This document shows positions 1 to 52,246 of a stretch of DNA of 52,246 bases, in pieces. The position numbers were made by a program, and so were the translations under genes. The notes under the pieces are model-generated. The model had not been told where the DNA came from and searched no databases. It worked only from the letters and a program-made list of their open reading frames with translations. The DNA comes from a virus. Location: IMG/VR virus record IMGVR_UViG_3300038428_000302; one strand, 5' to 3'. Position 1 is the stretch's first letter. Every line of letters begins with the position of its first letter.

Positions 1-127
1 GTTGGAACACCAAGCTGCTGAAGGCAGCGAAGATGGATGGGGCGATGAACTCAAAAAGGCCGCACCAGCGGAGGAAGGAGAGATGGTGTAATTATGGCTA
101 AAACACTTATTGCACTACCGCAAATCA
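1..127. repeat. Terminal redundancy, left copy (identical to 52120..52246); indicates a circular or terminally redundant phage genome
   Basis: Direct comparison shows bases 1-127 equal bases 52120-52246 with no mismatch. The repeat cuts through ORF 51947..52210 (its 3' end reappears at 1..91) and the start of ORF 94..525, as expected for the assembly overlap of a circular molecule. Confidence 0.95.
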
Positions 128-525
128 CAACGCCGACCATAGCCAACCGGCTACCGTTGGAAACCGACATTTCCAGGCTATCGGCGTTGAATCCGAAAGA
201 GCTTCTTGCTCTGGCAGTCTATCTTCGGGCGAAGGAATTGGCAAACGATGCTTCGTCTCCGTTGACGAAGTATGATCCTGACACTCTGGCAAACCGTATC
301 GCGTTGAAGCAGGACGCAACCACAATCTTCGGACCACTGCCGACTGGCGACATTCCGCGCGCATCTGTGGCGATTGATTGGCAGAACTGCCAAGCGGTTT
401 ACAGCGCAATCTCGTCCGATGTTGACGTGCTTGGTGCGTTGGCCGGAGTGGTCGCTTTCCGTGAATGGTCGGAAGATGATCTCCGGCGCATTTTGCTTTA
501 TCTGCGGCTCGAAATCGGGGAGTAA
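94..525 (+). CDS. Hypothetical virion-module protein (143 aa)
   Basis: ATG ORF with a purine-rich GGAGGAAGGAGAG tract just upstream. It lies between the capsid-like gene and the fibre genes. No motif recognised. Confidence 0.6.
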   Translation: MAKTLIALPQITTPTIANRLPLETDISRLSALNPKELLALAVYLRAKELANDASSPLTKYDPDTLANRIALKQDATTIFGPLPTGDIPRASVAIDWQNCQAVYSAISSDVDVLGALAGVVAFREWSEDDLRRILLYLRLEIGE

Positions 526-531
526 CAACCT

Positions 532-732
532 ATGGACGCTGCCACCTTGCTTGCGGGTGCGCTGGCAGGCGGCGCGGACGGGTTAAGCCCGCACGACTGC
601 TGGTTGTGCTTGGCGTATCTTTACAGCGGCGGCAACTCTGCCACAACGCAGATTGCCGCCGCAGTCACCGCCGGTTACGACGCACTTTCAACAGGCGACA
701 TCAAAAAGTGTCTCGCCTCAATCCTTAACTAA
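532..732 (+). CDS. Small hypothetical protein (66 aa), paralogous motif with the next ORF
   Basis: Contains GADGLSPHDCWLCL and TAGYDALSTGDIKKCL, the same G-x-D-x-LS-x-x-D-x-x-x-C motif seen in 741..1010. GGGGAG lies 11 nt upstream of the ATG. Confidence 0.55.
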   Translation: MDAATLLAGALAGGADGLSPHDCWLCLAYLYSGGNSATTQIAAAVTAGYDALSTGDIKKCLASILN

Positions 733-740
733 CGAAAAAT

Positions 741-1010
741 ATGGCAGCATACACAACAGCCCTTACAACAGCCGATCAAGTTTTAATCAACGCCATTGCC
801 GCCGGATATGACGGTCTTTCCACGCGCGACATCATGCTTTGCGTTTTGCAAGGGGCGGCAAGCAGTGGTGGTGGCGTTTTCTCCGGGTCAGGAACTCCGG
901 CCTCACAAACAACGCCGCCAGTTCCGGCAGGCACATCAGGGGTCTATTGGGATTACACGAACAAAATTCTGTATATGTGGAACCCTGTAACGAAAGCATG
1001 GGAACAATAA
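741..1010 (+). CDS. Small protein (89 aa) with C-terminal G-x-YWDYTN-x-x-LY-x-WNP-x-x-x-x-W module
   Basis: N-terminal AAGYDGLSTRDIMLCV (paralog of 532..732). The C-terminal GTSGVYWDYTNKILYMWNPVTKAWEQ matches the three C-terminal repeats of ORF 29624..32875. Confidence 0.6.
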   Translation: MAAYTTALTTADQVLINAIAAGYDGLSTRDIMLCVLQGAASSGGGVFSGSGTPASQTTPPVPAGTSGVYWDYTNKILYMWNPVTKAWEQ

Positions 1011-1012
1011 TT

Positions 1013-1945
1013 ATGAAACGCTTTATTCCAATTCTGGTCGGGCTGTTGCTGCCATTCGCGGCATCGGCATTTCAGGACAATTATTACGATACCAATTCGC
1101 AAGCCACAGTGGACGCTTATGTTCAGGCATTGGTGAGCGGGCCGACGAATGGCATCACATTACTCGCGGCAACGAATGTAGCTAACGCATCAGCTTTGGC
1201 GGCCACGAACAACTTGAAATATCAACCACCTTCCACCACGTTGACGAATCTTTCAGGAGTCACCACGAACCAAATCGTGTTCACGAACAACACGGTCTGG
1301 TTTGACACGAATGGGTCGGCAACAGCAGCGACAAAATTGGCCACGAATGGGATTTTGGGTGCGGCGTATCAATCTGTCAGTTATTTCGACCTTGCGGGTG
1401 CGGGAACAACGGCGGCTACAGCAGCGACTAACGGGATGGGCAAGACAACCGGCTTGGCGGCATTTCAGAACACGAACTTCTTCGACCTTGCGGGCGCGGG
1501 CATAGCGGCAGCTTTGGCGGCAACAAATGGCCTTGCACCGACGAACTATGTCAACAGCACTCTCGTCACGGTTTATATCACGAACTTTTCCATCCCGACT
1601 TACCGGACGAATTACACAGTGTCGCTGACTGGTCTGGGCGTGACAACGAATCTTCTGATTCGGGAGGACTTGTATCTTGTGCCGCAGTCCAGCAATCCGC
1701 TTTTCCTGAAAATGATTTCTGGGACGTTGTTAAATTCAAAAGGGATTGGCGGTGCGGATTATTCTGGGTGTCCACCGTTTGCCCAGACCACAAGTGATGG
1801 CGGCCTTACATGGTCGGTGATTTACACCGGAGAGACTCACATTTCATTTGCAGACACAAACGGGTCGCCAACGACAATCTCGGCGATTCAAGCTGCGGCA
1901 AACTTTAATTTACAAGCACGTTACTCATGGGTAAAACATCAATAG
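1013..1945 (+). CDS. Fibre-like protein with N-terminal Sec-type signal peptide (310 aa)
   Basis: I moved the start from 839 to the in-frame ATG at 1013, because 839-1012 overlaps 741..1010. N-terminus MKRFIPILVGLLLPFAASAF/Q. A/T/N-rich with repeated FDLAGAG and ATNG motifs shared with the fibres at 32872 and 34686. Confidence 0.65.
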   Translation: MKRFIPILVGLLLPFAASAFQDNYYDTNSQATVDAYVQALVSGPTNGITLLAATNVANASALAATNNLKYQPPSTTLTNLSGVTTNQIVFTNNTVWFDTNGSATAATKLATNGILGAAYQSVSYFDLAGAGTTAATAATNGMGKTTGLAAFQNTNFFDLAGAGIAAALAATNGLAPTNYVNSTLVTVYITNFSIPTYRTNYTVSLTGLGVTTNLLIREDLYLVPQSSNPLFLKMISGTLLNSKGIGGADYSGCPPFAQTTSDGGLTWSVIYTGETHISFADTNGSPTTISAIQAAANFNLQARYSWVKHQ

Positions 1946-3903
1946 CACTGGCGGGGTTGCTGCTTTTGGCTGTTGGTGGGATGGCGCAAACCATTCCAGC
2001 ACCAGCCAGCATCGGTCAGGCAACAAATATGGTGTCACAAGATGTCTATATGTCTCCTGCAAGGATGGCCGACTTCTGGAATGATATAGGAATACCGTAT
2101 GTGCTTGCCAATGGAGGTGGTGGCACTTCAACCACGAACTTCAATAACATCAATGTGACGAACACCGTCACGGCTGGCACCTACTACGGCAACGGCACGG
2201 GGTTGACGAATCTTCAAGGCTCGAACGTCGTTGGCGCAGTCAGCAACGCGACCACGGCGGGGACGGCGACGAATGTGCTGGATATTTACTCGAACTACGA
2301 GGGTATGGTGGTTTGTCCTTACACCAATGTTTCAGCTTCAATCTCGAATAGTAGCCGTTTCTTTGGGCCGTGGAAAGGGTTGGATTACGTCCAGCAAGCC
2401 ATCAATGCGTTGCCGAATTACGGTGGCGCAAACTCAAATCGTCTGGCTGTTGGCGGTGGGAAGATTCTTGTTGTAGGCATTAACTACACTCCGAACACGA
2501 TATTGTTCACCAATACTGGTGACGGAATCATGTCATTCGATATTGAGGCTGCGGCGTTTACGGCGGGGTCGCTGGTATGCGCGACCAATCCGTGTATCAG
2601 GGTCAATGCGGGTTACTCGGCTTCGTCCATCAACTTTCAGATGAAGAATCTGATTGTTTCGTCACTGGCGAATCAATGCACTAACTTGTGCGAAATTTTG
2701 AATGGCGTCGCAAGACTGGATATTGAGATGAATTGGTTTGGGCCGTGGCAGGGAATGACGAATAACTTAGATAATGCTCGCGGGTCGCCGTTTTACATTG
2801 GACTGTCAACTCCAACTACAGGCGGCGGGATTACAACAAACAATCTGGTCGGGTTGTATATCATGGCAACCAAAGGTGACGAGTTCATCGTCGAAAACAA
2901 CTCGTTCATTTACTGCGCTGTGGGCATTGACAATGTTTCTGACCACGGATTTTTTAATAAAAACTTCTTTTCTTATTGTGGTTCAGGAGCTCTTCCGTAT
3001 GATATAATCATCTACACAGCGTGGCCGACCAACTCATTACAAGGCTTGGGTGCGGCGGTTATCATCGAATCGGTCGGACTGGATGTGTGGGAGAACAGTT
3101 ATTTTTATCAATGCGGCGGTGGTTACACGATTTACAGCGGAGTCCAAAACTTTTCAACACAAGACAAGTTTGAAAACTGTTCAACCAATCTAATCAACAT
3201 TTTTGATGGAGCAACTTACAATTACTTCGGCTATACCACGGTTAGCAGCTATAGTCCTTCCGTTATCAACTATTTTAACAGCAGCATGACCGCTTACAAT
3301 GATTCTCCTTATGCGAATGGTGCAGTGAACACAACATTCGGAGTATTCTTTGTCAGTGGGACTTTGTTTGCACCTACAGTCCAAGCAACTACAGTCCAAG
3401 CAACTACAGTCCAAGCAACTACAGTAAATGCCAACACAATTTCTTGTTCAAATCTTGTCGGACTGCCAGTAGTGGACACTTCCATTGTCCTTGGTAGTGG
3501 ATGGGGAACAGGATGTGCCTGTGCAGACACGAACTTCAACGGTATATTTTATGCTGATGGAGCGAATAACTACACTAATCTATCTGGCAATGCCGAGCTT
3601 GTGCGGGCTAGAGGGAATAGTTATACCGCTTCCAACTCAATTAGTGCTTCCCAATTTAGTGGGACTTCACTGACGAATGTTTTTCTTCAAATAAATAGCG
3701 TAAATGCAGTCGGCATATTTGTTTATGGCACGACCAATGCGCTGTTCACCGGCAACGGCGGCGGCCTGACGAACATCCCGTCCATCGGCATCACCGGCGG
3801 GATGACCACTAACATTCAACTGACCGACACGGCTTTGGCGACAATCACGACGAACACGCTTTATTTCACCAACGGGATTTTGATGAAGGTAACGTCACCA
3901 TAA
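1927..3903 (+). CDS. Tail fibre/spike-like protein with N-terminal signal peptide (658 aa)
   Basis: N-terminus MGKTSIALAGLLLLAVGGMA/Q. Fibre-type motifs YYGNGTGLTNLQGSNV and FTGNGGGLTNIPS. N/T/S-rich with a TVQAT x3 repeat. The central part is plausibly beta-helical (inference). Confidence 0.65.
   Translation: MGKTSIALAGLLLLAVGGMAQTIPAPASIGQATNMVSQDVYMSPARMADFWNDIGIPYVLANGGGGTSTTNFNNINVTNTVTAGTYYGNGTGLTNLQGSNVVGAVSNATTAGTATNVLDIYSNYEGMVVCPYTNVSASISNSSRFFGPWKGLDYVQQAINALPNYGGANSNRLAVGGGKILVVGINYTPNTILFTNTGDGIMSFDIEAAAFTAGSLVCATNPCIRVNAGYSASSINFQMKNLIVSSLANQCTNLCEILNGVARLDIEMNWFGPWQGMTNNLDNARGSPFYIGLSTPTTGGGITTNNLVGLYIMATKGDEFIVENNSFIYCAVGIDNVSDHGFFNKNFFSYCGSGALPYDIIIYTAWPTNSLQGLGAAVIIESVGLDVWENSYFYQCGGGYTIYSGVQNFSTQDKFENCSTNLINIFDGATYNYFGYTTVSSYSPSVINYFNSSMTAYNDSPYANGAVNTTFGVFFVSGTLFAPTVQATTVQATTVQATTVNANTISCSNLVGLPVVDTSIVLGSGWGTGCACADTNFNGIFYADGANNYTNLSGNAELVRARGNSYTASNSISASQFSGTSLTNVFLQINSVNAVGIFVYGTTNALFTGNGGGLTNIPSIGITGGMTTNIQLTDTALATITTNTLYFTNGILMKVTSP
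3376..3425 (+). repeat. 15-nt tandem repeat x3.3 (acagtccaagcaact), encodes TVQAT repeats
   Basis: Read directly from the sequence. In frame inside ORF 1927..3903. Confidence 0.9.
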
Positions 3904-3910
3904 ATAAACC

Positions 3911-4210
3911 ATGAAAAAATCAATACTCACAGTCATCGGGCTGGTCATTTTGGCCAGCGCAGTTAACGCGCAGCAACTCGTCACTAACACCGTTTCGACT
4001 GTTACCGTGCCGCCGCAGACATGGCAAGGCAGCAACGCCGTCGTTGTGGCGAACCAGTTGCTCGCGATCACTAATGCCAATGGCAGCGCGGTCATCCCGC
4101 AAAACTTTATGCTTGGCCAAAACTCGATGATTACAATCCGTGTGAATTGCAACTCGAATGGGCTGCAAAGCATGACGGCGAGCGTGCGGCTGATGCCAAG
4201 TCGCCCGTGA
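3911..4210 (+). CDS. Small secreted protein (99 aa)
   Basis: N-terminus MKKSILTVIGLVILASAVNA/Q is a typical Sec signal peptide. Sits between the fibre gene and the lysis cassette. Confidence 0.6.
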   Translation: MKKSILTVIGLVILASAVNAQQLVTNTVSTVTVPPQTWQGSNAVVVANQLLAITNANGSAVIPQNFMLGQNSMITIRVNCNSNGLQSMTASVRLMPSRP

Positions 4211-4238
4211 CGAAAACAAACGCGAAAGTAACAAAGCT

Positions 4239-4613
4239 ATGTTCATAAGATTCCTGCCAATTCTTGCGGCGACATCCGGCTTGGGCGCGAGCGTGGAGGC
4301 TGGTTTGCCCTACGATGCGACAAATCCAAGCACACTGGATGCTCTTGGTCGCTGGCCGTTGACGGTGATTCTCGGCGCAGTCTGCGTGACGTGCGTTTAT
4401 TTCATGTATAAGCAATCGAAGGACAACGCCGATAGAACTCTAGCAATGGTCGAAGGCGAACGGTTGGCCACAGAACATCGTATTCAAAACAACGTAACGG
4501 TCACAAAAGAACTGGCGGAGAACAACGCTAAGGTTGTCAAAGAACTTGCGGAGAACAACGCCAAGGAAATTCGGATATTGTTGGATGAACTGATAAAGAA
4601 AGAAAACCAATGA
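4239..4613 (+). CDS. Membrane protein with coiled-coil C-terminus (124 aa), possible lysis accessory or spanin-like component
   Basis: Hydrophobic N-terminus plus TM segment WPLTVILGAVCVTCVYFMY, followed by a charged helical tail containing the duplicated KELAENNAK unit. Stop overlaps the next start (ATGA). Confidence 0.55.
   Translation: MFIRFLPILAATSGLGASVEAGLPYDATNPSTLDALGRWPLTVILGAVCVTCVYFMYKQSKDNADRTLAMVEGERLATEHRIQNNVTVTKELAENNAKVVKELAENNAKEIRILLDELIKKENQ
4506..4571 (+). repeat. 33-nt tandem duplication (encodes KELAENNAKVV / KELAENNAKEI)
   Basis: Two adjacent near-identical 33-nt units, read directly, in frame in ORF 4239..4613. Confidence 0.85.
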
Positions 4614-4705
4614 CAACCGCAAGGATAATCTTGTTCAGTGTCTGCTTTTTGATACTGATTTACTGCGCGTTTTGCGATAACAAGCAACCGAAGAAACGAA
4701 AATGA
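4610..4705 (+). CDS. Micro-ORF, 31-aa single-TM peptide (MTTARIILFSVCFLILIYCAFCDNKQPKKRK)
   Basis: Not in the ORF track (below 60 aa). Its ATG overlaps the upstream stop (ATGA at 4610-4613) and its TGA overlaps the downstream ATG (4702-4705). Hydrophobic core with a basic tail. Confidence 0.4.
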   Translation: MTTARIILFSVCFLILIYCAFCDNKQPKKRK

Positions 4706-5091
4706 CAAATGCGATACCAGTATTGGTGACGACGGACACGGTTGACGGTCTGACGAACTGGCTGCTGTCGCTAGGCGCAGTTCCTACTACAATGTTCGCA
4801 GTCATTGTTTTTGGTTACGTCCTTCGCGCCATGCCAATCTTCCCGATGCGGTGGTTATTTTTTGCCTGTGCGATTTGTGGCGCGATAATCTTCCCGTTTG
4901 TAGCGCACTACCACACGAGCGCGGAATCGTGGGCTTACATCGGCAAGACGATATTCGCCGGTGCAGCGATTGGGATGGGCGCATGGGCATCACATGACCA
5001 GTTCCTGAATAAGTTCGAGGACAAAATTCCGGTGTTAAAAAACATCGTGGTAGGAATTGATGCAATTCGCAACTCAACAAACCCAAAATAG
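4702..5091 (+). CDS. Holin-like membrane protein (129 aa, about 3 TM segments)
   Basis: Three hydrophobic stretches (LSLGAVPTTMFAVIVFGYVL, WLFFACAICGAIIFPFVA, IFAGAAIGMGAWA). Positioned upstream of the peptidase gene. Confidence 0.5.
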   Translation: MTNAIPVLVTTDTVDGLTNWLLSLGAVPTTMFAVIVFGYVLRAMPIFPMRWLFFACAICGAIIFPFVAHYHTSAESWAYIGKTIFAGAAIGMGAWASHDQFLNKFEDKIPVLKNIVVGIDAIRNSTNPK

Positions 5092-5095
5092 CTAA

Positions 5096-5242
5096 ATGAC
5101 GTGTCTTTATTGCAACGGAAGTAACTTTACTCCGGTAAGCGGTTACATCGCCTGCGGCGATTGCGGTTGTTTCGCACGTCGCTATCTTAAACCAATTTCC
5201 CAGTCGCTCTGGGGAAGCAAACCAAACCAAAATCATATATGA
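5096..5242 (+). CDS. Micro-ORF, 48-aa zinc-ribbon-like protein (CLYC...CGDC)
   Basis: Hand-translated as MTCLYCNGSNFTPVSGYIACGDCGCFARRYLKPISQSLWGSKPNQNHI. Its TGA overlaps the ATG of 5239..5769 (ATGA). It fills an otherwise empty 147-nt gap. Confidence 0.4.
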   Translation: MTCLYCNGSNFTPVSGYIACGDCGCFARRYLKPISQSLWGSKPNQNHI

Positions 5243-5769
5243 TGAGAAAAACAATAATCGCAACGGCGATGGCAGCGATGCTGGCCATCGGTCTTACGGC
5301 ACGGGCGCAGTCATCCAACTTCCTTAGCTCGGTCGAAAGCTATGCCACATCGTTCAACACGAACTATTCGTGGACAAACGTCTCTTACGAAATCTCCACC
5401 GGCTACAAGCAGGTGACCGGCCAGGGCGCGGTCAACGTGCTGGACGCTCAATGGGATTGCTGGAAGGGATTCAACGTTGGCGCGGAAGGCCAGTTCAGCG
5501 GAGTCGGCAGCGCGGTCAATGGCGCAGAGGGTCAAATCGGTTACGCCATCGTCCAGCACTACGACACAAAGGTTGATATTGACCTTCGGGCTGGCATGGC
5601 GGAAAACACTCTTGAAAATAAAACAGGAGTCATTGAGCCGGCCGTGTTTCTCGAAAAGAAGCAGACTTTGAACACGGCTACGAAGGCCGGGCTTTCCTTC
5701 CCGTTCTATTTCCGGGGCAAGTTCAACAACACGCCGACGGTTTACGTCGAGGAAGTTGTGACGTTCTGA
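5239..5769 (+). CDS. Secreted outer-membrane beta-barrel-like protein (176 aa)
   Basis: Signal peptide MMRKTIIATAMAAMLAIGLTARA/Q. Alternating hydrophobic/polar strands with aromatic girdle residues. The C-terminal residue is Phe (..EEVVTF), as in many OMP beta-barrels. Confidence 0.5.
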   Translation: MMRKTIIATAMAAMLAIGLTARAQSSNFLSSVESYATSFNTNYSWTNVSYEISTGYKQVTGQGAVNVLDAQWDCWKGFNVGAEGQFSGVGSAVNGAEGQIGYAIVQHYDTKVDIDLRAGMAENTLENKTGVIEPAVFLEKKQTLNTATKAGLSFPFYFRGKFNNTPTVYVEEVVTF

Positions 5770-5838
5770 TTATTTGGCGCCGCGCCGGTTAACCGAGATT
5801 GGTTCCTCCGAGACCGGCGCGGCGGCCAGATTGAATTT

Positions 5839-6390
5839 ATGCTGATGGTCGCTGGCTATCGCGGGATCGGTTGGGGTAGCGACTTGATCAAGTTGCTGAC
5901 CTACTCAAAGTATTCCCACCTTGGCGTGCTGTTCACGGAGGACATGAACGTGCAAGTGAATGGGCGATGGCATTTCATTGCCGCCGGTTGCGTGATTGAG
6001 GCGTGGAAGGGCGGCGTGAAAATATCGGACAGCTTGGGCGCAAATCACACGCACGGAACGCCGGTGGATTTGTTCACATTCAAGACGCCGCTGACGCCGG
6101 AGCAGGAGCAGAGAATGGCGGCATTCCTGATTTCGCAAAAGGGCAAAGGTTACGATTACTTGAATGTTGTTCGGTTCGTGCCGATTGTGCGGTTGCTGTT
6201 TCCGAAACCAGAGCCGAACATTTACTTACGCAATCACGTCTTTTGTTCAGAGCTGGTGATGGAAGCCAGCATTGAAATAAAAACGCCATTATTGGAGCGG
6301 TGTAAGGCGTGGGAAGTGCCTCCACGCGACCCGCCGCGCAGTCCGCTGTTGAGGTTTGTCAAGAGCGTGGTGACAAGCTGTGATAATTAG
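5839..6390 (+). CDS. Permuted papain-fold (NlpC/P60 superfamily, YiiX/C92-like) peptidase; probable endolysin
   Basis: Ordered motifs typical of the YiiX family: YSKYSHLGVLF, CVIEAWKGGV, GKGYDYL, and VFCSELVMEA (catalytic Cys after the His). Last gene of the lysis cassette. Confidence 0.7.
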   Translation: MLMVAGYRGIGWGSDLIKLLTYSKYSHLGVLFTEDMNVQVNGRWHFIAAGCVIEAWKGGVKISDSLGANHTHGTPVDLFTFKTPLTPEQEQRMAAFLISQKGKGYDYLNVVRFVPIVRLLFPKPEPNIYLRNHVFCSELVMEASIEIKTPLLERCKAWEVPPRDPPRSPLLRFVKSVVTSCDN

Positions 6391-6417
6391 GCTTCATTTT
6401 TTCAACCTAAATCAGTG

Positions 6418-6603
6418 TTAGGCGGACAGAGCTTCGAGCCTTTTACGAAGCTCTAGTTCGCCACCAAGTTCTTTGATAAGTTGCAGCATGATGTCGTTAT
6501 CTCGCGCCAGTTCAGCCGTGATACGTTCCGGCTCGATGTCAAATTCGGGCGAGTCGGCTTGCATCCATTCGTGCATGAGTTCATTTGTTTTGAATCCGGG
6601 CAT
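6418..6603 (-). CDS. Small hypothetical protein (61 aa)
   Basis: The track ORF 6418..6732 is shortened to the ATG at 6603. The upstream 43 codons are Arg-rich, and the 6732 ATG lies inside the 6705-6739 hairpin. Confidence 0.4.
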   Translation of the reverse strand: MPGFKTNELMHEWMQADSPEFDIEPERITAELARDNDIMLQLIKELGGELELRKRLEALSA

Positions 6604-6704
6604 TGTCCGCCTAACAAGTCGCCGGAGCCAATGCCGGTTACGGCATTCAGTTCCGCATTCGCGGGCGATGGTTGTTTGTCCGGCATGGCTCAGCTTGAAA
6701 TGTT

Positions 6705-6739
6705 GTGCCGCATGGCGCAGTCGTAGCACCATGCGGCAC
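6705..6739 (-). terminator. 11-bp perfect hairpin (GTGCCGCATGG / CCATGCGGCAC, 13-nt loop) between two minus-strand genes
   Basis: Inverted repeat read directly. It lies 6 nt downstream of the stop of 6745..6981. Only a weak T-tract follows, so terminator function is uncertain. Confidence 0.3.
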
Positions 6740-6744
6740 TTGGG

Positions 6745-6981
6745 TTATAGTCGTCCGACGGCTTTCCCGACCAGCGTGAGCACTTTGCACACTTCGGGGT
6801 TGGCTTCGAGTGCGGCCAGTGCCGCATTCACATCAGACAGTTTGGACTCCAGCCGGCGTTTCTCATTTTGCAGCCGGTCGGTCACGGTGTTCTGCACATC
6901 ACAGGTCACGGATGTCGATTCACATATTTCATTCATACAGTTAGTTCGGGCGTTGCGGCACAACAAGCGGGATGGAGCCAA
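6745..6981 (-). CDS. Small hypothetical coiled-coil protein (78 aa; may start at 6936)
   Basis: ORF in the early minus-strand block with a heptad-like segment (RLQNEKRRLESKLSDVNAALAALE). An alternative in-frame ATG gives 63 aa. Confidence 0.5.
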   Translation of the reverse strand: MAPSRLLCRNARTNCMNEICESTSVTCDVQNTVTDRLQNEKRRLESKLSDVNAALAALEANPEVCKVLTLVGKAVGRL

Positions 6982-7049
6982 CCGCCGATTGCGCCTTCAG
7001 TTTGTCGTTTCAGTTTGTTTGTGCTCCAAAGTCATTAGTCGGCGGCGGC

Positions 7050-7364
7050 TCATCCCGCATCGTTAGCCGACTTTTGATGTTCGATGCCTTCAAAGAAGCC
7101 TTGCGTGAAGCTTTCTCCTTCTTCTTCAGTTGTGGCGTCCTTCGAGAGTGCCGGGCCGAGCAGGTGTCTTATCATCTGTTCGGCTTCTGTTGCCGTCAGG
7201 AGATTTGTTCCACTGCGATGCGGGTATCCTCGGATGAGAGCGCACCTGTCGCTGCACACGCTTTCTGGCAGTGGCCATGATAAGAATTTGTCCACGAGTC
7301 GGCTAACAATGCGCTGCTGCACAACAGCCGCTACGTCTTCGGTTTTCGGTTGGTCATTTTGCAT
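7050..7364 (-). CDS. Hypothetical early protein (104 aa)
   Basis: The N-terminus ..EDVAAVVQQRIVS shares the AVQR-type 5' motif with 7896..8132 and 8415..8711. Overlaps the 3' end of 7354..7722. Confidence 0.55.
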   Translation of the reverse strand: MQNDQPKTEDVAAVVQQRIVSRLVDKFLSWPLPESVCSDRCALIRGYPHRSGTNLLTATEAEQMIRHLLGPALSKDATTEEEGESFTQGFFEGIEHQKSANDAG

Positions 7365-7722
7365 TTGATTCCTTTTGGTTGTGCCCTGCTTTGACCGCAG
7401 TCGTCGCGGCTGTGGCAGAGCTTGATTCGTTAGCCTGCGCTTCGTAGGCGGCTATCAGTTGGTTTTTCTCATCGCACCATTGACATTGTTCCTGTCCCCA
7501 TTCTATGCCCATACTCGCACCCTCCATGCTTGGGTCACAGGCGTCCATTGCCATTTCATGCGAGACGAAGTGTTCACCCAACGGCACGGGTTTTGACCCA
7601 CTACCGTCGCAGTTCGGGCACGCGGCGACTTTTAGCAAGCGGACGGCGCAGGCTAACAAGTCGCTCAAGACAACGCCGGTTGGCGCGTCCTGTTTATTCG
7701 CTTCGATTTGTTGGTTATTCAT
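7354..7722 (-). CDS. Cys-rich hypothetical protein (122 aa), zinc-finger-like CPNCDGSG ... CQWC
   Basis: CxxCxGxG motif plus a second CxxC pair. Part of the early minus-strand block. Confidence 0.55.
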   Translation of the reverse strand: MNNQQIEANKQDAPTGVVLSDLLACAVRLLKVAACPNCDGSGSKPVPLGEHFVSHEMAMDACDPSMEGASMGIEWGQEQCQWCDEKNQLIAAYEAQANESSSATAATTAVKAGHNQKESNAK

Positions 7723-7743
7723 AAGATTTTAGTCCGGCGTGTC

Positions 7744-7899
7744 TTAGCTCCGCACGTTAGCCCGCTTAGATTCTCTCCGTTCGCGGGACTTTCCATTTTT
7801 CGACTTCATCTCGGATTCCCAAAAGTTCACATAGCCCTTGGGTGGGTGACAGTCTTTCTTGCCGGGAAATCTCATCGGGCGTATTCCCATCCGTTTCAT
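7744..7899 (-). CDS. Micro-ORF, 51-aa basic protein (MKRMGIRPMRFPGKKDCHPPKGYVNFWE...)
   Basis: The in-frame ATG at 7899 forms an ATGA overlap with the stop of 7896..8132. It fills the gap before 7722. The longer track ORF 7744..8061 overlaps the neighbouring gene. Confidence 0.3.
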   Translation of the reverse strand: MKRMGIRPMRFPGKKDCHPPKGYVNFWESEMKSKNGKSRERRESKRANVRS

Positions 7900-8132
7900 A
7901 TTCTTATCCATTCGGGAGTTTCTTGCGCTCTCCATGCGGTGTTGTAACTTTCGAGCAGTCTTTGCTTGTGGTGGTCGCACAGCTTCCATCGTCCATTTTG
8001 CCATTGCCATTGTGCGGGTTCTCCACACGTTTGATGGTCTTGCCATCGGCCAATCATCCACTCACAGTGCGAGCTAACAAAACGCTGCACCGCAACAGCC
8101 GGTGTTCCCGTCCGTTCAATGTCGCTTTTCAT
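7896..8132 (-). CDS. Small hypothetical protein (78 aa)
   Basis: Start moved to the ATG at 8132 (MKSDIERTGTPAVAVQRFV...), preceded by AAGGAATCGA. The sequence around this start resembles the start of 7050..7364. Confidence 0.45.
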   Translation of the reverse strand: MKSDIERTGTPAVAVQRFVSSHCEWMIGRWQDHQTCGEPAQWQWQNGRWKLCDHHKQRLLESYNTAWRAQETPEWIRI

Positions 8133-8418
8133 TCGATTCCTTCGGTTGCGCTCCACCACTGCCGCCACCGGCTGTGGGTGAGCTTGATTCGTTCGGCGAA
8201 AGGCTGCGAATAATGGCAAGTTTTGCATCATCCTCGCTCCACCACACGCCGCGCTCGTCCCATATCGGTGTCCACGTTCCGTCTTCTCTCAGCCACGGCC
8301 CATCACCAGCAAGTTCGATGATGTATCCAGTGTGGAGCACTTTCGCCGAACAAGTTGCTGGAGGCGACGTGATTGCGCCTTCAGATTTGCCGAGAACATT
8401 TTGGTTTGCGGTCGTCAT
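8116..8418 (-). CDS. Hypothetical protein (100 aa)
   Basis: ORF with an ATGA overlap to 8415..8711. Trp-rich core (DGTWTPIWDERGVWWSEDD). Confidence 0.5.
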   Translation of the reverse strand: MTTANQNVLGKSEGAITSPPATCSAKVLHTGYIIELAGDGPWLREDGTWTPIWDERGVWWSEDDAKLAIIRSLSPNESSSPTAGGGSGGAQPKESNEKRH

Positions 8419-8711
8419 TTTGCACGCGCCTCAACGCCATCGTTAGGCGGCGGCGAGACCCGCTTCTTGCGGTGGCGCTTTTTGATGGCACTGATGCCAC
8501 AGATGTCCATGTATCCGAAGTCTATCTCGGTATCGCCGATGAGCACTTTATGAGGTTCTTTACTTTTGGGTTTGCGGCTACTGGTGATGTTGAACGTGTG
8601 GTAGTATTCGCCACTCCCCAGATCGATTTCCCATTTTCGCCGCCGAACAACGCGCTGCACCGCAATTGGAGGCTGCCGTTCAGCATTTGTTGCAGTTAGA
8701 AATTTAGTCAT
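8415..8711 (-). CDS. Hypothetical protein (98 aa)
   Basis: The N-terminus ..ERQPPIAVQRVVRR shares the AVQR motif. ATGA overlaps at both ends. Confidence 0.5.
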   Translation of the reverse strand: MTKFLTATNAERQPPIAVQRVVRRRKWEIDLGSGEYYHTFNITSSRKPKSKEPHKVLIGDTEIDFGYMDICGISAIKKRHRKKRVSPPPNDGVEARAK

Positions 8712-8794
8712 ATTTTTTTTAATAGAAAAACGGCCAGTATGATCAGCGCGAAGCTCGCGGACACTAGGAAAATTATGGCGGCAAAGGTTAGCAT
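8708..8794 (-). CDS. Micro-ORF, 28-aa hydrophobic peptide (MLTFAAIIFLVSASFALIILAVFLLKKI)
   Basis: Hand-translated. Its ATG overlaps the last codons of the RusA-like gene (TTATGCTAA) and its TGA overlaps the ATG of 8415..8711. Forms a single predicted TM helix. Confidence 0.35.
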   Translation of the reverse strand: MLTFAAIIFLVSASFALIILAVFLLKKI

Positions 8795-9165
8795 AATCTT
8801 TCCACTGTTACAACAACACCTTCGCGCCCCTCCGTTTTGATTTGTTGATATTGCCATCGCACTGCCAAGCTGCCGTCGTCAATGCCGAGAGTTTTTGCAA
8901 TTCCATCCCGAAGCGGTTTGAGCGACCCGATATGGTTGTCTTCATCCAGCAGACGCTTCCGGTGGGAAAGAAGGGTGATGATGAATTCCACGCCAGCCTT
9001 GCCGCTTTTGCGTTTCGCATCGGGACTGACCAATGCGCGTGCAGCAGCCGGTTTGGGCTGACTGGTTTCCAATCCACCCACTTGACGCCGATGGGGATTC
9101 TGTTCCTGATCCGCTCGGAGTATTTTCTCTCGCAATTTGTTGTCATGGATATCAGACAGTTTCAT
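8788..9165 (-). CDS. rusA: RusA-like Holliday-junction resolvase (125 aa)
   Basis: LLDEDNHIGSLKPLRDGIAKTLGIDDGS fits the RusA pattern D-x-D-N-x-x-K-x-x-x-D-x-x-x-x-x-x-x-x-DD. Size and phage replication/recombination context also fit. Confidence 0.55.
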   Translation of the reverse strand: MKLSDIHDNKLREKILRADQEQNPHRRQVGGLETSQPKPAAARALVSPDAKRKSGKAGVEFIITLLSHRKRLLDEDNHIGSLKPLRDGIAKTLGIDDGSLAVRWQYQQIKTEGREGVVVTVERLC

Positions 9166-9319
9166 TTAACTCCACAGGTTTTTGCCACTCAACCGTGCGT
9201 TTCTTGCACCGTGGACATTTCGCCGGAGATTCGGTGTCATCGTCCAACTCGACGATGCGATCACAGTGGCCACAGTAATAAAAGCCTTCCCGGATTAAAG
9301 TGAAAAGTGAATGGGTCAT
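9152..9319 (-). CDS. Micro-ORF, 55-aa zinc-ribbon protein (CGHC ... CPRC)
   Basis: Hand-translated as MTHSLFTLIREGFYYCGHCDRIVELDDDTESPAKCPRCKKRTVEWQKPVELNETV. ATGA overlap with the stop of 9316..9525. Overlaps the start of the RusA-like gene by 14 nt. Confidence 0.5.
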   Translation of the reverse strand: MTHSLFTLIREGFYYCGHCDRIVELDDDTESPAKCPRCKKRTVEWQKPVELNETV

Positions 9320-9525
9320 GTTTGCTCCACAATTCCGTCATCAGGATAAAACCGATTGCGCGACAAATAATCTGGCAACGCTTCGGTCTGCCCCAAGTGA
9401 TAGCCACCAAAGCTGGCCAACACGTCATCAAACGTCATCTCGCGTCCCCACTTCTCGCGGAACAGCCTGTTGCGCTCGCGGCAGTCGGATTCAAATTGCT
9501 CTTCGGTGTATTCGTGTGCGCTCAT
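9316..9525 (-). CDS. Hypothetical protein (69 aa)
   Basis: ORF coupled by 4-nt overlaps on both sides. Confidence 0.5.
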   Translation of the reverse strand: MSAHEYTEEQFESDCRERNRLFREKWGREMTFDDVLASFGGYHLGQTEALPDYLSRNRFYPDDGIVEQT

Positions 9526-10535
9526 ACGTCAATCGCTTTTTGTGCCTGCGGCAACCTCACGCCGGACAAGTGTTCATGCACGGCCTTGATACCGTGAATC
9601 TCCCGGCCTTCATTCAGAGCGGCTTTGATGTCGGCCAGCCGGGGTTTGATGTCCACCAAGTCGGGATGATATTTGGCCAGCACGAAAGGCTGTTCCACGG
9701 TGATAACCCAGTTGGACTGTTGGCGTTGCCCAAAGACCTTCGTAATCTCGACGGGCTTGGCGGCGCAATAGGCGGCGTCACCGGCCTTTTCCTCCACGGC
9801 GGCGGTCTGGGCGGCGGCTTCCTCGGCTTGCCGCCTCAATTCCGCTTGCTGTTTCTCACGCTCCACCTTTGCGGCCTGTTCCAAGCGCATTGTCTCGGCG
9901 CGGGCGGCTTCCGCGCGCTTCTGCGCCTCAATGCGGGCTTTCTCGGCGGCTTCGCGCTGCTTTTTGTTCGTGGCTTCGCGGGCGAGCTTCTCGGCGGCTT
10001 CGCGTTCCTCGCGTTCCTTCCGGGCGGCGGCTTCCTGTGCTTCCCTAACCTTCCGGGCGACTTCCTCTTGAATCCGGCGCGCTTCGGCCTCACGTGCAGC
10101 CTGCTCGTCAGCAATCCGCTTTAGCTCAGCCTGCTTCTCACGCTCGATGCGCTCCAATTCCAATCGCTGCAACCGTTCTTCTTCCAAGACGCGACGGCGT
10201 TCGGCATTGTCAAACTCCGTGACGGCGGCAGACACACGCCCAAACTCCTGTTCAAGTAACAGGCTTTCTTGGGCGCAAAGATTGTCCAACTGGCGACCGG
10301 CGTTCAGCAATGGCTCTTTGAATGTCTTGCGGTCGCGCTCAATGGCGGCAATGACGACCTTCAAAGCCTTCTGCGCTCGAACGGCAATGATTTTTGAATC
10401 GCGGTCACTGACCTTTCCAATCAATGCGGCTTGCTCAAGTGCTTGTGACTTGGCCAGTTTCGCCGCCTCGTTGAATTGGAACGGCGGCAGGACCTGACCT
10501 TCGATTCGGATTAGAGATGTTTGGCGTTCGTTCAT
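9522..10535 (-). CDS. Coiled-coil protein (337 aa) of the recombination module
   Basis: Start set at the ATG at 10535 (ATGA overlap with the exonuclease stop). Contains a roughly 130-residue E/A/R/K-rich coiled-coil core (ERLQRLELERIEREKQAELKR...). Function unknown. Confidence 0.6.
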   Translation of the reverse strand: MNERQTSLIRIEGQVLPPFQFNEAAKLAKSQALEQAALIGKVSDRDSKIIAVRAQKALKVVIAAIERDRKTFKEPLLNAGRQLDNLCAQESLLLEQEFGRVSAAVTEFDNAERRRVLEEERLQRLELERIEREKQAELKRIADEQAAREAEARRIQEEVARKVREAQEAAARKEREEREAAEKLAREATNKKQREAAEKARIEAQKRAEAARAETMRLEQAAKVEREKQQAELRRQAEEAAAQTAAVEEKAGDAAYCAAKPVEITKVFGQRQQSNWVITVEQPFVLAKYHPDLVDIKPRLADIKAALNEGREIHGIKAVHEHLSGVRLPQAQKAIDV

Positions 10536-11122
10536 ATTGGTTTGGCGGTTTGTTTTTTGAGCCAGAAGTAAATCTCCTTGCACGCCCGCAGGTCCGCCAT
10601 TGCGTCATGCGCTCCTGTGAATGGCTTCCCAAAAGCGGTTTGATAGGCTTCCTGCAAATTCGGCCATTTGAATTTGCCCTCAAACTTCCCCGGCAATTTG
10701 CAGATGTTGGTCATCTCGCGCATGGTGCAAAACGTCGGAAATGTTTTCCACCACTGGTCGTCCGCGTCGGTGATAAGCTCGTAACGGCGCATAGCAATAC
10801 GGGCGATGAACTTGTCGAATTGAAGATTGTGCGCCACCAGCAGGCCGGCCTTTTTCAGCATGGCAAGGAAAGTTTCGGCCACCTGTTTTTCTGGCAATCC
10901 GAATTGCAGGGAGATGGCCTGCGTGATGCCATGAACGTCGCTGGCTTCTTTAGGAACTTCCCACCCGTCCGGCTTCACGATGATATTGTGTTCCTCGCGC
11001 GCTCGGCCATCATCGTCCGTCAGAATGGCGGCGAGTTGGACAATGTGCGGTTGCGCCGGGTCACGGGCGCGAAGGTTGAAATCGGCTAGGCCAGTTGTTT
11101 CCGTATCGAGGAATAGAATCAT
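10532..11122 (-). CDS. DEDDh (DnaQ-like) 3'-5' exonuclease (196 aa)
   Basis: Exo I LFLDTETTG, Exo II LVAHNLQFD, Exo III GAHDAMADLRA (H-x4-D). Confidence 0.9.
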   Translation of the reverse strand: MILFLDTETTGLADFNLRARDPAQPHIVQLAAILTDDDGRAREEHNIIVKPDGWEVPKEASDVHGITQAISLQFGLPEKQVAETFLAMLKKAGLLVAHNLQFDKFIARIAMRRYELITDADDQWWKTFPTFCTMREMTNICKLPGKFEGKFKWPNLQEAYQTAFGKPFTGAHDAMADLRACKEIYFWLKKQTAKPI

Positions 11123-11127
11123 AATTT

Positions 11128-11340
11128 TTAAGAGTGGCTCATGGTTGTTTTTATTTCCTTATCGCAGATGTCCTTCATGCGAAGATTTAGGTTTCTCAAA
11201 GTTTCGACTGAATCTGGAAAGTAAACTCCACCGCCAGCCTTAAATCCATCCATCCAGCAAAGAACGTCAGATAAAGCGTCGGAATAATTTTCAGCCTCTT
11301 TTTCAGTGATTGGTTTGGACATAAATTGTTTGGCAGACAT
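11128..11340 (-). CDS. Hypothetical protein (70 aa)
   Basis: ORF between the RecT and exonuclease genes on the same strand. Confidence 0.5.
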   Translation of the reverse strand: MSAKQFMSKPITEKEAENYSDALSDVLCWMDGFKAGGGVYFPDSVETLRNLNLRMKDICDKEIKTTMSHS

Positions 11341-11385
11341 TATCCGGTCTGCCAGCGGTAGCGGTGCCTCGGTTCAGGTGTGTTG

Positions 11386-12258
11386 TTACTTTTTTACCAG
11401 TTCAAGCCCTTTGAGCAATCCGGCCTGCGCTCTAAGTAATCGTTTGCAGACATCGGTCGGCACTTCGGCAAAGCCCGTCATCGCGCTTGCGTCCGGGATG
11501 TTGCCCGATTCTTCACCAAACTTTTGAAGGGTGTTGAACGTGTGACCGTTCGTGACGCACAGTGTTTCAAGCTCGGCTTGTGGTGAACCGGCTTTGGTCT
11601 TGCCCGGTTCGGTTGGCGCAAGGCCGCCATCATCAGTGGCTGGCTTTGACGCTTCCTCGGCTTTGGGCGCGGCAATCTTCTTCAACGGTTCGGCAGGCAT
11701 CGGCGACACAGTTGCTGTAACATCAATGACTTCTTCCTCGTGCTGGATGCCGGAGAATCCGAACGCGACACGCGACGCTTGGCACAATGTCCGGTTGCGC
11801 AGCATACGGTGGGGCATATTGTTCCATGGGTCGGTGTTCTTCTTACACTCGACCATGTATTCGGTGATGACGACCGGGTGCGAGCGGTTCTTAACATGAA
11901 TTGTCGCCGTGCAGGATACAAGCTCGCCCTGCTCAGTCTCAGCAAAAGCAAACTCAATACCGTCGAACATTGGCTCGCGCACCAACATTTTGTTCCAGCC
12001 GTCCACCGACACGATGGGAACGATGCCGCCGCCCTTCGCGGGGAACGCATAAAGCTCTTTCAAAAATGGGTTCAAGCCATACTCATTGGCGACCACGACG
12101 AGGGCAAGGAGTTCCTCGTTTGTGGCTTTTTGGAATACAGTTGATTTTAAGGTGTCGTAAAGTTTGGCTGGCTCGACTGAAAGCCGGGAAGCCATGAGGT
12201 TGATCGCCGACGGCTTAGCGGTTACTAATGCCGTGGTGGGTTTTATTGTAGTTGTCAT
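11386..12258 (-). CDS. recT: RecT-family single-strand annealing protein (290 aa)
   Basis: Characteristic RecT core: LLALVVVANEYGLNPFLKELYAFPAKGGGIVPIVSVDGWNKM ... ITEYMVEC ... PWNNMPHRMLRNRTLCQASRVAFG. Confidence 0.9.
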   Translation of the reverse strand: MTTTIKPTTALVTAKPSAINLMASRLSVEPAKLYDTLKSTVFQKATNEELLALVVVANEYGLNPFLKELYAFPAKGGGIVPIVSVDGWNKMLVREPMFDGIEFAFAETEQGELVSCTATIHVKNRSHPVVITEYMVECKKNTDPWNNMPHRMLRNRTLCQASRVAFGFSGIQHEEEVIDVTATVSPMPAEPLKKIAAPKAEEASKPATDDGGLAPTEPGKTKAGSPQAELETLCVTNGHTFNTLQKFGEESGNIPDASAMTGFAEVPTDVCKRLLRAQAGLLKGLELVKK

Positions 12259-12479
12259 ATTTCCTTTTCAGTTTTTGTTTTTGGTTGATTATTTTTTGTT
12301 CCGATTTCGAAAATTTTGCTCGCCCAGAATTGGCGCGGTGTTTTGCTTGGCGGAACTGTTACCCATGCGCGGCCTCCAAGCTGTTTCCTAACCCGTTGGA
12401 GAATTCCGATCAAGAGCAATCCTTTGTAATCAACCATGACTTTTTTGCCACAAAGACTTTGAAGTTTTTCGATAGTCAT
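12255..12479 (-). CDS. Hypothetical protein (74 aa)
   Basis: ATGA overlap with the recT start. A sigma70-like promoter lies directly upstream. Confidence 0.5.
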   Translation of the reverse strand: MTIEKLQSLCGKKVMVDYKGLLLIGILQRVRKQLGGRAWVTVPPSKTPRQFWASKIFEIGTKNNQPKTKTEKEI

Positions 12480-12485
12480 AAACGC

Positions 12486-12513
12486 ATTGTATGTTATAAC
12501 GTGTTGGATGCAA
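12486..12513 (-). promoter_or_regulatory. Sigma70-like promoter TTGCAT-N16-TACAAT, 6 nt upstream of the ATG at 12479
   Basis: Hexamers read on the minus strand (plus-strand attgta at 12486-12491, atgcaa at 12508-12513). The geometry implies a leaderless or near-leaderless transcript. Confidence 0.35.
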
Positions 12514-12555
12514 TAAAAATCTTCATTTATTTTCGTCCTCTTTACCCTTTCCCCT

Positions 12556-12765
12556 TCAACGCCTTGCGCTTCCTGTGTTAAATTCTTGACTGGTTAAATG
12601 ATAGTGCGGCGCAAAGGGGCATGGATAATATCGCCGTAGCGATCCGGGATGCGCGTTCAAAAACTCTTGAGCGGATTCGGGTGACTTAAAAATCGCCTTC
12701 CCGCTTGCACCACAAATCGGAACGCGATTAGCCTTTTGCTCCATGCGATATTTTTTCTCGCTCAT
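12556..12765 (-). CDS. Hypothetical protein (69 aa)
   Basis: ORF with an ATGA overlap to the Pol X-like gene stop. Its first 15 nt (ATGAGCGAGAAAAAA) are identical to the first 15 nt of that gene. Confidence 0.5.
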   Translation of the reverse strand: MSEKKYRMEQKANRVPICGASGKAIFKSPESAQEFLNAHPGSLRRYYPCPFAPHYHLTSQEFNTGSARR

Positions 12766-13325
12766 CGTTGTTCAGGGTTAAGGTATGGCACGCCGCAAAG
12801 CGAAAACACATCCTGCTCGCTGTTCGCCTTTGTCGTCTCGCCAGTTGCTCGGTCAGTCGTTCCGTAGCCGTAGGCGTTCAGTGTGCGGTTGAGTTTGTTC
12901 GCGCCGGTCGTCAGGCGCAGATTAGTTTCTTTGCTACCAGTCCGAATGACGAGCGCAACCCACCATCGTTCTTCACTCGTGGAAAACAGGTCAACAGGGA
13001 TGCCGCTTGCCGTGTGAATTGCCAGCTTGTTCGACTCGCCCCAAGCAAACACACCGTTTTTGTTTTGACGCTTTGAGAAGTAGCCTTCAATTAGCAGCGC
13101 ATCAATCACTTCGCTGGCGACCGAGACAATTCGCGTATCAAAGAAACCGTCAGGACGTGTTGACATTCGCGGAATAAAAAGGATTTCAATGTCGCCCACC
13201 CACGGTTTGCCGCGCCGGATGCTCCCAGCGATGGCAATTCGTTCGCACGACAGCGCGAGTCGGGCGACAATCTCTTGGGCGACTTGCAAAGCAGTGTCAC
13301 GAGGCCATTGTTTTTTCTCGCTCAT
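12762..13325 (-). CDS. Minimal DNA polymerase X-family (Pol beta-like) nucleotidyltransferase (187 aa)
   Basis: Start set at the ATG at 13325 (MSEKKQW...), 1 nt after the upstream stop. Palm motif AGSIRRGKPWVGDIEILF (GS-x-RRGK ... D-x-E), third acidic motif IPVDLF, thumb-like IRTGSKETNLRL...ANKLNRTLNAYGY. Confidence 0.7.
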   Translation of the reverse strand: MSEKKQWPRDTALQVAQEIVARLALSCERIAIAGSIRRGKPWVGDIEILFIPRMSTRPDGFFDTRIVSVASEVIDALLIEGYFSKRQNKNGVFAWGESNKLAIHTASGIPVDLFSTSEERWWVALVIRTGSKETNLRLTTGANKLNRTLNAYGYGTTDRATGETTKANSEQDVFSLCGVPYLNPEQR

Positions 13326-13326
13326 A

Positions 13327-13533
13327 TCACGGTTCGCTCTCAATCCCAGTCGGCATCCGACCGGCCAGCAATAAGTCAAAATCCGAGTTCGTGATTTCTT
13401 GAACCGATACTTGGATGATTCCAGACAGTGTGTCCGTGTTCTCAACGTAAATTTTCACGTTGCCATTGGCGACCGCGCCGATGAGTTTGCCTGATTCGAA
13501 CGTCAGCAGGATTTTGGAATTGTGTGTATTCAT
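13327..13533 (-). CDS. Hypothetical protein (68 aa)
   Basis: ORF tightly abutting the Pol X-like gene. Confidence 0.5.
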   Translation of the reverse strand: MNTHNSKILLTFESGKLIGAVANGNVKIYVENTDTLSGIIQVSVQEITNSDFDLLLAGRMPTGIESEP

Positions 13534-13700
13534 TTTTCCACCAACTGCCTTTTCATTTTGTTTTCCCTTTCGTTGTTCTCAAAACCGTTTTGGCTTTGAA
13601 GTCTGGGCAGCAAAAGCTGGCCACGCGCCACCCGAAAGACCTGCGCCATGACAAGGGCAGGACGAAAGGCGAGCAGCGCGGGCTGGTAAAGGTTGGTCAT
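13530..13700 (-). CDS. Micro-ORF, 56 aa (MTNLYQPALLAFRPALVMAQVFRVARGQLL...)
   Basis: Hand-translated. The ATG lies 3 nt after the stop of 13704..14813 and the TGA overlaps the ATG of 13327..13533 (ATGA). It fills the 170-nt gap exactly. Confidence 0.35.
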   Translation of the reverse strand: MTNLYQPALLAFRPALVMAQVFRVARGQLLLPRLQSQNGFENNERENKMKRQLVEK

Positions 13701-13703
13701 GGA

Positions 13704-14813
13704 TTATTCGGCAATAACGAATTTGCCGCCTTTGAGTTTATACCAAGTGTCAGCTTTGATTTTCTTGCCGTCAACTTTGACTGTTTTGGCGCAAAGCACG
13801 TTGTAATTATCGTCAATCTCCGATAACACAAGCCAGTTGCCAAGTGTGCTTTTGGCTTTTGAGTTTCTGCCGATAGCACAGGCGATGGAGTTTTCGCCGC
13901 TTGTCGCCGAGGGCGAACAGTCGCCGCTTGTCGCCGAGGGCGAATAGTTGCCGCTTGTCGCCGAGGGCGAAGAGTTGCCGCTTGTCGCCGAGTGCGAATA
14001 GTTGCCGCTTGTCGCCGAGTGCGAATAGTAGCCGCTTGTCGCCGAGGGCGAATAGTTGCCGCTTGTCGCCGAGGGCGAAGAGGTGCCGCTTGTCGCCGAG
14101 TGCGAACAGTCGCCGCTTGTCGCCGAGTGCGAACAGTTGCCGCTTGTCGCCGAGTGCGAAGAGTTGCCGCTTGTCGCCGAGTGCGAACAGTTGCCGCTTG
14201 TCGCCGAGTGCGACCAGTCGCCGCTTGTCGCCGAGTGCGAACAGTCGCCGCTTGTCGCCGAGTGCGAACAGTTGCCGCTTGTCGCCGAGGGCGAATAGTT
14301 GCCGCTTGTCGCCGAGGGCGAAGAGTTGCCGCTTGTCGCCGAGTGCGAATAGTTGCCGCTTGTCGCCGAGTGCGAACAGTTGCCGCTTGTCGCCGAGGGC
14401 GAATAGTCGCCGCTTGTCGCCGAGTGCGAACAGTTGCCGCTTGTCGCCGAGGGCGAATAGTCGCCGCTTGTCGCCTTTTTACTTTTACACGCCGAAATCA
14501 AAAACGAGACACCAGCTTGAATAAGCGCGCTCAATGTTATTTTCGCGCCGATTTTTATTTCGGCGCAAACGCGCTTGGTATCGTTTGATTTTTCGCCCGA
14601 TACTTTATCGGCCTTGACTTCGGCAAAGTTTGACTCCGTTGGCGAATAGTATCGAAGCACATCAAGCGGATTTTCGCAGAAATGAAAACCCGACTCACAA
14701 AGTTTAATCTCGCCTTTGTGCGTGTATGTTTTTCCGGCCTCGAACTTGTGACCGTGACAGGTCATGTCGGCATTGAATCCCTTGAATCCTTTTATTTGCG
14801 CTGTTGTTTTCAT
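13704..14813 (-). CDS. Repeat protein (369 aa): conserved N- and C-terminal domains flanking about 22 nonapeptide repeats S-A-T-S-G-x-x-S-(H/P)
   Basis: N-terminus KGFKGFNADMTCHGHKFEAGKTYTH..CESGFHFCENPLDVLRYY and C-terminus ..KVDGKKIKADTWYKLKGGKFV resemble a phage/prophage family of unknown function that carries short Gly/Ser/Ala repeats. This assignment is from memory and has not been searched. Confidence 0.75.
   Translation of the reverse strand: MKTTAQIKGFKGFNADMTCHGHKFEAGKTYTHKGEIKLCESGFHFCENPLDVLRYYSPTESNFAEVKADKVSGEKSNDTKRVCAEIKIGAKITLSALIQAGVSFLISACKSKKATSGDYSPSATSGNCSHSATSGDYSPSATSGNCSHSATSGNYSHSATSGNSSPSATSGNYSPSATSGNCSHSATSGDCSHSATSGDWSHSATSGNCSHSATSGNSSHSATSGNCSHSATSGDCSHSATSGTSSPSATSGNYSPSATSGYYSHSATSGNYSHSATSGNSSPSATSGNYSPSATSGDCSPSATSGENSIACAIGRNSKAKSTLGNWLVLSEIDDNYNVLCAKTVKVDGKKIKADTWYKLKGGKFVIAE
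13896..14475 (-). repeat. 27-nt tandem repeat, about 21.5 copies (unit gccgcttgtcgccgagKgcgaaNagYN)
   Basis: Read directly. In frame in ORF 13704..14813. Variation is confined to a few positions per unit. All three plus-strand frames are also open, as a by-product of the repeat. Confidence 0.95.
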
Positions 14814-14899
14814 TTTGTTCCTTTCGTTTTGCTAGTCAGTCTGCGAGCGACGAAAAATCGCCACTGAACAGAACTGAACCATTCAGCCAAGTTTTGATT

Positions 14900-15412
14900 T
14901 CAATCTTCAGGCGCGTTAAGGCGTTCAAGCTGCTCGCGCAGTTCATTTACGCGCTGCGCGGCGAGCGCTTTAGCTGAAGGGCACATGTGCCACGGATAGG
15001 CATCCGACGCCTCCCACAGCTTGACAGCGATAGCTAGTTCAACGTCGTCTGCCGTCGCGAGATGAAAGCCCGAACAGTAAGCCGCCGGCATTGTCACTAT
15101 CTGCCGCTGGCAGGACTCCAAGCTAACTTGACCACCATCAATGTCTGTAATGGTGGCTTCCACGTTATGCAGCCGCACCTGCCCATTATCATATCGGCGC
15201 TCGTGCGCTCCGCAGTGGTAGCCCGTCACCGTGCAGAGGCCGCCGACTGTCAGCGGTGCGGGGATGGTCCATAGTCCGCCACCATCTTTGTCGCAGCGAA
15301 CAACCGGCAGGGATTTTTGGAGCGCGATCGCGCGCTCGTCTTTGGCATCCCACCTTTCAGCGACGGCGGAGTTGATGTTTTTCACCATGTCTAGCATTGC
15401 GTTATTTTTCAT
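14900..15412 (-). CDS. Hypothetical early protein (170 aa), first gene of the leftward early block
   Basis: Start moved to the ATG at 15412 (MKNNAMLDMV..), preceded by AAAGGGAAAACAAA. The track extension to 15538 runs into the divergent control region. Confidence 0.55.
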   Translation of the reverse strand: MKNNAMLDMVKNINSAVAERWDAKDERAIALQKSLPVVRCDKDGGGLWTIPAPLTVGGLCTVTGYHCGAHERRYDNGQVRLHNVEATITDIDGGQVSLESCQRQIVTMPAAYCSGFHLATADDVELAIAVKLWEASDAYPWHMCPSAKALAAQRVNELREQLERLNAPED

Positions 15413-15468
15413 TTTGTTTTCCCTTTGTTGAAATATCAGCACCGACAATCCGCGTCTGGGTTGGACTT

Positions 15469-15536
15469 GTGCAGACGAACTCGACGTGTGGTGTGATTGC
15501 CGCTGCCGGATAATTTTTTGTTCTGTTCGTCTGCAC
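15469..15536. promoter_or_regulatory. Perfect 12-bp inverted repeat GTGCAGACGAAC-N44-GTTCGTCTGCAC in the divergent control region
   Basis: Arms at 15469-15480 and 15525-15536, read directly. It lies upstream of the first leftward gene and is either an operator pair or a 5'-leader stem. Confidence 0.4.
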
Positions 15537-15680
15537 ACGCGTAGTCTCCCACAGTATTGTTATTATGTCAATCCTTTTTTTTTAAATTATTTCGTTGTAA
15601 ATCTTGCTATTGGTTTTGCAAAATATGGCTGGTAGAAAAGGTGCTTGACAATCTGCCCGCCTTGGTTGAGCTTGCCGAAC

Positions 15681-16082
15681 ATGGATGCAGCCGCAACACT
15701 TGAACGCCCGCGAGTCTTTCGCATTACTCCCGCAAACGCCCGCGAATTTCAACGGCGGAGTGCGGAAGCAAAACACCAAAACAAGCTCGCAAGGGCGTTG
15801 CGTAGTTCCCCGGCAGTTGTCAAAAACGCTTGCGAGGAGCGAATTGCGGAGATTGAAACAGAACGGGCAAGACTTCTACGTTTAATGCGTAACACTGACG
15901 AGGCGAACGACATCCAGAAGCTATGCGCCGCGCGCGCAACGCTGTTTGACGAGTGGCAAGTCCTGACTGGCACGCCAAACCCAGGCTCGCGGCGAGGCCG
16001 CCAAGACCGACAGGCAAGGCCCGTCGTCACTCTGCGGGACCCGCCGACACCGACACCACAAGAGAAGCCCGCTACGACATGA
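15681..16082 (+). CDS. Hypothetical protein (133 aa), basic N-terminus and Pro/Thr-rich C-terminus
   Basis: The ATG at 15681 is preferred over the TTG at 15645, because that TTG is part of a TTGACA hexamer (15645-15650) located 31 nt before the ATG. Confidence 0.5.
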   Translation: MDAAATLERPRVFRITPANAREFQRRSAEAKHQNKLARALRSSPAVVKNACEERIAEIETERARLLRLMRNTDEANDIQKLCAARATLFDEWQVLTGTPNPGSRRGRQDRQARPVVTLRDPPTPTPQEKPATT

Positions 16083-16241
16083 TTAGACACCACAACAGGT
16101 TGTGTATTGTGTTCAAAATAGGCTGGTCTTGTGGCCTTAAAACGCGAAAAAAACCACAAGCTTTAGAATCCCCTTTATTTGCAATAGTTTTGGAAGGTAG
16201 CCGACTAAATACAACGACTACAATTATACAATAATTATCAC

Positions 16242-16269
16242 TTGCAACTTTAATTCCTTGTGGTATCGT
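16242..16269 (+). promoter_or_regulatory. Sigma70-like promoter TTGCAA-N16-TATCGT, 5 nt upstream of the ATG at 16275
   Basis: Hexamers read directly. Leaderless geometry. Confidence 0.35.
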
Positions 16270-16274
16270 CTGGC

Positions 16275-16751
16275 ATGGCAAAACGCGGACGACCATTCGG
16301 AACTTTCAAAAATCCAGCAAGGCACGATTCAGCGGTTTATCGTCGTTGGTCTGGAATGATTCAACGCTGCAAGAACCCCAAAAGCCATATCTGGAAATAC
16401 TACGGTGGGCGCGGAATCACCGTTTGCGAGCGTTGGAGCGGTAAGGATGGATTTAAAAACTTCTACACTGACATGGGCGAACCAAACGGATTAACGCTTG
16501 ATAGGAAGGATGGATCGAGGGGTTACTCGCCGGACAACTGCCGATGGGCAACATGGAAAGAACAGGCTGCAAATAGGCGAATAGGCAGCAAAATAAACCC
16601 TAACAGCTTAATGCAACGCGCAAAGGCTGCTGGTTTGGACTACCACTTGGTTGTAAACCGTATTCGACTTGGATGGAGTGAAATCAAGGCTCTCACCACA
16701 CAAAAACTACCCCAAGGCGCACAACCTGGCCACAGAAACTACAGGTCATAA
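16275..16751 (+). CDS. DNA-binding protein of the AP2/HNH-associated type common in phages (158 aa)
   Basis: Conserved string YRRWSGMIQRCKNPKSHIWKYYGGRGITVCERW...F..FYTDMG.P.GLTLDRKD....YSPDNCRWATWKEQAANRR, which I recognise as a widespread phage family usually annotated as HNH/AP2-like. Confidence 0.6.
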   Translation: MAKRGRPFGTFKNPARHDSAVYRRWSGMIQRCKNPKSHIWKYYGGRGITVCERWSGKDGFKNFYTDMGEPNGLTLDRKDGSRGYSPDNCRWATWKEQAANRRIGSKINPNSLMQRAKAAGLDYHLVVNRIRLGWSEIKALTTQKLPQGAQPGHRNYRS

Positions 16752-16868
16752 CGCTCCACGATTCGATTACAGCCATCCTGACTCCCTACCCGCTACCCTG
16801 ACACCATCCGACGGCTGAACGCCACAGCGCGACGGCAGCTCGGCGCAGGGAAAACATTCTTTTTTGCC

Positions 16869-16905
16869 GGGGGACAGGGGGTGGGACGGGGTGCCGGGGG
16901 AGGGG
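16869..16905 (+). other. G-quadruplex-forming motif (six G-runs of 3-5 G with 1-4 nt loops)
   Basis: GGGGGacaGGGGGtGGGacGGGGtgccGGGGGaGGGG, read directly, in a non-coding region. Confidence 0.6.
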
Positions 16906-17003
16906 CTTTTCAGACCGGCACGCGCGGCGTGACTCCCTCTCTCTGATCGAGCCTCAATTTTAGGGTAATTTCCAATCAGAATTTCTAATCAAGGTTTTAA
17001 TCA

Positions 17004-17162
17004 GTCCACCCTACTAGTCCATATGGATGTCCACGTTGACGGGACATGGACTGTGAGTTGTCCACCTTCAGTCCAGTCCACCCCCCCCGGTAGGGGGGGT
17101 GGACAGGTGGACTACACACATGTCCATAGGGGTGTTGTCCATTTTTAGGACAGGGGGGTGGA
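17004..17162. repeat. Iteron-like array: 12 copies of GTCCA(C/T/G) or its complement within 159 bp; candidate replication origin or protein-binding array
   Basis: Forward copies at 17004, 17017, 17029, 17059, 17070, 17075, 17121 and 17136. Reverse copies at 17045, 17098, 17106 and 17157. Several extend to GTCCACCCCC / GGGGGTGGAC. Non-coding, directly downstream of the primase-helicase gene. Confidence 0.5.
17075..17103. other. GC-rich palindrome GTCCACCCCCCC-cggta-GGGGGGGTGGAC (12-bp stem)
   Basis: Read directly. No U-tract on either strand, so it is unlikely to be a simple terminator. Confidence 0.7.
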
Positions 17163-17171
17163 CTAGAATTT

Positions 17172-19049
17172 TCAGGGAGAATTAAACGAACCTTTTGGCA
17201 TGAGTTTCTGGTATTTTTCTGAAGGTTGAGACCAGAACAGCAATTCAGCTTTTTCGGCACGTTTAAGCCAGTTGAAAGCGGCTGTGCGGGAGCAACCTGA
17301 ATCGTCCATAACCAGTTTTGCCAATTCCGCCTTAGACATTGAGGAACGGCACAGTTCAGCTACCCGTTCAACGGTTGTAGCTGGGGTGATGGCTTTACCT
17401 CCCATACCTTCACGCCAGCCATCAATATCGAAAGAGGCATCAATCTCATAAATCATAGTTTCGGTGTTGAGAACGACGGAGAAAGGCTCAAATTCCTTGC
17501 CATTCGAGTTTTTACCACAAGAGATGACGAGCGTTTCACTGTTTTCCGTTGAGCCGGCGGCGACATTGATTTGGCCGCGTGTCCAAGCGTGGAGAACCTT
17601 TGAATTGCGGGAAAAGGAAGCGCGATCCTCCCCGGTTGCCTTGGCAGCGCCAGCTTTGCCGGTTAGGGCATGGTGAAGGACGAGTGGAATTCGATTAGAA
17701 TTACCGGACTTGGTTAGTTGGGAAATACATTGGAGGGATGAAGCCATGTCCACGTCTTTGTTAAGGTCTCCAATTTGGAAATTATAGAGACTGTCCCAAA
17801 CACAGGCATCCGGTTTATCCTCAGCTATCAGGTCGAAGATGGAACAGCGATGCGCCTCATCGTCGAGGCTTAAAAAGCCGTCATTGTCGGTTTCAAGCGT
17901 GTGTAATTTCAGCTGGTTGTTCACCTTTTTCCAATCGTGATCACCGAGCCAAGCCCGGATCTTACTGAGGTCAAATTGAAGGCGGCGGGTGGAGTTTTCA
18001 GCTTGAATAAAGAGCCAGCGCAATGTCGGTGCACGGGTTTCAAAGCCTAAGAACTGTCGTCCGGTGATGCAACAACAAGCCATTTGCAGGGCGAGCCGGG
18101 ACTTGCCAACAGATGACGCACCGCAGATAGTGGCGTTTTGACCTTTAGCGAGCAGTCGGTCGCCCAACACGATGTCGGTGTCGTCAAAGGACATGGCTAG
18201 TATTTCGTCGGGTGTTCGGATGGAAAGTTTAACCTTCACCGTTTCGGCTTCATCATCCGGTGTGCCATGAAATTCAAATTCCGGGGGTGGTGTTGACCAT
18301 TCAGGGGTTTGTGCCACCATCGCCTCGATGTGGAGTGCGTTTCCGCCAGCAGCGAAGAAGTCGTAAGCATCTTTGACAGGCTTACCGTTCAGGTCGGGCA
18401 GTTCAATCACTTTCAAGGATTCAACCTCGGCAACCAGTTTGGCGGCGACCATTTGCGCGTGCGCCCTACCCGGTGGGTCTTTGTCCGGGATGATGACAAC
18501 ATTTGCCCCGCGTAGGGTTTCGGTATAATTGTCCTGCCATTTGCCCGCACCGCCGGGATTGCAGGTCGCGCACAATCCCATTTCATTCATTTTGAGGCAG
18601 TCTTTTTCTCCTTCGCAGATGTAAATCGTCTTTGCCACCTTGATTGCCGAAAATACTTCTGGCAACCGATACAGTGAGCGGGTCACGCCGTCCATTTTCC
18701 ATATCCAACCGCCATGTCCGTCGGGTGTGCGCTGGCGGAACGTTTTGGGGTCAAACCTGACAACCTGAAAAATCAACTTGCCGTTGGCGTCTTGATAATC
18801 GTATTCAGCGGAGATTTTCGGCCTTATCTCACGATCAGGGAACAGGTCGGAAAGTTTCAAACCAAGAGAGGTGCAAATTGCTTCCGGCGTGCAACCACTG
18901 TGGCAATGGAGCAAGATTTTTCCGTCAGTGCCGCTGGTGATGGAAAGCGATGGATTTGAGTCGGGGTGGGCTGGGCAGCACGCCTGCCAAGAGTTTGCTC
19001 CCGACTTTTTAGAGTCGGGGAATTTAGTCAGCAGTTCTTCAATTCTCAC
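17172..19049 (-). CDS. Bifunctional DNA primase / replicative helicase (625 aa)
   Basis: N-terminal zinc motif CCPAHPDSNPS...LHCHSGC. TOPRIM motifs YICEGEKDCL and VVIIPDKDPPG. C-terminal RecA/DnaB-like ATPase with Walker A ICGASSVGKSRLA and Walker B-like ACVWDSL. GTG start with a GTGA overlap. Confidence 0.85.
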   Translation of the reverse strand: MRIEELLTKFPDSKKSGANSWQACCPAHPDSNPSLSITSGTDGKILLHCHSGCTPEAICTSLGLKLSDLFPDREIRPKISAEYDYQDANGKLIFQVVRFDPKTFRQRTPDGHGGWIWKMDGVTRSLYRLPEVFSAIKVAKTIYICEGEKDCLKMNEMGLCATCNPGGAGKWQDNYTETLRGANVVIIPDKDPPGRAHAQMVAAKLVAEVESLKVIELPDLNGKPVKDAYDFFAAGGNALHIEAMVAQTPEWSTPPPEFEFHGTPDDEAETVKVKLSIRTPDEILAMSFDDTDIVLGDRLLAKGQNATICGASSVGKSRLALQMACCCITGRQFLGFETRAPTLRWLFIQAENSTRRLQFDLSKIRAWLGDHDWKKVNNQLKLHTLETDNDGFLSLDDEAHRCSIFDLIAEDKPDACVWDSLYNFQIGDLNKDVDMASSLQCISQLTKSGNSNRIPLVLHHALTGKAGAAKATGEDRASFSRNSKVLHAWTRGQINVAAGSTENSETLVISCGKNSNGKEFEPFSVVLNTETMIYEIDASFDIDGWREGMGGKAITPATTVERVAELCRSSMSKAELAKLVMDDSGCSRTAAFNWLKRAEKAELLFWSQPSEKYQKLMPKGSFNSP

Positions 19050-19342
19050 AATTTTCCTTTCGGAAGGAAAACTCTTTCGGGAGATTTACCCGGTTCGTAA
19101 ATCCATATTTGGTGGCCTTTCTTACTGGACAAGAAAACGTGCATCAATTTAAGTTTCCATTCATCAGCGAGCGATTGATTGACCGTATTCATCCAAGCGA
19201 TGTAAGGTTGAATAATCCACTTGCCGGGTTTTGACGACCATTCCATGTTGCGGATGGTGATTGTGCCGTTTTCAGTTGGGCGGTCATCAATATGGACGGT
19301 GCAGATAACGCCTTTTCCAAAATTACATTCAAAGATTTTCAT
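19046..19342 (-). CDS. Hypothetical protein (98 aa)
   Basis: ORF overlapping the primase start by 4 nt. A promoter-like element lies upstream. Confidence 0.55.
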   Translation of the reverse strand: MKIFECNFGKGVICTVHIDDRPTENGTITIRNMEWSSKPGKWIIQPYIAWMNTVNQSLADEWKLKLMHVFLSSKKGHQIWIYEPGKSPERVFLPKGKL

Positions 19343-19446
19343 AAGTAAAAAGGACGCTGCAAATCTTTCCCATTGTAAGTTGTGACACTCGCGGCAGGGT
19401 CGGAAAAGCAGCGTCCAAATTCGATTTTGCGAATGTCACAATCGCA

Positions 19447-19474
19447 AACATACCACATCCCCAAAATCCGTCAA
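19447..19474 (-). promoter_or_regulatory. Sigma70-like promoter TTGACG-N16-TATGTT (minus strand)
   Basis: Plus-strand cgtcaa at 19469-19474 and aacata at 19447-19452. Followed by inverted repeats at 19352-19441. Confidence 0.35.
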
Positions 19475-19674
19475 CAAAAAAGATTCGGTTGTTTCAACTC
19501 CGCCCAATCGAGCGAAAAAATCCAGAGACATTTTTTTGATTCACCACGTTGCATAGAGCAAATCCAATAATCTCCATTGTCATCCAAAGAATGTTTTTGC
19601 CTTGCGAAAATGCCGTCTAAATCTTCGCGGTTGGCGTGGAGGATGGTGGGGCGGTCAGTGGTTGGTGCGGTCAT
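19471..19674 (-). CDS. Hypothetical protein (67 aa)
   Basis: ORF with an ATGA overlap to 19671..19988. Confidence 0.5.
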   Translation of the reverse strand: MTAPTTDRPTILHANREDLDGIFARQKHSLDDNGDYWICSMQRGESKKCLWIFSLDWAELKQPNLFC

Positions 19675-19988
19675 GCCTCAACAAGCTCCGGCGGTTTGGG
19701 AGCGCGTTCGTGCCTTGACTCTTTGTTCTTCGCTCGAATTTCTTCCAGAGGTCTGAACCGTGTCTCGCTGAACCCGCGCTCCAAAGCAGCTTTACTGTTC
19801 GCCTTTGGGTTGACTAATCCAATGAGCAAAACACAGACATCGCCTTGACTGCCAGGCTGGTGCTGGCCTATCACCAAGTCACGAATGACATAGGTGACGC
19901 CTTCTACGGGAAGTGCGGTGTAAAGTTTGGCGATTGCTTGAATGAACTTGTCATCAATGCAGACGACTTTTTGGCCGATGGTGAACAT
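19671..19988 (-). CDS. Hypothetical conserved phage protein (105 aa)
   Basis: Pattern GQKVVCIDD...P.EGVTYVIRD....G..L.GL.NP......E.GF...RFRPL recalls a common small phage family of unknown function. Confidence 0.55.
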   Translation of the reverse strand: MFTIGQKVVCIDDKFIQAIAKLYTALPVEGVTYVIRDLVIGQHQPGSQGDVCVLLIGLVNPKANSKAALERGFSETRFRPLEEIRAKNKESRHERAPKPPELVEA

Positions 19989-19989
19989 T

Positions 19990-20247
19990 TTATTTCCTCT
20001 TAATCGCAGGCGTTTTTGACTGGCATTGGACTTTCAGGCGGTTGAACTTTGTGTTCTTAAAGAATTTTTTCACCCCCAACCGCTCGCGCTCATAATCCAA
20101 AGCCCGTTTGTAGTGTTTTTCGCACAGTCCCTTCATCACTTCGGGCTTGCCGCAAATCAGGCACTTGTGCTGCGATTTTTTACGAAGCTGCCACTTGCGC
20201 TGGCGCGACACGTCCAAGTGAGCGAATTGATCAAGAGTCTTTTTCAT
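19990..20247 (-). CDS. Small basic Cys-containing protein (85 aa), possible zinc-binding DNA-binding protein
   Basis: CLICGKPEVMKGLCEKHYKR (C-x2-C ... C-x2-H). Highly basic. Confidence 0.5.
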   Translation of the reverse strand: MKKTLDQFAHLDVSRQRKWQLRKKSQHKCLICGKPEVMKGLCEKHYKRALDYERERLGVKKFFKNTKFNRLKVQCQSKTPAIKRK

Positions 20248-20345
20248 TGCGTGAAGTCAATTTATATCGCACATTCTTAATGTCAATGATTTTTTTGAAA
20301 TCATTTTTAGGGTTGTGGCGCGATTACCAAATTTTTCGCCGGACG

Positions 20346-20672
20346 ATGAAGGAATGGCTTGGCGACGGCGGAAAGCCCGTTGCGACGAAAGTTTCTCAGG
20401 CGCGGGCGGATATATGTCTGGATTGCAAGTTCAACGTAAAGAACGTGATGACGGAAAGTTTTGGTGATGCTTACAGGCGTCATCTGGCGGCAAAGAGACG
20501 GATGAAACTTGAGGTTGTGGGAGAGACGTTGCTGCATACCTGCCAGCTTTGTCGGTGTTCACTCCCTTTGAAGATTCATGTGCCGTTCAAACACATTCGG
20601 GCGTATCAAAGGGAGGAAATCAGGCAGGCGATAATGAAGGGCAAGCCGGCGTGTTGGCAACTCAAGCCGTGA
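20346..20672 (+). CDS. Cys-rich hypothetical protein (108 aa; alternative starts at 20247 or 20280)
   Basis: Two CxxC pairs (CLDC, CQLC). An isolated plus-strand gene between two minus-strand blocks. Start uncertain. Confidence 0.45.
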   Translation: MKEWLGDGGKPVATKVSQARADICLDCKFNVKNVMTESFGDAYRRHLAAKRRMKLEVVGETLLHTCQLCRCSLPLKIHVPFKHIRAYQREEIRQAIMKGKPACWQLKP

Positions 20673-20678
20673 TGTATT

Positions 20679-20873
20679 TCATGGTAATTTACTACTGACT
20701 CTTACTGTGTGATGAATCCGCAATTTTCTCAAATTTTCTTTAATGCGAAATTTATCCGCTACCAGCTCACATTCCTTTTCTGAATCGGGATTGCAATTTT
20801 CCTTAACAGCGTCATCCACCATTTGTTTCTGGCGTATTTCGGACAATTTGTGCGCTGTGTATTCAACACTCAT
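20679..20873 (-). CDS. Hypothetical protein (64 aa)
   Basis: Last ORF of the terminase-portal operon. ATGA overlap with 20870..21292. Confidence 0.5.
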   Translation of the reverse strand: MSVEYTAHKLSEIRQKQMVDDAVKENCNPDSEKECELVADKFRIKENLRKLRIHHTVRVSSKLP

Positions 20874-21292
20874 TCTTTAATTGAATTTGATATTCCCATT
20901 ACACGATTGCATTCTTCATCGTATTTTCTCCATGATGCCAAAGTGCCGTGAATCACAATCCGCTCCCACCACGAACCCATCACATGACCTATCCGATATG
21001 GTGCTGCGGAGTCGAATCCCGGCTCACTATGCGGGTCGCGTGCGCCGAGCAGAAATTCTTTTTCACACCGAAGATCGAAGGCATCGCACTCCTTGGTCGT
21101 GATGGCGAACAGCCAGCAATAAAGGGATTCAATCAATTCATGGCCAATGACCGCTAGTGAATATTGCCATTTGGGAAGTTTCGCCACCACCAAATGTAAT
21201 GTACCCTTATTGTGCGGCGCATCGAATCGCCATGTGCCGACAGTCACCCATCCATTCGGTGCGCCATCAGTTCTTTCTATCTTAATTTTCAT
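20870..21292 (-). CDS. Hypothetical protein (140 aa) coupled to the ATP-grasp gene
   Basis: ATGA overlaps on both sides. Contains GHELIES, which is not a canonical HExxH. Function unknown. Confidence 0.55.
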   Translation of the reverse strand: MKIKIERTDGAPNGWVTVGTWRFDAPHNKGTLHLVVAKLPKWQYSLAVIGHELIESLYCWLFAITTKECDAFDLRCEKEFLLGARDPHSEPGFDSAAPYRIGHVMGSWWERIVIHGTLASWRKYDEECNRVMGISNSIKE

Positions 21293-22671
21293 AGCAAGTC
21301 GGAGTTGATGAGGAAATCGTAGCGGTTCAAAATTGATGTAAAATAAGCGCGGGAAAGAAAATCGAATTTTGGGCGGTAATAAACTCCCGTCATTACAAAT
21401 CCGTCAATGGCATCATATACTTTCCGCACACAGTCATCAATGGTGTTTCCTGCTCCGGTAGCACATCCCAAATCTTTATCATAGCCCACACTGACAAATC
21501 TTTTCTTTTCTTCGGATTCGCCCTCCATTTTTTTAATACAGTAGAAAAAAAGTCGTTCCGATACTTCATTTAACCAGTCCATCGTATATTCTCCCTCATA
21601 CATGTCAGGTTCTTTGCCGTTGGGTTCAGTTTGAAACATGCGAACTGCCGATCCGAACTTCCATTTAAGAGGATTTTTACCTTCCGCAATCAGGTCAAAA
21701 TGGTTGACAACAGATAATCTTCCATTTTTATCTCCGCACATGGCAATTTCCGCGAACATGCCATCAAATCCCCAACGGTTGGCACAAAATTCCGTGAAGT
21801 AAAAATCATTCCCATCAAAAAGAAGTCCAGCATCAAAGATTGAGATACCGGGCTGTTTTTTTGCCATTTCGTAGATAATTGGCGGAAAGGCAATCTTATT
21901 AAGTTCGCAATCCAGTCGGGTTTGAATAGTTAAATCCTGACAACCTCCGGTAAGTCGTCCGATGTTTCCAGAACCTAATGGCTTGTTTTCAATTTCGACC
22001 ACACTAAAAAGCGGGACACCGTCCCAAAATACCATCACTGGAGTCAACTCGACCGGCTTTTTTATTTTTTCCTCCAGTGTGAATCCTCCGCGCTCATATT
22101 CTGCGGCCTCAGTGGTTAATGCTCCCGAAAGTTGCCTCCGAGCCAGTTCCGGATCGGGAGTATCTGGGACGACTGTTTCCGCATTGCTTCCCTCACTTTT
22201 AAGCACAAAGATTTTGTCTGGGTTTTCCTCTAAAAAAGCCAGTGCGTCCTCGACTTTTTGAAATTCAGAAACCTCGGCAACCTTCAATTCAGGATAGTAT
22301 TTTTTAGCAAAATCCTTGCCCGCCTGCCGGTCTTTTTCAAGCGTGTATCCTTCCTCGGTTGGGAAAACGCCTTTCGTAAAACCCATGTCCAGAGCTTTCT
22401 GTGAATACTCCCATAAATCTCCATAATCAAACATCACGAACCATTCATCTTTATTCTCAATGGTGGCCATCCACTCAATCACATCGTCGGCGGATTGCTT
22501 TTCAAAAATCCCATCATAGAGAGAAAGGCGGCTTTCGCTCTTTCCTTTTGGCGTCTTTGGGTTTTCTTCATCTTTAACCATTCCCACCACAACCCTCTTG
22601 CCATCATCCATCAATCTGTCGGCGATTGGCAGCGGGTGAAAATCTCTTGTGATAAAAATATAATTATTCAT
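21289..22671 (-). CDS. ATP-grasp ligase, PurD (glycinamide ribonucleotide synthetase)-like (460 aa)
   Basis: Collinear resemblance to PurD: LEKDRQAGKDFAKKY...VEDALAFLEENPDKIFVLKSEG, TLEEKIKKPVELTPVMVFWDG, ENKPLGSGNIGRLTGGCQ (compare QDHKR..D.GPNTGGMG), IFDAGLLFDGNDFYFTEFCANRWG (compare FLYAGLM....KVIEFNCRFG). Confidence 0.7.
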   Translation of the reverse strand: MNNYIFITRDFHPLPIADRLMDDGKRVVVGMVKDEENPKTPKGKSESRLSLYDGIFEKQSADDVIEWMATIENKDEWFVMFDYGDLWEYSQKALDMGFTKGVFPTEEGYTLEKDRQAGKDFAKKYYPELKVAEVSEFQKVEDALAFLEENPDKIFVLKSEGSNAETVVPDTPDPELARRQLSGALTTEAAEYERGGFTLEEKIKKPVELTPVMVFWDGVPLFSVVEIENKPLGSGNIGRLTGGCQDLTIQTRLDCELNKIAFPPIIYEMAKKQPGISIFDAGLLFDGNDFYFTEFCANRWGFDGMFAEIAMCGDKNGRLSVVNHFDLIAEGKNPLKWKFGSAVRMFQTEPNGKEPDMYEGEYTMDWLNEVSERLFFYCIKKMEGESEEKKRFVSVGYDKDLGCATGAGNTIDDCVRKVYDAIDGFVMTGVYYRPKFDFLSRAYFTSILNRYDFLINSDLL

Positions 22672-23348
22672 CGGAGTAATTTCAATGCCTTGTTCATCAC
22701 GGCTTGGCCAGCATCTATCAATGGGATTTTTGTGTGCTTGGAGTTAATGACTAGAGGCAACTCGGTGCATCCTACAATCACCATCCGCGCGCCGCGCTGT
22801 TTCAGGTTGATAAGCACGTTACGCACTACATGGAAATCACCCTTTGTCTGCGTGCCAGAGATAACGGCTTTGATGGCCAAATCCAGAAAGAACTGTTCCT
22901 CATCGTTGGTCAGCACATAGTTGATGCCGCGATCTCCCAAGGCGTCTTGATAGAGACAGGATTTTCGAGTTGATGCCGACGAGATGATTCCAACTCGTTG
23001 GACGCCCTTAGGAACTGCATCACAGGCCTCATCAATTATATTCAACAGTGTGCCGGGGAAATACGATGCGAGGTCTTTGAAAGCATAAGCTGAGTTGCAG
23101 GCGATCACTGCGTAATGGCAATTCCATTTTCCCAGCTTGATGAGAGTTTCGACCAGTTGACGCTTGACATGAGAGTGGTCAATAATTCCCTTTTCGTCCA
23201 TACCCACGACGGGTAGGTTATAAAGTAGGAAACTTGGGAAGTCAGAATCAAGTTTGGCTCCGTCATCCTTGGATTTCTGCAATAGATAATCGGCCATTCG
23301 GAGTCCCGCGAAGGCTCCCATGCCGGAGATTATTCCCAGTGTTTTCAT
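22668..23348 (-). CDS. Asp/Glu/hydantoin racemase-family protein, aspartate-racemase-like (226 aa)
   Basis: MKTLGIISGMGAFAG (N-terminal GxxGGMG-type), first catalytic Cys motif VIACNSAY, second catalytic Cys motif IVGCTELPLV. Length and order match aspartate racemases. Confidence 0.8.
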   Translation of the reverse strand: MKTLGIISGMGAFAGLRMADYLLQKSKDDGAKLDSDFPSFLLYNLPVVGMDEKGIIDHSHVKRQLVETLIKLGKWNCHYAVIACNSAYAFKDLASYFPGTLLNIIDEACDAVPKGVQRVGIISSASTRKSCLYQDALGDRGINYVLTNDEEQFFLDLAIKAVISGTQTKGDFHVVRNVLINLKQRGARMVIVGCTELPLVINSKHTKIPLIDAGQAVMNKALKLLR

Positions 23349-25603
23349 TTATCCGATCCATTGGAAAGTTTTGCATAAGCACTGCGACTGTTTTTTAATC
23401 CACCTCGCAAAATCTCCGCAACGGCCTTTGCGTTCTGCCGTTTTTGATCGGCAACGAATGACGTGTCTTTGTGCCTTCGCTTTTGGATGTCGGCAAGCTC
23501 TTTGGACTTCAACTTCTGTTGTGTCTCAGCCTGTTTCCCGGCCAGCTTGACCTTTGTTTCGGCCATTTGCTGTTGCAACTCGCCATTGCCATTTTGCTGC
23601 TGCTTTTTCTGCACCTCCATTTGAAGGTGTTGCTGCAACTTTTTGATTTCGTTGTTGACTTGGCTCAATGCCTTCGCAAATTCCTTCATTTTCGGCTCGT
23701 TACCAACGTCACCTTGCATTCCTTGAATCAGTTTGCCGATGAACGCGGATACATTTTGTAGGCCGATGAGTTCCATCGGTGTTGCCATCTTGGTCGTGGA
23801 CTCAATTTTGACGATGTAACGGGTAGCCAATTCGAGCAGCTTTTGAATCTGTTCGATGGGGTTCAATCCTTCGGGGATGGACGGGGGCATACCGAGCATC
23901 ATCAGCGGGAAGTTAGCGGCGGCAGCGGCGGAGGCATCGGAAATGACTTTCTTGCTGGCTTGCACCCACCGTTTTGCGCGACGCGAACCGACCATTTGAA
24001 CTGCTGCGTCGTGCAACGCCTCGGCCTGGGCGGACGGGTCGAGCATGGGACGTAACTTCATTGCGTTCTCCGCCTCCACCATTGCCATTGTGGGGTTGCC
24101 ACCACCGAGCGGCTGTGTGATTTCCACGCGCCACTTTTTTACATCAATCCATTCCTCTGCTATGCCCTGCTTTTTGCAAGCCTTTTGGAAAGCCATCACG
24201 TCCTCGTCATCGGACTTTTTTAGACAGAACCGGCGACAGATTTCTTTCGCGGCAGATTTCTCGTAGATACGCGCTACCAACATTAGTCCTGACAGCATGG
24301 CATTTGTCTGCTGGACTTTCACGCCCGTCTCGAATGCGGTTTGTTCTTTCTTCGTGCCGGTGTCAATGTTTTGGGTGTAGGCCGTGGATGCTTCCTGCTG
24401 TAATTGCTTGCCCATTGCCAATGCCATTTCAGCGAGACCGGAATCAATCTGGTGACGTTCGGCGGCGGGCACAATGGACACTCCCGGCTTGATTACGCCG
24501 AGATTTTGGAACACTTGAATCTGGGCGCGTGCGCGATCAACAGGGTCGGCAATACGAAGCAAAATGTTGAACTGGTCGAGTATGTGTTTGAGCAGCCGGT
24601 TACGGGTAAAATCCGTCCAGTAACACGGTTCAAACAGGGCGAATCCGAGCGAGCGGACGGAGTGATACAAAAACGGTGCTTTGTTATTCAAGTCACCAAA
24701 CTGAACGTGCAAAATATGACGCCAACTTGGTGCAATCGCTCCCTCATGTTCACAGATAAATTTGTCATCAGCCTCGGCGGTAACACCTGACGTGTTGTTT
24801 TCAGGGACGACCTTCAGATGCCAACTACCGTCATCGTCCTCGTGGTAAAAATGCCAAAGATTGATTGTCGGCATGGCGTCCCCAGACCAGTAACCGGCAT
24901 TTTGCTTCCGCAATTCCTCAAACTTCTCCGGCACGGTGTTCCAGTCGTAGTTATTTTCGGCCATCGTGGTATTGCACTCTTTGACATTCTCCAAAATGGC
25001 CGAGACAGCTTTCTTGTTCCACTTGAATTTGCTTTTGACTTTGGAAAACGCCTTACGCGATAGTTCGCCCGGCGTGTAGGGTATGCGAACGGCAAACCAA
25101 GTGAGGTTGCGGAATGAAAGTTCGGTGTCGGTGGGAACTCGCAAGTCCTCAATGGCAACGTATCGCGGAAGCCAGTTGTAAGTGTCCTCCCACATTATAG
25201 GGCCTATGCCGTGACTGACGACCCCCGACCATTTGGAGCGATGCACTTCAAAGTATTCCAATTCATGCTCGCCCTCCTTCATCACGTCATTGATGAATTC
25301 GGTGATGAAATCGCCCCAATCAGATCGCACTTCTTCCGGTGCTTTGGGGACGGACACGGTAAAATAATTGTCTTGTGAACAGAAGTTTGTGATGTATTGT
25401 CGGCGTGCATGGGAGAGCGCACCCATGAACTCGCCCCACCGGATATTTATTTCCATGCCGACCCGCTTGGCCTCATCTTCATCTAAAAGAGGTTCGTTAT
25501 TGGCAGCACGGTTGATAAGGACTCTGTTACGACCGCGTTTCAACTCGGCGTCATCGCCGCTCCTAATCGTTTCTAAAACTTTTTCTGGCGTGCTGAAATT
25601 CAT
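23345..25603 (-). CDS. Putative portal protein (752 aa)
   Basis: Start set at the ATG at 25603 (ATGA overlap with the HNH stop). The size, the position downstream of terminase and HNH, and the long charged helical C-terminal tail fit podovirus-type portals. No explicit motif, so the call rests on context. Confidence 0.55.
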   Translation of the reverse strand: MNFSTPEKVLETIRSGDDAELKRGRNRVLINRAANNEPLLDEDEAKRVGMEINIRWGEFMGALSHARRQYITNFCSQDNYFTVSVPKAPEEVRSDWGDFITEFINDVMKEGEHELEYFEVHRSKWSGVVSHGIGPIMWEDTYNWLPRYVAIEDLRVPTDTELSFRNLTWFAVRIPYTPGELSRKAFSKVKSKFKWNKKAVSAILENVKECNTTMAENNYDWNTVPEKFEELRKQNAGYWSGDAMPTINLWHFYHEDDDGSWHLKVVPENNTSGVTAEADDKFICEHEGAIAPSWRHILHVQFGDLNNKAPFLYHSVRSLGFALFEPCYWTDFTRNRLLKHILDQFNILLRIADPVDRARAQIQVFQNLGVIKPGVSIVPAAERHQIDSGLAEMALAMGKQLQQEASTAYTQNIDTGTKKEQTAFETGVKVQQTNAMLSGLMLVARIYEKSAAKEICRRFCLKKSDDEDVMAFQKACKKQGIAEEWIDVKKWRVEITQPLGGGNPTMAMVEAENAMKLRPMLDPSAQAEALHDAAVQMVGSRRAKRWVQASKKVISDASAAAAANFPLMMLGMPPSIPEGLNPIEQIQKLLELATRYIVKIESTTKMATPMELIGLQNVSAFIGKLIQGMQGDVGNEPKMKEFAKALSQVNNEIKKLQQHLQMEVQKKQQQNGNGELQQQMAETKVKLAGKQAETQQKLKSKELADIQKRRHKDTSFVADQKRQNAKAVAEILRGGLKNSRSAYAKLSNGSDK

Positions 25604-26346
25604 AGTGCCAATACTTGTTGCCCAAGCCTCATCCAATCCTGAATCAGCTTGTCGTGTTTATGTTGATTGCAACTAGGGCAACTCGCACAAAGATTTGTTA
25701 CACTGTGTGCGCCGCCTTTGCTCAATGGAACAATATGGTCTATGTGAGCAGTTTTGCCAGCGGTTTTATTTTTACAATAGTAGCAGGCAACTTGTTTTGT
25801 TGCTCGAATCCCCCTTACAAATTTATTTATCGCAACAGGGTTTATTGTGTTACCGAGTTTGAAAGCGCGACGTTTTTGAGTTCCGCTGGCAGCATAAATG
25901 CGTATCTTGTGCCTGTTTTTCAAAGCCCAACGCTTCGATTTCTCTCGCACTTTTTCTGGATTATTTTTATGCCACGCTTTTGATTGCTCTGCAATTCTCT
26001 TTTTGACTTCTGGCCTTTGGTAGTAAGCTCGTCTTTTGGGGCGAAGTCTTTCTCGGTCACGTTCTCTGTGGCGATAATAATACCTCAACTTCGTTGCCTT
26101 CACCTTTTCGGGATTTTTTTTCCTCCAAATCTTTGACCGTTCCGACCAAATCTTCTTCTTTTCTGGATGCCGCGCTTTCCACGCCTTGTTAAGTTCCGCC
26201 ATTTTTTCACGGTTATTGTTACGCCAAATCTTCCCCGTGCTTAAAACGTGATCTTTGTTTTTTAGATAGTAGTTTTTGTTGTGTGCGCGTATCTTCTCTT
26301 TGTTTCGCTGCCTATACAATTTCCAGTATTCGGCGGTCTGGGGCAT
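25600..26346 (-). CDS. HNH endonuclease (248 aa) with N-terminal basic repeats
   Basis: C-terminus CYYCKNKTAGKTAHIDHIVPLSKGGAHSVTNLCASCPSCNQHK (HNH with Cys4 zinc sites). The N-terminus carries repeated W-x-KKNPEKV-like units. Start taken at MPQTAEYW, 5 nt after the upstream stop. Confidence 0.85.
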   Translation of the reverse strand: MPQTAEYWKLYRQRNKEKIRAHNKNYYLKNKDHVLSTGKIWRNNNREKMAELNKAWKARHPEKKKIWSERSKIWRKKNPEKVKATKLRYYYRHRERDRERLRPKRRAYYQRPEVKKRIAEQSKAWHKNNPEKVREKSKRWALKNRHKIRIYAASGTQKRRAFKLGNTINPVAINKFVRGIRATKQVACYYCKNKTAGKTAHIDHIVPLSKGGAHSVTNLCASCPSCNQHKHDKLIQDWMRLGQQVLAL

Positions 26347-26351
26347 AAAAT

Positions 26352-26675
26352 TTAATCTGTTTTTACAGGCGTTCCGCAGCCTGCACAATTTTGTTTAATG
26401 AAGTGGTGATTTTGGTGGACGCGATCAAAAGGTTCAGAGCAATTCCAGCAGAATCGTTCGTCATTTTGTCGAACGGCGCAGTTAAAGCGGTCAACGTCTT
26501 CGAGGCACTCACACAGACTGGAACGGGGAAGATTGTTGGCGATTCGAAATGAACTGACAGCCTTAACGACTTCTTCGATGATTGGGTTTGCTCCGAAACG
26601 GTGACGGACGCCTTCAGTCTGTTCATAAACATAATTGTTCGGCAGAGGATTGTTATAGGATTTTAAGATATACAC
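26352..26675 (-). CDS. Cys-rich hypothetical protein (107 aa)
   Basis: ORF between the terminase and HNH genes. CxC, CWNC and CAGC motifs. Confidence 0.55.
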   Translation of the reverse strand: MYILKSYNNPLPNNYVYEQTEGVRHRFGANPIIEEVVKAVSSFRIANNLPRSSLCECLEDVDRFNCAVRQNDERFCWNCSEPFDRVHQNHHFIKQNCAGCGTPVKTD

Positions 26676-26746
26676 AACTCAAATCAGAAAAACTTGTTGA
26701 CCAGTCCTAATCCATTAAGCATAGATTATCAGAAATTAAATTTTTG

Positions 26747-29584
26747 TCAATGTTTCAAAAGTCCGGCCTTGATAGCGTTATTCCATTCTTCCGATTCTTT
26801 TGTAAAATAATCTTCCTCGTTGGCTGTGGATTTCACGTTCCGGCCAATGCGCTGAATCTGGAAGCCAAGTTGCCTAGCACCTTCAAGGGCTACGCAACAC
26901 CAGTCCATCAGGTCGGGAGATTTCTTTAACCGGTCCTTCATGTCCTCTTTTGGTTCGACTTCGATTTTGTTTCCGGCAACAGTTTTGAACAATCTGCACT
27001 GGCCTTCTTGGGCGACTTCCATCGGCAAAGACCGCACTTGATCTGACTCAATGGCTTCTCGCATCGAATACCACAATTCGGTTACGAACTTTTGGTATTG
27101 TTCATCGCACCGTTTCAGCCGTTTTCCATTCTTTCCATCGTCCACAAATAAATCGAATCGCACCGGCCTGTCAGTTGGGCGCGCGCCGGAGTCCACAGGA
27201 ATTGGGCAGTTAAAACCGAACTGCTTTGCGAAGGACGATCCGAGTGTGCCGCGCCCAAATGAATCGTAGAAAATGTTTTTTGGTGGAATACCGAGCCGGT
27301 CGGATTGCTGTTTGATGAACTCCGCTATTTGTCCTTCGGCATCGAGCGATGAGTTCAGTCGGATTGGAATTATTTCCGGTGTGCCTACCGAGAAAATAAT
27401 GTTGCCGTCCTTGTCCTCACCATATTCGCACTCGCCACCAACGCAACGGTCGCCACCGCCATACGCCGGGTCTAAAGCGTAGAGTTTCGTTCGCGGCGTT
27501 CCCTTCCAGACAACAGAATCAAATGCGTGATGCTGTTCGCAAAGACCGATGGTGATGACGCGATTTGAAACCATCCCCTTTGACGGTTTGCCGATGCCCT
27601 GCTGATAAAGCTGCCATGAATCGTCGCCATAAGTTTTTCGCAGCCCTTCGATAAACGGTTTTGAAATCAGGAAATGATATTTTGTTTCCGACTGGTCATT
27701 GTTTGGGGTGTCCCTGCCATCGAACGCAACGACATGGGCATCATGCCAACGCGAAGTCCACTCTTGAGTTTTACCATTGTCAATGAATGAGTCCCAACCG
27801 CCAATCGGTTCGGCGGCGGTGCAAAGGGGGTCGGAGATGTCAGTCGGGTTGCCAGATTGGACGCCCTTGAAATTATCATCCACAGTCCAGTTTGTGTATG
27901 CGTCGAGATAGCTGGTTTCCATAACAGCGGATTCATCTCCGTAATGAGTCAACAGTCCATCGTGCTTTCCGGGCGAGCTAGGGGCTTTAACACCCTGATA
28001 TTTTCCCATGCCAACGAAGCGGCCGCCTGAAATACAAGGAACGCAAGCTATGCCGCGAGAGAGCAGTCGAGCGAATTGGCCTTCATCGTCAATTTTGTCC
28101 GGGACAATCGCCCTTGCGGATTCGAGCAGGTAGCCGTCCAGCCAGCCGTAGCGCTCCCGCGCACGATTGAAAAGCCACTTGATTCCCCTTCCCCAGATTT
28201 TCTGGTCAAGACTCCGCATATCCGTCGAGGAAACCAGCGCAAACGATGTGAATGGGAAAGCCCAAAAAGTTATCAGGCAATGAGCGGCCATCAGATAAGT
28301 TTTTCCCGAATTGTGATGGATTGCTCCCTCCGCAAAATAATGATGCACGTTTGGAACACACAAATCATAGAATGTTTCTTTGTGGGATTTAGTTATTGAC
28401 ACCACCCGCGATTGTGATACCTTGAAACGATATGACTCATTATTACAAACGGAACGCGAAAAGGGATTCTCGAATTTTGTCTCTTTTTCTTCATCTGAAC
28501 AGAGATTTGGTTGTGACCGCTCGACTGTCAAACATGAAGATTGCAGCGACTCGGAATGTTTTAAAGGCTGCTGGTGAGAAATTCCCGAAAACAAAACTTC
28601 ATCCAAATAGTGCGTGCCATAAAAATCAGAAGTTGGTTTTTGAAATGGAACAGTCCGGTTCAAGTTTGGATGAAATTGGTCGTCGGATTGGAACTGGGGG
28701 GCGTCATGTAAAAAGGTTTTTGCGCGAGCATGGCGTGACGCGAGATTTTTTGACGAGCAAAAAGGCTGAACGCCACTACGCTTGGAAGGGAGGTAGAATA
28801 ATCGACAAGGACGGTTATGCGACGGTGTATTGTCCTGATCATCCCCACCGCCGGAAGCATACGCCTTATATTTTAGAGCATCGTCTTGTGATGGAAAAGA
28901 TGATTGGCCGTTTTTTGCTGCCGGAAGAAGTCGTTCATCATCGGGACAAGAACAAGCAGAATAATTCTCCTGAAAACTTGCAACTTTTTTCAGAGAATCG
29001 GGAACATTTAGCACAAGAGTTAAAGGGTTGTGTTCCGAATTGGAGTCCTGAAGGTTTTGCTCGTATGAAAGAATCAGGGAACCGAACCGGAGATTTGAGA
29101 CGTGGCAAAAGTCCCCATTTGTGGCTAAGACGCGGTGAGATGCAGTCGCCTTGAATCGTTGTCCGTTTTCCAAAACGACTTCGTATAAATCTTCTTCACC
29201 TTTAATGAAGGGGATGCCCGCTTGTGCTGCTCCCGCTAGTGTCAGCACCGTTGGAGCGATTTGTTTTTCGTAAAGTTCTCGTATTGTCGGTTGTTCTCCG
29301 GTTAGAGGATTCAAAATTCGGGTGTCACCCGAAACACAACTGGCCGATCCAAGAAATACACTCACCTTATTTTCAACGATGGCTTTCATTCCTTGCACGA
29401 ACCAGCGATGTTGGTCATCTTCCGGCCAGAGCAATTTGTGGGCATTAAGATAATGCTGAAGCCGGTTTGTCCCGTGATATTTTAGGGATGCATCAGATTG
29501 AGCTAAAACAGAAAGCTCAATGGCAAGCGGGTCAAGGTTGTTGTCCAAATCAAATCCGTATTTGAGCATGAGCCAACAATACAT
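26747..29584 (-). CDS. terL: Terminase large subunit precursor (945 aa) containing a 343-aa intein in the Walker A loop
   Basis: Removing residues 83-425 joins ..VSVFLGSAS to SGKTYLMAAH.., giving the Walker A GSASSGKT. Downstream are YGDESAVME (Walker B/coupling-like) and a nuclease-type LDPAYGGGDRCV. The extein is 602 aa. Confidence 0.85.
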   Translation of the reverse strand: MYCWLMLKYGFDLDNNLDPLAIELSVLAQSDASLKYHGTNRLQHYLNAHKLLWPEDDQHRWFVQGMKAIVENKVSVFLGSASCVSGDTRILNPLTGEQPTIRELYEKQIAPTVLTLAGAAQAGIPFIKGEEDLYEVVLENGQRFKATASHRVLATNGDFCHVSNLRFGSLILSYEQNLQDSNSEHNPLTLVLNVPDSLKKVASFQENYSACSCPDDERLLPAAKNGQSSFPSQDDALKYKAYASGGGDDQDNTPSHNRPCRLFYLPSKRSGVQPFCSSKNLASRHARAKTFLHDAPQFQSDDQFHPNLNRTVPFQKPTSDFYGTHYLDEVLFSGISHQQPLKHSESLQSSCLTVERSQPNLCSDEEKETKFENPFSRSVCNNESYRFKVSQSRVVSITKSHKETFYDLCVPNVHHYFAEGAIHHNSGKTYLMAAHCLITFWAFPFTSFALVSSTDMRSLDQKIWGRGIKWLFNRARERYGWLDGYLLESARAIVPDKIDDEGQFARLLSRGIACVPCISGGRFVGMGKYQGVKAPSSPGKHDGLLTHYGDESAVMETSYLDAYTNWTVDDNFKGVQSGNPTDISDPLCTAAEPIGGWDSFIDNGKTQEWTSRWHDAHVVAFDGRDTPNNDQSETKYHFLISKPFIEGLRKTYGDDSWQLYQQGIGKPSKGMVSNRVITIGLCEQHHAFDSVVWKGTPRTKLYALDPAYGGGDRCVGGECEYGEDKDGNIIFSVGTPEIIPIRLNSSLDAEGQIAEFIKQQSDRLGIPPKNIFYDSFGRGTLGSSFAKQFGFNCPIPVDSGARPTDRPVRFDLFVDDGKNGKRLKRCDEQYQKFVTELWYSMREAIESDQVRSLPMEVAQEGQCRLFKTVAGNKIEVEPKEDMKDRLKKSPDLMDWCCVALEGARQLGFQIQRIGRNVKSTANEEDYFTKESEEWNNAIKAGLLKH
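28396..28423 (+). promoter_or_regulatory. Possible extended -10 promoter TTGACA-N16-(TGa)TACCTT upstream of the antisense HNH gene
   Basis: Read directly on the plus strand. The -10 ends 8 nt before the ATG at 28432. It is embedded in terminase coding sequence, so chance occurrence cannot be excluded. Confidence 0.3.
28432..29154 (+). CDS. HNH (HNH_3-type) homing endonuclease with N-terminal HTH, encoded antisense inside the terminase intein (240 aa; may start at 28534)
   Basis: HTH-like SLDEIGRRIGTGGRHVKRFLREHGV. HNH_3 core DGYATVYCPDHPHRRKHTPYILEHRLVMEKMIGRFLLPEEVVHHRDKNKQNNSPENLQLFSENREH. Confidence 0.8.
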   Translation: MTHYYKRNAKRDSRILSLFLHLNRDLVVTARLSNMKIAATRNVLKAAGEKFPKTKLHPNSACHKNQKLVFEMEQSGSSLDEIGRRIGTGGRHVKRFLREHGVTRDFLTSKKAERHYAWKGGRIIDKDGYATVYCPDHPHRRKHTPYILEHRLVMEKMIGRFLLPEEVVHHRDKNKQNNSPENLQLFSENREHLAQELKGCVPNWSPEGFARMKESGNRTGDLRRGKSPHLWLRRGEMQSP

Positions 29585-29623
29585 CTTGCGAATTCGTAAA
29601 ACAAGGCGTAGTTATATGAATTG

Positions 29624-32600
29624 ATGGCTAGAGGCGCAACAAAGTCTGTATTTCTGAAAGATTTTCTCGGCAACTTTTTGGGCGGCATTGACGGCGGGGT
29701 TGACCCGCACCTGCTCAAGAAAGACAAGCTCGCGTGGGCGGTGAACTCAACGGTTCGCGGCGGTTTTATCGGCCCGATGCCAAAAATCCTTTCCTACAAT
29801 TTCTCGGATGGCGGGATTCCGGTCATCGGTGGAAGTGCGGCAGTTTCCTACTTCGTTCAAAACGGTGTTTTTCAAGGGGCAACACCACAGGCGTATCAAC
29901 CCCACGCAAGTTCAATTCTTCCCGGCCCGACATTCTTTGCGCTCATCAGCGGACGGTTGTTCGGATTCACGCCGGATTTCTCGGTCAGCATTGCAGGAGC
30001 TTACGTTGCTTCACCAGGAATGATTGCGGTTGTGGAATACACGCCGACCGTTTCAGGCTCAAGTCCAGTTCAGGCAGATTTGAACTCGGCGACCGCGCCG
30101 CAAGCGTGGCTTGACCAAGCGGAAAATTATCTCATCGTGCAGGATGGGACAACGCCAAACCCGCTTGTGTTTGACGGCAACAAATCTTTCCGCTCGTATT
30201 CGCTGCAACAAGTCGTTGGAACATTCTCGAATGGAACCGCGCTTGTAGCTCCTGTTTCTGGCGGTGTCATTGTAGCAACAGTTACGACGGACATCACAAC
30301 TATTGACCCGAAGTTCTTCAACATTCCGGTTGCCCTTTATGCGCCATCGGGGGGTATTGCGGTGGGGATAAGTCCTGTTACGCCTGCCTATGCCGGGGGG
30401 CAATACATCGGACAAATGGCACTTACGATTGTTCCGCCAATGACCGGCGGGGCGTTGCTTTCTTCGGCGGCAACGGGAACTGTTAAAACCGGGGACACGA
30501 TTTTTCTCCAAAATTCAAATTACCCAATAAGCAATCCGACTATAAATATCGGCGGGAGTTATCCGATTGCGTATTCTCCAAACCCGACCGTTAATACCGC
30601 CGATGCCAACAATGCTCAAAATACAACCGGATTTGTGTCCGGCTCATTGGTGGCAGTCGCAACAGTCGCACAGTGGGCTGCTGTGGTGGGTTCACCCTAT
30701 GGTAGTCCCCTACAACCCACAGGGCAAACAGCGCAAGTGACTTCCAATTCCATCACGCCGTCCATGATTGCGGCGGGCAGTTTCACCATCCCGCTTCCAT
30801 CCGACCCCTACGGAAGTAATTCTCAAATCACCGCCATCACGCTTCAATACCAGACGCAAGCCACAGTGCCGGTTGTCAGCTACGCTCCGATTGGAACCAT
30901 TGGCGGGACAGGATTAACTTACAGCTTTCCGAATACAGCATTGGCGGTTGTGCTTTCAGGAGGTGCGTCTTATCCGACCACTTCAACACAGGGAGCGACT
31001 GTTTTTGTCGGCAGTAACACAACCATTCCAGCGGCTAATTTGCAATGCACTATTGATTCACCATCTACTGCTACGACCTATTACCTGACAAACAATTCAG
31101 TCGTCGCCGGAATTGTGTTGCAAAATGTCGTCGTTCAAACTGTAATCGGAATACCCTGCGGCAAGGCGTGGACATATTGTCAGGGACGAATCTGGACATC
31201 GCTTCCCAACGGCACTCAGTTTGTTGCGGGTGATGCGGTTGGTAGTTCCAGCGGGACGGCGGCAAACGGTTTTCTCGATGCCATCCTCTACACGATGCAG
31301 AACACGCTTCTGTCCAACGGCGGCACGTTTAGCATCCCCGGAAACTACGGCACAATCAGGGCGTTGGTTGTCGCCCCAACGATGAATGTCCAGCTTGGGC
31401 AGGGGCCGCTTCAAGTTTTTACGACGCAAAGCGTTTTCAGCGTCAGTGCCCCGGCGGACATGACTACATGGCCAAGTCTGACAACTCCGATTGTCACAGT
31501 GTCGCTTATTGGCGCTGGCGGATTATCGCAGTGGTCAACAATTCCGGTGAACGGCGACATCCTGTTTCGCGCGCCTGATGGTATCCGTTCCATGACCATT
31601 GCTTCATTGGACTTTTACAAATGGAACAGCACACCATGCAGTCAGGAAGTTCACTTGGCACTCGATAGTGATAATCCGAGCCTGATCAATTTCTGTTCGG
31701 CAATACAATTTGATAACCGCGTCATCTTTGGCTGTTCGCCCGTCAGCGGAATCAACGGCGCATATTTTCAAAATGCTGCGGTGATGAATCTTGATGCGGT
31801 CAGCAATTTGCAAAACAAATCTCCGGCAGTTTGGGAGGGGGAATGGACAGGATTGAACACCTTGCAATGGATGACGGGAATTTTCGGGAACAAAGTTCGC
31901 TGTTTTTCATTCACATCAAACGGGACAACCATCGGTTTTTCGGAATTGTTGATGACGGCCGACGGTCAGGACATTACCGGCACAACAACGACGACATGGC
32001 AGTTTGAATCCTCGGTGCTTTTTGGCCGGAATGAAAGCGCGGGTGAATACGATTTATTGCGGTTGGAAGACGGAGAAGTTTATGTCCAGAACATCATCGG
32101 ACAAGTCGGGTTCATGGTCGAATTCAGGCCGGATTACGATACGTTGTGGCATCCGTGGTATTCGTGGAGCGTGGACAACACCAAAGGCAATGTCCCTTAT
32201 GCCGTCAGGATGGGGCTTGGCAATCCAATCGGCGGCGCGTCGGTTTCCGGCACTCAATATCGTGATGGATATGATTTTCAAGTTCGGGTGACGGTGGTTG
32301 GCTCGTGTAATTTTATGGGCTTGGCCGAAAAAGCCTCGGTTGTGCCGCAATCGGAATTTGCCAGACCAATCATTCCCATTCCGCCTACGCCACCTACACC
32401 GCCAGCCGTGCTGTTGAAACAGATGTTCGCCGCGTCGGGCGCGCCGACAACCCAAAACCCAGGAAACTTGGCGGGTATTTATTGGGATGTCCTTGATGAA
32501 GAATTTTATCTGTGGCTCGGAACGCAATGGGACACCGGAATCACGCCCACGGGATCGTTTGTGATCTGCACCGGGCGGCAGGCGTTTGCCGGTTCAGGTG

Positions 32601-32875
32601 CGCCGACCGTCGCCACGCCGACGCCCGCCAACAACGCGGGGACATATTTCGATTACACAAACAGGGCGTTGTATTTCTGGAATCCGGCGGGTTATTGGGG
32701 TAGCGATACAACCGCAATCGGCAGCGGTGTGATTGCAACTTCGCTCGGTTCGGACTACATTTCGGGGCATGGAGTTCCGCTAACACAGAAACCGGCGAAT
32801 GGGGCTGGCATTTATTACGACTTGGACACCCTGACGGTGTATAACTGGAATCCCATCACACAAACTTGGCTATGA
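29624..32875 (+). CDS. Large virion structural protein (1083 aa), possibly a tail tubular/nozzle-type protein, with three C-terminal YWD..Y.WN..W repeats
   Basis: The ATG at 29624 is preferred (the track uses the TTG at 29621). The N-terminus GGIDGGVDPHLLKKDKLAWAVNSTVRGGFIGPMPK resembles N-termini of podovirus tail-tube proteins (weak, from memory). First gene of the structural block. Confidence 0.45.
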   Translation: MARGATKSVFLKDFLGNFLGGIDGGVDPHLLKKDKLAWAVNSTVRGGFIGPMPKILSYNFSDGGIPVIGGSAAVSYFVQNGVFQGATPQAYQPHASSILPGPTFFALISGRLFGFTPDFSVSIAGAYVASPGMIAVVEYTPTVSGSSPVQADLNSATAPQAWLDQAENYLIVQDGTTPNPLVFDGNKSFRSYSLQQVVGTFSNGTALVAPVSGGVIVATVTTDITTIDPKFFNIPVALYAPSGGIAVGISPVTPAYAGGQYIGQMALTIVPPMTGGALLSSAATGTVKTGDTIFLQNSNYPISNPTINIGGSYPIAYSPNPTVNTADANNAQNTTGFVSGSLVAVATVAQWAAVVGSPYGSPLQPTGQTAQVTSNSITPSMIAAGSFTIPLPSDPYGSNSQITAITLQYQTQATVPVVSYAPIGTIGGTGLTYSFPNTALAVVLSGGASYPTTSTQGATVFVGSNTTIPAANLQCTIDSPSTATTYYLTNNSVVAGIVLQNVVVQTVIGIPCGKAWTYCQGRIWTSLPNGTQFVAGDAVGSSSGTAANGFLDAILYTMQNTLLSNGGTFSIPGNYGTIRALVVAPTMNVQLGQGPLQVFTTQSVFSVSAPADMTTWPSLTTPIVTVSLIGAGGLSQWSTIPVNGDILFRAPDGIRSMTIASLDFYKWNSTPCSQEVHLALDSDNPSLINFCSAIQFDNRVIFGCSPVSGINGAYFQNAAVMNLDAVSNLQNKSPAVWEGEWTGLNTLQWMTGIFGNKVRCFSFTSNGTTIGFSELLMTADGQDITGTTTTTWQFESSVLFGRNESAGEYDLLRLEDGEVYVQNIIGQVGFMVEFRPDYDTLWHPWYSWSVDNTKGNVPYAVRMGLGNPIGGASVSGTQYRDGYDFQVRVTVVGSCNFMGLAEKASVVPQSEFARPIIPIPPTPPTPPAVLLKQMFAASGAPTTQNPGNLAGIYWDVLDEEFYLWLGTQWDTGITPTGSFVICTGRQAFAGSGAPTVATPTPANNAGTYFDYTNRALYFWNPAGYWGSDTTAIGSGVIATSLGSDYISGHGVPLTQKPANGAGIYYDLDTLTVYNWNPITQTWL

Positions 32876-34689
32876 AAAAGTTTCTCATAACGGCGGCGTT
32901 GCTGCTCGGCCTTCGGCTTGGCGCGACACAGTTTTATTACAACCCGTTCACCACGAACGACCCTTACGACGCGCTGAATCTGGCGACGAATATCGCTACG
33001 GGCGCAATTCAAGGCAGCATCACCGCATCGCTTTCACCGGGAGTCATCGAAGCCGCTGGCGGTCTGGACACGAACAACTACGCTAATTATGCGGACACCA
33101 ACGGCGCGGCGGCTTACTTATACAGTCAGGCGACGAATTACGCCGCAACCAACCTTCCGGCGAATCTTGTGACCAGTAACCAGCTTGTAGTGGCGACCAA
33201 TGCGCTCGTCACAAACGAAATCGCCGCGTTCAATACCGCAACAAACGGGCTGGTAACAGCTTCCGTGACCAATGGCCTTGCTTCAACCAACTATGTGAAC
33301 GCGGCAACAAATGGTTTTGTAACAGCGGCCATCATAAGCGGACTTGCTTCATTGACGGCGGTTACAAATGAAGCCAACGCGGTTTATTCAAACAATCCGT
33401 CCAGCTACTTGACCCCATCAGCTACAAACAACATCACGGCTTTTGGAAGCAATGTTGTCACGCAAATTCAAAACGGCCAAGGCATCGTCGTTGCATCTTA
33501 TTCGTCTGCATCGGGCATCACGGTTTCATTGACGGCGACCGGCACGAACAATGTCAATGTGACAAACTTAAATGCAACCAGTCTCGCTTCGTATGGCGCA
33601 CTGACGACTAATTCCTCGTCTTGGTCAGCTTATGTTGCTCCGATCAACGATTACACCAATGCAAAGCAATACACGAATGGCCTGTTGCCTGCCGCAACCG
33701 CAGCGGCTACTTATCAGCCAGTTGGGACTTACTTGACCTCAAGCAACAATCTCAACTACAACAATGTCACCAATCAACCGGCCATCCCCACAACGAACGG
33801 TTTTGTAACAGCGGCCATCATAAGCGGATTGGCGACGACGAACTATGTGAACGCGGCAACAAATGGTTTTGTAACAGCGGCCATCATAAGCGGATTGGCG
33901 ACGACGAACTATGTGAACGCGGCAACAAATGGTTTTGTAACAGCGGCCATCATAAGCGGATTGGCGACGACCAACTGGGTGCTTGCACAAAATTACACCA
34001 ACGCCGGTATTTTGAGCAACTACACCACACTGAACTCCCTGAGTAATTCTTTGAACTCTTTAATCACGTCAACGGGTTTGAATTCGGAAAGTAATTCGTT
34101 GCAGACGCAGATTTCATCCAACGCAACCGCCATCACCCAGACATGGCCTATCAGCCAACCGTTTGTCGGTGTTATCGCTCTTTCATCCAATATGACAGTT
34201 TCATTCGTGACCAACGCCGGGGTTATCACAGCCACCCTCGGTTCTTATGGCGGAGCAGTTACCGGCTTTCAACCAGCCAGCGCGAATCTCACGAACTGGT
34301 CTGGTGTTCCAACAAACACGATTTTGCTCACCACGAATGTTGTGACTTCGATTACACAAAACACAGGCGCAACAGTTCAAGGTAGCACAAACGCCAACGG
34401 AATAACTTACACCATCGGTTCGGGTGTTGACCAGACTTCGGTGGCATGGCAATCAGGAACATTCATTACGCCCGCGCACGGAACTCAAATACAACAGTAT
34501 TTTTCACACGGACTGGCGTGTTCTGCTCCATCGCTCATGGTTTATTACAATGGGACAGGCTATTCAAGTGGTGGCAACATTTCTTTGGCGTTCACTTATG
34601 TTTCGTCATCTTCATGCTACTTCACCTTCACCGACAATGGGACAATACCAACAAACGTAACGGTGACGGTCATTGCCTTTTGCGAATGA
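32872..34689 (+). CDS. Tail fibre protein 1 (605 aa) with N-terminal signal-peptide-like segment
   Basis: The ATG at 32872 forms an ATGA overlap with the upstream stop. N-terminus MKKFLITAALLLGLRLGAT/Q. Repeats TNGFVTAAIISGLATTNYVNAA. Collinear paralog of 34686..37100. Confidence 0.7.
   Translation: MKKFLITAALLLGLRLGATQFYYNPFTTNDPYDALNLATNIATGAIQGSITASLSPGVIEAAGGLDTNNYANYADTNGAAAYLYSQATNYAATNLPANLVTSNQLVVATNALVTNEIAAFNTATNGLVTASVTNGLASTNYVNAATNGFVTAAIISGLASLTAVTNEANAVYSNNPSSYLTPSATNNITAFGSNVVTQIQNGQGIVVASYSSASGITVSLTATGTNNVNVTNLNATSLASYGALTTNSSSWSAYVAPINDYTNAKQYTNGLLPAATAAATYQPVGTYLTSSNNLNYNNVTNQPAIPTTNGFVTAAIISGLATTNYVNAATNGFVTAAIISGLATTNYVNAATNGFVTAAIISGLATTNWVLAQNYTNAGILSNYTTLNSLSNSLNSLITSTGLNSESNSLQTQISSNATAITQTWPISQPFVGVIALSSNMTVSFVTNAGVITATLGSYGGAVTGFQPASANLTNWSGVPTNTILLTTNVVTSITQNTGATVQGSTNANGITYTIGSGVDQTSVAWQSGTFITPAHGTQIQQYFSHGLACSAPSLMVYYNGTGYSSGGNISLAFTYVSSSSCYFTFTDNGTIPTNVTVTVIAFCE
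33799..33970 (+). repeat. 66-nt tandem repeat, about 2.6 copies (22-aa unit), plus a diverged copy near 33290-33350
   Basis: Unit boundaries at 33799, 33865 and 33931, read directly. In frame. Confidence 0.9.
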
Positions 34690-37100
34690 AAAACATAGCC
34701 CAAATTTGTCTTACCATTTTTTGTCTAGCCATCTTTTGTCCAAAGGCTTTGGCGCAGACGCCCATTGGCATCAAGCAAAATACATTCACGACCAACAAAG
34801 ACCCTTCGTTTGCCATCACTGGGGCGGCAAATGGTGTTTTGCAGCAGCAACAAGGACAAGGACAGCAATACTATGTTGTGTCAGGTGCGGGTGAATCATT
34901 GGCAAATGGGAATTATTATTTACAGTCCACTAATCCTCTTGTTTATACCAATCAGTATTACGAAATTCAAGAAACAGTGCCGTTTGAAAACGTCATACCT
35001 GCGGGGTCTTATTATTCTGTCCGCCAGTTTTACTTAGGTCAATTTTTACAAGTCAACACGACCTACACAATTACCTTCGGAACAAACGACGATTGCCTTC
35101 TTGGTTACGGTTTATGCGCCCCCGGAACATTCCAATTCGTTACAGGCGGAGACGCTTCTGTCCTTCCCTCTGTAGAGCTTCAACCCGTTACTAGCTTTTC
35201 TCTTGTTACCGCAATAGTTTATACTACATCAAGGAGTTATGCTATCAGAGGACGTGCAACTACCCGCGTAGAAATATATGTTTCTACCAACATGATAAAC
35301 TGGCAAACACTTCACGTTGCAGCCCCGCCAGCCCCAACCGTCACACTTGCTAATTCCGCTGCGGCCTCATACATCACCGAATCTCTGTTGCAAAATGCTG
35401 GCGGGTTGACCATCAGCAATTTCTCTCAATACGCGGACACCAACGGCGAAGCCTCCAATGTTTTCCAGACACTACCCCCGCCGTCGAACACCAACTTGGC
35501 CACACAGACTCAGTTGCTTTTGTCGTCAAATGGGGTTGCTTCACAAACAACAAGCCTTGTTGCGTCAGCGTCGAGCTTTGTTGGCGGCACGATCACCAAC
35601 GGGCTTGCCTCAACTCAATACGTCATCACGGCTACGAATGGAATGGTGAAAGCCGCAGTCACAAACGGCCTTGCGACTGGGGTTGCCATGACAAACATTG
35701 TCAACAACAGCTACTCAAATAATCCATCAAAATATATCACATCATCCGCCGTCAGTAACATGACCGCGCTCGGTAGCGGCGTAATCACACTCATCACCAA
35801 CGGCGGTGGTTTGTTGGTTTCGTCGAACTTGTCGGCGGGCGGTTACTCTTATTCCGTTGGCCTTGATCCTGCGGCGACCAACATCACCTACATAACCAAC
35901 CTCTATGCAATTACGCTGGCGCAATGGGGCGCGTTCACCACAAACGCAAACACATGGGCGACTTATCTGGCGGCCATCAACGATTACACCAATGCGAAAG
36001 CCTTTACCAACGGTTTGATACTATCTTCGGTTGCAGCTTCAACATATAATCTTTTGGGGAATTATTTAACTACGACCAGCAATCTGAACTATTCAAAATT
36101 CACTAATGCGCCGGTGATTCCAGCCACCAATGGTTTCGTCACATCGTCCATTACGAACGGTCTGGCGACCATTGCTTATGTGAACACGGCAACAAATGGT
36201 TTTGCTACACAGAGCATCACGAACGGATTGGCGACGACGAACTATGTGAACACTGCGACAAACGGAGCCGTCACAAGCGCGATAACAAACGGCCTTGCGA
36301 CTATTGCTTTTGTGACGAACCAGAATTATTTGCAGTCGTCCAATGTGGCGGCGTATTACGCCACAACCTCATCCGTCATATCCGCTATTGCGCCGTATGC
36401 GACCATTACCACGCTAAACGCTTCGAGCAATTATCTGACTTTGGCAAACACCACCAACGTCAACACCATCGCGCTTCATTGGGGAACGAATCAGGCACTC
36501 GTAGGAAGTGTCACCGTGAACTCGAATATGACGGCAAGTTTTGCGACGAATGGCGGGGTGATAACCGTTACGCTCGGTTCCACGACAAATCTTTACGCTT
36601 CCAGCACGGCAGGATTACAGCCCAAATCAGGAAATCTCACGAACTGGTCAACTATTTCCACAAACCAGATTCTTTTCACACCAAACTTGGTCACAACACT
36701 CGTCGCGGGAAACAATGTCGCTATTACCTACACAACCAATAGCAGCGGCGTTCACGCGACAGTCAATGCTTACTATCAATACAATTCTCCAGTTCAAGCG
36801 GTGTCGGGGTATATCGGAGGGGTTACTGGTTCTCCTTACGGCTTTGTTAGTCTTACCACAGGAAATAGTTCTTACTCTAGTCCGAGTTGGAGTGCGCTTC
36901 CAGCAACTCCGAATGATTGCAAGATTTACAACTCATCAAGCGGAGCTATTATTTATAGTAGCAGCAATGGAGTGGTACTATTGAATTCAACTGTGTTGAC
37001 AAATATAACATTTACGGCGACTGGTTGTTGGGCCACAACCATATACATAACAAACACTGTGATTTCTCAAAATGTGAACATTATCGCAATATGCCATTAG
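34686..37100 (+). CDS. Tail fibre protein 2 (804 aa) with N-terminal signal peptide
   Basis: Start at the ATG at 34686 (ATGA overlap). N-terminus MKNIAQICLTIFCLAIFCPKALA/Q. Shares ordered motifs with fibre 1 (SNNPS.Y.T, INDYTNAK.(F/Y)TNGL, LNY..(V/F)TN.P.IP.TNGFVT..I.(S/N)GLAT, C-terminal IA(I/F)C). Confidence 0.7.
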   Translation: MKNIAQICLTIFCLAIFCPKALAQTPIGIKQNTFTTNKDPSFAITGAANGVLQQQQGQGQQYYVVSGAGESLANGNYYLQSTNPLVYTNQYYEIQETVPFENVIPAGSYYSVRQFYLGQFLQVNTTYTITFGTNDDCLLGYGLCAPGTFQFVTGGDASVLPSVELQPVTSFSLVTAIVYTTSRSYAIRGRATTRVEIYVSTNMINWQTLHVAAPPAPTVTLANSAAASYITESLLQNAGGLTISNFSQYADTNGEASNVFQTLPPPSNTNLATQTQLLLSSNGVASQTTSLVASASSFVGGTITNGLASTQYVITATNGMVKAAVTNGLATGVAMTNIVNNSYSNNPSKYITSSAVSNMTALGSGVITLITNGGGLLVSSNLSAGGYSYSVGLDPAATNITYITNLYAITLAQWGAFTTNANTWATYLAAINDYTNAKAFTNGLILSSVAASTYNLLGNYLTTTSNLNYSKFTNAPVIPATNGFVTSSITNGLATIAYVNTATNGFATQSITNGLATTNYVNTATNGAVTSAITNGLATIAFVTNQNYLQSSNVAAYYATTSSVISAIAPYATITTLNASSNYLTLANTTNVNTIALHWGTNQALVGSVTVNSNMTASFATNGGVITVTLGSTTNLYASSTAGLQPKSGNLTNWSTISTNQILFTPNLVTTLVAGNNVAITYTTNSSGVHATVNAYYQYNSPVQAVSGYIGGVTGSPYGFVSLTTGNSSYSSPSWSALPATPNDCKIYNSSSGAIIYSSSNGVVLLNSTVLTNITFTATGCWATTIYITNTVISQNVNIIAICH

Positions 37101-37104
37101 AAAT

Positions 37105-38100
37105 ATGCTTTTAACAATGGGACAAGTTAAGTTGGGGCCGGTTGGCCGGTCATGCGGCATCGCCACCACATCGCCCGCCTTTGTTGAGTATGTCAACGAC
37201 GCAACGCGCCAGTTGATCACGCGCGGCAACTGGTGGGCGACTGTGCAGCCGATGATTGTGACCGTAGTTTGGTCGCCGCATCCCGTCCTGATTTGCCCGC
37301 GCGAAATCGAGTCCATTCTTGCCGTCAATGAGCGGTATCATGCCGAAGTCAAAAACTTTTGGTATAAATTCGTCCCGTGGAACGACGAATTCAGGCATTG
37401 GTTCAATGAATTTACAGGCGGCAACTTCGGCGGGGAACATCACCATCACAAACGGGTTGCTTACAACATCGGCACAACGCCTGTCACCAGCCAGATCAAC
37501 CCGACCAAACCGATGTATGTGCGGGCGACATCAAACAACGTGCTTGATGTTGGCATCAATGTTACAATTTTCGGAGTTGATGGAAGCGGCAACCCGGCAC
37601 AAGCGACATTGGTTCTAGCTATTCCACCGGGACAGACTTATCCCATGAACGTGTCGAACGTCCAATTCGGCCAGATTCAGCGTGTGGTCAAGGATTTATC
37701 CAACGGTTACATCACCTGCCAGCAGGATGATAACAACGGCAACCTGTTGCCATTGTCAATTTACCAGCCATCAGAGCAGACGCCGGAATATACCGTGATG
37801 CGACTGGACGGGTTCGGACATCTTCACCATCCATTGCCGTTCATATCAGTCGTTGCGAAGCTGGCTTTCATTCCGGCGTTGGCCGACACGGACAATGTGC
37901 TGATCGAAAATCAAGATGCGTTGCGTGACATGGTTTTGTCCATCCGCAAAAAAGAGGCTGGGGACGTTGCTGGTGCGGCGCAGTATGAGTCATCGGCCAT
38001 CCATGAATTGAATCGGGACATGGAAACGCGGTTCCCGGACGAACAATTTGTCGTGGAATACTTTCAAAACTCAACACCGCAACGAAGAAGGATTTTTTAA
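37105..38100 (+). CDS. Virion structural protein (331 aa), function unknown
   Basis: ORF in the structural block, no motif recognised. Confidence 0.55.
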   Translation: MLLTMGQVKLGPVGRSCGIATTSPAFVEYVNDATRQLITRGNWWATVQPMIVTVVWSPHPVLICPREIESILAVNERYHAEVKNFWYKFVPWNDEFRHWFNEFTGGNFGGEHHHHKRVAYNIGTTPVTSQINPTKPMYVRATSNNVLDVGINVTIFGVDGSGNPAQATLVLAIPPGQTYPMNVSNVQFGQIQRVVKDLSNGYITCQQDDNNGNLLPLSIYQPSEQTPEYTVMRLDGFGHLHHPLPFISVVAKLAFIPALADTDNVLIENQDALRDMVLSIRKKEAGDVAGAAQYESSAIHELNRDMETRFPDEQFVVEYFQNSTPQRRRIF

Positions 38101-38102
38101 TT

Positions 38103-39143
38103 ATGCCAGCACAAGCTCCGATTTACGATTTCAACGGTCTTATCACCGGCTACACCAACAGTCCAGCCCCAACGACCGGAGCCTACAATCCGGGCAGTTG
38201 GGAAGATGCTATTGCTGCTGCGGGTTCTTATGGAAGCATCGCAGGACAAGAGATTATGAGTCAGTTCGGGAATCCCTCTGCTGGAACGAACGGATTTAAT
38301 CCTGCGTCCGGCACGGGCAGTTATTTCAATGGCGCCGCGGGCGGCATTGGCGGTGATTATGGTGGCGGTTCGACAGGCACAGGCACTTCCGGCGGCGGAA
38401 CAACTGCATTCAGTTTGAATCCGACGCCGACTGAAGGTGGTGGAACGACATTCGGTCAAGTTCCCGGCGCACTCGGCATACCACCGTCAGTCTGGGAACA
38501 GGAACAGAACATTCCTGGTATGCCGGCGGCGGTCACGTCGAACATGGGGAACATCAATTCAGAGTTGGCCGGAACTCTGTCACCAACCACAACCGAGAAT
38601 CTTGAAAACTCTGCTGCGGCGCGCGGTCTTACTTTGGGGCAGGGCGGAAACACCGGCTTGGTCAATGAATCACTTTTGAAAACGCTTGGGTTGACGCAGG
38701 AAGAATTGCAACAGGCCGGGGCGACAAATCTCAACCAGTTCCTTTCGACCAGTGGAGGGATGCAGACGAGTCAGGATTTGGCTGCAACGATTGCTGACAG
38801 CAACGCAAAAAATGCTGCGGCTGCAAACCCAACACTCGCGGCATGGGAAGCTGTCGCACTTGGTCAAGGTATTGGTTCGTCCAGTTCCAGTCCGAGTTCA
38901 GCTACTCAAAAAAATAGTGGTTACAGCCCAACAAATTCAGGTGCAAACACGGGCTATGCCGCGTTGCTGCAACAGATGCTTGCGGGATATAGCCCAACAT
39001 CGTCAGACAGCAATCCGGCAGACTACATACAGCAAAATATGTATTCCGGCGATAACTCTTATGCGTCATCGAATCCAACACTCGGCTCGGACATAACATC
39101 GGCTTTGTATAACAATGACCCGGAATCACTTTACGGTTATTAA
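38103..39143 (+). CDS. Gly/Ser/Thr/Ala-rich low-complexity protein (346 aa), possible internal virion protein
   Basis: Composition. AAGGA lies 12 nt upstream of the ATG. Located in the structural block. Confidence 0.55.
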   Translation: MPAQAPIYDFNGLITGYTNSPAPTTGAYNPGSWEDAIAAAGSYGSIAGQEIMSQFGNPSAGTNGFNPASGTGSYFNGAAGGIGGDYGGGSTGTGTSGGGTTAFSLNPTPTEGGGTTFGQVPGALGIPPSVWEQEQNIPGMPAAVTSNMGNINSELAGTLSPTTTENLENSAAARGLTLGQGGNTGLVNESLLKTLGLTQEELQQAGATNLNQFLSTSGGMQTSQDLAATIADSNAKNAAAANPTLAAWEAVALGQGIGSSSSSPSSATQKNSGYSPTNSGANTGYAALLQQMLAGYSPTSSDSNPADYIQQNMYSGDNSYASSNPTLGSDITSALYNNDPESLYGY

Positions 39144-39152
39144 CATAATTTT

Positions 39153-39914
39153 ATGGCACTAGGACAACTCGCGCCTTGGCTCAATATCAACACTCAAGAA
39201 TGGGGTAATCTTGCCGCTCGTGGAGCGCAGCTTGACATCGAACGCCAACGGCTTGCCGATGAAGTTCAACAACGAAAAGCGGCATCTGCTTTGCAGCGGG
39301 ATCGTTTTCAGTTGGACACTCAAAATGCCCAAACTCGAAACGACCAACTGGCTGCGGGGATGGCACTCAGGTTGGCACAAATGAAACAGGCTGGGTTACT
39401 AGGTCAGGAAAAAATTGACCAGAGCGGCCAACTTGGAAATGCGCGGCTAGGTTTGACAGCAAATCGAGATGCGGACACGGCTGACTATCATCAAGGTATT
39501 CTCGACAACCAGGAGGACAGAAACCAGACCGCCAAAGACATGCTGGCTTTGAAGCAAAAACAGGAGGAAGAAAAAATCCTCACCACAATGTCCCCGGAAG
39601 ATAAGGCAAATGAGAGTCTGCTTCGTCAAAAAATAATGACTGACTACAAGGCGTATCAGACAGCCGTGACGGATAAAGACAGGGCGGCAATGCAAACGCG
39701 CCTTGACGATTACATGAATCAGCGAACGGAGATTTTCGACAGATACCGAAATAAATCCGCCGCCTCAACCTTGACGCAGGGCACGGGGACGAATCTGCCA
39801 GGAACGCCTACGGCTATTCCCTACACAAAAGGCTTGAAGCCGGTGAAAGATCAGTTGTATTCCATTAAGGGTAAAACCTATTCATGGGATGGAACGCAGT
39901 TCATCGAGCAATGA
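39153..39914 (+). CDS. Gln-rich coiled-coil protein (253 aa), possible internal virion protein
   Basis: Heptad-like, Q/R/D-rich sequence in the structural block. Confidence 0.55.
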   Translation: MALGQLAPWLNINTQEWGNLAARGAQLDIERQRLADEVQQRKAASALQRDRFQLDTQNAQTRNDQLAAGMALRLAQMKQAGLLGQEKIDQSGQLGNARLGLTANRDADTADYHQGILDNQEDRNQTAKDMLALKQKQEEEKILTTMSPEDKANESLLRQKIMTDYKAYQTAVTDKDRAAMQTRLDDYMNQRTEIFDRYRNKSAASTLTQGTGTNLPGTPTAIPYTKGLKPVKDQLYSIKGKTYSWDGTQFIEQ

Positions 39915-39918
39915 CACA

Positions 39919-42900
39919 ATGCCAGCAACACTCACATTGGATGAAGCTGATGAAGCAGTTTCCGGCAGCACTCCCAAAACACTTTCGCTGGATGATGCCG
40001 ACAAACTTATTGGAAGTCCTGAACCTTCTGCCGCCGACAGTCTGAAACTGAAACCGCCGCCAGGCTTTGCAAGTTTTGAAGATTACGACAAGGCTTCAAA
40101 GGACTATGATGAAGGGCAAAAGTCATCGGATTTTCTTCGTGCTGTTGTTGATCCTCAAACTGGCGTAGTTCCTGAAATCGGGAAAGGACTTTCCCGTGAA
40201 GGAAAGATGATAACCGGCACGCTGGCGGATATTGGCACACTTCCGATTAAGACTGGCGAAAACAAATTCAGGAATCTCGAAGCTGCTACGATGGACAGGC
40301 CGATGCCAGTTGAGAGTGAAATGAAAAAGATGTCGGTTGTGGCGCGGGCGGCGTATGCGGGGACGGCTGGAACAATACAATCCACTCCACAAATGGCGGC
40401 GTTTGCAGCAGACCCGCTGCTCGGCGCAATGGCTTTCGGGACAACCCCAAACGGTTTTGATCCGAAACTGGCTGTGGTTGCCGGAGTGTTACCTGTCATT
40501 GGAAAGTATTCAGGAGCGATAACAGAAGCGATTGCAGCAAAGGCGGGTGTCACTTCCGATGTTGCGAAGGCAGCTTTGAATAAAGTTGGTGGCGCAAGCG
40601 GTGCAGCAGCAACTATTGGAGCGCAACAAGTCACTCAAATCTTTTCATTGCCAAAAGACCAACAGCGTGATGCGTGGATTGACGCCGTTGGTAATGTTGG
40701 CTCAATGTTCCTTTTGGGAACAATGGGCGAAAGACATCAACTTGGAAAAGGAGCAAAACCCGTCGCACCGCCATCTGATGAGCCGCCCTCCACCGCTGCG
40801 CCAGTTCCAGCCCAGCCGACAATCGTAGCGACAGCGGTTGATAAAGCTGGTTATGAATATGAAAAAAACTCAAATGGTGTCTGGTCAAACAAGCAAACAG
40901 GCGAGCCGGTCTTGGTAAAAGACAGCGAAGGTGTTAGAGGAACCGATTCTTGGCACTATAAAGACTTCATTGACACACTTGAAAGAAATTCAAAACCAAC
41001 CCCCACCGCCTCGCCAGTTCCGACAGAAACGAAGGTGGGGGGAGTGTTATCGGATAAAGAGGCGATATTTCAAGCGAACCAATCAAGAAATGAAGTGCTG
41101 GATGCTGCTGATAAATTCATGGACATTGACAACAATGAAGATATTCCAGCATCCAAAAAATCCACTGAAAAGTTTCTCGTTTCTGCAAAGGCGATTGAAA
41201 GCGACCTGCAAAAAATCTACTCGCCGCCAGGCGTTCAGGTCGAAGCTCGCCGAACGTCTGGTGGGTCAATTTACATCACGGCCAAGTTTCCAAATGGTGA
41301 GTCGCATCAAATCTCAATCCGTGACCATTCCAACCGAGCTTTTGCCAGCGAAGAAGATTCGCACACGATTTACGTCAAGAATGCTACGCCGGAAACGGAG
41401 CACGAATTGCAGGAAATGGATGCCTCAATCGAGGAGGCGCAAGATTGGATTGTTGCGAAGAACAACGAACTCAAATCCAAACAATCCCCCTCGCCAGTGA
41501 AGCTGGAAACGAAGGGGAAGGCAAAGTCTGAAGCCGACAGAAAAGCTAACGAAGAATTTCAGTCAAAGAATCAATCGGAACTATTTCAGCCGAAGCCGCC
41601 AGAGACGCACACACCATTGGGCGCATCAACGCCGGAAGATTTACGTTCGAGTTCAAGCACGCCTACTGGAATAAAAATCACTGCCATTGATGCACAACGA
41701 GCGGCGCGTGGTGAAGAACCGCTTTCGTCAGTTGGCCGGAGAAGTTTCAAAACTGAAGTGTGGCAGGCGGCATTGGCAAAAGTTGACAATGATCCTCAAG
41801 CTCCCGCAAAACTGGTCAACACCATGATGAGCGACCAGGTTGCGGGTGAAGTTAAGCCACTGTCGGATGGTGATGTTGCCATGCTTTTGTATCGGGAAGC
41901 CGAATTGACTTATGAGAGGTCAAGGTTGGCAAGGGAAATGGCAGTAGCCGCCGATGATGCCAGACAATTTCCAAATCGCGCAGAGGCTTTACAGCGTTTA
42001 ACGGAGCAAAAAAACCGAGTGGACGAAGATTTGAACACTCTGGAAAAAGTGATTGCGCCCGCCAAGTCGGAAACTGCACGCGGACTTGCCGCTCTACGAA
42101 ACATGGTTGGTGACAGTTACAACTTGGAATCAATGCGGTATGACTTCCAAAAGAAAACCAGCCATCCGTTGACGGAGGCGGATGAGGCTTTTATCAAAAC
42201 TGAATTTGAACGGATTGATGCCGCCGAAAAACAGAGGTTAAAAGACGAGGCTGAATATCGTGCGGCAGAGGCCGATGCGGAGGCAAATCGCGCCCGTGAA
42301 GATTTGATTGATTCAGTTGGCAGAGAACCGAAGGAAAAGGTTGAACCAGTCGAGCCGCACGTTCGGCTTGTGGCTGAAAAGCTGAAAAATTATTTCAAGA
42401 CCAATGCCGATGCCGCCCTTGAAAGAATCAGGGCGCGGCATAACGGAACGACCTCGATGTTTTCCGGTGTCCCGCTTCACCCGGAGGATTTCGATGATGC
42501 TGTGATTTTTGGCGCGAGCAAAATGTTTGAAAAGGGAATTTCAGGAGCAGAAATGTCGGCAGATTGGGCGACTGAAATGGCGTCAACTTTTGGGGACGGC
42601 ATAAAATCGCTGCTTCAAACAATTTGGGCGAAAGCAAATCAAAGTCTTGATGCAGGATTCAAAAAGATTGCCGGAGTTGGCCCCGCTGCTGAAAAGGCAA
42701 AACGTGCTACTCGTCCCAAGGTTGGTGCGCGCGATCATGTCTCCGAGAAAAAGGCCATCGTCGAAGGCATTAGGGAAGCAGTGGCGGATGGTGAAGGCGA
42801 CGTAAACATCGGTCGTTACGCAAATGCGATTGCCAAGAATTTCGTCCGCCAAGAAGTTGAAAGTGGCCGAGTTCCAAAAGACATCAAGGGCGAGGAAATT

Positions 42901-45396
42901 GACGCGGCGGTTCACGAAGTTTTGAAAGATTTCATTCCTGAAATTTCTCCTGTCGAATCGCGTGATGCGTGGACTCAATATGGGAAGTTCAAACCGGCGA
43001 CCCAAGACCCTATTAAGATTCGCATGGCGGAAGCGCGTTCGGAGCAGCAGAAACTTTCAACCATTGAGCGATTGCAAAAGGGACTTCCCGGACTTATGAC
43101 GGGTTTCGGTCGCGCAAAGGCAACTGACTTACTTCGTCGAAGGATAGCTCAAATCAATGAACTAAAACGGCAACTTGGAATTGTTACTACCGACCCGGCC
43201 ACGCAGTTGCGATCCGCTTTGGAAGCCAAGTTGACTCGGCAAAAAAACCGCATCGCCGACTTGAAGTTTGAAAATTCCACACGCAAGCGAATTGTCCGTG
43301 AGAAAACACCATCGCCAGACAACGAGGAAACTTTAAGGAACAAAGCGGAAATTGCTGAATTGGAAAAACAGAATCGGGAGATTTTTGGCAATCGAACTTT
43401 GAGTGACGCGCAAAAGTTGAAAATGGCAACGGCGGCAGCGGAAAAGAGCGCGAAGGATTGGGAACAAAAACTGGTTGACGCCAAGCAGGGTAAGTTTGCC
43501 AAGCCGCAAGCCAAGAAGCCTTTAACGAGTAAGGAATTGGAAGCAATAAAAGCTCGTCGTGATGCTGCAAAAGCTGAATTCAAAGAATTGCAGTCTTTGA
43601 ATGAAGATTTTCAGCGGGAACAACGCGCCAAAGAAATTGAGCATGAAAAGGATGCGCTCGAAAAATCCATCGCTGAAAAAGAGAAGCAGATAAAATCCGG
43701 TGACATTGCTGTAAAAAAACAACCAGTCAAACCTTCAACTCCCGAACTTGATGCACTGAAAAAGAGGCGCGACGACCTGAATGACCAGATTAGGGAGCTT
43801 CGTAAGCCGCAAAAATCGCCGGAAGAAATTGCTGTCAATCGTCGCCTCACGCAACTGGCAAACCGGACTGCGGATTATTTAGACCGGGCGGCAAGGCAAG
43901 ATTTCAAACCAAAGCCGAAACGTGTTTCTTCGATAAAAACACAAGCCGCTTTGCAGAAAGTGGCAACTGCAACCTCAAAGGCTGATGCTGCGAAGAAGGA
44001 ATGGTCAAATGCGGCTGAAAAATATCGTATCGCGCACAGAACCACAGCGGAAAAAGTCGTTGAAGGGCTGGCTGACACTTATCATTTAACCCGTGCTGTT
44101 GCTGTTTTGTATCACGGCACGGTCGGCATGATCACCCATGCAGGGGGATTGATTTTTAGACCCAATGCTTCGGTAATTTGGTGGAGGAATTTTATTCGAC
44201 AGTTTCCGATGTGGTTAAGTCCCAAATACCACGAAGTCATCATTTACAAACTGAAAACCGACCCGGATTTCCAAACTTGGAAAGATGCCGGAGCGAATAT
44301 TGATCCGAACGAAGTTTATACTGACTATGGATTGTATGGGAAAATGTTTGGCAAATTCACTGGCGGTTCAAGAGGATTTGACTCATTGAAACTGACGCGG
44401 ATGGAATTGAACAAGGCCGATTGGAAAAAAGTTCCATCTGAAATTAAAAACGACCCAGAGCAGGCATCACTTACCCGGAAACGCATTGCGGAAATAAACA
44501 ATCGGGCGACTGGTGCGGTTGGTTCAAGTAGGGATATTTTTTCAGAGGTAGCAAAGACAAAGATTGCCGAGGAATCTGGATTTGCTCCAAGGCTTTATGC
44601 TTCAAGATGGGGCAGGGTTGTTCTTGATCCAATCAAAACAGCAAAGACTGCTTTGAATTGGAAAACGGCAAGCGCGGCAGACAAGTATGCGGCAAAAGTC
44701 AGGTTGAGAAACGCCGGTTACTTTATTGGAGGATACATCTCAGCTCTAGCCATCAATCAGGGTCTTTTAATCGCAACCGGAAGCAAGGAGCGCGTGAATA
44801 TGGCAGACCCAACAAAAAGTGATTGGTTGAAATTCAAAGTTGGAGGCAAGGTAATTACTGCGGATGGAGGACTGCTCGATCCCGTTCGGCTTCTCGGACA
44901 AATTGTTATTGGCGACCTGATGATGCCACGAACAAAAAAAGATGTTTTTCTTCATGGGAACCGTTTCCAAAAAGCGGGTATGGATATACTTAAATATGGT
45001 CGGGGAAAAATAAATCCTTCGCTTGGACTTGTGGTTGATGTTGGGACAGGCTCGGATTATTCAGGTCGTCCGTTGCCATTCTCGAATGAGAAGCCACAAT
45101 TTAAAGACCAAACTCAATACTCCGTAACGGAATATCTGCTTTCCAAGGGGCCAATCCCGCTTTCGATTGCTTCAAAAGAAGTTTATGATGAGATGGTGAA
45201 AAACGGTATGAGTTCTGTGCATGCAATGGACATCGTAAAAGGCTCCGGCCTGTTGGTGTTCACAATGACTGGCGCACATCTCACTGAAGATTACAAGTTC
45301 GATAAAGAGACCGCCGCTGTCCCGGCTGCTAAATCCACTCCCGCCAAGTTCCCCACCCCTCCCAAATTCCCTACATGGAAAGCGCCTAAGAGGTAA
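39919..45396 (+). CDS. Giant virion protein (1825 aa; alternative start 39889), probable internal/ejection or tape-measure-like protein
   Basis: Gly/Ala-rich hydrophobic N-terminal segment, very long charged coiled-coil middle, hydrophobic C-terminal third. No catalytic motif recognised. Confidence 0.6.
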   Translation: MPATLTLDEADEAVSGSTPKTLSLDDADKLIGSPEPSAADSLKLKPPPGFASFEDYDKASKDYDEGQKSSDFLRAVVDPQTGVVPEIGKGLSREGKMITGTLADIGTLPIKTGENKFRNLEAATMDRPMPVESEMKKMSVVARAAYAGTAGTIQSTPQMAAFAADPLLGAMAFGTTPNGFDPKLAVVAGVLPVIGKYSGAITEAIAAKAGVTSDVAKAALNKVGGASGAAATIGAQQVTQIFSLPKDQQRDAWIDAVGNVGSMFLLGTMGERHQLGKGAKPVAPPSDEPPSTAAPVPAQPTIVATAVDKAGYEYEKNSNGVWSNKQTGEPVLVKDSEGVRGTDSWHYKDFIDTLERNSKPTPTASPVPTETKVGGVLSDKEAIFQANQSRNEVLDAADKFMDIDNNEDIPASKKSTEKFLVSAKAIESDLQKIYSPPGVQVEARRTSGGSIYITAKFPNGESHQISIRDHSNRAFASEEDSHTIYVKNATPETEHELQEMDASIEEAQDWIVAKNNELKSKQSPSPVKLETKGKAKSEADRKANEEFQSKNQSELFQPKPPETHTPLGASTPEDLRSSSSTPTGIKITAIDAQRAARGEEPLSSVGRRSFKTEVWQAALAKVDNDPQAPAKLVNTMMSDQVAGEVKPLSDGDVAMLLYREAELTYERSRLAREMAVAADDARQFPNRAEALQRLTEQKNRVDEDLNTLEKVIAPAKSETARGLAALRNMVGDSYNLESMRYDFQKKTSHPLTEADEAFIKTEFERIDAAEKQRLKDEAEYRAAEADAEANRAREDLIDSVGREPKEKVEPVEPHVRLVAEKLKNYFKTNADAALERIRARHNGTTSMFSGVPLHPEDFDDAVIFGASKMFEKGISGAEMSADWATEMASTFGDGIKSLLQTIWAKANQSLDAGFKKIAGVGPAAEKAKRATRPKVGARDHVSEKKAIVEGIREAVADGEGDVNIGRYANAIAKNFVRQEVESGRVPKDIKGEEIDAAVHEVLKDFIPEISPVESRDAWTQYGKFKPATQDPIKIRMAEARSEQQKLSTIERLQKGLPGLMTGFGRAKATDLLRRRIAQINELKRQLGIVTTDPATQLRSALEAKLTRQKNRIADLKFENSTRKRIVREKTPSPDNEETLRNKAEIAELEKQNREIFGNRTLSDAQKLKMATAAAEKSAKDWEQKLVDAKQGKFAKPQAKKPLTSKELEAIKARRDAAKAEFKELQSLNEDFQREQRAKEIEHEKDALEKSIAEKEKQIKSGDIAVKKQPVKPSTPELDALKKRRDDLNDQIRELRKPQKSPEEIAVNRRLTQLANRTADYLDRAARQDFKPKPKRVSSIKTQAALQKVATATSKADAAKKEWSNAAEKYRIAHRTTAEKVVEGLADTYHLTRAVAVLYHGTVGMITHAGGLIFRPNASVIWWRNFIRQFPMWLSPKYHEVIIYKLKTDPDFQTWKDAGANIDPNEVYTDYGLYGKMFGKFTGGSRGFDSLKLTRMELNKADWKKVPSEIKNDPEQASLTRKRIAEINNRATGAVGSSRDIFSEVAKTKIAEESGFAPRLYASRWGRVVLDPIKTAKTALNWKTASAADKYAAKVRLRNAGYFIGGYISALAINQGLLIATGSKERVNMADPTKSDWLKFKVGGKVITADGGLLDPVRLLGQIVIGDLMMPRTKKDVFLHGNRFQKAGMDILKYGRGKINPSLGLVVDVGTGSDYSGRPLPFSNEKPQFKDQTQYSVTEYLLSKGPIPLSIASKEVYDEMVKNGMSSVHAMDIVKGSGLLVFTMTGAHLTEDYKFDKETAAVPAAKSTPAKFPTPPKFPTWKAPKR

Positions 45397-45547
45397 AGTC
45401 GATTGTTGGCTACCGTCCGTGGCTTGTTGTGGTCACGAACGGCAGCGTATCTATCAGATACCGCATTTCTGCGGCAGTCTTTTATGTTTTGTTTTGATTT
45501 AGACCAAAGAACACAAGGCCACCCTTTGGTAGCCAGCAAACGACTTT
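45395..45547. other. Structured convergent intergenic region: 20-nt imperfect inverted repeat (18/20) enclosing internal hairpins
   Basis: aaagtcgattgttggctacc (45395-45414) pairs with ggtagccagcaaacgacttt (45528-45547). Internal hairpins at 45413-45442 and at 45461-45474 (followed by a T-rich run). Likely a bidirectional terminator or a structured RNA/DNA element. Confidence 0.35.
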
Positions 45548-45556
45548 GTGTGTAAA

Positions 45557-46735
45557 TTATTCCGGCTGGATGGCCTTCTTCAAGCTCGTTCCCCAATCTT
45601 CATCTTCGCCTGGTGTTTCAGTTCCGCCCGGACGTTTGACCTTGCCGGGTGCTGTCCCCTTCAACTCGTCAACTTGAGCCTGCAACGCGGTGATTTTCTC
45701 CTGCGCCCTTGTCAGTTGCAGTTTTAGCACAGGAAACGCCCCAATCCGCTGCCGGATATGAGCATCACGCAGGAGTTTCTTCTGGATGAAGTCTTGCCGG
45801 TCTGCGGCATTGATTTTTGAGTCGAACACGGTCAAGGCGTGTTTCCGAGCATCGTTCAACTCGGTATCTTCCGGGTCATTCTTGTAATCCGCCACGGACT
45901 CGGCAAGCCGAGTATTGGTTTCAGTCCATGTAGATTCGACCTTCTCGCGTTCCACAGTGCGCCCGGCGATTTCCTTCTCGGTGCGTTGTTTGAACTGCTC
46001 GCGTTCTTCCTGAAGGGCAGTCTGGCGCGCGGAATCCAAGTCCAACAGCTTTTCGCGTAGCCCCAAAACGAATTGTGCCGATGTCCCAAACAGTGTGTTG
46101 GCCTGTTCAATGGCCTTACCCACCGGCAACGAATACAGCGCGGAAAAGTCCTCCCAAGTGGCAGGGCGATTTGTGCCATCCTCGGCATTTGCGACCTGCA
46201 ATTCCAAAACCTGCTTGCGCGCCCGTTCAGCAGCCGTGTTGAAAGGCTTGTCGTATTTCTCTTTGAACTCCGGGCTGGCCTCTTGCTTGGCGGCACGAAG
46301 CTCGGCATAGGCGGCATCACGCTCCTTTTCGAGCGCAGCCAGACGGCCTGTGAGGGCGGTTGTATCCTTGCCCTGTGACTCGAATTGCTTGATTTTGGCT
46401 TCAAGCTCTTTGAGCTTGCCGCCGGCGGTCTGCGATTCAGTCCGTAACTGTTTGACACGCTCGCGCAGTTCCTTCGGGGCGAGCTTATCAATGTCGTCCG
46501 GCACAACCGGAGCGGCGGGCTTCGCCGGTGCCGCGGCAGGGGCAGCGCCAGCGGGCTTGGGCGGGGGCGCAAAGGGGTCGTCACTGGCTGGTTCTGGGGC
46601 AGCAGCGGGTGCGACGGCTGCTGGTGCCGGTGACGGACTTGGCGCGGCAGCGGGTGCAGTGGCGGGTTTGGCTGGTGCAGGTGTTCCACCACCACCAGCG
46701 GGAGCGACGGGATCAAGAAGGATTCGGTTAATCAT
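45557..46735 (-). CDS. Scaffold-like protein (392 aa): Ala/Pro-rich N-terminus plus long coiled coil
   Basis: PAPAKPATAPAAAPSPSPAPAAV.. followed by helical E/K/R/Q/L-rich sequence. Composition and size fit scaffolding proteins. This is an inference only. Confidence 0.4.
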   Translation of the reverse strand: MINRILLDPVAPAGGGGTPAPAKPATAPAAAPSPSPAPAAVAPAAAPEPASDDPFAPPPKPAGAAPAAAPAKPAAPVVPDDIDKLAPKELRERVKQLRTESQTAGGKLKELEAKIKQFESQGKDTTALTGRLAALEKERDAAYAELRAAKQEASPEFKEKYDKPFNTAAERARKQVLELQVANAEDGTNRPATWEDFSALYSLPVGKAIEQANTLFGTSAQFVLGLREKLLDLDSARQTALQEEREQFKQRTEKEIAGRTVEREKVESTWTETNTRLAESVADYKNDPEDTELNDARKHALTVFDSKINAADRQDFIQKKLLRDAHIRQRIGAFPVLKLQLTRAQEKITALQAQVDELKGTAPGKVKRPGGTETPGEDEDWGTSLKKAIQPE

Positions 46736-46738
46736 AGG

Positions 46739-47020
46739 CTATTTGCTTTTTTGTTTTGGTTTGAGAGTGCGGTCTTTCGGTTCGAGATTATGAGACAGGC
46801 CGGGTTGCGAAAAGGCGACCGGCGGAGAGTCTGGCTGGCTTAACGTCAGCAAAATCTCTTTGAATTTCAGGATGCCGTCGCGTTGTTCGGCAGACGGTAA
46901 ATTTTCAAACGCCACGGCAGATGAATGGAGCAACACCTGGTCGAAGCGAGTGTCGTTCGAGATGGTTGCCCACCATTCGGACAGGGTTTTGTTTGAAAGG
47001 AATTGAGTTTTTGAGTCCAT
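46739..47020 (-). CDS. Hypothetical protein (93 aa)
   Basis: ORF tightly packed between the transferase and scaffold-like genes. Confidence 0.5.
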   Translation of the reverse strand: MDSKTQFLSNKTLSEWWATISNDTRFDQVLLHSSAVAFENLPSAEQRDGILKFKEILLTLSQPDSPPVAFSQPGLSHNLEPKDRTLKPKQKSK

Positions 47021-47022
47021 AA

Positions 47023-49353
47023 TTATCGGGGTATCAGCAAAACGTCCAACTGTTCATAATTCAGATTGTGGCGTGGGTCAATGAATTTCAGGATATAACC
47101 GATGTCAAACAGGGGTTTCAGAATGTCCTGCTTGGTGAATCCGTATCGCGCCAACGGTCCATCGTTCAATTCAACGAACATTTTAGGCCGGAACTTTTTG
47201 AGTGTTTTCATTGCGCCACGAATGACAAAAGGCTCGTAACCTTCAACGTCCATTTTGATGAAATCACAACGGGGAAGATTGATGTCGTCCAGTGTAATCA
47301 TTTTTACCGTTCCATTTGAGCAAGAAATAATGTGCGACGCACCAGCATTTTTCTCCTGCTCTATTCCCGCGAAACTCTCTACATCCGAAAGCCCCTCGTT
47401 GAATAACGTCGCTTGCGGCAGATCGCGGCAGTTGATTTCTAGGCAGACATACGCTGCAAGGTTTGGCTCAAATGCAAATACCCGGCCTGTTTCACCAACC
47501 GCCTTTGCCATGCTTACGGTGTAAGCGCCAATGTTCGCCCCTACGTCAATAACAGTGTCGCCGGGTTTGATATACTGCAAAACATCTTCCACGCTTCGGT
47601 CATAATCAAGGCGCTGTTGTTCTTCGCACCATTTTGCCGCGTGTGTGTCGCCTTTGATGACGGCAAATTGCCATCCGTGTTTGTCGGTGAGAAGGTTAAT
47701 TTTCAGAATTTCCTCCATGAGAATTTTTGGAGTTACTTCTTTTGTCTTTCCATCAATCCAGATGGTTTGAGGCTTTGTGATTTCGCCGTGGCTCCAAAAC
47801 TGACAAACCGGATAGGGGCTTTTATCAGGGTTGGGTTCCTTCGACAAATCAACAAAGAAATAATTGTCCTTGAACAATTCCTGCGCGACGGCGGACAGCG
47901 TGACAAACTCACAGAACTCTTGTGGGAACTCGTTGCGCGTTGATTTGACGAAATCGTTGAATGGCAGCTTTGTCTTTTGCTCAACCAACTCGCGGGTCTT
48001 GGCATACAGCGTGCGATGATAAACTTCCGGGTGGCCTCGCATCCCCTCGTTGTTCACAGTGAACGGCAGACACCTCTCCGCCGCTGCCTTCCAATTAAGA
48101 ATGTTCGGTTGTCTTAACGACAGGGTGGCAAAAGGCTCATACCGAAGCAGTGGTTTCCCGTCTTTGAAAAAGGTTTCCGGTGTTACTGGTGAGGTAAAAA
48201 CGCAATCAGCATCAAAATGGGCAATGTAATCCGCATCAGGACACCATTCGTCCGCCCTGCATTTTTGAACCAAGTGCCACAACATTCCCTTTTTCGCCCA
48301 TTCATAACCGGACTTGACGATCACGTTTTTAATCCCTGAATTATTGATGATGATTCTCAATGCCGGAACGTCCTTCGTCGGAACGAGAATGGTTGTGCCG
48401 ACAAAGCCGGTGGCAAACTTCTGGATTGAACGCAGGCAGTATTCGAGATAAACAAAATCTTTTGCGTAGGTGACGATAAACAAGCGGGTTTTCTTTTCGA
48501 CCTTTGGCTGCATTATGACAGGGACGGCTTTCTTTACCGGCCCCGCCCAAGTGCTTTTAATCTGGTGAACACCGACGATTTTGCCTTCTTCAAGCCACTG
48601 TCGCCGTTCTTCCTCAGAACACATTATGTTCCCGTAACCGGAATAAACGGATTCGAGATTGACCACCTTTTCGTAAGTGTCCTCTTTGAACTCATTCCAC
48701 AAACGAACTCCGATTGCGTAATCCCATGTTTTCAGATTCATGGCAAGGCTGATGTATTGTTCCGGCGTGCCGATGATTTCAGGGAATGTTTTCAGAAGCC
48801 AGTCCATCCGGTAGATGGCAAACGCGCCATTGGGGAAAATGCAGGAATTATATTTTCTGGCAAGATCGGATGTGCCGCACGTTGAAAACGGCATCAACCG
48901 TTTTGGTTTTGTTTCGACCACCATCAATTCATATCGTTCCGCCGCCTGACGGCTAAATGAGCATGGATTAAAGAAAACCATCGTGCCGCCCATGATGGCA
49001 TCTGGATTTTTTGAGAGAAACTCCTGCCAGATTGTTTCATCCCAAGCCGGTGTGCTGACCCGGCAATCATGTTCCACAATCATTACATGGGTGAACTGAT
49101 AATTTGCAGCCAATCTCAGTCCGGTGAAAAACACAAGGTTGTTGACCGCCATCTTATTTTTGTCGGTCTTGGCAACCTCAACAGTCCCATTGAGTTTGAA
49201 TATCCCCGGCCATTCCTTGCTGTAATCGTGGTCGCTGTAAAGCAACAGCCGGTTTTTGGCCGGACACTTTCTCATGTTGGCGAAGAAAGAATCGGCGTTC
49301 GCCAGATTTGGCGGCGCGACGTAACAGAGGATGCCGAGTTTGTTGCCCATCAA
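47023..49353 (-). CDS. Three-domain transferase (776 aa): two glycosyltransferase-like regions plus a C-terminal FkbM-family methyltransferase
   Basis: The C-terminus has GDTVIDVGANIGAYTVSMA...GRVFAFEPN....L..N ... CDFIKMDVEGYEPFVIRG...KFRPKMFVE, the FkbM signature. The middle region has a Rossmann-like FIVTYAKD.. and HFDADCVF (DxD-like). The N-terminal region has IVEHDCRV. The GT assignment is tentative. Confidence 0.65.
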   Translation of the reverse strand: MMGNKLGILCYVAPPNLANADSFFANMRKCPAKNRLLLYSDHDYSKEWPGIFKLNGTVEVAKTDKNKMAVNNLVFFTGLRLAANYQFTHVMIVEHDCRVSTPAWDETIWQEFLSKNPDAIMGGTMVFFNPCSFSRQAAERYELMVVETKPKRLMPFSTCGTSDLARKYNSCIFPNGAFAIYRMDWLLKTFPEIIGTPEQYISLAMNLKTWDYAIGVRLWNEFKEDTYEKVVNLESVYSGYGNIMCSEEERRQWLEEGKIVGVHQIKSTWAGPVKKAVPVIMQPKVEKKTRLFIVTYAKDFVYLEYCLRSIQKFATGFVGTTILVPTKDVPALRIIINNSGIKNVIVKSGYEWAKKGMLWHLVQKCRADEWCPDADYIAHFDADCVFTSPVTPETFFKDGKPLLRYEPFATLSLRQPNILNWKAAAERCLPFTVNNEGMRGHPEVYHRTLYAKTRELVEQKTKLPFNDFVKSTRNEFPQEFCEFVTLSAVAQELFKDNYFFVDLSKEPNPDKSPYPVCQFWSHGEITKPQTIWIDGKTKEVTPKILMEEILKINLLTDKHGWQFAVIKGDTHAAKWCEEQQRLDYDRSVEDVLQYIKPGDTVIDVGANIGAYTVSMAKAVGETGRVFAFEPNLAAYVCLEINCRDLPQATLFNEGLSDVESFAGIEQEKNAGASHIISCSNGTVKMITLDDINLPRCDFIKMDVEGYEPFVIRGAMKTLKKFRPKMFVELNDGPLARYGFTKQDILKPLFDIGYILKFIDPRHNLNYEQLDVLLIPR

Positions 49354-49613
49354 TTCAGTTTCGAGTCTGTGATGATTTCCGGTTTGAATATCTTTTTGCG
49401 TTCAAAATACTTTCCGGCTATTCCGCAAGGCGCTCCCTGCCCCCGCATTTCAATGCACGGCGGGTAAAACCTTGTCCCGCGCACGACCTCGATCATTTGA
49501 GAAAGATTGCAGCGCGGAACGTCGTTATGGCTATTGGCATCCGACTCAATGAAACGTCTGCAATCGCAACAAAAAGGTGGCGGATTGTTTTGGGGTGGAG
49601 ATGCTTTTGCCAT
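49350..49613 (-). CDS. Cys-rich hypothetical protein (87 aa)
   Basis: ORF with an ATGA overlap to the transferase start. Confidence 0.5.
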   Translation of the reverse strand: MAKASPPQNNPPPFCCDCRRFIESDANSHNDVPRCNLSQMIEVVRGTRFYPPCIEMRGQGAPCGIAGKYFERKKIFKPEIITDSKLN

Positions 49614-49643
49614 AGGGGTTATTTTTGGGGTTTGGATTTCGTT

Positions 49644-49856
49644 TTATCGTTTAGCGATACAGACCATTGAGCCTTTTTCATCCCGCCATTCGACAACAAC
49701 GGCTTGGCCGAAATTGTCCCTGATACGCTCGGCGTCCTTTTCACACCAATCCCGATACGAAATGTAGCCGAATTGAGATAGGAATTTTGTTTCTGGAACA
49801 CCCCAAATAGAAATGTTCGGGACACCAACGGGAGTAGTGACGATTCGCGGGTTCAT
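49644..49856 (-). CDS. Hypothetical protein (70 aa)
   Basis: ORF with an ATGA overlap to 49853..50041. Confidence 0.5.
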   Translation of the reverse strand: MNPRIVTTPVGVPNISIWGVPETKFLSQFGYISYRDWCEKDAERIRDNFGQAVVVEWRDEKGSMVCIAKR

Positions 49857-50041
49857 AGTTTTTTATCTCTTTCTTGCTCGGTTTCTTTCACGGCTTTTGA
49901 GAACAGCTTTTGACACCAACGCCAAAACCAGCGTTCCTTAGATTTTGCGAAGGCGATTTTCGCATCCTGATATTGCGTTTCAGTGACGCGGAATTTCAGC
50001 CATTTCATTCGCTCGATTGCCATGTGGAACGAATATCCCAC
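49853..50041 (-). CDS. Hypothetical protein (62 aa)
   Basis: First ORF of the leftward block, divergent from the capsid-like gene. Confidence 0.45.
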   Translation of the reverse strand: MGYSFHMAIERMKWLKFRVTETQYQDAKIAFAKSKERWFWRWCQKLFSKAVKETEQERDKKL

Positions 50042-50067
50042 AAGGAACGCAAATCGTCAAGCGCGAA

Positions 50068-50096
50068 TTGACATTTATTTTTTAGGGGGGTATTGG
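50068..50096 (+). promoter_or_regulatory. Sigma70-like promoter TTGACA-N17-TATTGG upstream of the capsid-like gene
   Basis: Read directly. It would give a roughly 180-nt 5' leader before the ATG at 50281. Confidence 0.3.
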
Positions 50097-50280
50097 TCGG
50101 GTATCAGCGATTGATTTCTTCGCCTCTCATCGCGGGCGGACTGGCCGAGACTACGGTGGTATCGGTTGGAAAAAAGTGATTCGGGAATCCTCTCCTGAAT
50201 CTGGGGGTCACTCCCCAAAAGCAACCGGAATCCAGTTCGGTCAACAATTACGCACAAAAACCAACAACCAACACATATTT

Positions 50281-51882
50281 ATGCTGAGCACAACGCAATG
50301 CAAACAATTCAACGATTTCATGGGAAGACGGCCTTACCCGTGGGACAAGAAAATCGCCAAAGACCGCAAGCCGCGCGAGTTCATCTACGTCGGGATGTAT
50401 AAAACATCGAAGTGGAAACCCGGCACGGAAACCGTGCATCTCCACGAGAAGGTGTATGTCGCCCGCCCGAACGACCCCGGCCTGTGGCCGCAGTATTTCG
50501 CCGATCCATGCCTGGGAACGCCATGCGACATGAGCATTTCCTACATCGGTCACGGTGTTGATCAACTGGCTTATGGTCGGTTCCGCAAGGAAATCCGGTC
50601 ATCGGTGTTCTGCCTTGACCAGTTGAACACCATTGAGGAAGCCGAAACGAAGCTGGACGCCATCGTTGAGGGCTACAAGAAAGTTCCCGAAGATGTCGCC
50701 GGCGGTTTCATCCGTCAACTGGCACTGCGTCAGTCTGGCCTTGCTTCGCAGGGTGCGGGCTTGTGGCTGGTTGGTGTTCAGGACGCCTATGGCAATCCGG
50801 CTTCGATTGACATGAACGACAATATGTTCGCCATCTCCAATGGTGGTCAGGCTGGCACGGTGAACGGGCTGTTTATGAATCTCAACGCCAACGGCCAGCT
50901 AACGGCGTTGGTTTCTGCCGGTAAACTCACCGCCGCAACGACACTCGGACTTTCGCAGTATCTATCGCAGTTGACGATGGAATATCTCGGAAACCATCAA
51001 GAGGACTTGGCCGGTCAGGGCTATCACGATGGCGAATGGAGTGTTGCTGGCAAGTTCACAATCACGATGGACGACACGACCGGACGCCGGCTGCTCGTTG
51101 CCAATCCCGAACTCAAGGGGTTTTACAAAGCCGCTGACTTCGAGAAGGGCGGGGCGTTCTACTCAATGGGCATGAACGCCGGTTGCGGTGACTGGTTATT
51201 CAAACGCGATCCCCAACAGTTGCGCTTCAACTTCCGCTCCGATTTGGACGGCAAGGATTTGACCGGCAATTCACTGACCGGCGCGGTTTGGCTGGAACAG
51301 ATTCAGCCGTTCCAAAATGTTCCGGCCACCTTTGGCATCAAACCGCTTTATTCTCCGCTCTGGAAAGCGGCTCCAATTCGCATCTACCATTGCTACAACC
51401 GCGATGCGCGTGAGTGCTATGTGGGCGACATCACCAGCGTCAATTCCGAGATGAAGTTCGGTCTGGCGCGGTCGTTCATGGGCAACATGACGTGGAAACA
51501 TCCCGATTACTTCACGGCCTTCGACCCGACGAGCGGCACTGTTTGCAACATCGAAAACGTCAAGGACAACAAGGGCTTTTTCCTTGGCGAATACGACATC
51601 GGCATCAAGACGGTGTTCCCCGAAATCGAGCGTTGGTTTCTCGCGCTCGGTGAGGCCACGCCTTACACGCGCCGTCCGAACACGGTCACACCGGCCTTGG
51701 CTCCGAGTTCGTATCAGGACTTGGTTGCCTACAACGCGCACTGCTCGTCACCGGACAATGACACTTCCTATGTCTGGGGACAGACCTCGTTCGCGGAAGC
51801 GGTCGCTGAGGAAGTTCAATCGTATCAAAACATCGGTGGTGGCGATTTCGTCGGCTACCAAACCGGCATTGAGCCGATTTAA
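50281..51882 (+). CDS. Putative major capsid protein (533 aa)
   Basis: Start at the ATG at 50281 (MLSTTQCK..). The largest non-fibre ORF at the head of the late rightward block, divergent from the scaffold-like operon. No motif is recognisable by eye, so the call is contextual. Confidence 0.4.
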   Translation: MLSTTQCKQFNDFMGRRPYPWDKKIAKDRKPREFIYVGMYKTSKWKPGTETVHLHEKVYVARPNDPGLWPQYFADPCLGTPCDMSISYIGHGVDQLAYGRFRKEIRSSVFCLDQLNTIEEAETKLDAIVEGYKKVPEDVAGGFIRQLALRQSGLASQGAGLWLVGVQDAYGNPASIDMNDNMFAISNGGQAGTVNGLFMNLNANGQLTALVSAGKLTAATTLGLSQYLSQLTMEYLGNHQEDLAGQGYHDGEWSVAGKFTITMDDTTGRRLLVANPELKGFYKAADFEKGGAFYSMGMNAGCGDWLFKRDPQQLRFNFRSDLDGKDLTGNSLTGAVWLEQIQPFQNVPATFGIKPLYSPLWKAAPIRIYHCYNRDARECYVGDITSVNSEMKFGLARSFMGNMTWKHPDYFTAFDPTSGTVCNIENVKDNKGFFLGEYDIGIKTVFPEIERWFLALGEATPYTRRPNTVTPALAPSSYQDLVAYNAHCSSPDNDTSYVWGQTSFAEAVAEEVQSYQNIGGGDFVGYQTGIEPI

Positions 51883-51946
51883 CGGTCAACTTGAGGGGTT
51901 TGGCGATTTCAAATCGCCAAACCCTTTCTAAACCGAAAGGCTTATC

Positions 51947-52210
51947 ATGCCACTACAAAACCAAATGCCCGCCGGGGCTGCTTTATCGGCAGCGCCGCCG
52001 GACGCCGCCGCGCCCGCCGATGGAGCTACCAAGACTTTCAGCGTGCCGGTGGACGTATTGCCGGACGCCAAGCCCGGCGACACCTTCAAGGTTCAATCCG
52101 TTGCCGATGGCAATGTGATGTTGGAACACCAAGCTGCTGAAGGCAGCGAAGATGGATGGGGCGATGAACTCAAAAAGGCCGCACCAGCGGAGGAAGGAGA
52201 GATGGTGTAA
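51947..52210 (+). CDS. Small Ala/Pro/Glu-rich protein (87 aa) downstream of the capsid-like gene
   Basis: Its 3' part lies in the terminal repeat and reappears at 1..91. Confidence 0.5.
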   Translation: MPLQNQMPAGAALSAAPPDAAAPADGATKTFSVPVDVLPDAKPGDTFKVQSVADGNVMLEHQAAEGSEDGWGDELKKAAPAEEGEMV

Positions 52211-52246
52211 TTATGGCTAAAACACTTATTGCACTACCGCAAATCA
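52120..52246. repeat. Terminal redundancy, right copy (identical to 1..127)
   Basis: See the left copy. Confidence 0.95.

Follow-up and report, generated by a model that had tools for sequence, protein, structure and literature searches.

A phage head-operon cassette built around a divergent PurD-clan ATP-grasp ligase and a small predicted metalloprotein

In enterococci and lactococci, the gene for an ATP-grasp D-aspartate ligase adjoins an aspartate racemase gene, and the pair serves the peptidoglycan cross-bridge. In outline, a D-amino acid is first made and is then joined to an amine. Members of the RimK and tubulin-tyrosine ligase family ligate amino acids to proteins, often in the company of a peptidase for trimming or preparation of the target. 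Phages, too, carry uncharacterised ATP-grasp ligase cassettes, as in the amidoligase clusters of LUZ24-like and HMO-2011-like phages, which combine ATP-grasp, COOH-NH2 ligase, amidoligase_2, glutamine amidotransferase and GGCT genes (PMC3890496). The fold of zincin-like metallopeptidase domains in polyvalent and packaged phage proteins has also been described (PMC5512222). Other papers from the Aravind laboratory deal with phage ATP-grasp systems different from the present module, and no paper in the literature searched brought ATP-grasp, racemase, phage and portal together, which agrees with an initial sequence-only reading of this DNA, in which the pairing was not recognised as a described phage system.

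The window analysed here, a stretch of viral DNA of 52,246 nucleotides (IMG/VR record IMGVR_UViG_3300038428_000302), encodes on its minus strand a cassette of three genes: R (22668..23348; 226 aa), a PLP-independent two-cysteine amino-acid racemase; G (21289..22671; 460 aa), a divergent PurD-clan ATP-grasp carboxylate-amine ligase; and S (20870..21292; 140 aa), a small predicted metalloprotein. The sequence-only reading had placed the racemase-ligase pair at the core, with S as a bystander, and here the emphasis has to shift: S is the ligase's most constant partner, while many ligase loci have no racemase. The constant core is a PurD-clan ligase plus the small metal-site protein S, with the racemase confined to one clade, and the window holds one among the interchangeable forms of a phage module that is widespread and uncharacterised. 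What is new here is S itself, as a conserved ligase partner with an invariant predicted metal site and a weakly zincin-like fold. The module resembles the LUZ24- and HMO-2011-like clusters in being an uncharacterised phage ATP-grasp cassette, but those clusters lie in an early/replication region, encode an ATP-grasp protein of ~290 aa and another type, and have other partners; profile searches of the window found none of their families.

The operon to which the cassette belongs, all on the minus strand, opens with a terminase large-subunit-like gene (26747..29584) that carries a PF14890 intein and gives weak TerL PHROG matches; the versions in relatives are 588-601 aa long and have no intein. 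There follow a conserved 107-aa gene (26352..26675), whose counterparts precede the portal candidate in relatives (by ORF list; 104-121-aa genes hold the position in L047-L068), and an HNH endonuclease gene (25600..26388; PF14279 and PF01844), which relatives do not have between these two genes. Next comes the candidate portal gene (23345..25603), encoding 752 aa from the ATG at 25603 within an ORF of 763 aa (23345..25636). This protein is likely the portal, a label that comes from its size and its position downstream of the intein-containing terminase-like gene; neither it nor a distant relative matched anything in Pfam, PHROGs or PDB (phmmer) or, by tblastn, in 50,697 phage records. In 68 fetched loci, an S/ligase cassette comes directly after a homologue of the candidate.

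Re-read directly from the DNA, four ATGA start/stop overlaps chain the portal candidate, R, G, S and a 64-aa backbone gene (20679..20873) that ends the chain outside the cassette, just as the sequence-only reading had described. A fifth overlap, between the TGA of the upstream HNH gene and the ATG at 25603, backs the portal start chosen there. Such overlaps are unremarkable in themselves, since they are frequent in phage operons; the R-G and G-S coupling, however, recurs in other lineages, and R and G overlap by 4 nt in 10 of 15 distinct loci. The assignment of these genes to a late morphogenesis operon also holds, R-G-S being found inside a packaging/head gene block, although in the window's own lineage the cassette sits at the operon end, a typical site for accessory genes. 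A scan of the operon for promoters and terminators gave nothing informative. We considered a known anti-phage defence component and rejected it, as PADLOC returned no match to any model for R, G, S or their neighbours.

By its sequence, R is a genuine two-cysteine PF01177 enzyme of the Asp/Glu/hydantoin racemase superfamily. It scores 82.7 bits against PF01177 (cut-off 31; E 4e-23) and 94.2 against TIGR00035 (cut-off 93.1), and it aligns over its full length with the aspartate racemase of P. horikoshii, 1JFL (E 7.7e-20). Both catalytic Cys motifs that had been picked out earlier, ACNSAY and GCTE, fall on Cys82 and Cys194 of 1JFL, and these cysteines are kept in 15/15 cassette racemases. Specificity is another matter. 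Arg48 and Lys164 of the P. horikoshii enzyme are presumably the two basic residues that bind the substrate side chain, and their equivalents are not conserved in the cassette racemases, where the aligned positions are Asp/variable and Ser/variable, respectively. R also falls short of the CuyB equivalog (112, cut-off 190), and its family includes broad-specificity racemases (PMC12838360). The earlier label of aspartate/glutamate racemase therefore stands for the family and not for the substrate.

The AlphaFold (AF2) model of G (pLDDT 94) has a full-length PurD fold with N, A, B and C domains. The top 15 Foldseek matches in PDB are all PurD (E 3e-23 to 1e-19; 15-18% identity; TM 0.59-0.71) over alignments of 453-472 columns, so that the earlier description of G as collinear with PurD is correct; the family profile likewise matches PurD 2XCL (E 1.6e-11). 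Also common to G and PurD are the ATP-binding Lys and Glu residues, the Gly-rich K-x-x-G-x-G-N-x-G…GG loop, the catalytic Arg (R299) and a C-terminal R-x-x-D. On the other hand, G reaches only 20.7 against TIGR00877 (cut-off 288) and 18.9 against PF01071 (cut-off 27), and GARS_N went undetected in Pfam profile searches. The N-domain motif GGREHA, which we take to be a PurD signature, is absent: where E. coli PurD has GNGGREHALA, G has ITRDFHPLPIA and the family consensus reads FFTxExYPLPxA. Twelve charged or polar positions (R48, E112, R115, K158, E200, E208, E228, D280, E294, R299, R433 and R450) are invariant in 63 G homologues spanning 40-80% identity. Mapped through the alignment with E. 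coli PurD, the charged ATP- and glycine-binding residues of PurD (as listed in PMC8880213) correspond to invariant E112, R115, K158, E200, E208, E228, K230 and R299, and the nucleotide- and metal-binding positions R115, K158, E200, E208, K230 and E294 are conserved across the family. The glycine-binding set Asp212/Arg287/Glu292 (numbering of PMC8880213) becomes E228, an Asp-to-Glu change, R299 and Gly304, while the phosphoribosylamine site of PurD itself is not structurally defined (PMC8880213). In the E-x-N metal motif, the Asn is replaced by Cys or Ala in 62/63 family members, with M, Q or N two positions further on, and with this Asn lost, catalysis by G may be atypical. A bona fide PurD orthologue, which the sequence-only reading had kept in view, is not what these thresholds and motifs describe: G is almost certainly neither a PurD orthologue nor a purine-synthesis gene.

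S is predicted to fold as three strands followed by helices (AF2 pLDDT 94), and its motif, H51-E52-x-x-E55, D70-x-F72-D73, D94, Y99, H103 and E110-R111, is invariant in phage and cellular members of a family that comprises 1,781 clusters at 50% identity in 1.84 billion representatives. It has no structural match in PDB and no Pfam match; a Foldseek search of BFVD gave weak, non-significant matches to SprT, IrrE and M48-type zincins (E 0.03-0.4). The topology fits a zincin-like layout, though with HExxE in place of HExxH. Like the zincin-like phage domains introduced above, S would have a three-stranded sheet, then a helix with H-E-x-x-(H) and downstream acidic/His ligands, and both are encoded near portal genes; unlike them, it is a stand-alone protein of 125-170 aa, has no N-terminal helix and carries HExxE. 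Domain fusions were tried as Rosetta-stone clues, but the long members are fusions to HNH/NUMOD3 homing endonucleases or zinc ribbons and are silent on function.

A gene-neighbourhood search, as the sequence-only reading had proposed, found 15 distinct loci, drawn from several phage lineages, in which racemase and ligase occur together with translational coupling; one of these is in a prophage of Paraburkholderia, the only identified host. The families conserved among the neighbours are R, G and S only, and pur genes, transporter genes and genes of polyamine or other pathways are not among them. G is not the only PurD-like ligase that S accompanies: there are two further types, G' and G'', and in G'' the ATP-grasp character can scarcely be made out. 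Of 33 distinct G'' loci, 31 have a same-strand ORF of 600 aa or more ahead of the ligase, and in 21 of those 31 S lies between the two, often with 4-nt overlaps. One genome type (L072) runs from portal candidate through S, ligase and two small genes to a ~420-aa protein (the ~420-aa putative capsid gene of relatives gave no match), and in L045 the cassette sits between capsid/SLT genes and an SU10 adaptor gene. Among relatives whose portal candidates are 70-92% identical, the same slot holds S with a different ligase, or a SET-domain protein with that ligase; in the latter, L066-type phages, the SET-domain protein (PDB vSET, E 0.0013) stands in place of S. The SET-domain protein of these phages belongs to a lysine methyltransferase family. 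Searches of isolated phages did not find the module, which is seen in uncultured phages and some CPR bacteria, in the phage case within the head gene block and with versions swapped among close relatives. Its size, restricted range, head-block site and version swapping suggest an important host- or target-specific function, and the Paraburkholderia silviterrae 4M-K11 prophage, at about 59-81 kb of NZ_SMRP01000001.1 and with R-G-S at 9354-11805 of locus L005, offers a culturable handle on it.

As a mechanism, we propose that the cassette supplies three enzymes expressed with the terminase-portal operon. R, by its family and both catalytic cysteines, would convert a free L-amino acid to the D-form. 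G would then bind ATP and activate the amino acid by phosphorylating its carboxylate, giving an acyl-phosphate in the way that PurD activates glycine; the basis for this step is the PurD fold and most of the ATP- and carboxylate-binding residues. The acyl group would pass to the primary amine of an acceptor other than phosphoribosylamine, and S, as a zincin-like metallohydrolase, might prepare or trim acceptor or product, which is the weakest step. Once identified, the acceptor would mark out a new branch of ATP-grasp chemistry and might reveal a new modification of the virion or the cell envelope.

As acceptor, a protein lysine connected with head assembly has, in our view, a slight edge over a precursor of the cell wall, and we put at roughly 0.38 the probability that it is a lysine-type amine on a protein of the head-assembly stage, whether a protein of the virion, one packaged along with it or a host protein that such a factor attacks. 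Pointing this way are the PurD-like fold and chemistry of G, with its mapped ATP- and glycine-binding residues; the R-G-S coupling across lineages and the pairing of S with G' and G'' as well; the linkage to the head module in the G'', L072-type and L045 loci; and the exchange of versions in one slot beside closely related portal candidates. Hints as to the target come from the SET-domain protein in place of S in L066-type phages, from a SET gene directly after G on a cellular Saccharimonadales contig and from the resemblance of S to zincin peptidases. On the other side, the PurD-clan enzymes characterised to date all act, to our knowledge, on small molecules and not on proteins, the racemase points to D-amino-acid chemistry of the kind typical of cell walls, and cellular homologues have envelope genes beside them (below). 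The altered E-x-N motif of G, the HExxE and non-significant structural matches of S, the candidate status of the portal, a SET association from two contexts and the accessory-type site of the cassette in the window's lineage weigh against it too. A RimK/tubulin-tyrosine-ligase-plus-peptidase pairing is a possible functional analogy for G and S, though those ligases belong to another ATP-grasp clade and activate a carboxylate of the protein; with a PurD-like enzyme it would be the free amino acid that is activated. Spelled out in full, the protein-modification proposal is that G attaches a free (here D-) amino acid to, or forms isopeptide bonds at, lysines of a virion or co-packaged protein, with S as a mini-metalloprotease or the SET lysine methyltransferase acting on the same target, or else that the enzymes travel in the particle and are ejected at entry to modify proteins of the host; this complete version is rather unlikely to hold as stated. 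If true, it would be a first for a phage particle protein, whether as enzymatic D-aminoacylation or as ATP-driven cross-linking.

The strongest competitor, itself on the unlikely side, is a precursor of the cell envelope: G would couple a (D-)amino acid to the position-3 side-chain amine of a peptidoglycan precursor (UDP-MurNAc-peptide or lipid II) or to a surface-glycan amino sugar, altering cross-linking or surface chemotype late in infection, with S as the deacetylase or peptidase that exposes the amine. Here the enterococcal and lactococcal gene pair is the precedent, as there, too, an ATP-grasp amide ligase gene adjoins a PF01177 racemase gene, and the natural acceptor of PurD is a sugar-phosphate amine. 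Moreover, cellular homologues in CPR bacteria have as neighbours murE-murC-murA (all three above NCBIfam cut-offs), glycan genes or a SET gene; one lies inside a Bac_transf/GT4/PMT_2 cluster and another adjoins UppS and a polysaccharide deacetylase. By a rough estimate, however, these envelope contexts in small CPR genomes reach only ~p 0.05-0.1. In some phage loci a gene for an M23 peptidase, Amidase_2, SLT or lysozyme lies close by, but peptidoglycan hydrolases within 3 kb, found by jackhmmer in ~8/26 phage loci, are near a rough chance estimate, and we give them less weight accordingly in the case for a wall target. The linkage of the cassette is consistently with the portal/head block, not with lysis genes, and SET-domain and zincin-type partners would be unexpected for a wall precursor. 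The sole identified host, Paraburkholderia, is Gram-negative, with direct peptidoglycan cross-links and no bridge. No homology of G to the D-aspartate ligase was detected in an NCBIfam search, which returned purD alone; R has none of the Asp-type basic residues, and the phage pair is portal-linked and has S as an extra partner. The D-Asp cross-bridge analogy drawn earlier survives as a likeness of gene pairs and as one of several readings.

Somewhat less probable is a small-molecule product, which would be a free dipeptide or aminoacyl-amine, for example an aminoacyl-polyamine aiding DNA condensation at packaging, or an antimetabolite or signal mimic, with S, by analogy with glutathionylspermidine synthetase/amidase, as the matching amidase. 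This would suit the small-molecule substrates of the characterised PurD clan and the co-expression with terminase and portal at the time of DNA packaging, and in one relative (L061) a Rossmann-type enzyme occupies the slot. The proposal is purely inferential, however; the conserved neighbours include no transporter, polyamine or other pathway genes, and the SET partner is left unexplained. The Rossmann protein was considered as a polyamine-type enzyme and set aside, with no PDB match found.

It is improbable that the ATP-grasp fold has come to serve a purpose other than ligation (assembly factor, nucleotide-binding protein or other phosphotransfer), with the racemase as a separate accessory gene: the loss of the canonical Mg-site Asn and the degree to which G'' has drifted would fit, but twelve active-site positions stay invariant across the 63 sequences, and tight translational coupling to the racemase argues for a free amino-acid substrate. 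Finally, a genuine PurD boosting host purine synthesis, as automatic annotation has it and as some sources imply in naming homologues 'phosphoribosylamine-glycine ligase', we reject on thresholds (20.7 vs 288 for TIGR00877, at 15-18% identity), motifs (TRDFHPLP for GGREHA; Gly at the Glu292 equivalent) and genomic context, with terminase and portal-type genes as flanks, no pur genes among conserved neighbours, and cellular homologues in CPR bacteria, which generally have no de novo purine synthesis. Such genes are nevertheless routinely auto-annotated as 'purD' or 'racD' auxiliary metabolic genes, and virome papers list both (PMC12647753, PMC12796364); such a reading is almost certainly wrong and inflates claims on viral purine and D-amino-acid metabolism.

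A minor observation concerns the 64-aa backbone gene, a homologue of which is absent after S in L001-L003, while in L047 a 65-aa homologue (4920-5117) lies between the portal candidate and S.

The racemase (R), the PurD-like ATP-grasp ligase (G) and the small protein (S) can safely be taken to form a real, conserved operon. In the ORF list, the minus strand carries the portal candidate (23345..25636; 763 aa from TTG, 752 aa from ATG at 25603), R (22668..23348; 226 aa), G (21289..22671; 460 aa), S (20870..21292; 140 aa) and a 64-aa gene (20679..20873) in succession, and the ATGA-linked chain described in the sequence-only reading is present at all four junctions. A fifth ATGA overlap, ACTATGAATT at 25603-25600, joins the end of an HNH endonuclease gene (25600-26388, minus strand) to the start of the portal candidate and so supports the start at 25603 that had been chosen. 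This HNH gene, an insertion missing from relatives, separates the portal candidate from a conserved 107-aa gene, 5' of which, on the same strand, lies a 945-aa terminase-like gene (26747-29584) with an intein (PF14890) and weak TerL PHROG matches; in close relatives that gene is intein-free, at 588-601 aa, and in others it encodes 886-887 aa.

Apart from one spring metagenome contig carrying a relative of G', neither G, S nor G' (one of two other PurD-like ligase types paired with S homologues, the second being G'') was found among 50,697 phage genomes. Across the 45 fetched loci only three neighbour families are common, namely G, S and R. In clade A of G, which comprises phage loci together with short MAG contigs, the order is usually R-G-S, with 4-nt overlaps between R and G in 10 of the 15 distinct loci and between G and S in seven. 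The proposed co-occurrence of racemase and ligase thus holds as a coupling across these 15 loci but does not extend to clade B, which lacks R. Clade B includes phage loci, some with an M23 peptidase or Amidase_2 gene 3' of G, and contigs that are truly cellular, with Levyibacteriota or Saccharimonadales as their labels; L015 and L016, labelled Gammaproteobacteria, match the cellular contigs in gene layout. In cellular settings G is found with a divergent S adjoining RNase HII and UppS, or a polysaccharide deacetylase; as tandem paralogues within a Bac_transf/GT4/PMT_2 cluster; divergent from murE-murC-murA (3/3 above NCBIfam cut-offs); or with a SET-domain gene directly 3' (locus L019). The CPR-type cellular contigs L013 (9944-12805), L017 (8580-11386) and L018 (9995-12785) each carry two tandem G paralogues without S, either within a cluster of glycosyltransferase genes or divergently from murE-murC-murA.

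Other ligases have lower-scoring S homologues on their 5' side. Locus L045 has, 3' of the capsid gene and in this order, SLT, an 86-aa gene, S, the 420-aa PurD-like G' (matching PurD in the PDB at E 2.9e-21) and an SU10 adaptor gene, while in L044 a portal-candidate homologue is followed by S and then the 430-aa G''. The likeness of G'' to G and PurD/PurK is marginal (hhalign E 0.0017 at 15% probability), PurK and PurD being its sole PDB matches, at E about 0.1. Among 26 loci of relatives fetched via the portal candidate (70-92% identity), none carries R or G; 16 have the portal candidate, (a 65-aa gene), S and G'', in four the portal candidate is followed by a 138-aa protein with a SET domain, then a 64-aa gene and G'', one has a 193-aa protein with G'', and one an unrelated Rossmann protein. 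In this last relative, L061 (4496-5560), a 354-aa Rossmann-type protein (GADGLCG; AGMNPGNV), for which a PDB search gave no match, replaces the ligase cassette in the slot 3' of the portal candidate. The SET assignment of the 138-aa protein is based on its PDB match to vSET (E 0.0013; the remaining matches are all SET lysine methyltransferases) and on a BLAST match (E 4e-7) to the Pfam-supported SET protein of L019. The 64-aa gene of the window and the 65-aa gene of these relatives are homologues on opposite sides of the cassette; the R-G-S and S-G'' versions therefore came into the same slot separately.

A scan with G'' yielded 35 distinct ligases, 33 of them with enough upstream sequence, and in 31 of these 33 the ligase comes after an ORF on the same strand that encodes 600 aa or more (650-777 aa in most). 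S stands between this large ORF and G'' in 21 loci, and in 13 the S and ligase genes overlap by 4 nt. About one-third of the upstream proteins have no detectable homology to the window's portal candidate, so the linkage is more than vertical inheritance. In genomes of the L072 type the block goes on with two small genes and then a ~420-aa protein, a homologue of the one that ORF 45557..46735 encodes in the window. It is safe to conclude that the module belongs to the block of packaging and head genes, with versions swapped among close relatives, and that its core is the ligase with S, while R, SET or others are lineage-specific additions. The earlier placement of a racemase-ligase pair in a morphogenesis operon stands as to position, but the pair is not the module's core.

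S has no match in Pfam, PHROG, NCBIfam or the PDB. It is kept 3' of the ligase in relatives with 82%, 63% and 43% ligase identity, and its carriers include a Paraburkholderia silviterrae prophage with the whole trio (L005), in which an Acyl_transf_3 protein (18352-19458), a typical O-antigen conversion gene, adjoins a pectate-lyase-type tailspike. Profile searching returned 247 homologues at first and, over 1.84 billion representatives, 1,781 clusters (50% identity); phage and cellular members have the same invariant residues: G19, H51-E52-x-x-E55, D70-x-F72-D73, D94, Y99, H103 and E110-R111. The S model (pLDDT 94.4) has three strands and then four helices, with HExxE on helix 1, and H103 and E110 on helix 3. 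Foldseek found nothing in the PDB and, in BFVD, weak matches (E 0.03-0.4) that are recurrently SprT-like, IrrE, M48 or "PolyVal metallopeptidase". With a topology compatible with the zincin core (PMC5512222), S is, at low-to-moderate confidence, a probable small metallohydrolase. Many S homologues are fused to HNH/NUMOD3 domains, the longer family members being fusions with such homing endonucleases, and in L007 (11386-13489; also in L024) a GIY-YIG/NUMOD3 gene and a duplicated S N-terminal fragment lie between G and S. The S gene has the look of a target for homing endonucleases.

R scores 82.7 bits against PF01177 (cut-off 31) and 94.2 against TIGR00035 (cut-off 93.1); its top named model, cysteate racemase CuyB, is matched at 112 bits, under the cut-off of 190. 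It aligns end to end with Pyrococcus horikoshii aspartate racemase 1JFL (E 7.7e-20), its ACNSAY and GCTE motifs falling on Cys82 and Cys194, and both catalytic cysteines are invariant in the 15 distinct cassette racemases. The positions of PhAspR Arg48 and Lys164, which we take to be side-chain-binding residues, are not conserved among these 15. The assignment as an Asp/Glu racemase thus holds for family and cysteines but not for these positions, and R is a credible racemase, its specificity unassigned; its subfamily has broad-specificity members such as RacX and YgeA (PMC12838360).

On its own the G sequence only just registers as PurD-like, with 18.9 bits against GARS_A (cut-off 27) and 20.7 against TIGR00877 (cut-off 288). 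A profile of 63 homologues nonetheless matches PurD structures (E 1.6e-11) across the A and C domains, and the AlphaFold model (pLDDT 94.3, pTM 0.92) bears out the earlier claim of collinearity: the top 15 Foldseek PDB matches are all PurD (E 3e-23 to 1e-19, ~460 columns, 15-18% identity), biotin carboxylases coming next. Through an hhalign alignment to E. coli PurD, projected on the residues listed in PMC8880213, the invariants E112, R115, K158, E200, E208, E228, K230 and R299 fall on ATP-, Mg- and glycine-binding positions, with R115 for Lys and E228 for Asp. At the position of PurD Glu292, G has Gly304; in 62 of the 63 family sequences Cys or Ala stands in place of the E-x-N Asn, and the N-terminal GNGGREHALA of PurD is ITRDFHPLPIA in G. 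PurD is the closest known enzyme to G in fold and residues, but G falls outside the family on thresholds, motifs and genomic context; G is a PurD-derived ATP-grasp enzyme and not the bona fide orthologue named beforehand as the refuting case, and can safely be called not a purine enzyme.

Family membership and conserved residues suggest a scheme in which R would supply a D-amino acid, G would form an acyl-phosphate and then ligate it as an amide, and S might prepare or trim by hydrolysis. Our tentative preference (probability roughly 0.38) is for a protein lysine or other head-assembly-associated target as acceptor, favored by the head-module synteny, the zincin-like partner S, the presence, in two contexts independent of each other, of a SET-domain partner and the GNAT/SET context in L019. 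A cell-envelope precursor as acceptor is somewhat doubtful; the presence of a racemase itself, the D-Asp-ligase precedent, the sugar amine that is the PurD acceptor and the CPR neighbourhoods of G point that way. Adjacency to phage peptidoglycan hydrolases, by a rough estimate close to chance, was discounted as envelope evidence. A free small molecule as product is unlikely, and a non-ligase role for G quite improbable. That G is a true PurD has next to no probability.

In system logic, R and G most resemble the pairing of D-aspartate ligase and racemase that serves cross-bridge synthesis in Gram-positive bacteria, an analogy in which homology was not detected. The LUZ24-like amidoligase cluster, a phage ATP-grasp system (PMC3890496), is unlike the R-G-S cassette in components and location. 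In virome papers, viral "purD" and "racD" are named only as auxiliary metabolic genes (PMC12647753, PMC12796364). ATP-grasp amide-ligase cassettes are a kind already known; what is new here is the ligase subfamily and its partner family. The ligase module is abundant, uncharacterised and mis-annotated, and the Paraburkholderia prophage offers an experimental way in.

A perfect 127-nt terminal direct repeat (1-127 and 52120-52246) indicates that the contig is a circularly closed genome of ~52.1 kb. Elsewhere in it, a minus-strand ORF (13704-14813; 369 aa) contains ~30 tandem 27-nt units at 13761-14610, with 86-94% identity in the core and down to ~60% at the ends, so that the protein is made up of 9-residue repeats. 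At 33055-36694, segments of 52-135 nt that recur in ORFs 32866-34689 and 34446-37100 suggest paralogous or modular, perhaps fibre-like, genes, and 47023-49353 encodes a 776-aa protein in which DUF6492 accompanies an FkbM methyltransferase domain.

What the first reader, a model, noticed from the sequence alone, without database searches (positions are those of the whole stretch)
28310..29338. Terminase P-loop intein whose homing-endonuclease gene is encoded on the opposite strand (723 nt open on both strands)
Seen in the sequence:
- The terminase ORF runs uninterrupted for 945 codons.
- Residues 83-425 have all the splicing blocks of a class-1 intein: CVSGDTRILN, TASH, FYDLCVPNVHHYFAEG, and HHN followed by S.
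- Excising them rebuilds the Walker A GSASSGKT.
- The central roughly 230 residues of the intein, where an in-frame LAGLIDADG or HNH domain normally sits, are S/Q/P/D-rich low complexity with no nuclease motif.
- The complementary strand of exactly this segment carries a 240-codon ORF (28432..29154) with an HTH and a textbook HNH_3 core (GYATVYCPDHPH...YILEHRLVMEKMIGRFL..EEVVHHRDKNKQNNSPENL).

The two frames are in the phase where codon position 1 faces position 1 and each wobble position faces the partner's position 2.

With uniform codons, the chance that about 241 antisense codons contain no stop is roughly (61/64)^241, on the order of 1e-5. The intein frame therefore appears to be kept open by selection.

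Inference: this is a composite mobile element. A mini-intein provides the protein-level excision, and a separately transcribed antisense endonuclease provides the homing. I do not know of an intein described with this arrangement.
Basis: partly seen in the sequence, partly recalled or inferred. Interest (0 to 1): 0.9.

Follow-up and report, generated by a model that had tools for sequence, protein, structure and literature searches.

The report
Terminase intein with antisense HNH endonuclease
A phage DNA-packaging gene carries a self-splicing protein insert whose mobility nuclease is a separate gene on the opposite DNA strand; this layout is known for other nuclease types, but this HNH version is apparently undescribed and common in environmental phages.

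Summary
The minus-strand terminase ORF (26747..29584, 945 aa) carries a class-1 intein (aa 83-425) in its Walker A motif. Removing it reproduces natural intein-less alleles found in 97%-identical relatives. Inside the intein, the plus-strand ORF 28432..29154 encodes a well-folded HTH-HTH-HNH_3 endonuclease.

This is one member of a large family:
- In 94 of 97 loci encoding relatives of this HNH (36-69% identity), the gene lies antisense inside an open terminase intein frame, always in the same phase.
- The HNH frame is under purifying selection. The intein "linker" frame is only kept free of stops: 0 stops against about 5.5 expected per sequence, and Phe never precedes an A-initial codon.
- A sigma70-like promoter is embedded in the C-terminal HINT codons.
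- Mini-intein decay forms, an endonuclease swap and a free-standing copy also exist.

Its novelty claim is not. Antisense LAGLIDADG and VSR-like endonucleases in inteins have been published (Gorbalenya 1998; Gosselin et al. 2025). I found no report of an antisense HNH type, nor of this abundance. Verdict: a new variant of a known kind.

The parts
26747..29584 (-). Terminase large subunit precursor ORF (945 aa) including the intein
   Evidence: ORF listed. PHROG terminase hits. 97% identical to intein-less 602-aa alleles L002-L005.
29339..29584 (-). N-extein (aa 1-82), ending in the first half of Walker A (…FLGSAS)
   Evidence: The junction matches the intein-less alleles.
28310..29338 (-). Class-1 intein (343 aa; TerL aa 83-425)
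   Evidence: Pfam PF14890 at 8.7e-11 and TIGR01445 at 1.3e-10. Boundaries. Invariant residues C1, H68, D325, H342 and N343 in intein alignment A2.
29069..29338 (-). N-terminal HINT half (intein aa ~1-90; blocks A and B, with TASH at 29135..29146). Its last ~29 codons are overlapped by the 3' end of the HNH ORF.
   Evidence: Matches solved mini-inteins (1mi8, 2imz) over profile positions 1-94. Codon-position entropy shows the intein frame under selection up to about residue 90.
28430..29068 (-). Intein 'linker' (aa ~91-303 of the intein): the antisense translation of the HNH gene, kept stop-free but not conserved as protein
   Evidence: Amino-acid identity 21% in this frame against 47% in the HNH frame. 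Intein codon position 2 is the most variable. No profile or PDB match. Unalignable in A2.
28310..28429 (-). C-terminal HINT half (blocks F and G: FYDLCVP…HYFAEGAIHHN)
   Evidence: invariant D325, V328, P329, H333, Y334, G338, H342, N343. (profile positions 267-306 match solved inteins).
26747..28309 (-). C-extein (aa 426-945), starting with Ser+1 and the rest of Walker A (SGKT)
28432..29154 (+). Antisense HTH-HTH-HNH_3 endonuclease gene (240 aa), the presumed homing endonuclease
   Evidence: Pfam HNH_3 at 2.6e-10 and phrog_10730 at 3.7e-29. 1076 homologues. AF2 mean pLDDT 87, with two HTH modules (aa 2-46 and 61-99) and a bba-Me core (aa 122-197). I-HmuI is the best nuclease fold match. Position 3 is far more variable than positions 1 and 2.
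28396..28423 (+). Promoter-like site for the HNH gene: TTGACA (28396-28401), 16 nt, TACCTT (28418-28423, preceded by TG). It ends 8 nt before the ATG, implying a leaderless mRNA, and lies within C-terminal HINT codons.
   Evidence: Sequence. Conserved position and enrichment across relatives: 62% score >=9/12 against 4% of controls. Inferred, not shown.

Best explanation
This is a composite homing element made of two genes on opposite strands of the same DNA.

**Minus strand.** The terminase large-subunit gene is interrupted in its Walker A codons by a class-1 intein. The intein's N- and C-terminal HINT halves are joined by about 210 residues of non-conserved sequence, which is simply the antisense reading of the endonuclease gene. 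The whole precursor is translated. The HINT halves associate, the intein splices itself out, and an intact GSASSGKT P-loop is restored.

**Plus strand.** A sigma70-type promoter buried in the C-terminal HINT codons drives a probably leaderless transcript. It encodes a 240-aa HTH-HTH-HNH endonuclease. In a mixed infection this enzyme would cut intein-less terminase alleles at or near the Walker A coding sequence. Repair from the intein-bearing copy would then copy the whole 1029-bp unit, plus some flanking extein, into the empty allele.

**Shown here:**
- the anatomy;
- the exact match of the excision product to natural empty alleles;
- family-wide maintenance of both frames, with selection acting on a different frame in each segment;
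- promoter conservation;
- decay forms.

**Inferred:** transcription, translation of both products, splicing, and the cleavage site.
For: - **Anatomy and profiles:**
- **Empty alleles:** L002-L005 (97% aa identity) read FLGSAS|SGKT.
- **Chance excluded:** 0 of 20,000 synonymous resamples are open.
- **Recurrence:** in 94 of 97 loci with HNH relatives, the gene lies in a stop-free minus frame of >=300 aa (mostly 750-1200 aa). The phase is identical in 94 of 94. Insertion is almost always in Walker A.
- **Intein-first search:** 63 of 68 loci carry the same antisense HNH.
- **Negative control:** only 2 of 31 distant free-standing HNH_3 genes have any open antisense frame.
- **Selection on the HNH frame:** entropy at HNH codon positions 1, 2 and 3 is 1.16, 1.00 and 1.69 bits. 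Amino-acid identity is 47% in the HNH frame against 21% in the linker frame.
- **Frame switch:** the frame under selection changes at about intein residue 90.
- **Dual-coding footprint:** 0 stops against 5.5 expected per sequence. Phe is never followed by an A-initial codon (0 of 304, with 68 F-[IMTNK] expected). xTT, xTC and xCT never precede A. A free-standing family member (L071) breaks this rule.
- **HNH fold:** pLDDT 87, with I-HmuI the best nuclease match.
- **Promoter:** >=9/12 matches in 62% of loci against 4% of controls. The -35 sits at a fixed position, +86 to +89 nt from the intein's 3' end.
- **Homing cycle stages:** full elements, truncated HNH (L237, L194) and mini-inteins (L211, L231).
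- **Co-conversion-like divergence** is concentrated around the insertion site.
- **Viable cultured phages** carry the arrangement: Pectobacterium phage Ymer and relatives, and Pseudoalteromonas phage PHS3. The intein must therefore splice out of an essential protein.
Against: - There is no experimental evidence here for the plus-strand transcript, the HNH protein, splicing or cleavage.
- The promoter call rests on an E. coli-type consensus, and the host is unknown. The -10 in this window is weak (TACCTT).
- Part of the -35 conservation may reflect the conserved V-S-I codons of the intein.
- In the sampled loci, intein and extein similarity are correlated (r=0.75). I found no near-identical element in very different terminases, so recent long-range transfer is not demonstrated.
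- The divergent tract next to the insertion could be ordinary phage mosaicism.
- The AF2 model of the intein itself was uninformative (pLDDT 33, single sequence).
Confidence: 0.85

Rival explanations
1. The antisense HNH in this particular phage is an inactive passenger. The element once homed but is now a vertically inherited intein whose endonuclease no longer works.
For: Intein and extein similarity are largely correlated across sampled loci (r=0.75). Decay forms exist. Activity cannot be tested here.
Against: The window's ORF is full length and keeps all 32 invariant family residues, including the HNH core. The family shows strong purifying selection in the HNH frame. 97%-identical terminases lack the element, which points to recent gain or loss. 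The literature expects a useless antisense ORF to accumulate stops quickly.
Confidence: 0.08
2. The nested HNH has been domesticated for a phage function rather than for homing. Examples would be terminase-associated HNH activity in packaging, or exclusion of competing phages by cutting their terminase genes.
For: HNH nucleases next to terminase genes are known to assist packaging in some phages (abstract of PMC3592412, seen). The element always sits in the terminase. Cutting a competitor's terminase would also benefit the carrier.
Against: The gene is absent from 97%-identical relatives that are otherwise collinear, so it is not essential. Mini-intein derivatives lacking it persist. Its architecture (tandem HTH plus an I-HmuI-like core) is that of free-standing or intron-borne homing endonucleases. 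Competitor exclusion and homing are not mutually exclusive.
Confidence: 0.05
3. The terminase is made as two polypeptides and joined by trans-splicing, as in a fractured gene with a split intein. On this view the open frame through the HNH gene is irrelevant.
For: The HEN sits at the canonical split point. Gene callers and annotators often split the gene there. Fractured terminase genes with free-standing HENs are known (PMC2677866).
Against: The frame is stop-free in 94 of 94 nested cases, against about 5.5 stops expected per sequence. This even constrains the HNH protein sequence. That cost would not be paid if read-through translation were unnecessary.
Confidence: 0.01
4. Chance ORF or assembly artefact, such as a local inversion.
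For: None beyond the unusual appearance.
Against: Null models. More than 150 independent contigs from different samples, plus cultured phage genomes, show the same arrangement.
Confidence: 0.01

Closest known systems
Non-canonical inteins with an antisense homing endonuclease: anti-sense LAGLIDADG (Gorbalenya 1998 and Gogarten 2002, as cited), and anti-sense LAGLIDADG and VSR-like HENs in actinobacteriophage inteins (Gosselin, Arsenault & Gogarten, bioRxiv 10.1101/2025.01.02.630785)
   Same: An endonuclease ORF lies on the opposite strand, between the splicing blocks of an intein whose own frame stays open. The hosts include phage terminase large subunits. Both are interpreted as capture of a free-standing HEN by an intein, with the two working as one mobile unit.
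   Different: - The endonuclease here is an HTH-HTH-HNH_3 protein, a type not listed there. That survey reports HNH only in-frame.
- That survey calls such architectures rare: 63 of 784 inteins, across four types.
- This family is large, with at least 588 IMG/VR loci and 1,142 50%-identity clusters at E<=1e-30. It is almost always nested, and it occurs outside actinophages.
- Not described there: the invariant phase, the amino-acid-level dual-coding rule, and the promoter embedded in HINT codons.
Fractured genes: split inteins with a free-standing endonuclease gene between the halves (Dassa et al. 2009, PMC2677866)
   Same: A free-standing-type HEN gene occupies the canonical HEN insertion point of an intein. 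The loci are of phage origin, and a terminase is among the hosts.
   Different: There the host gene is broken into two ORFs and must trans-splice. Here the host frame is continuous and is kept so by selection.
Out-of-frame 'hidden' endonucleases: the ShiLan HNH insertion in a phage methylase (PMC11855218), the frame-3 EndoVII-like HEN in inteins (Gosselin 2025), and the cyanobacterial dnaX intein out-of-frame LAGLIDADG (bioRxiv 10.64898/2026.09.14.751524)
   Same: A homing nuclease is overprinted on an in-frame insertion that contains no stops in the host frame. Selection is frame-dependent.
   Different: Those lie on the same strand in a shifted frame, and ShiLan has no splicing domain. The window's HNH is antisense. 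A same-strand out-of-frame HNH_3 does occur in the second intein of relative L006.
I-HmuI, the HNH homing endonuclease of Bacillus phage SPO1 (PDB 1u3e)
   Same: It is the best structural match for the nuclease core (Foldseek probability 0.99, 26% identity over 95 columns). Both are phage homing-type HNH enzymes with added DNA-binding modules.
   Different: I-HmuI is encoded in a group I intron and has a different DNA-binding extension. The overall Foldseek E-value is weak (0.06). The N-terminal tandem HTH here resembles the Tc3/Mos1 bipartite domains.
Canonical class-1 mini-inteins (Ssp DnaB 1mi8, Mtu RecA 2imz)
   Same: The HINT halves match at 1e-13 to 1e-11 and carry all the class-1 catalytic residues.
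   Different: Those are engineered or natural minimal inteins with a short linker. Here the linker is about 210 residues of translated antisense DNA.

Membership tests
Class-1 intein (HINT domain) | Profile match above the curated threshold | tested here: met
   Pfam PF14890 scores 42.3 bits (cut-off 35.8). TIGR01445 scores 42.2 bits (cut-off 24.5).
Class-1 intein (HINT domain) | Catalytic residues: Cys/Ser/Thr at position 1, block B TxxH, block F Asp, penultimate His and terminal Asn, and a +1 Ser/Thr/Cys | tested here: met
   C83, T147-A-S-H150, FYD, H424-N425 and S426. These are invariant in alignment A2.
Class-1 intein (HINT domain) | In-frame insertion whose removal restores a conserved host motif | tested here: met
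   Excision gives GSASSGKT, identical to the natural empty alleles L002-L005.
Class-1 intein (HINT domain) | Protein splicing activity | not testable with these tools
   Supported only indirectly: viable cultured phages carry the same arrangement in their only terminase gene.
HNH_3-type homing endonuclease | HNH_3 profile match above threshold, with conserved catalytic His/Asn residues | tested here: met
   PF13392 scores 40.2 bits (cut-off 24.8). H150, H169, H170, N178, N182 and H192 are invariant in A1.
HNH_3-type homing endonuclease | bba-metal fold with DNA-binding modules | tested here: met
   AF2 pLDDT 87. Local match to I-HmuI with probability 0.99, but no Foldseek hit at E<=1e-3 overall.
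HNH_3-type homing endonuclease | Sporadic presence or absence at a fixed site in otherwise similar genomes | tested here: met
   Present in the window and L001. Absent from the 97%-identical L002-L005.
HNH_3-type homing endonuclease | Site-specific cleavage of the empty allele and gene conversion | not testable with these tools
   Only a co-conversion-like divergence tract around the site.
Non-canonical intein with an antisense HEN (Gorbalenya 1998; Gosselin et al. 2025) | HEN ORF on the opposite strand between the splicing blocks, with the intein frame open through it | tested here: met
   Family-wide.
Non-canonical intein with an antisense HEN (Gorbalenya 1998; Gosselin et al. 2025) | HEN of a described type (LAGLIDADG or VSR-like) | tested here: not met
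   The HEN is HNH_3 with tandem HTH modules. This is why I call it a new variant rather than a new member.
Fractured gene / split intein with a free-standing HEN (Dassa 2009) | Host gene split into two separately translated ORFs | tested here: not met
   A single 945-codon ORF. There are 0 stops in 94 of 94 nested relatives.

The most novel reading that the evidence does not exclude
The antisense layout may be an adaptive design rather than a tolerated accident, and it may be the predominant way environmental phage terminase inteins carry their nuclease.

A promoter hard-wired into conserved HINT codons would give the HNH its own, possibly early and leaderless, expression programme, uncoupled from late terminase synthesis. 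Convergent transcription or sense-antisense RNA pairing could time or throttle nuclease and terminase production.

The invariant phase across sequences that have diverged to 36% identity would then reflect one ancient capture that has been maintained. The independent antisense capture of a different HNH family (L200) and the same-strand overprinted HNH (L006) would show that nested capture of free-standing nucleases is a general, ongoing route by which inteins gain mobility. That would fit the 'splicing first' view of intein evolution.
Probability: 0.3. Interest if true: 0.75.

Novelty: new variant of a known kind. Interest (0 to 1): 0.6.

Why it matters
- **It makes a supposed rarity common.** Antisense-encoded intein nucleases have been treated as rare curiosities. 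This family has over a thousand sequence clusters and is found in phages of many bacterial phyla.
- **It is a clean natural example of long-term antisense dual coding.** The rules are explicit: a fixed phase, a forbidden dipeptide class, and segment-by-segment division of which frame is under selection.
- **It supports one route of intein evolution.** The evidence fits inteins acquiring mobility by capturing free-standing endonuclease genes.
- **It exposes a systematic annotation error.** Gene callers and GenBank records split or mislabel these terminases and miss either the intein or the nuclease.
- **It is testable.** Cultured carriers exist (Pectobacterium and Pseudoalteromonas phages), so expression, splicing and homing can be tested directly.
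- **It may have practical use.** The HINT scaffold tolerates a linker of about 210 arbitrary residues, which is relevant to intein engineering.

Tried and rejected
- **Intein protein search.** Searching the 5.8-billion-protein database with the intein returned nothing. The likely reason is that gene callers truncate these terminases at the HNH gene. I therefore worked from DNA loci.
- **Terminase against cultured phages.** tblastn of the whole terminase against INPHARED phages gave no match.
- **Intein structure.** The single-sequence model was uninformative (pLDDT 33), so I have no structural statement on the linker.
- **Gorbalenya 1998.** PMC147447 is not held. Its content is cited only as reported by later papers.
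- **Foldseek for the HNH.** No hit reached E<=1e-3. Only the local I-HmuI match is meaningful.
- **Recent long-range transfer.** I looked for near-identical inteins in very different exteins and found none in this sample.
- **Linker hydrophilicity.** The effect is weak (mean z = -1.4) and confounded by stop avoidance.
- **Other overlapping ORF pairs in the window** showed no nested nuclease.
- **RNA genes.** No tRNA or Rfam family in the window.
- **Rejected explanations:** chance, an assembly inversion, a fractured gene, and a packaging-essential HNH. See the rival explanations.
Full report
**1. The observation**

The window has a 945-codon minus-strand ORF (26747..29584) and a 240-codon plus-strand ORF (28432..29154) lying entirely within it.

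The long ORF is a terminase large subunit (phrog_2, phrog_17415). It contains an intein: Pfam Intein_splicing scores 42.3 bits against a cut-off of 35.8, and TIGR01445 scores 42.2 against 24.5. The intein is residues 83-425 (window 28310..29338). It has Cys1, TASH, FYDLCVP, and HHN followed by Ser.

The plus-strand ORF is a real HNH endonuclease: Pfam HNH_3 at 2.6e-10 and phrog_10730 at 3.7e-29. HNH codon position 1 faces terminase codon position 1.

Chance does not explain the double openness. Resampling synonymous codons of the HNH gene gives about 8 stops in the terminase frame, and 0 of 20,000 resamples were open. The other two antisense frames carry 9 and 13 stops.

**2. Empty alleles**

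A scan of IMG/VR found four contigs (L002-L005) whose terminase is 97% identical but only 602 aa long. They read FLGSAS|SGKTYLM, exactly the product predicted by excising residues 83-425.

Six synonymous differences lie within -10 to +16 nt of the junction. Nucleotide divergence between the two alleles is concentrated around the insertion: 60-65% identity at -240 to -120, against 93-100% from +360 to +1440. This is what co-conversion during homing from a diverged donor would leave, although ordinary phage mosaicism is not excluded.

**3. It is a family, not a single case**

The HNH protein has 1076 homologues in the large protein database, mostly 185-290 aa. An exhaustive profile search finds 1,142 representatives of 50%-identity clusters at E<=1e-30.

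I looked up where relatives are encoded and then fetched 156 loci by profile from viral and genome contigs.
- Of the 97 loci analysed (HNH identity 36-69%), 94 have one minus-strand frame with no stop across the HNH gene. That frame is at least 300 aa, and mostly 750-1200 aa. The other two minus frames carry 1-18 stops.
- In all 94, the phase is the same as in the window.
- HMMs of the HINT halves and inspection of the junctions place almost all insertions in the terminase Walker A motif (G-x-x-x|C…HN|S/T-G-K-T/S). A second sub-site, GK|T, occurs in a few.
- Searching the other way, with an alignment of the inteins, 63 of 68 loci carry this HNH antisense in the same frame.
- As a negative control, only 2 of 31 distant free-standing HNH_3 genes have any stop-free antisense frame. 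Both are from GC-rich actinobacterial contigs.

**4. Which frame is under selection**

Across 88 unique nested HNH genes, nucleotide entropy at HNH codon positions 1, 2 and 3 is 1.16, 1.00 and 1.69 bits. Mean pairwise amino-acid identity is 47% in the HNH frame but 21% in the intein frame over the same nucleotides. So the HNH protein is under purifying selection, and the intein middle is not conserved as a protein.

The signature flips along the DNA. Intein residues 1-90 have intein position 3 as the most variable, including the stretch overlapped by the poorly conserved HNH C-terminal tail. From about residue 91, intein position 2 (which is HNH position 3) becomes the most variable. Each segment is thus constrained in one frame and merely kept open in the other.

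Keeping the frame open leaves a strong footprint:
- There are no stops in 88 sequences, against 5.5 expected per sequence under synonymous permutation.
- Codons xTT, xTC and xCT never precede an A.
- Phe, whose two codons cannot avoid this, is never followed by an A-initial codon: 0 of 304, with 68 F-[I/M/T/N/K] expected.

The one clearly free-standing member found (L071) does contain F-T.

**5. The two proteins**

With the family alignment, AlphaFold predicts the HNH with mean pLDDT 87. It has two helical HTH modules, a beta-beta-alpha-metal core and a C-terminal helix. The best nuclease match in the PDB is the homing endonuclease I-HmuI (probability 0.99, local). The HTH modules resemble the Tc3/Mos1 bipartite DNA-binding domains. 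No hit reaches E<=1e-3 overall.

The intein profile matches solved class-1 mini-inteins (Ssp DnaB, Mtu RecA) only through its first ~94 and last ~40 positions. A structure for the intein itself could not be obtained.

**6. Expression signals**

The HNH ATG sits at a nearly fixed distance from the intein's 3' end, +116 to +131 nt, at the edge of the C-terminal HINT codons.

Upstream, sigma70-like promoters are strongly enriched. 62% of loci score >=9/12 against 4% of control windows, and 34% score >=10/12 against 0.5%. The -35 lies at +86 to +89 nt, inside the conserved V-S-I codons of the intein.

In the window the site is TTGACA (28396-28401), 16 nt, then TACCTT preceded by TG. It ends 8 nt before the ATG and has no Shine-Dalgarno sequence, which suggests a leaderless mRNA. 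Other subgroups have a longer leader with AAGGAGG. This is consensus-based inference, and the host is unknown.

**7. Life cycle and modularity**

All stages of the homing cycle are seen:
- empty alleles;
- full elements;
- inteins with truncated HNH remnants (L237 at 199 aa, L194 at 148 aa);
- mini-inteins without any HNH (L211 at 134 aa, L231 at 130 aa).

One relative (L200) has the same HINT scaffold but an antisense HNH of a different family (PF01844), in a different phase. That is an independent capture. Another (L006) has a second intein near the terminase C-terminus that carries an HNH_3 gene on the same strand, out of frame.

Element and host similarity are mostly correlated (r=0.75), so I see no very recent jumps between distant terminases. 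The window itself is discordant, however. Its terminase's nearest relatives lack the intein, while its intein's nearest relatives (57-64% nt) sit in terminases only 22-30% identical.

**8. Cultured phages**

The arrangement occurs in Pectobacterium phages (Ymer, Sabo, Abuela, Taid, Pappous, Koroua, Amona), Dickeya phage Setonix and Pseudoalteromonas phage PHS3.
- In Ymer, the terminase is annotated as a 754-aa hypothetical protein and the HNH is not annotated.
- In PHS3, the region is annotated as 'terminase large subunit', 'HNH endonuclease' and 'terminase small subunit'. The minus frame is in fact open for 708 codons, with the intein in Walker A.

These phages are viable, so the intein must splice out of the essential terminase.

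**9. Comparison with what is known**

The general arrangement is published. Gosselin, Arsenault and Gogarten (bioRxiv 10.1101/2025.01.02.630785) surveyed 784 actinobacteriophage inteins and found 63 non-canonical ones:
- in-frame HNH;
- anti-sense LAGLIDADG;
- anti-sense VSR-like;
- frame-3 EndoVII-like.

Terminase large subunits are among the hosts. The authors cite Gorbalenya 1998 and Gogarten 2002 for earlier anti-sense LAGLIDADG cases, and they call these architectures rare.

Related arrangements are:
- fractured genes with split inteins (PMC2677866);
- the out-of-frame ShiLan HNH (PMC11855218);
- the out-of-frame dnaX intein endonuclease (bioRxiv 10.64898/2026.09.14.751524).

A full-text search for intein + anti-sense + HNH found only the Gosselin paper and one unrelated review. 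Within the searchable literature, then, I found no description of an antisense HNH-type intein endonuclease, its abundance, the invariant phase, the dipeptide rule, or the HINT-embedded promoter. Papers in subscription journals are not covered by this search.

**10. Verdict**

- **Observation:** confirmed.
- **Interpretation:** supported as to mechanism, by inference. Transcription, splicing and cleavage remain untested.
- **Interest:** moderate to high for specialists. I score it 0.6.

Noticed in passing
window 25475..26362 (gene 25600..26388, minus strand): A second HNH endonuclease gene (262 aa; Pfam HNH_5 5.5e-13, phrog_1035 'endonuclease VII') lies just downstream of the terminase. The ~890-nt segment carrying it is missing from the otherwise collinear relative L002, where ~147 nt stand in its place. 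It is therefore an independent free-standing endonuclease insertion.
   Followed up: partly
L006 2280..5951 (minus strand); second intein at aa 841-1161; ORF 2503..3168: A related 1223-aa terminase has two inteins. One is the Walker A intein with the antisense HNH. The second, a C-terminal intein (KEK|CFAAGT…VLVAN|CGKS), contains an HNH_3 gene (1.7e-13) on the same strand in a shifted frame.
   Followed up: partly
L200 3001..3969 (intein, plus strand); antisense ORF 3247..3837: The same HINT scaffold and insertion site, but the antisense ORF is a different HNH family (PF01844, with CxxC zinc ribbons) in a different phase (position 1 faces position 3). This is an independent capture or swap of the nuclease module.
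   Followed up: partly
L211, L231, L194, L237 (IMG/VR contigs): Decay series of the same intein family at the same site. L211 (134 aa) and L231 (130 aa) are mini-inteins with no HNH. L194 (148 aa) and L237 (199 aa) retain only C-terminal HNH remnants.
   Followed up: partly
L071 330..1031: A full-length member of the HNH family that is truly free-standing: every antisense frame has stops and no terminase is nearby. It contains the F-T dipeptide that is forbidden in nested copies.
   Followed up: partly
L244 (Pectobacterium phage Ymer OP748252.2) and L245 (Pseudoalteromonas phage PHS3 KX912252.1): GenBank annotation misses the arrangement. In Ymer, the intein-bearing terminase is a 'hypothetical protein' and the nested HNH is unannotated. 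In PHS3, the terminase is split into a 'large subunit' and a spurious 'small subunit' on either side of the HNH gene. Metagenome gene callers likewise truncate the terminase at the HNH.
   Followed up: yes
L069, L073, L075, L076, L080: A subgroup has the intein one position further along Walker A (…NRIGK|C…HN|T…), between Lys and Thr rather than before Ser-Gly-Lys-Thr. It still carries the same antisense HNH and the same phase.
   Followed up: no
L097 (Acetobacteraceae MAG), minus-strand ORF of 2107 aa: Here the nested HNH and intein sit at aa ~1368-1619 of an unusually long 2107-codon open frame. It may be a fusion or a run-on of upstream genes, and I did not examine it.
   Followed up: no
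window, whole: No tRNA genes and no Rfam families were found. Most large structural-region proteins have no Pfam or PHROG match, for example 29621..32875 (1084 aa), 39889..45396 (1835 aa) and 23345..25636 (763 aa). The phage is therefore very distant from characterised ones. Recognisable genes include a primase-helicase (17172..19049), an RNase T-like exonuclease (10532..11122) and an FkbM-type methyltransferase (47023..49353).
   Followed up: no
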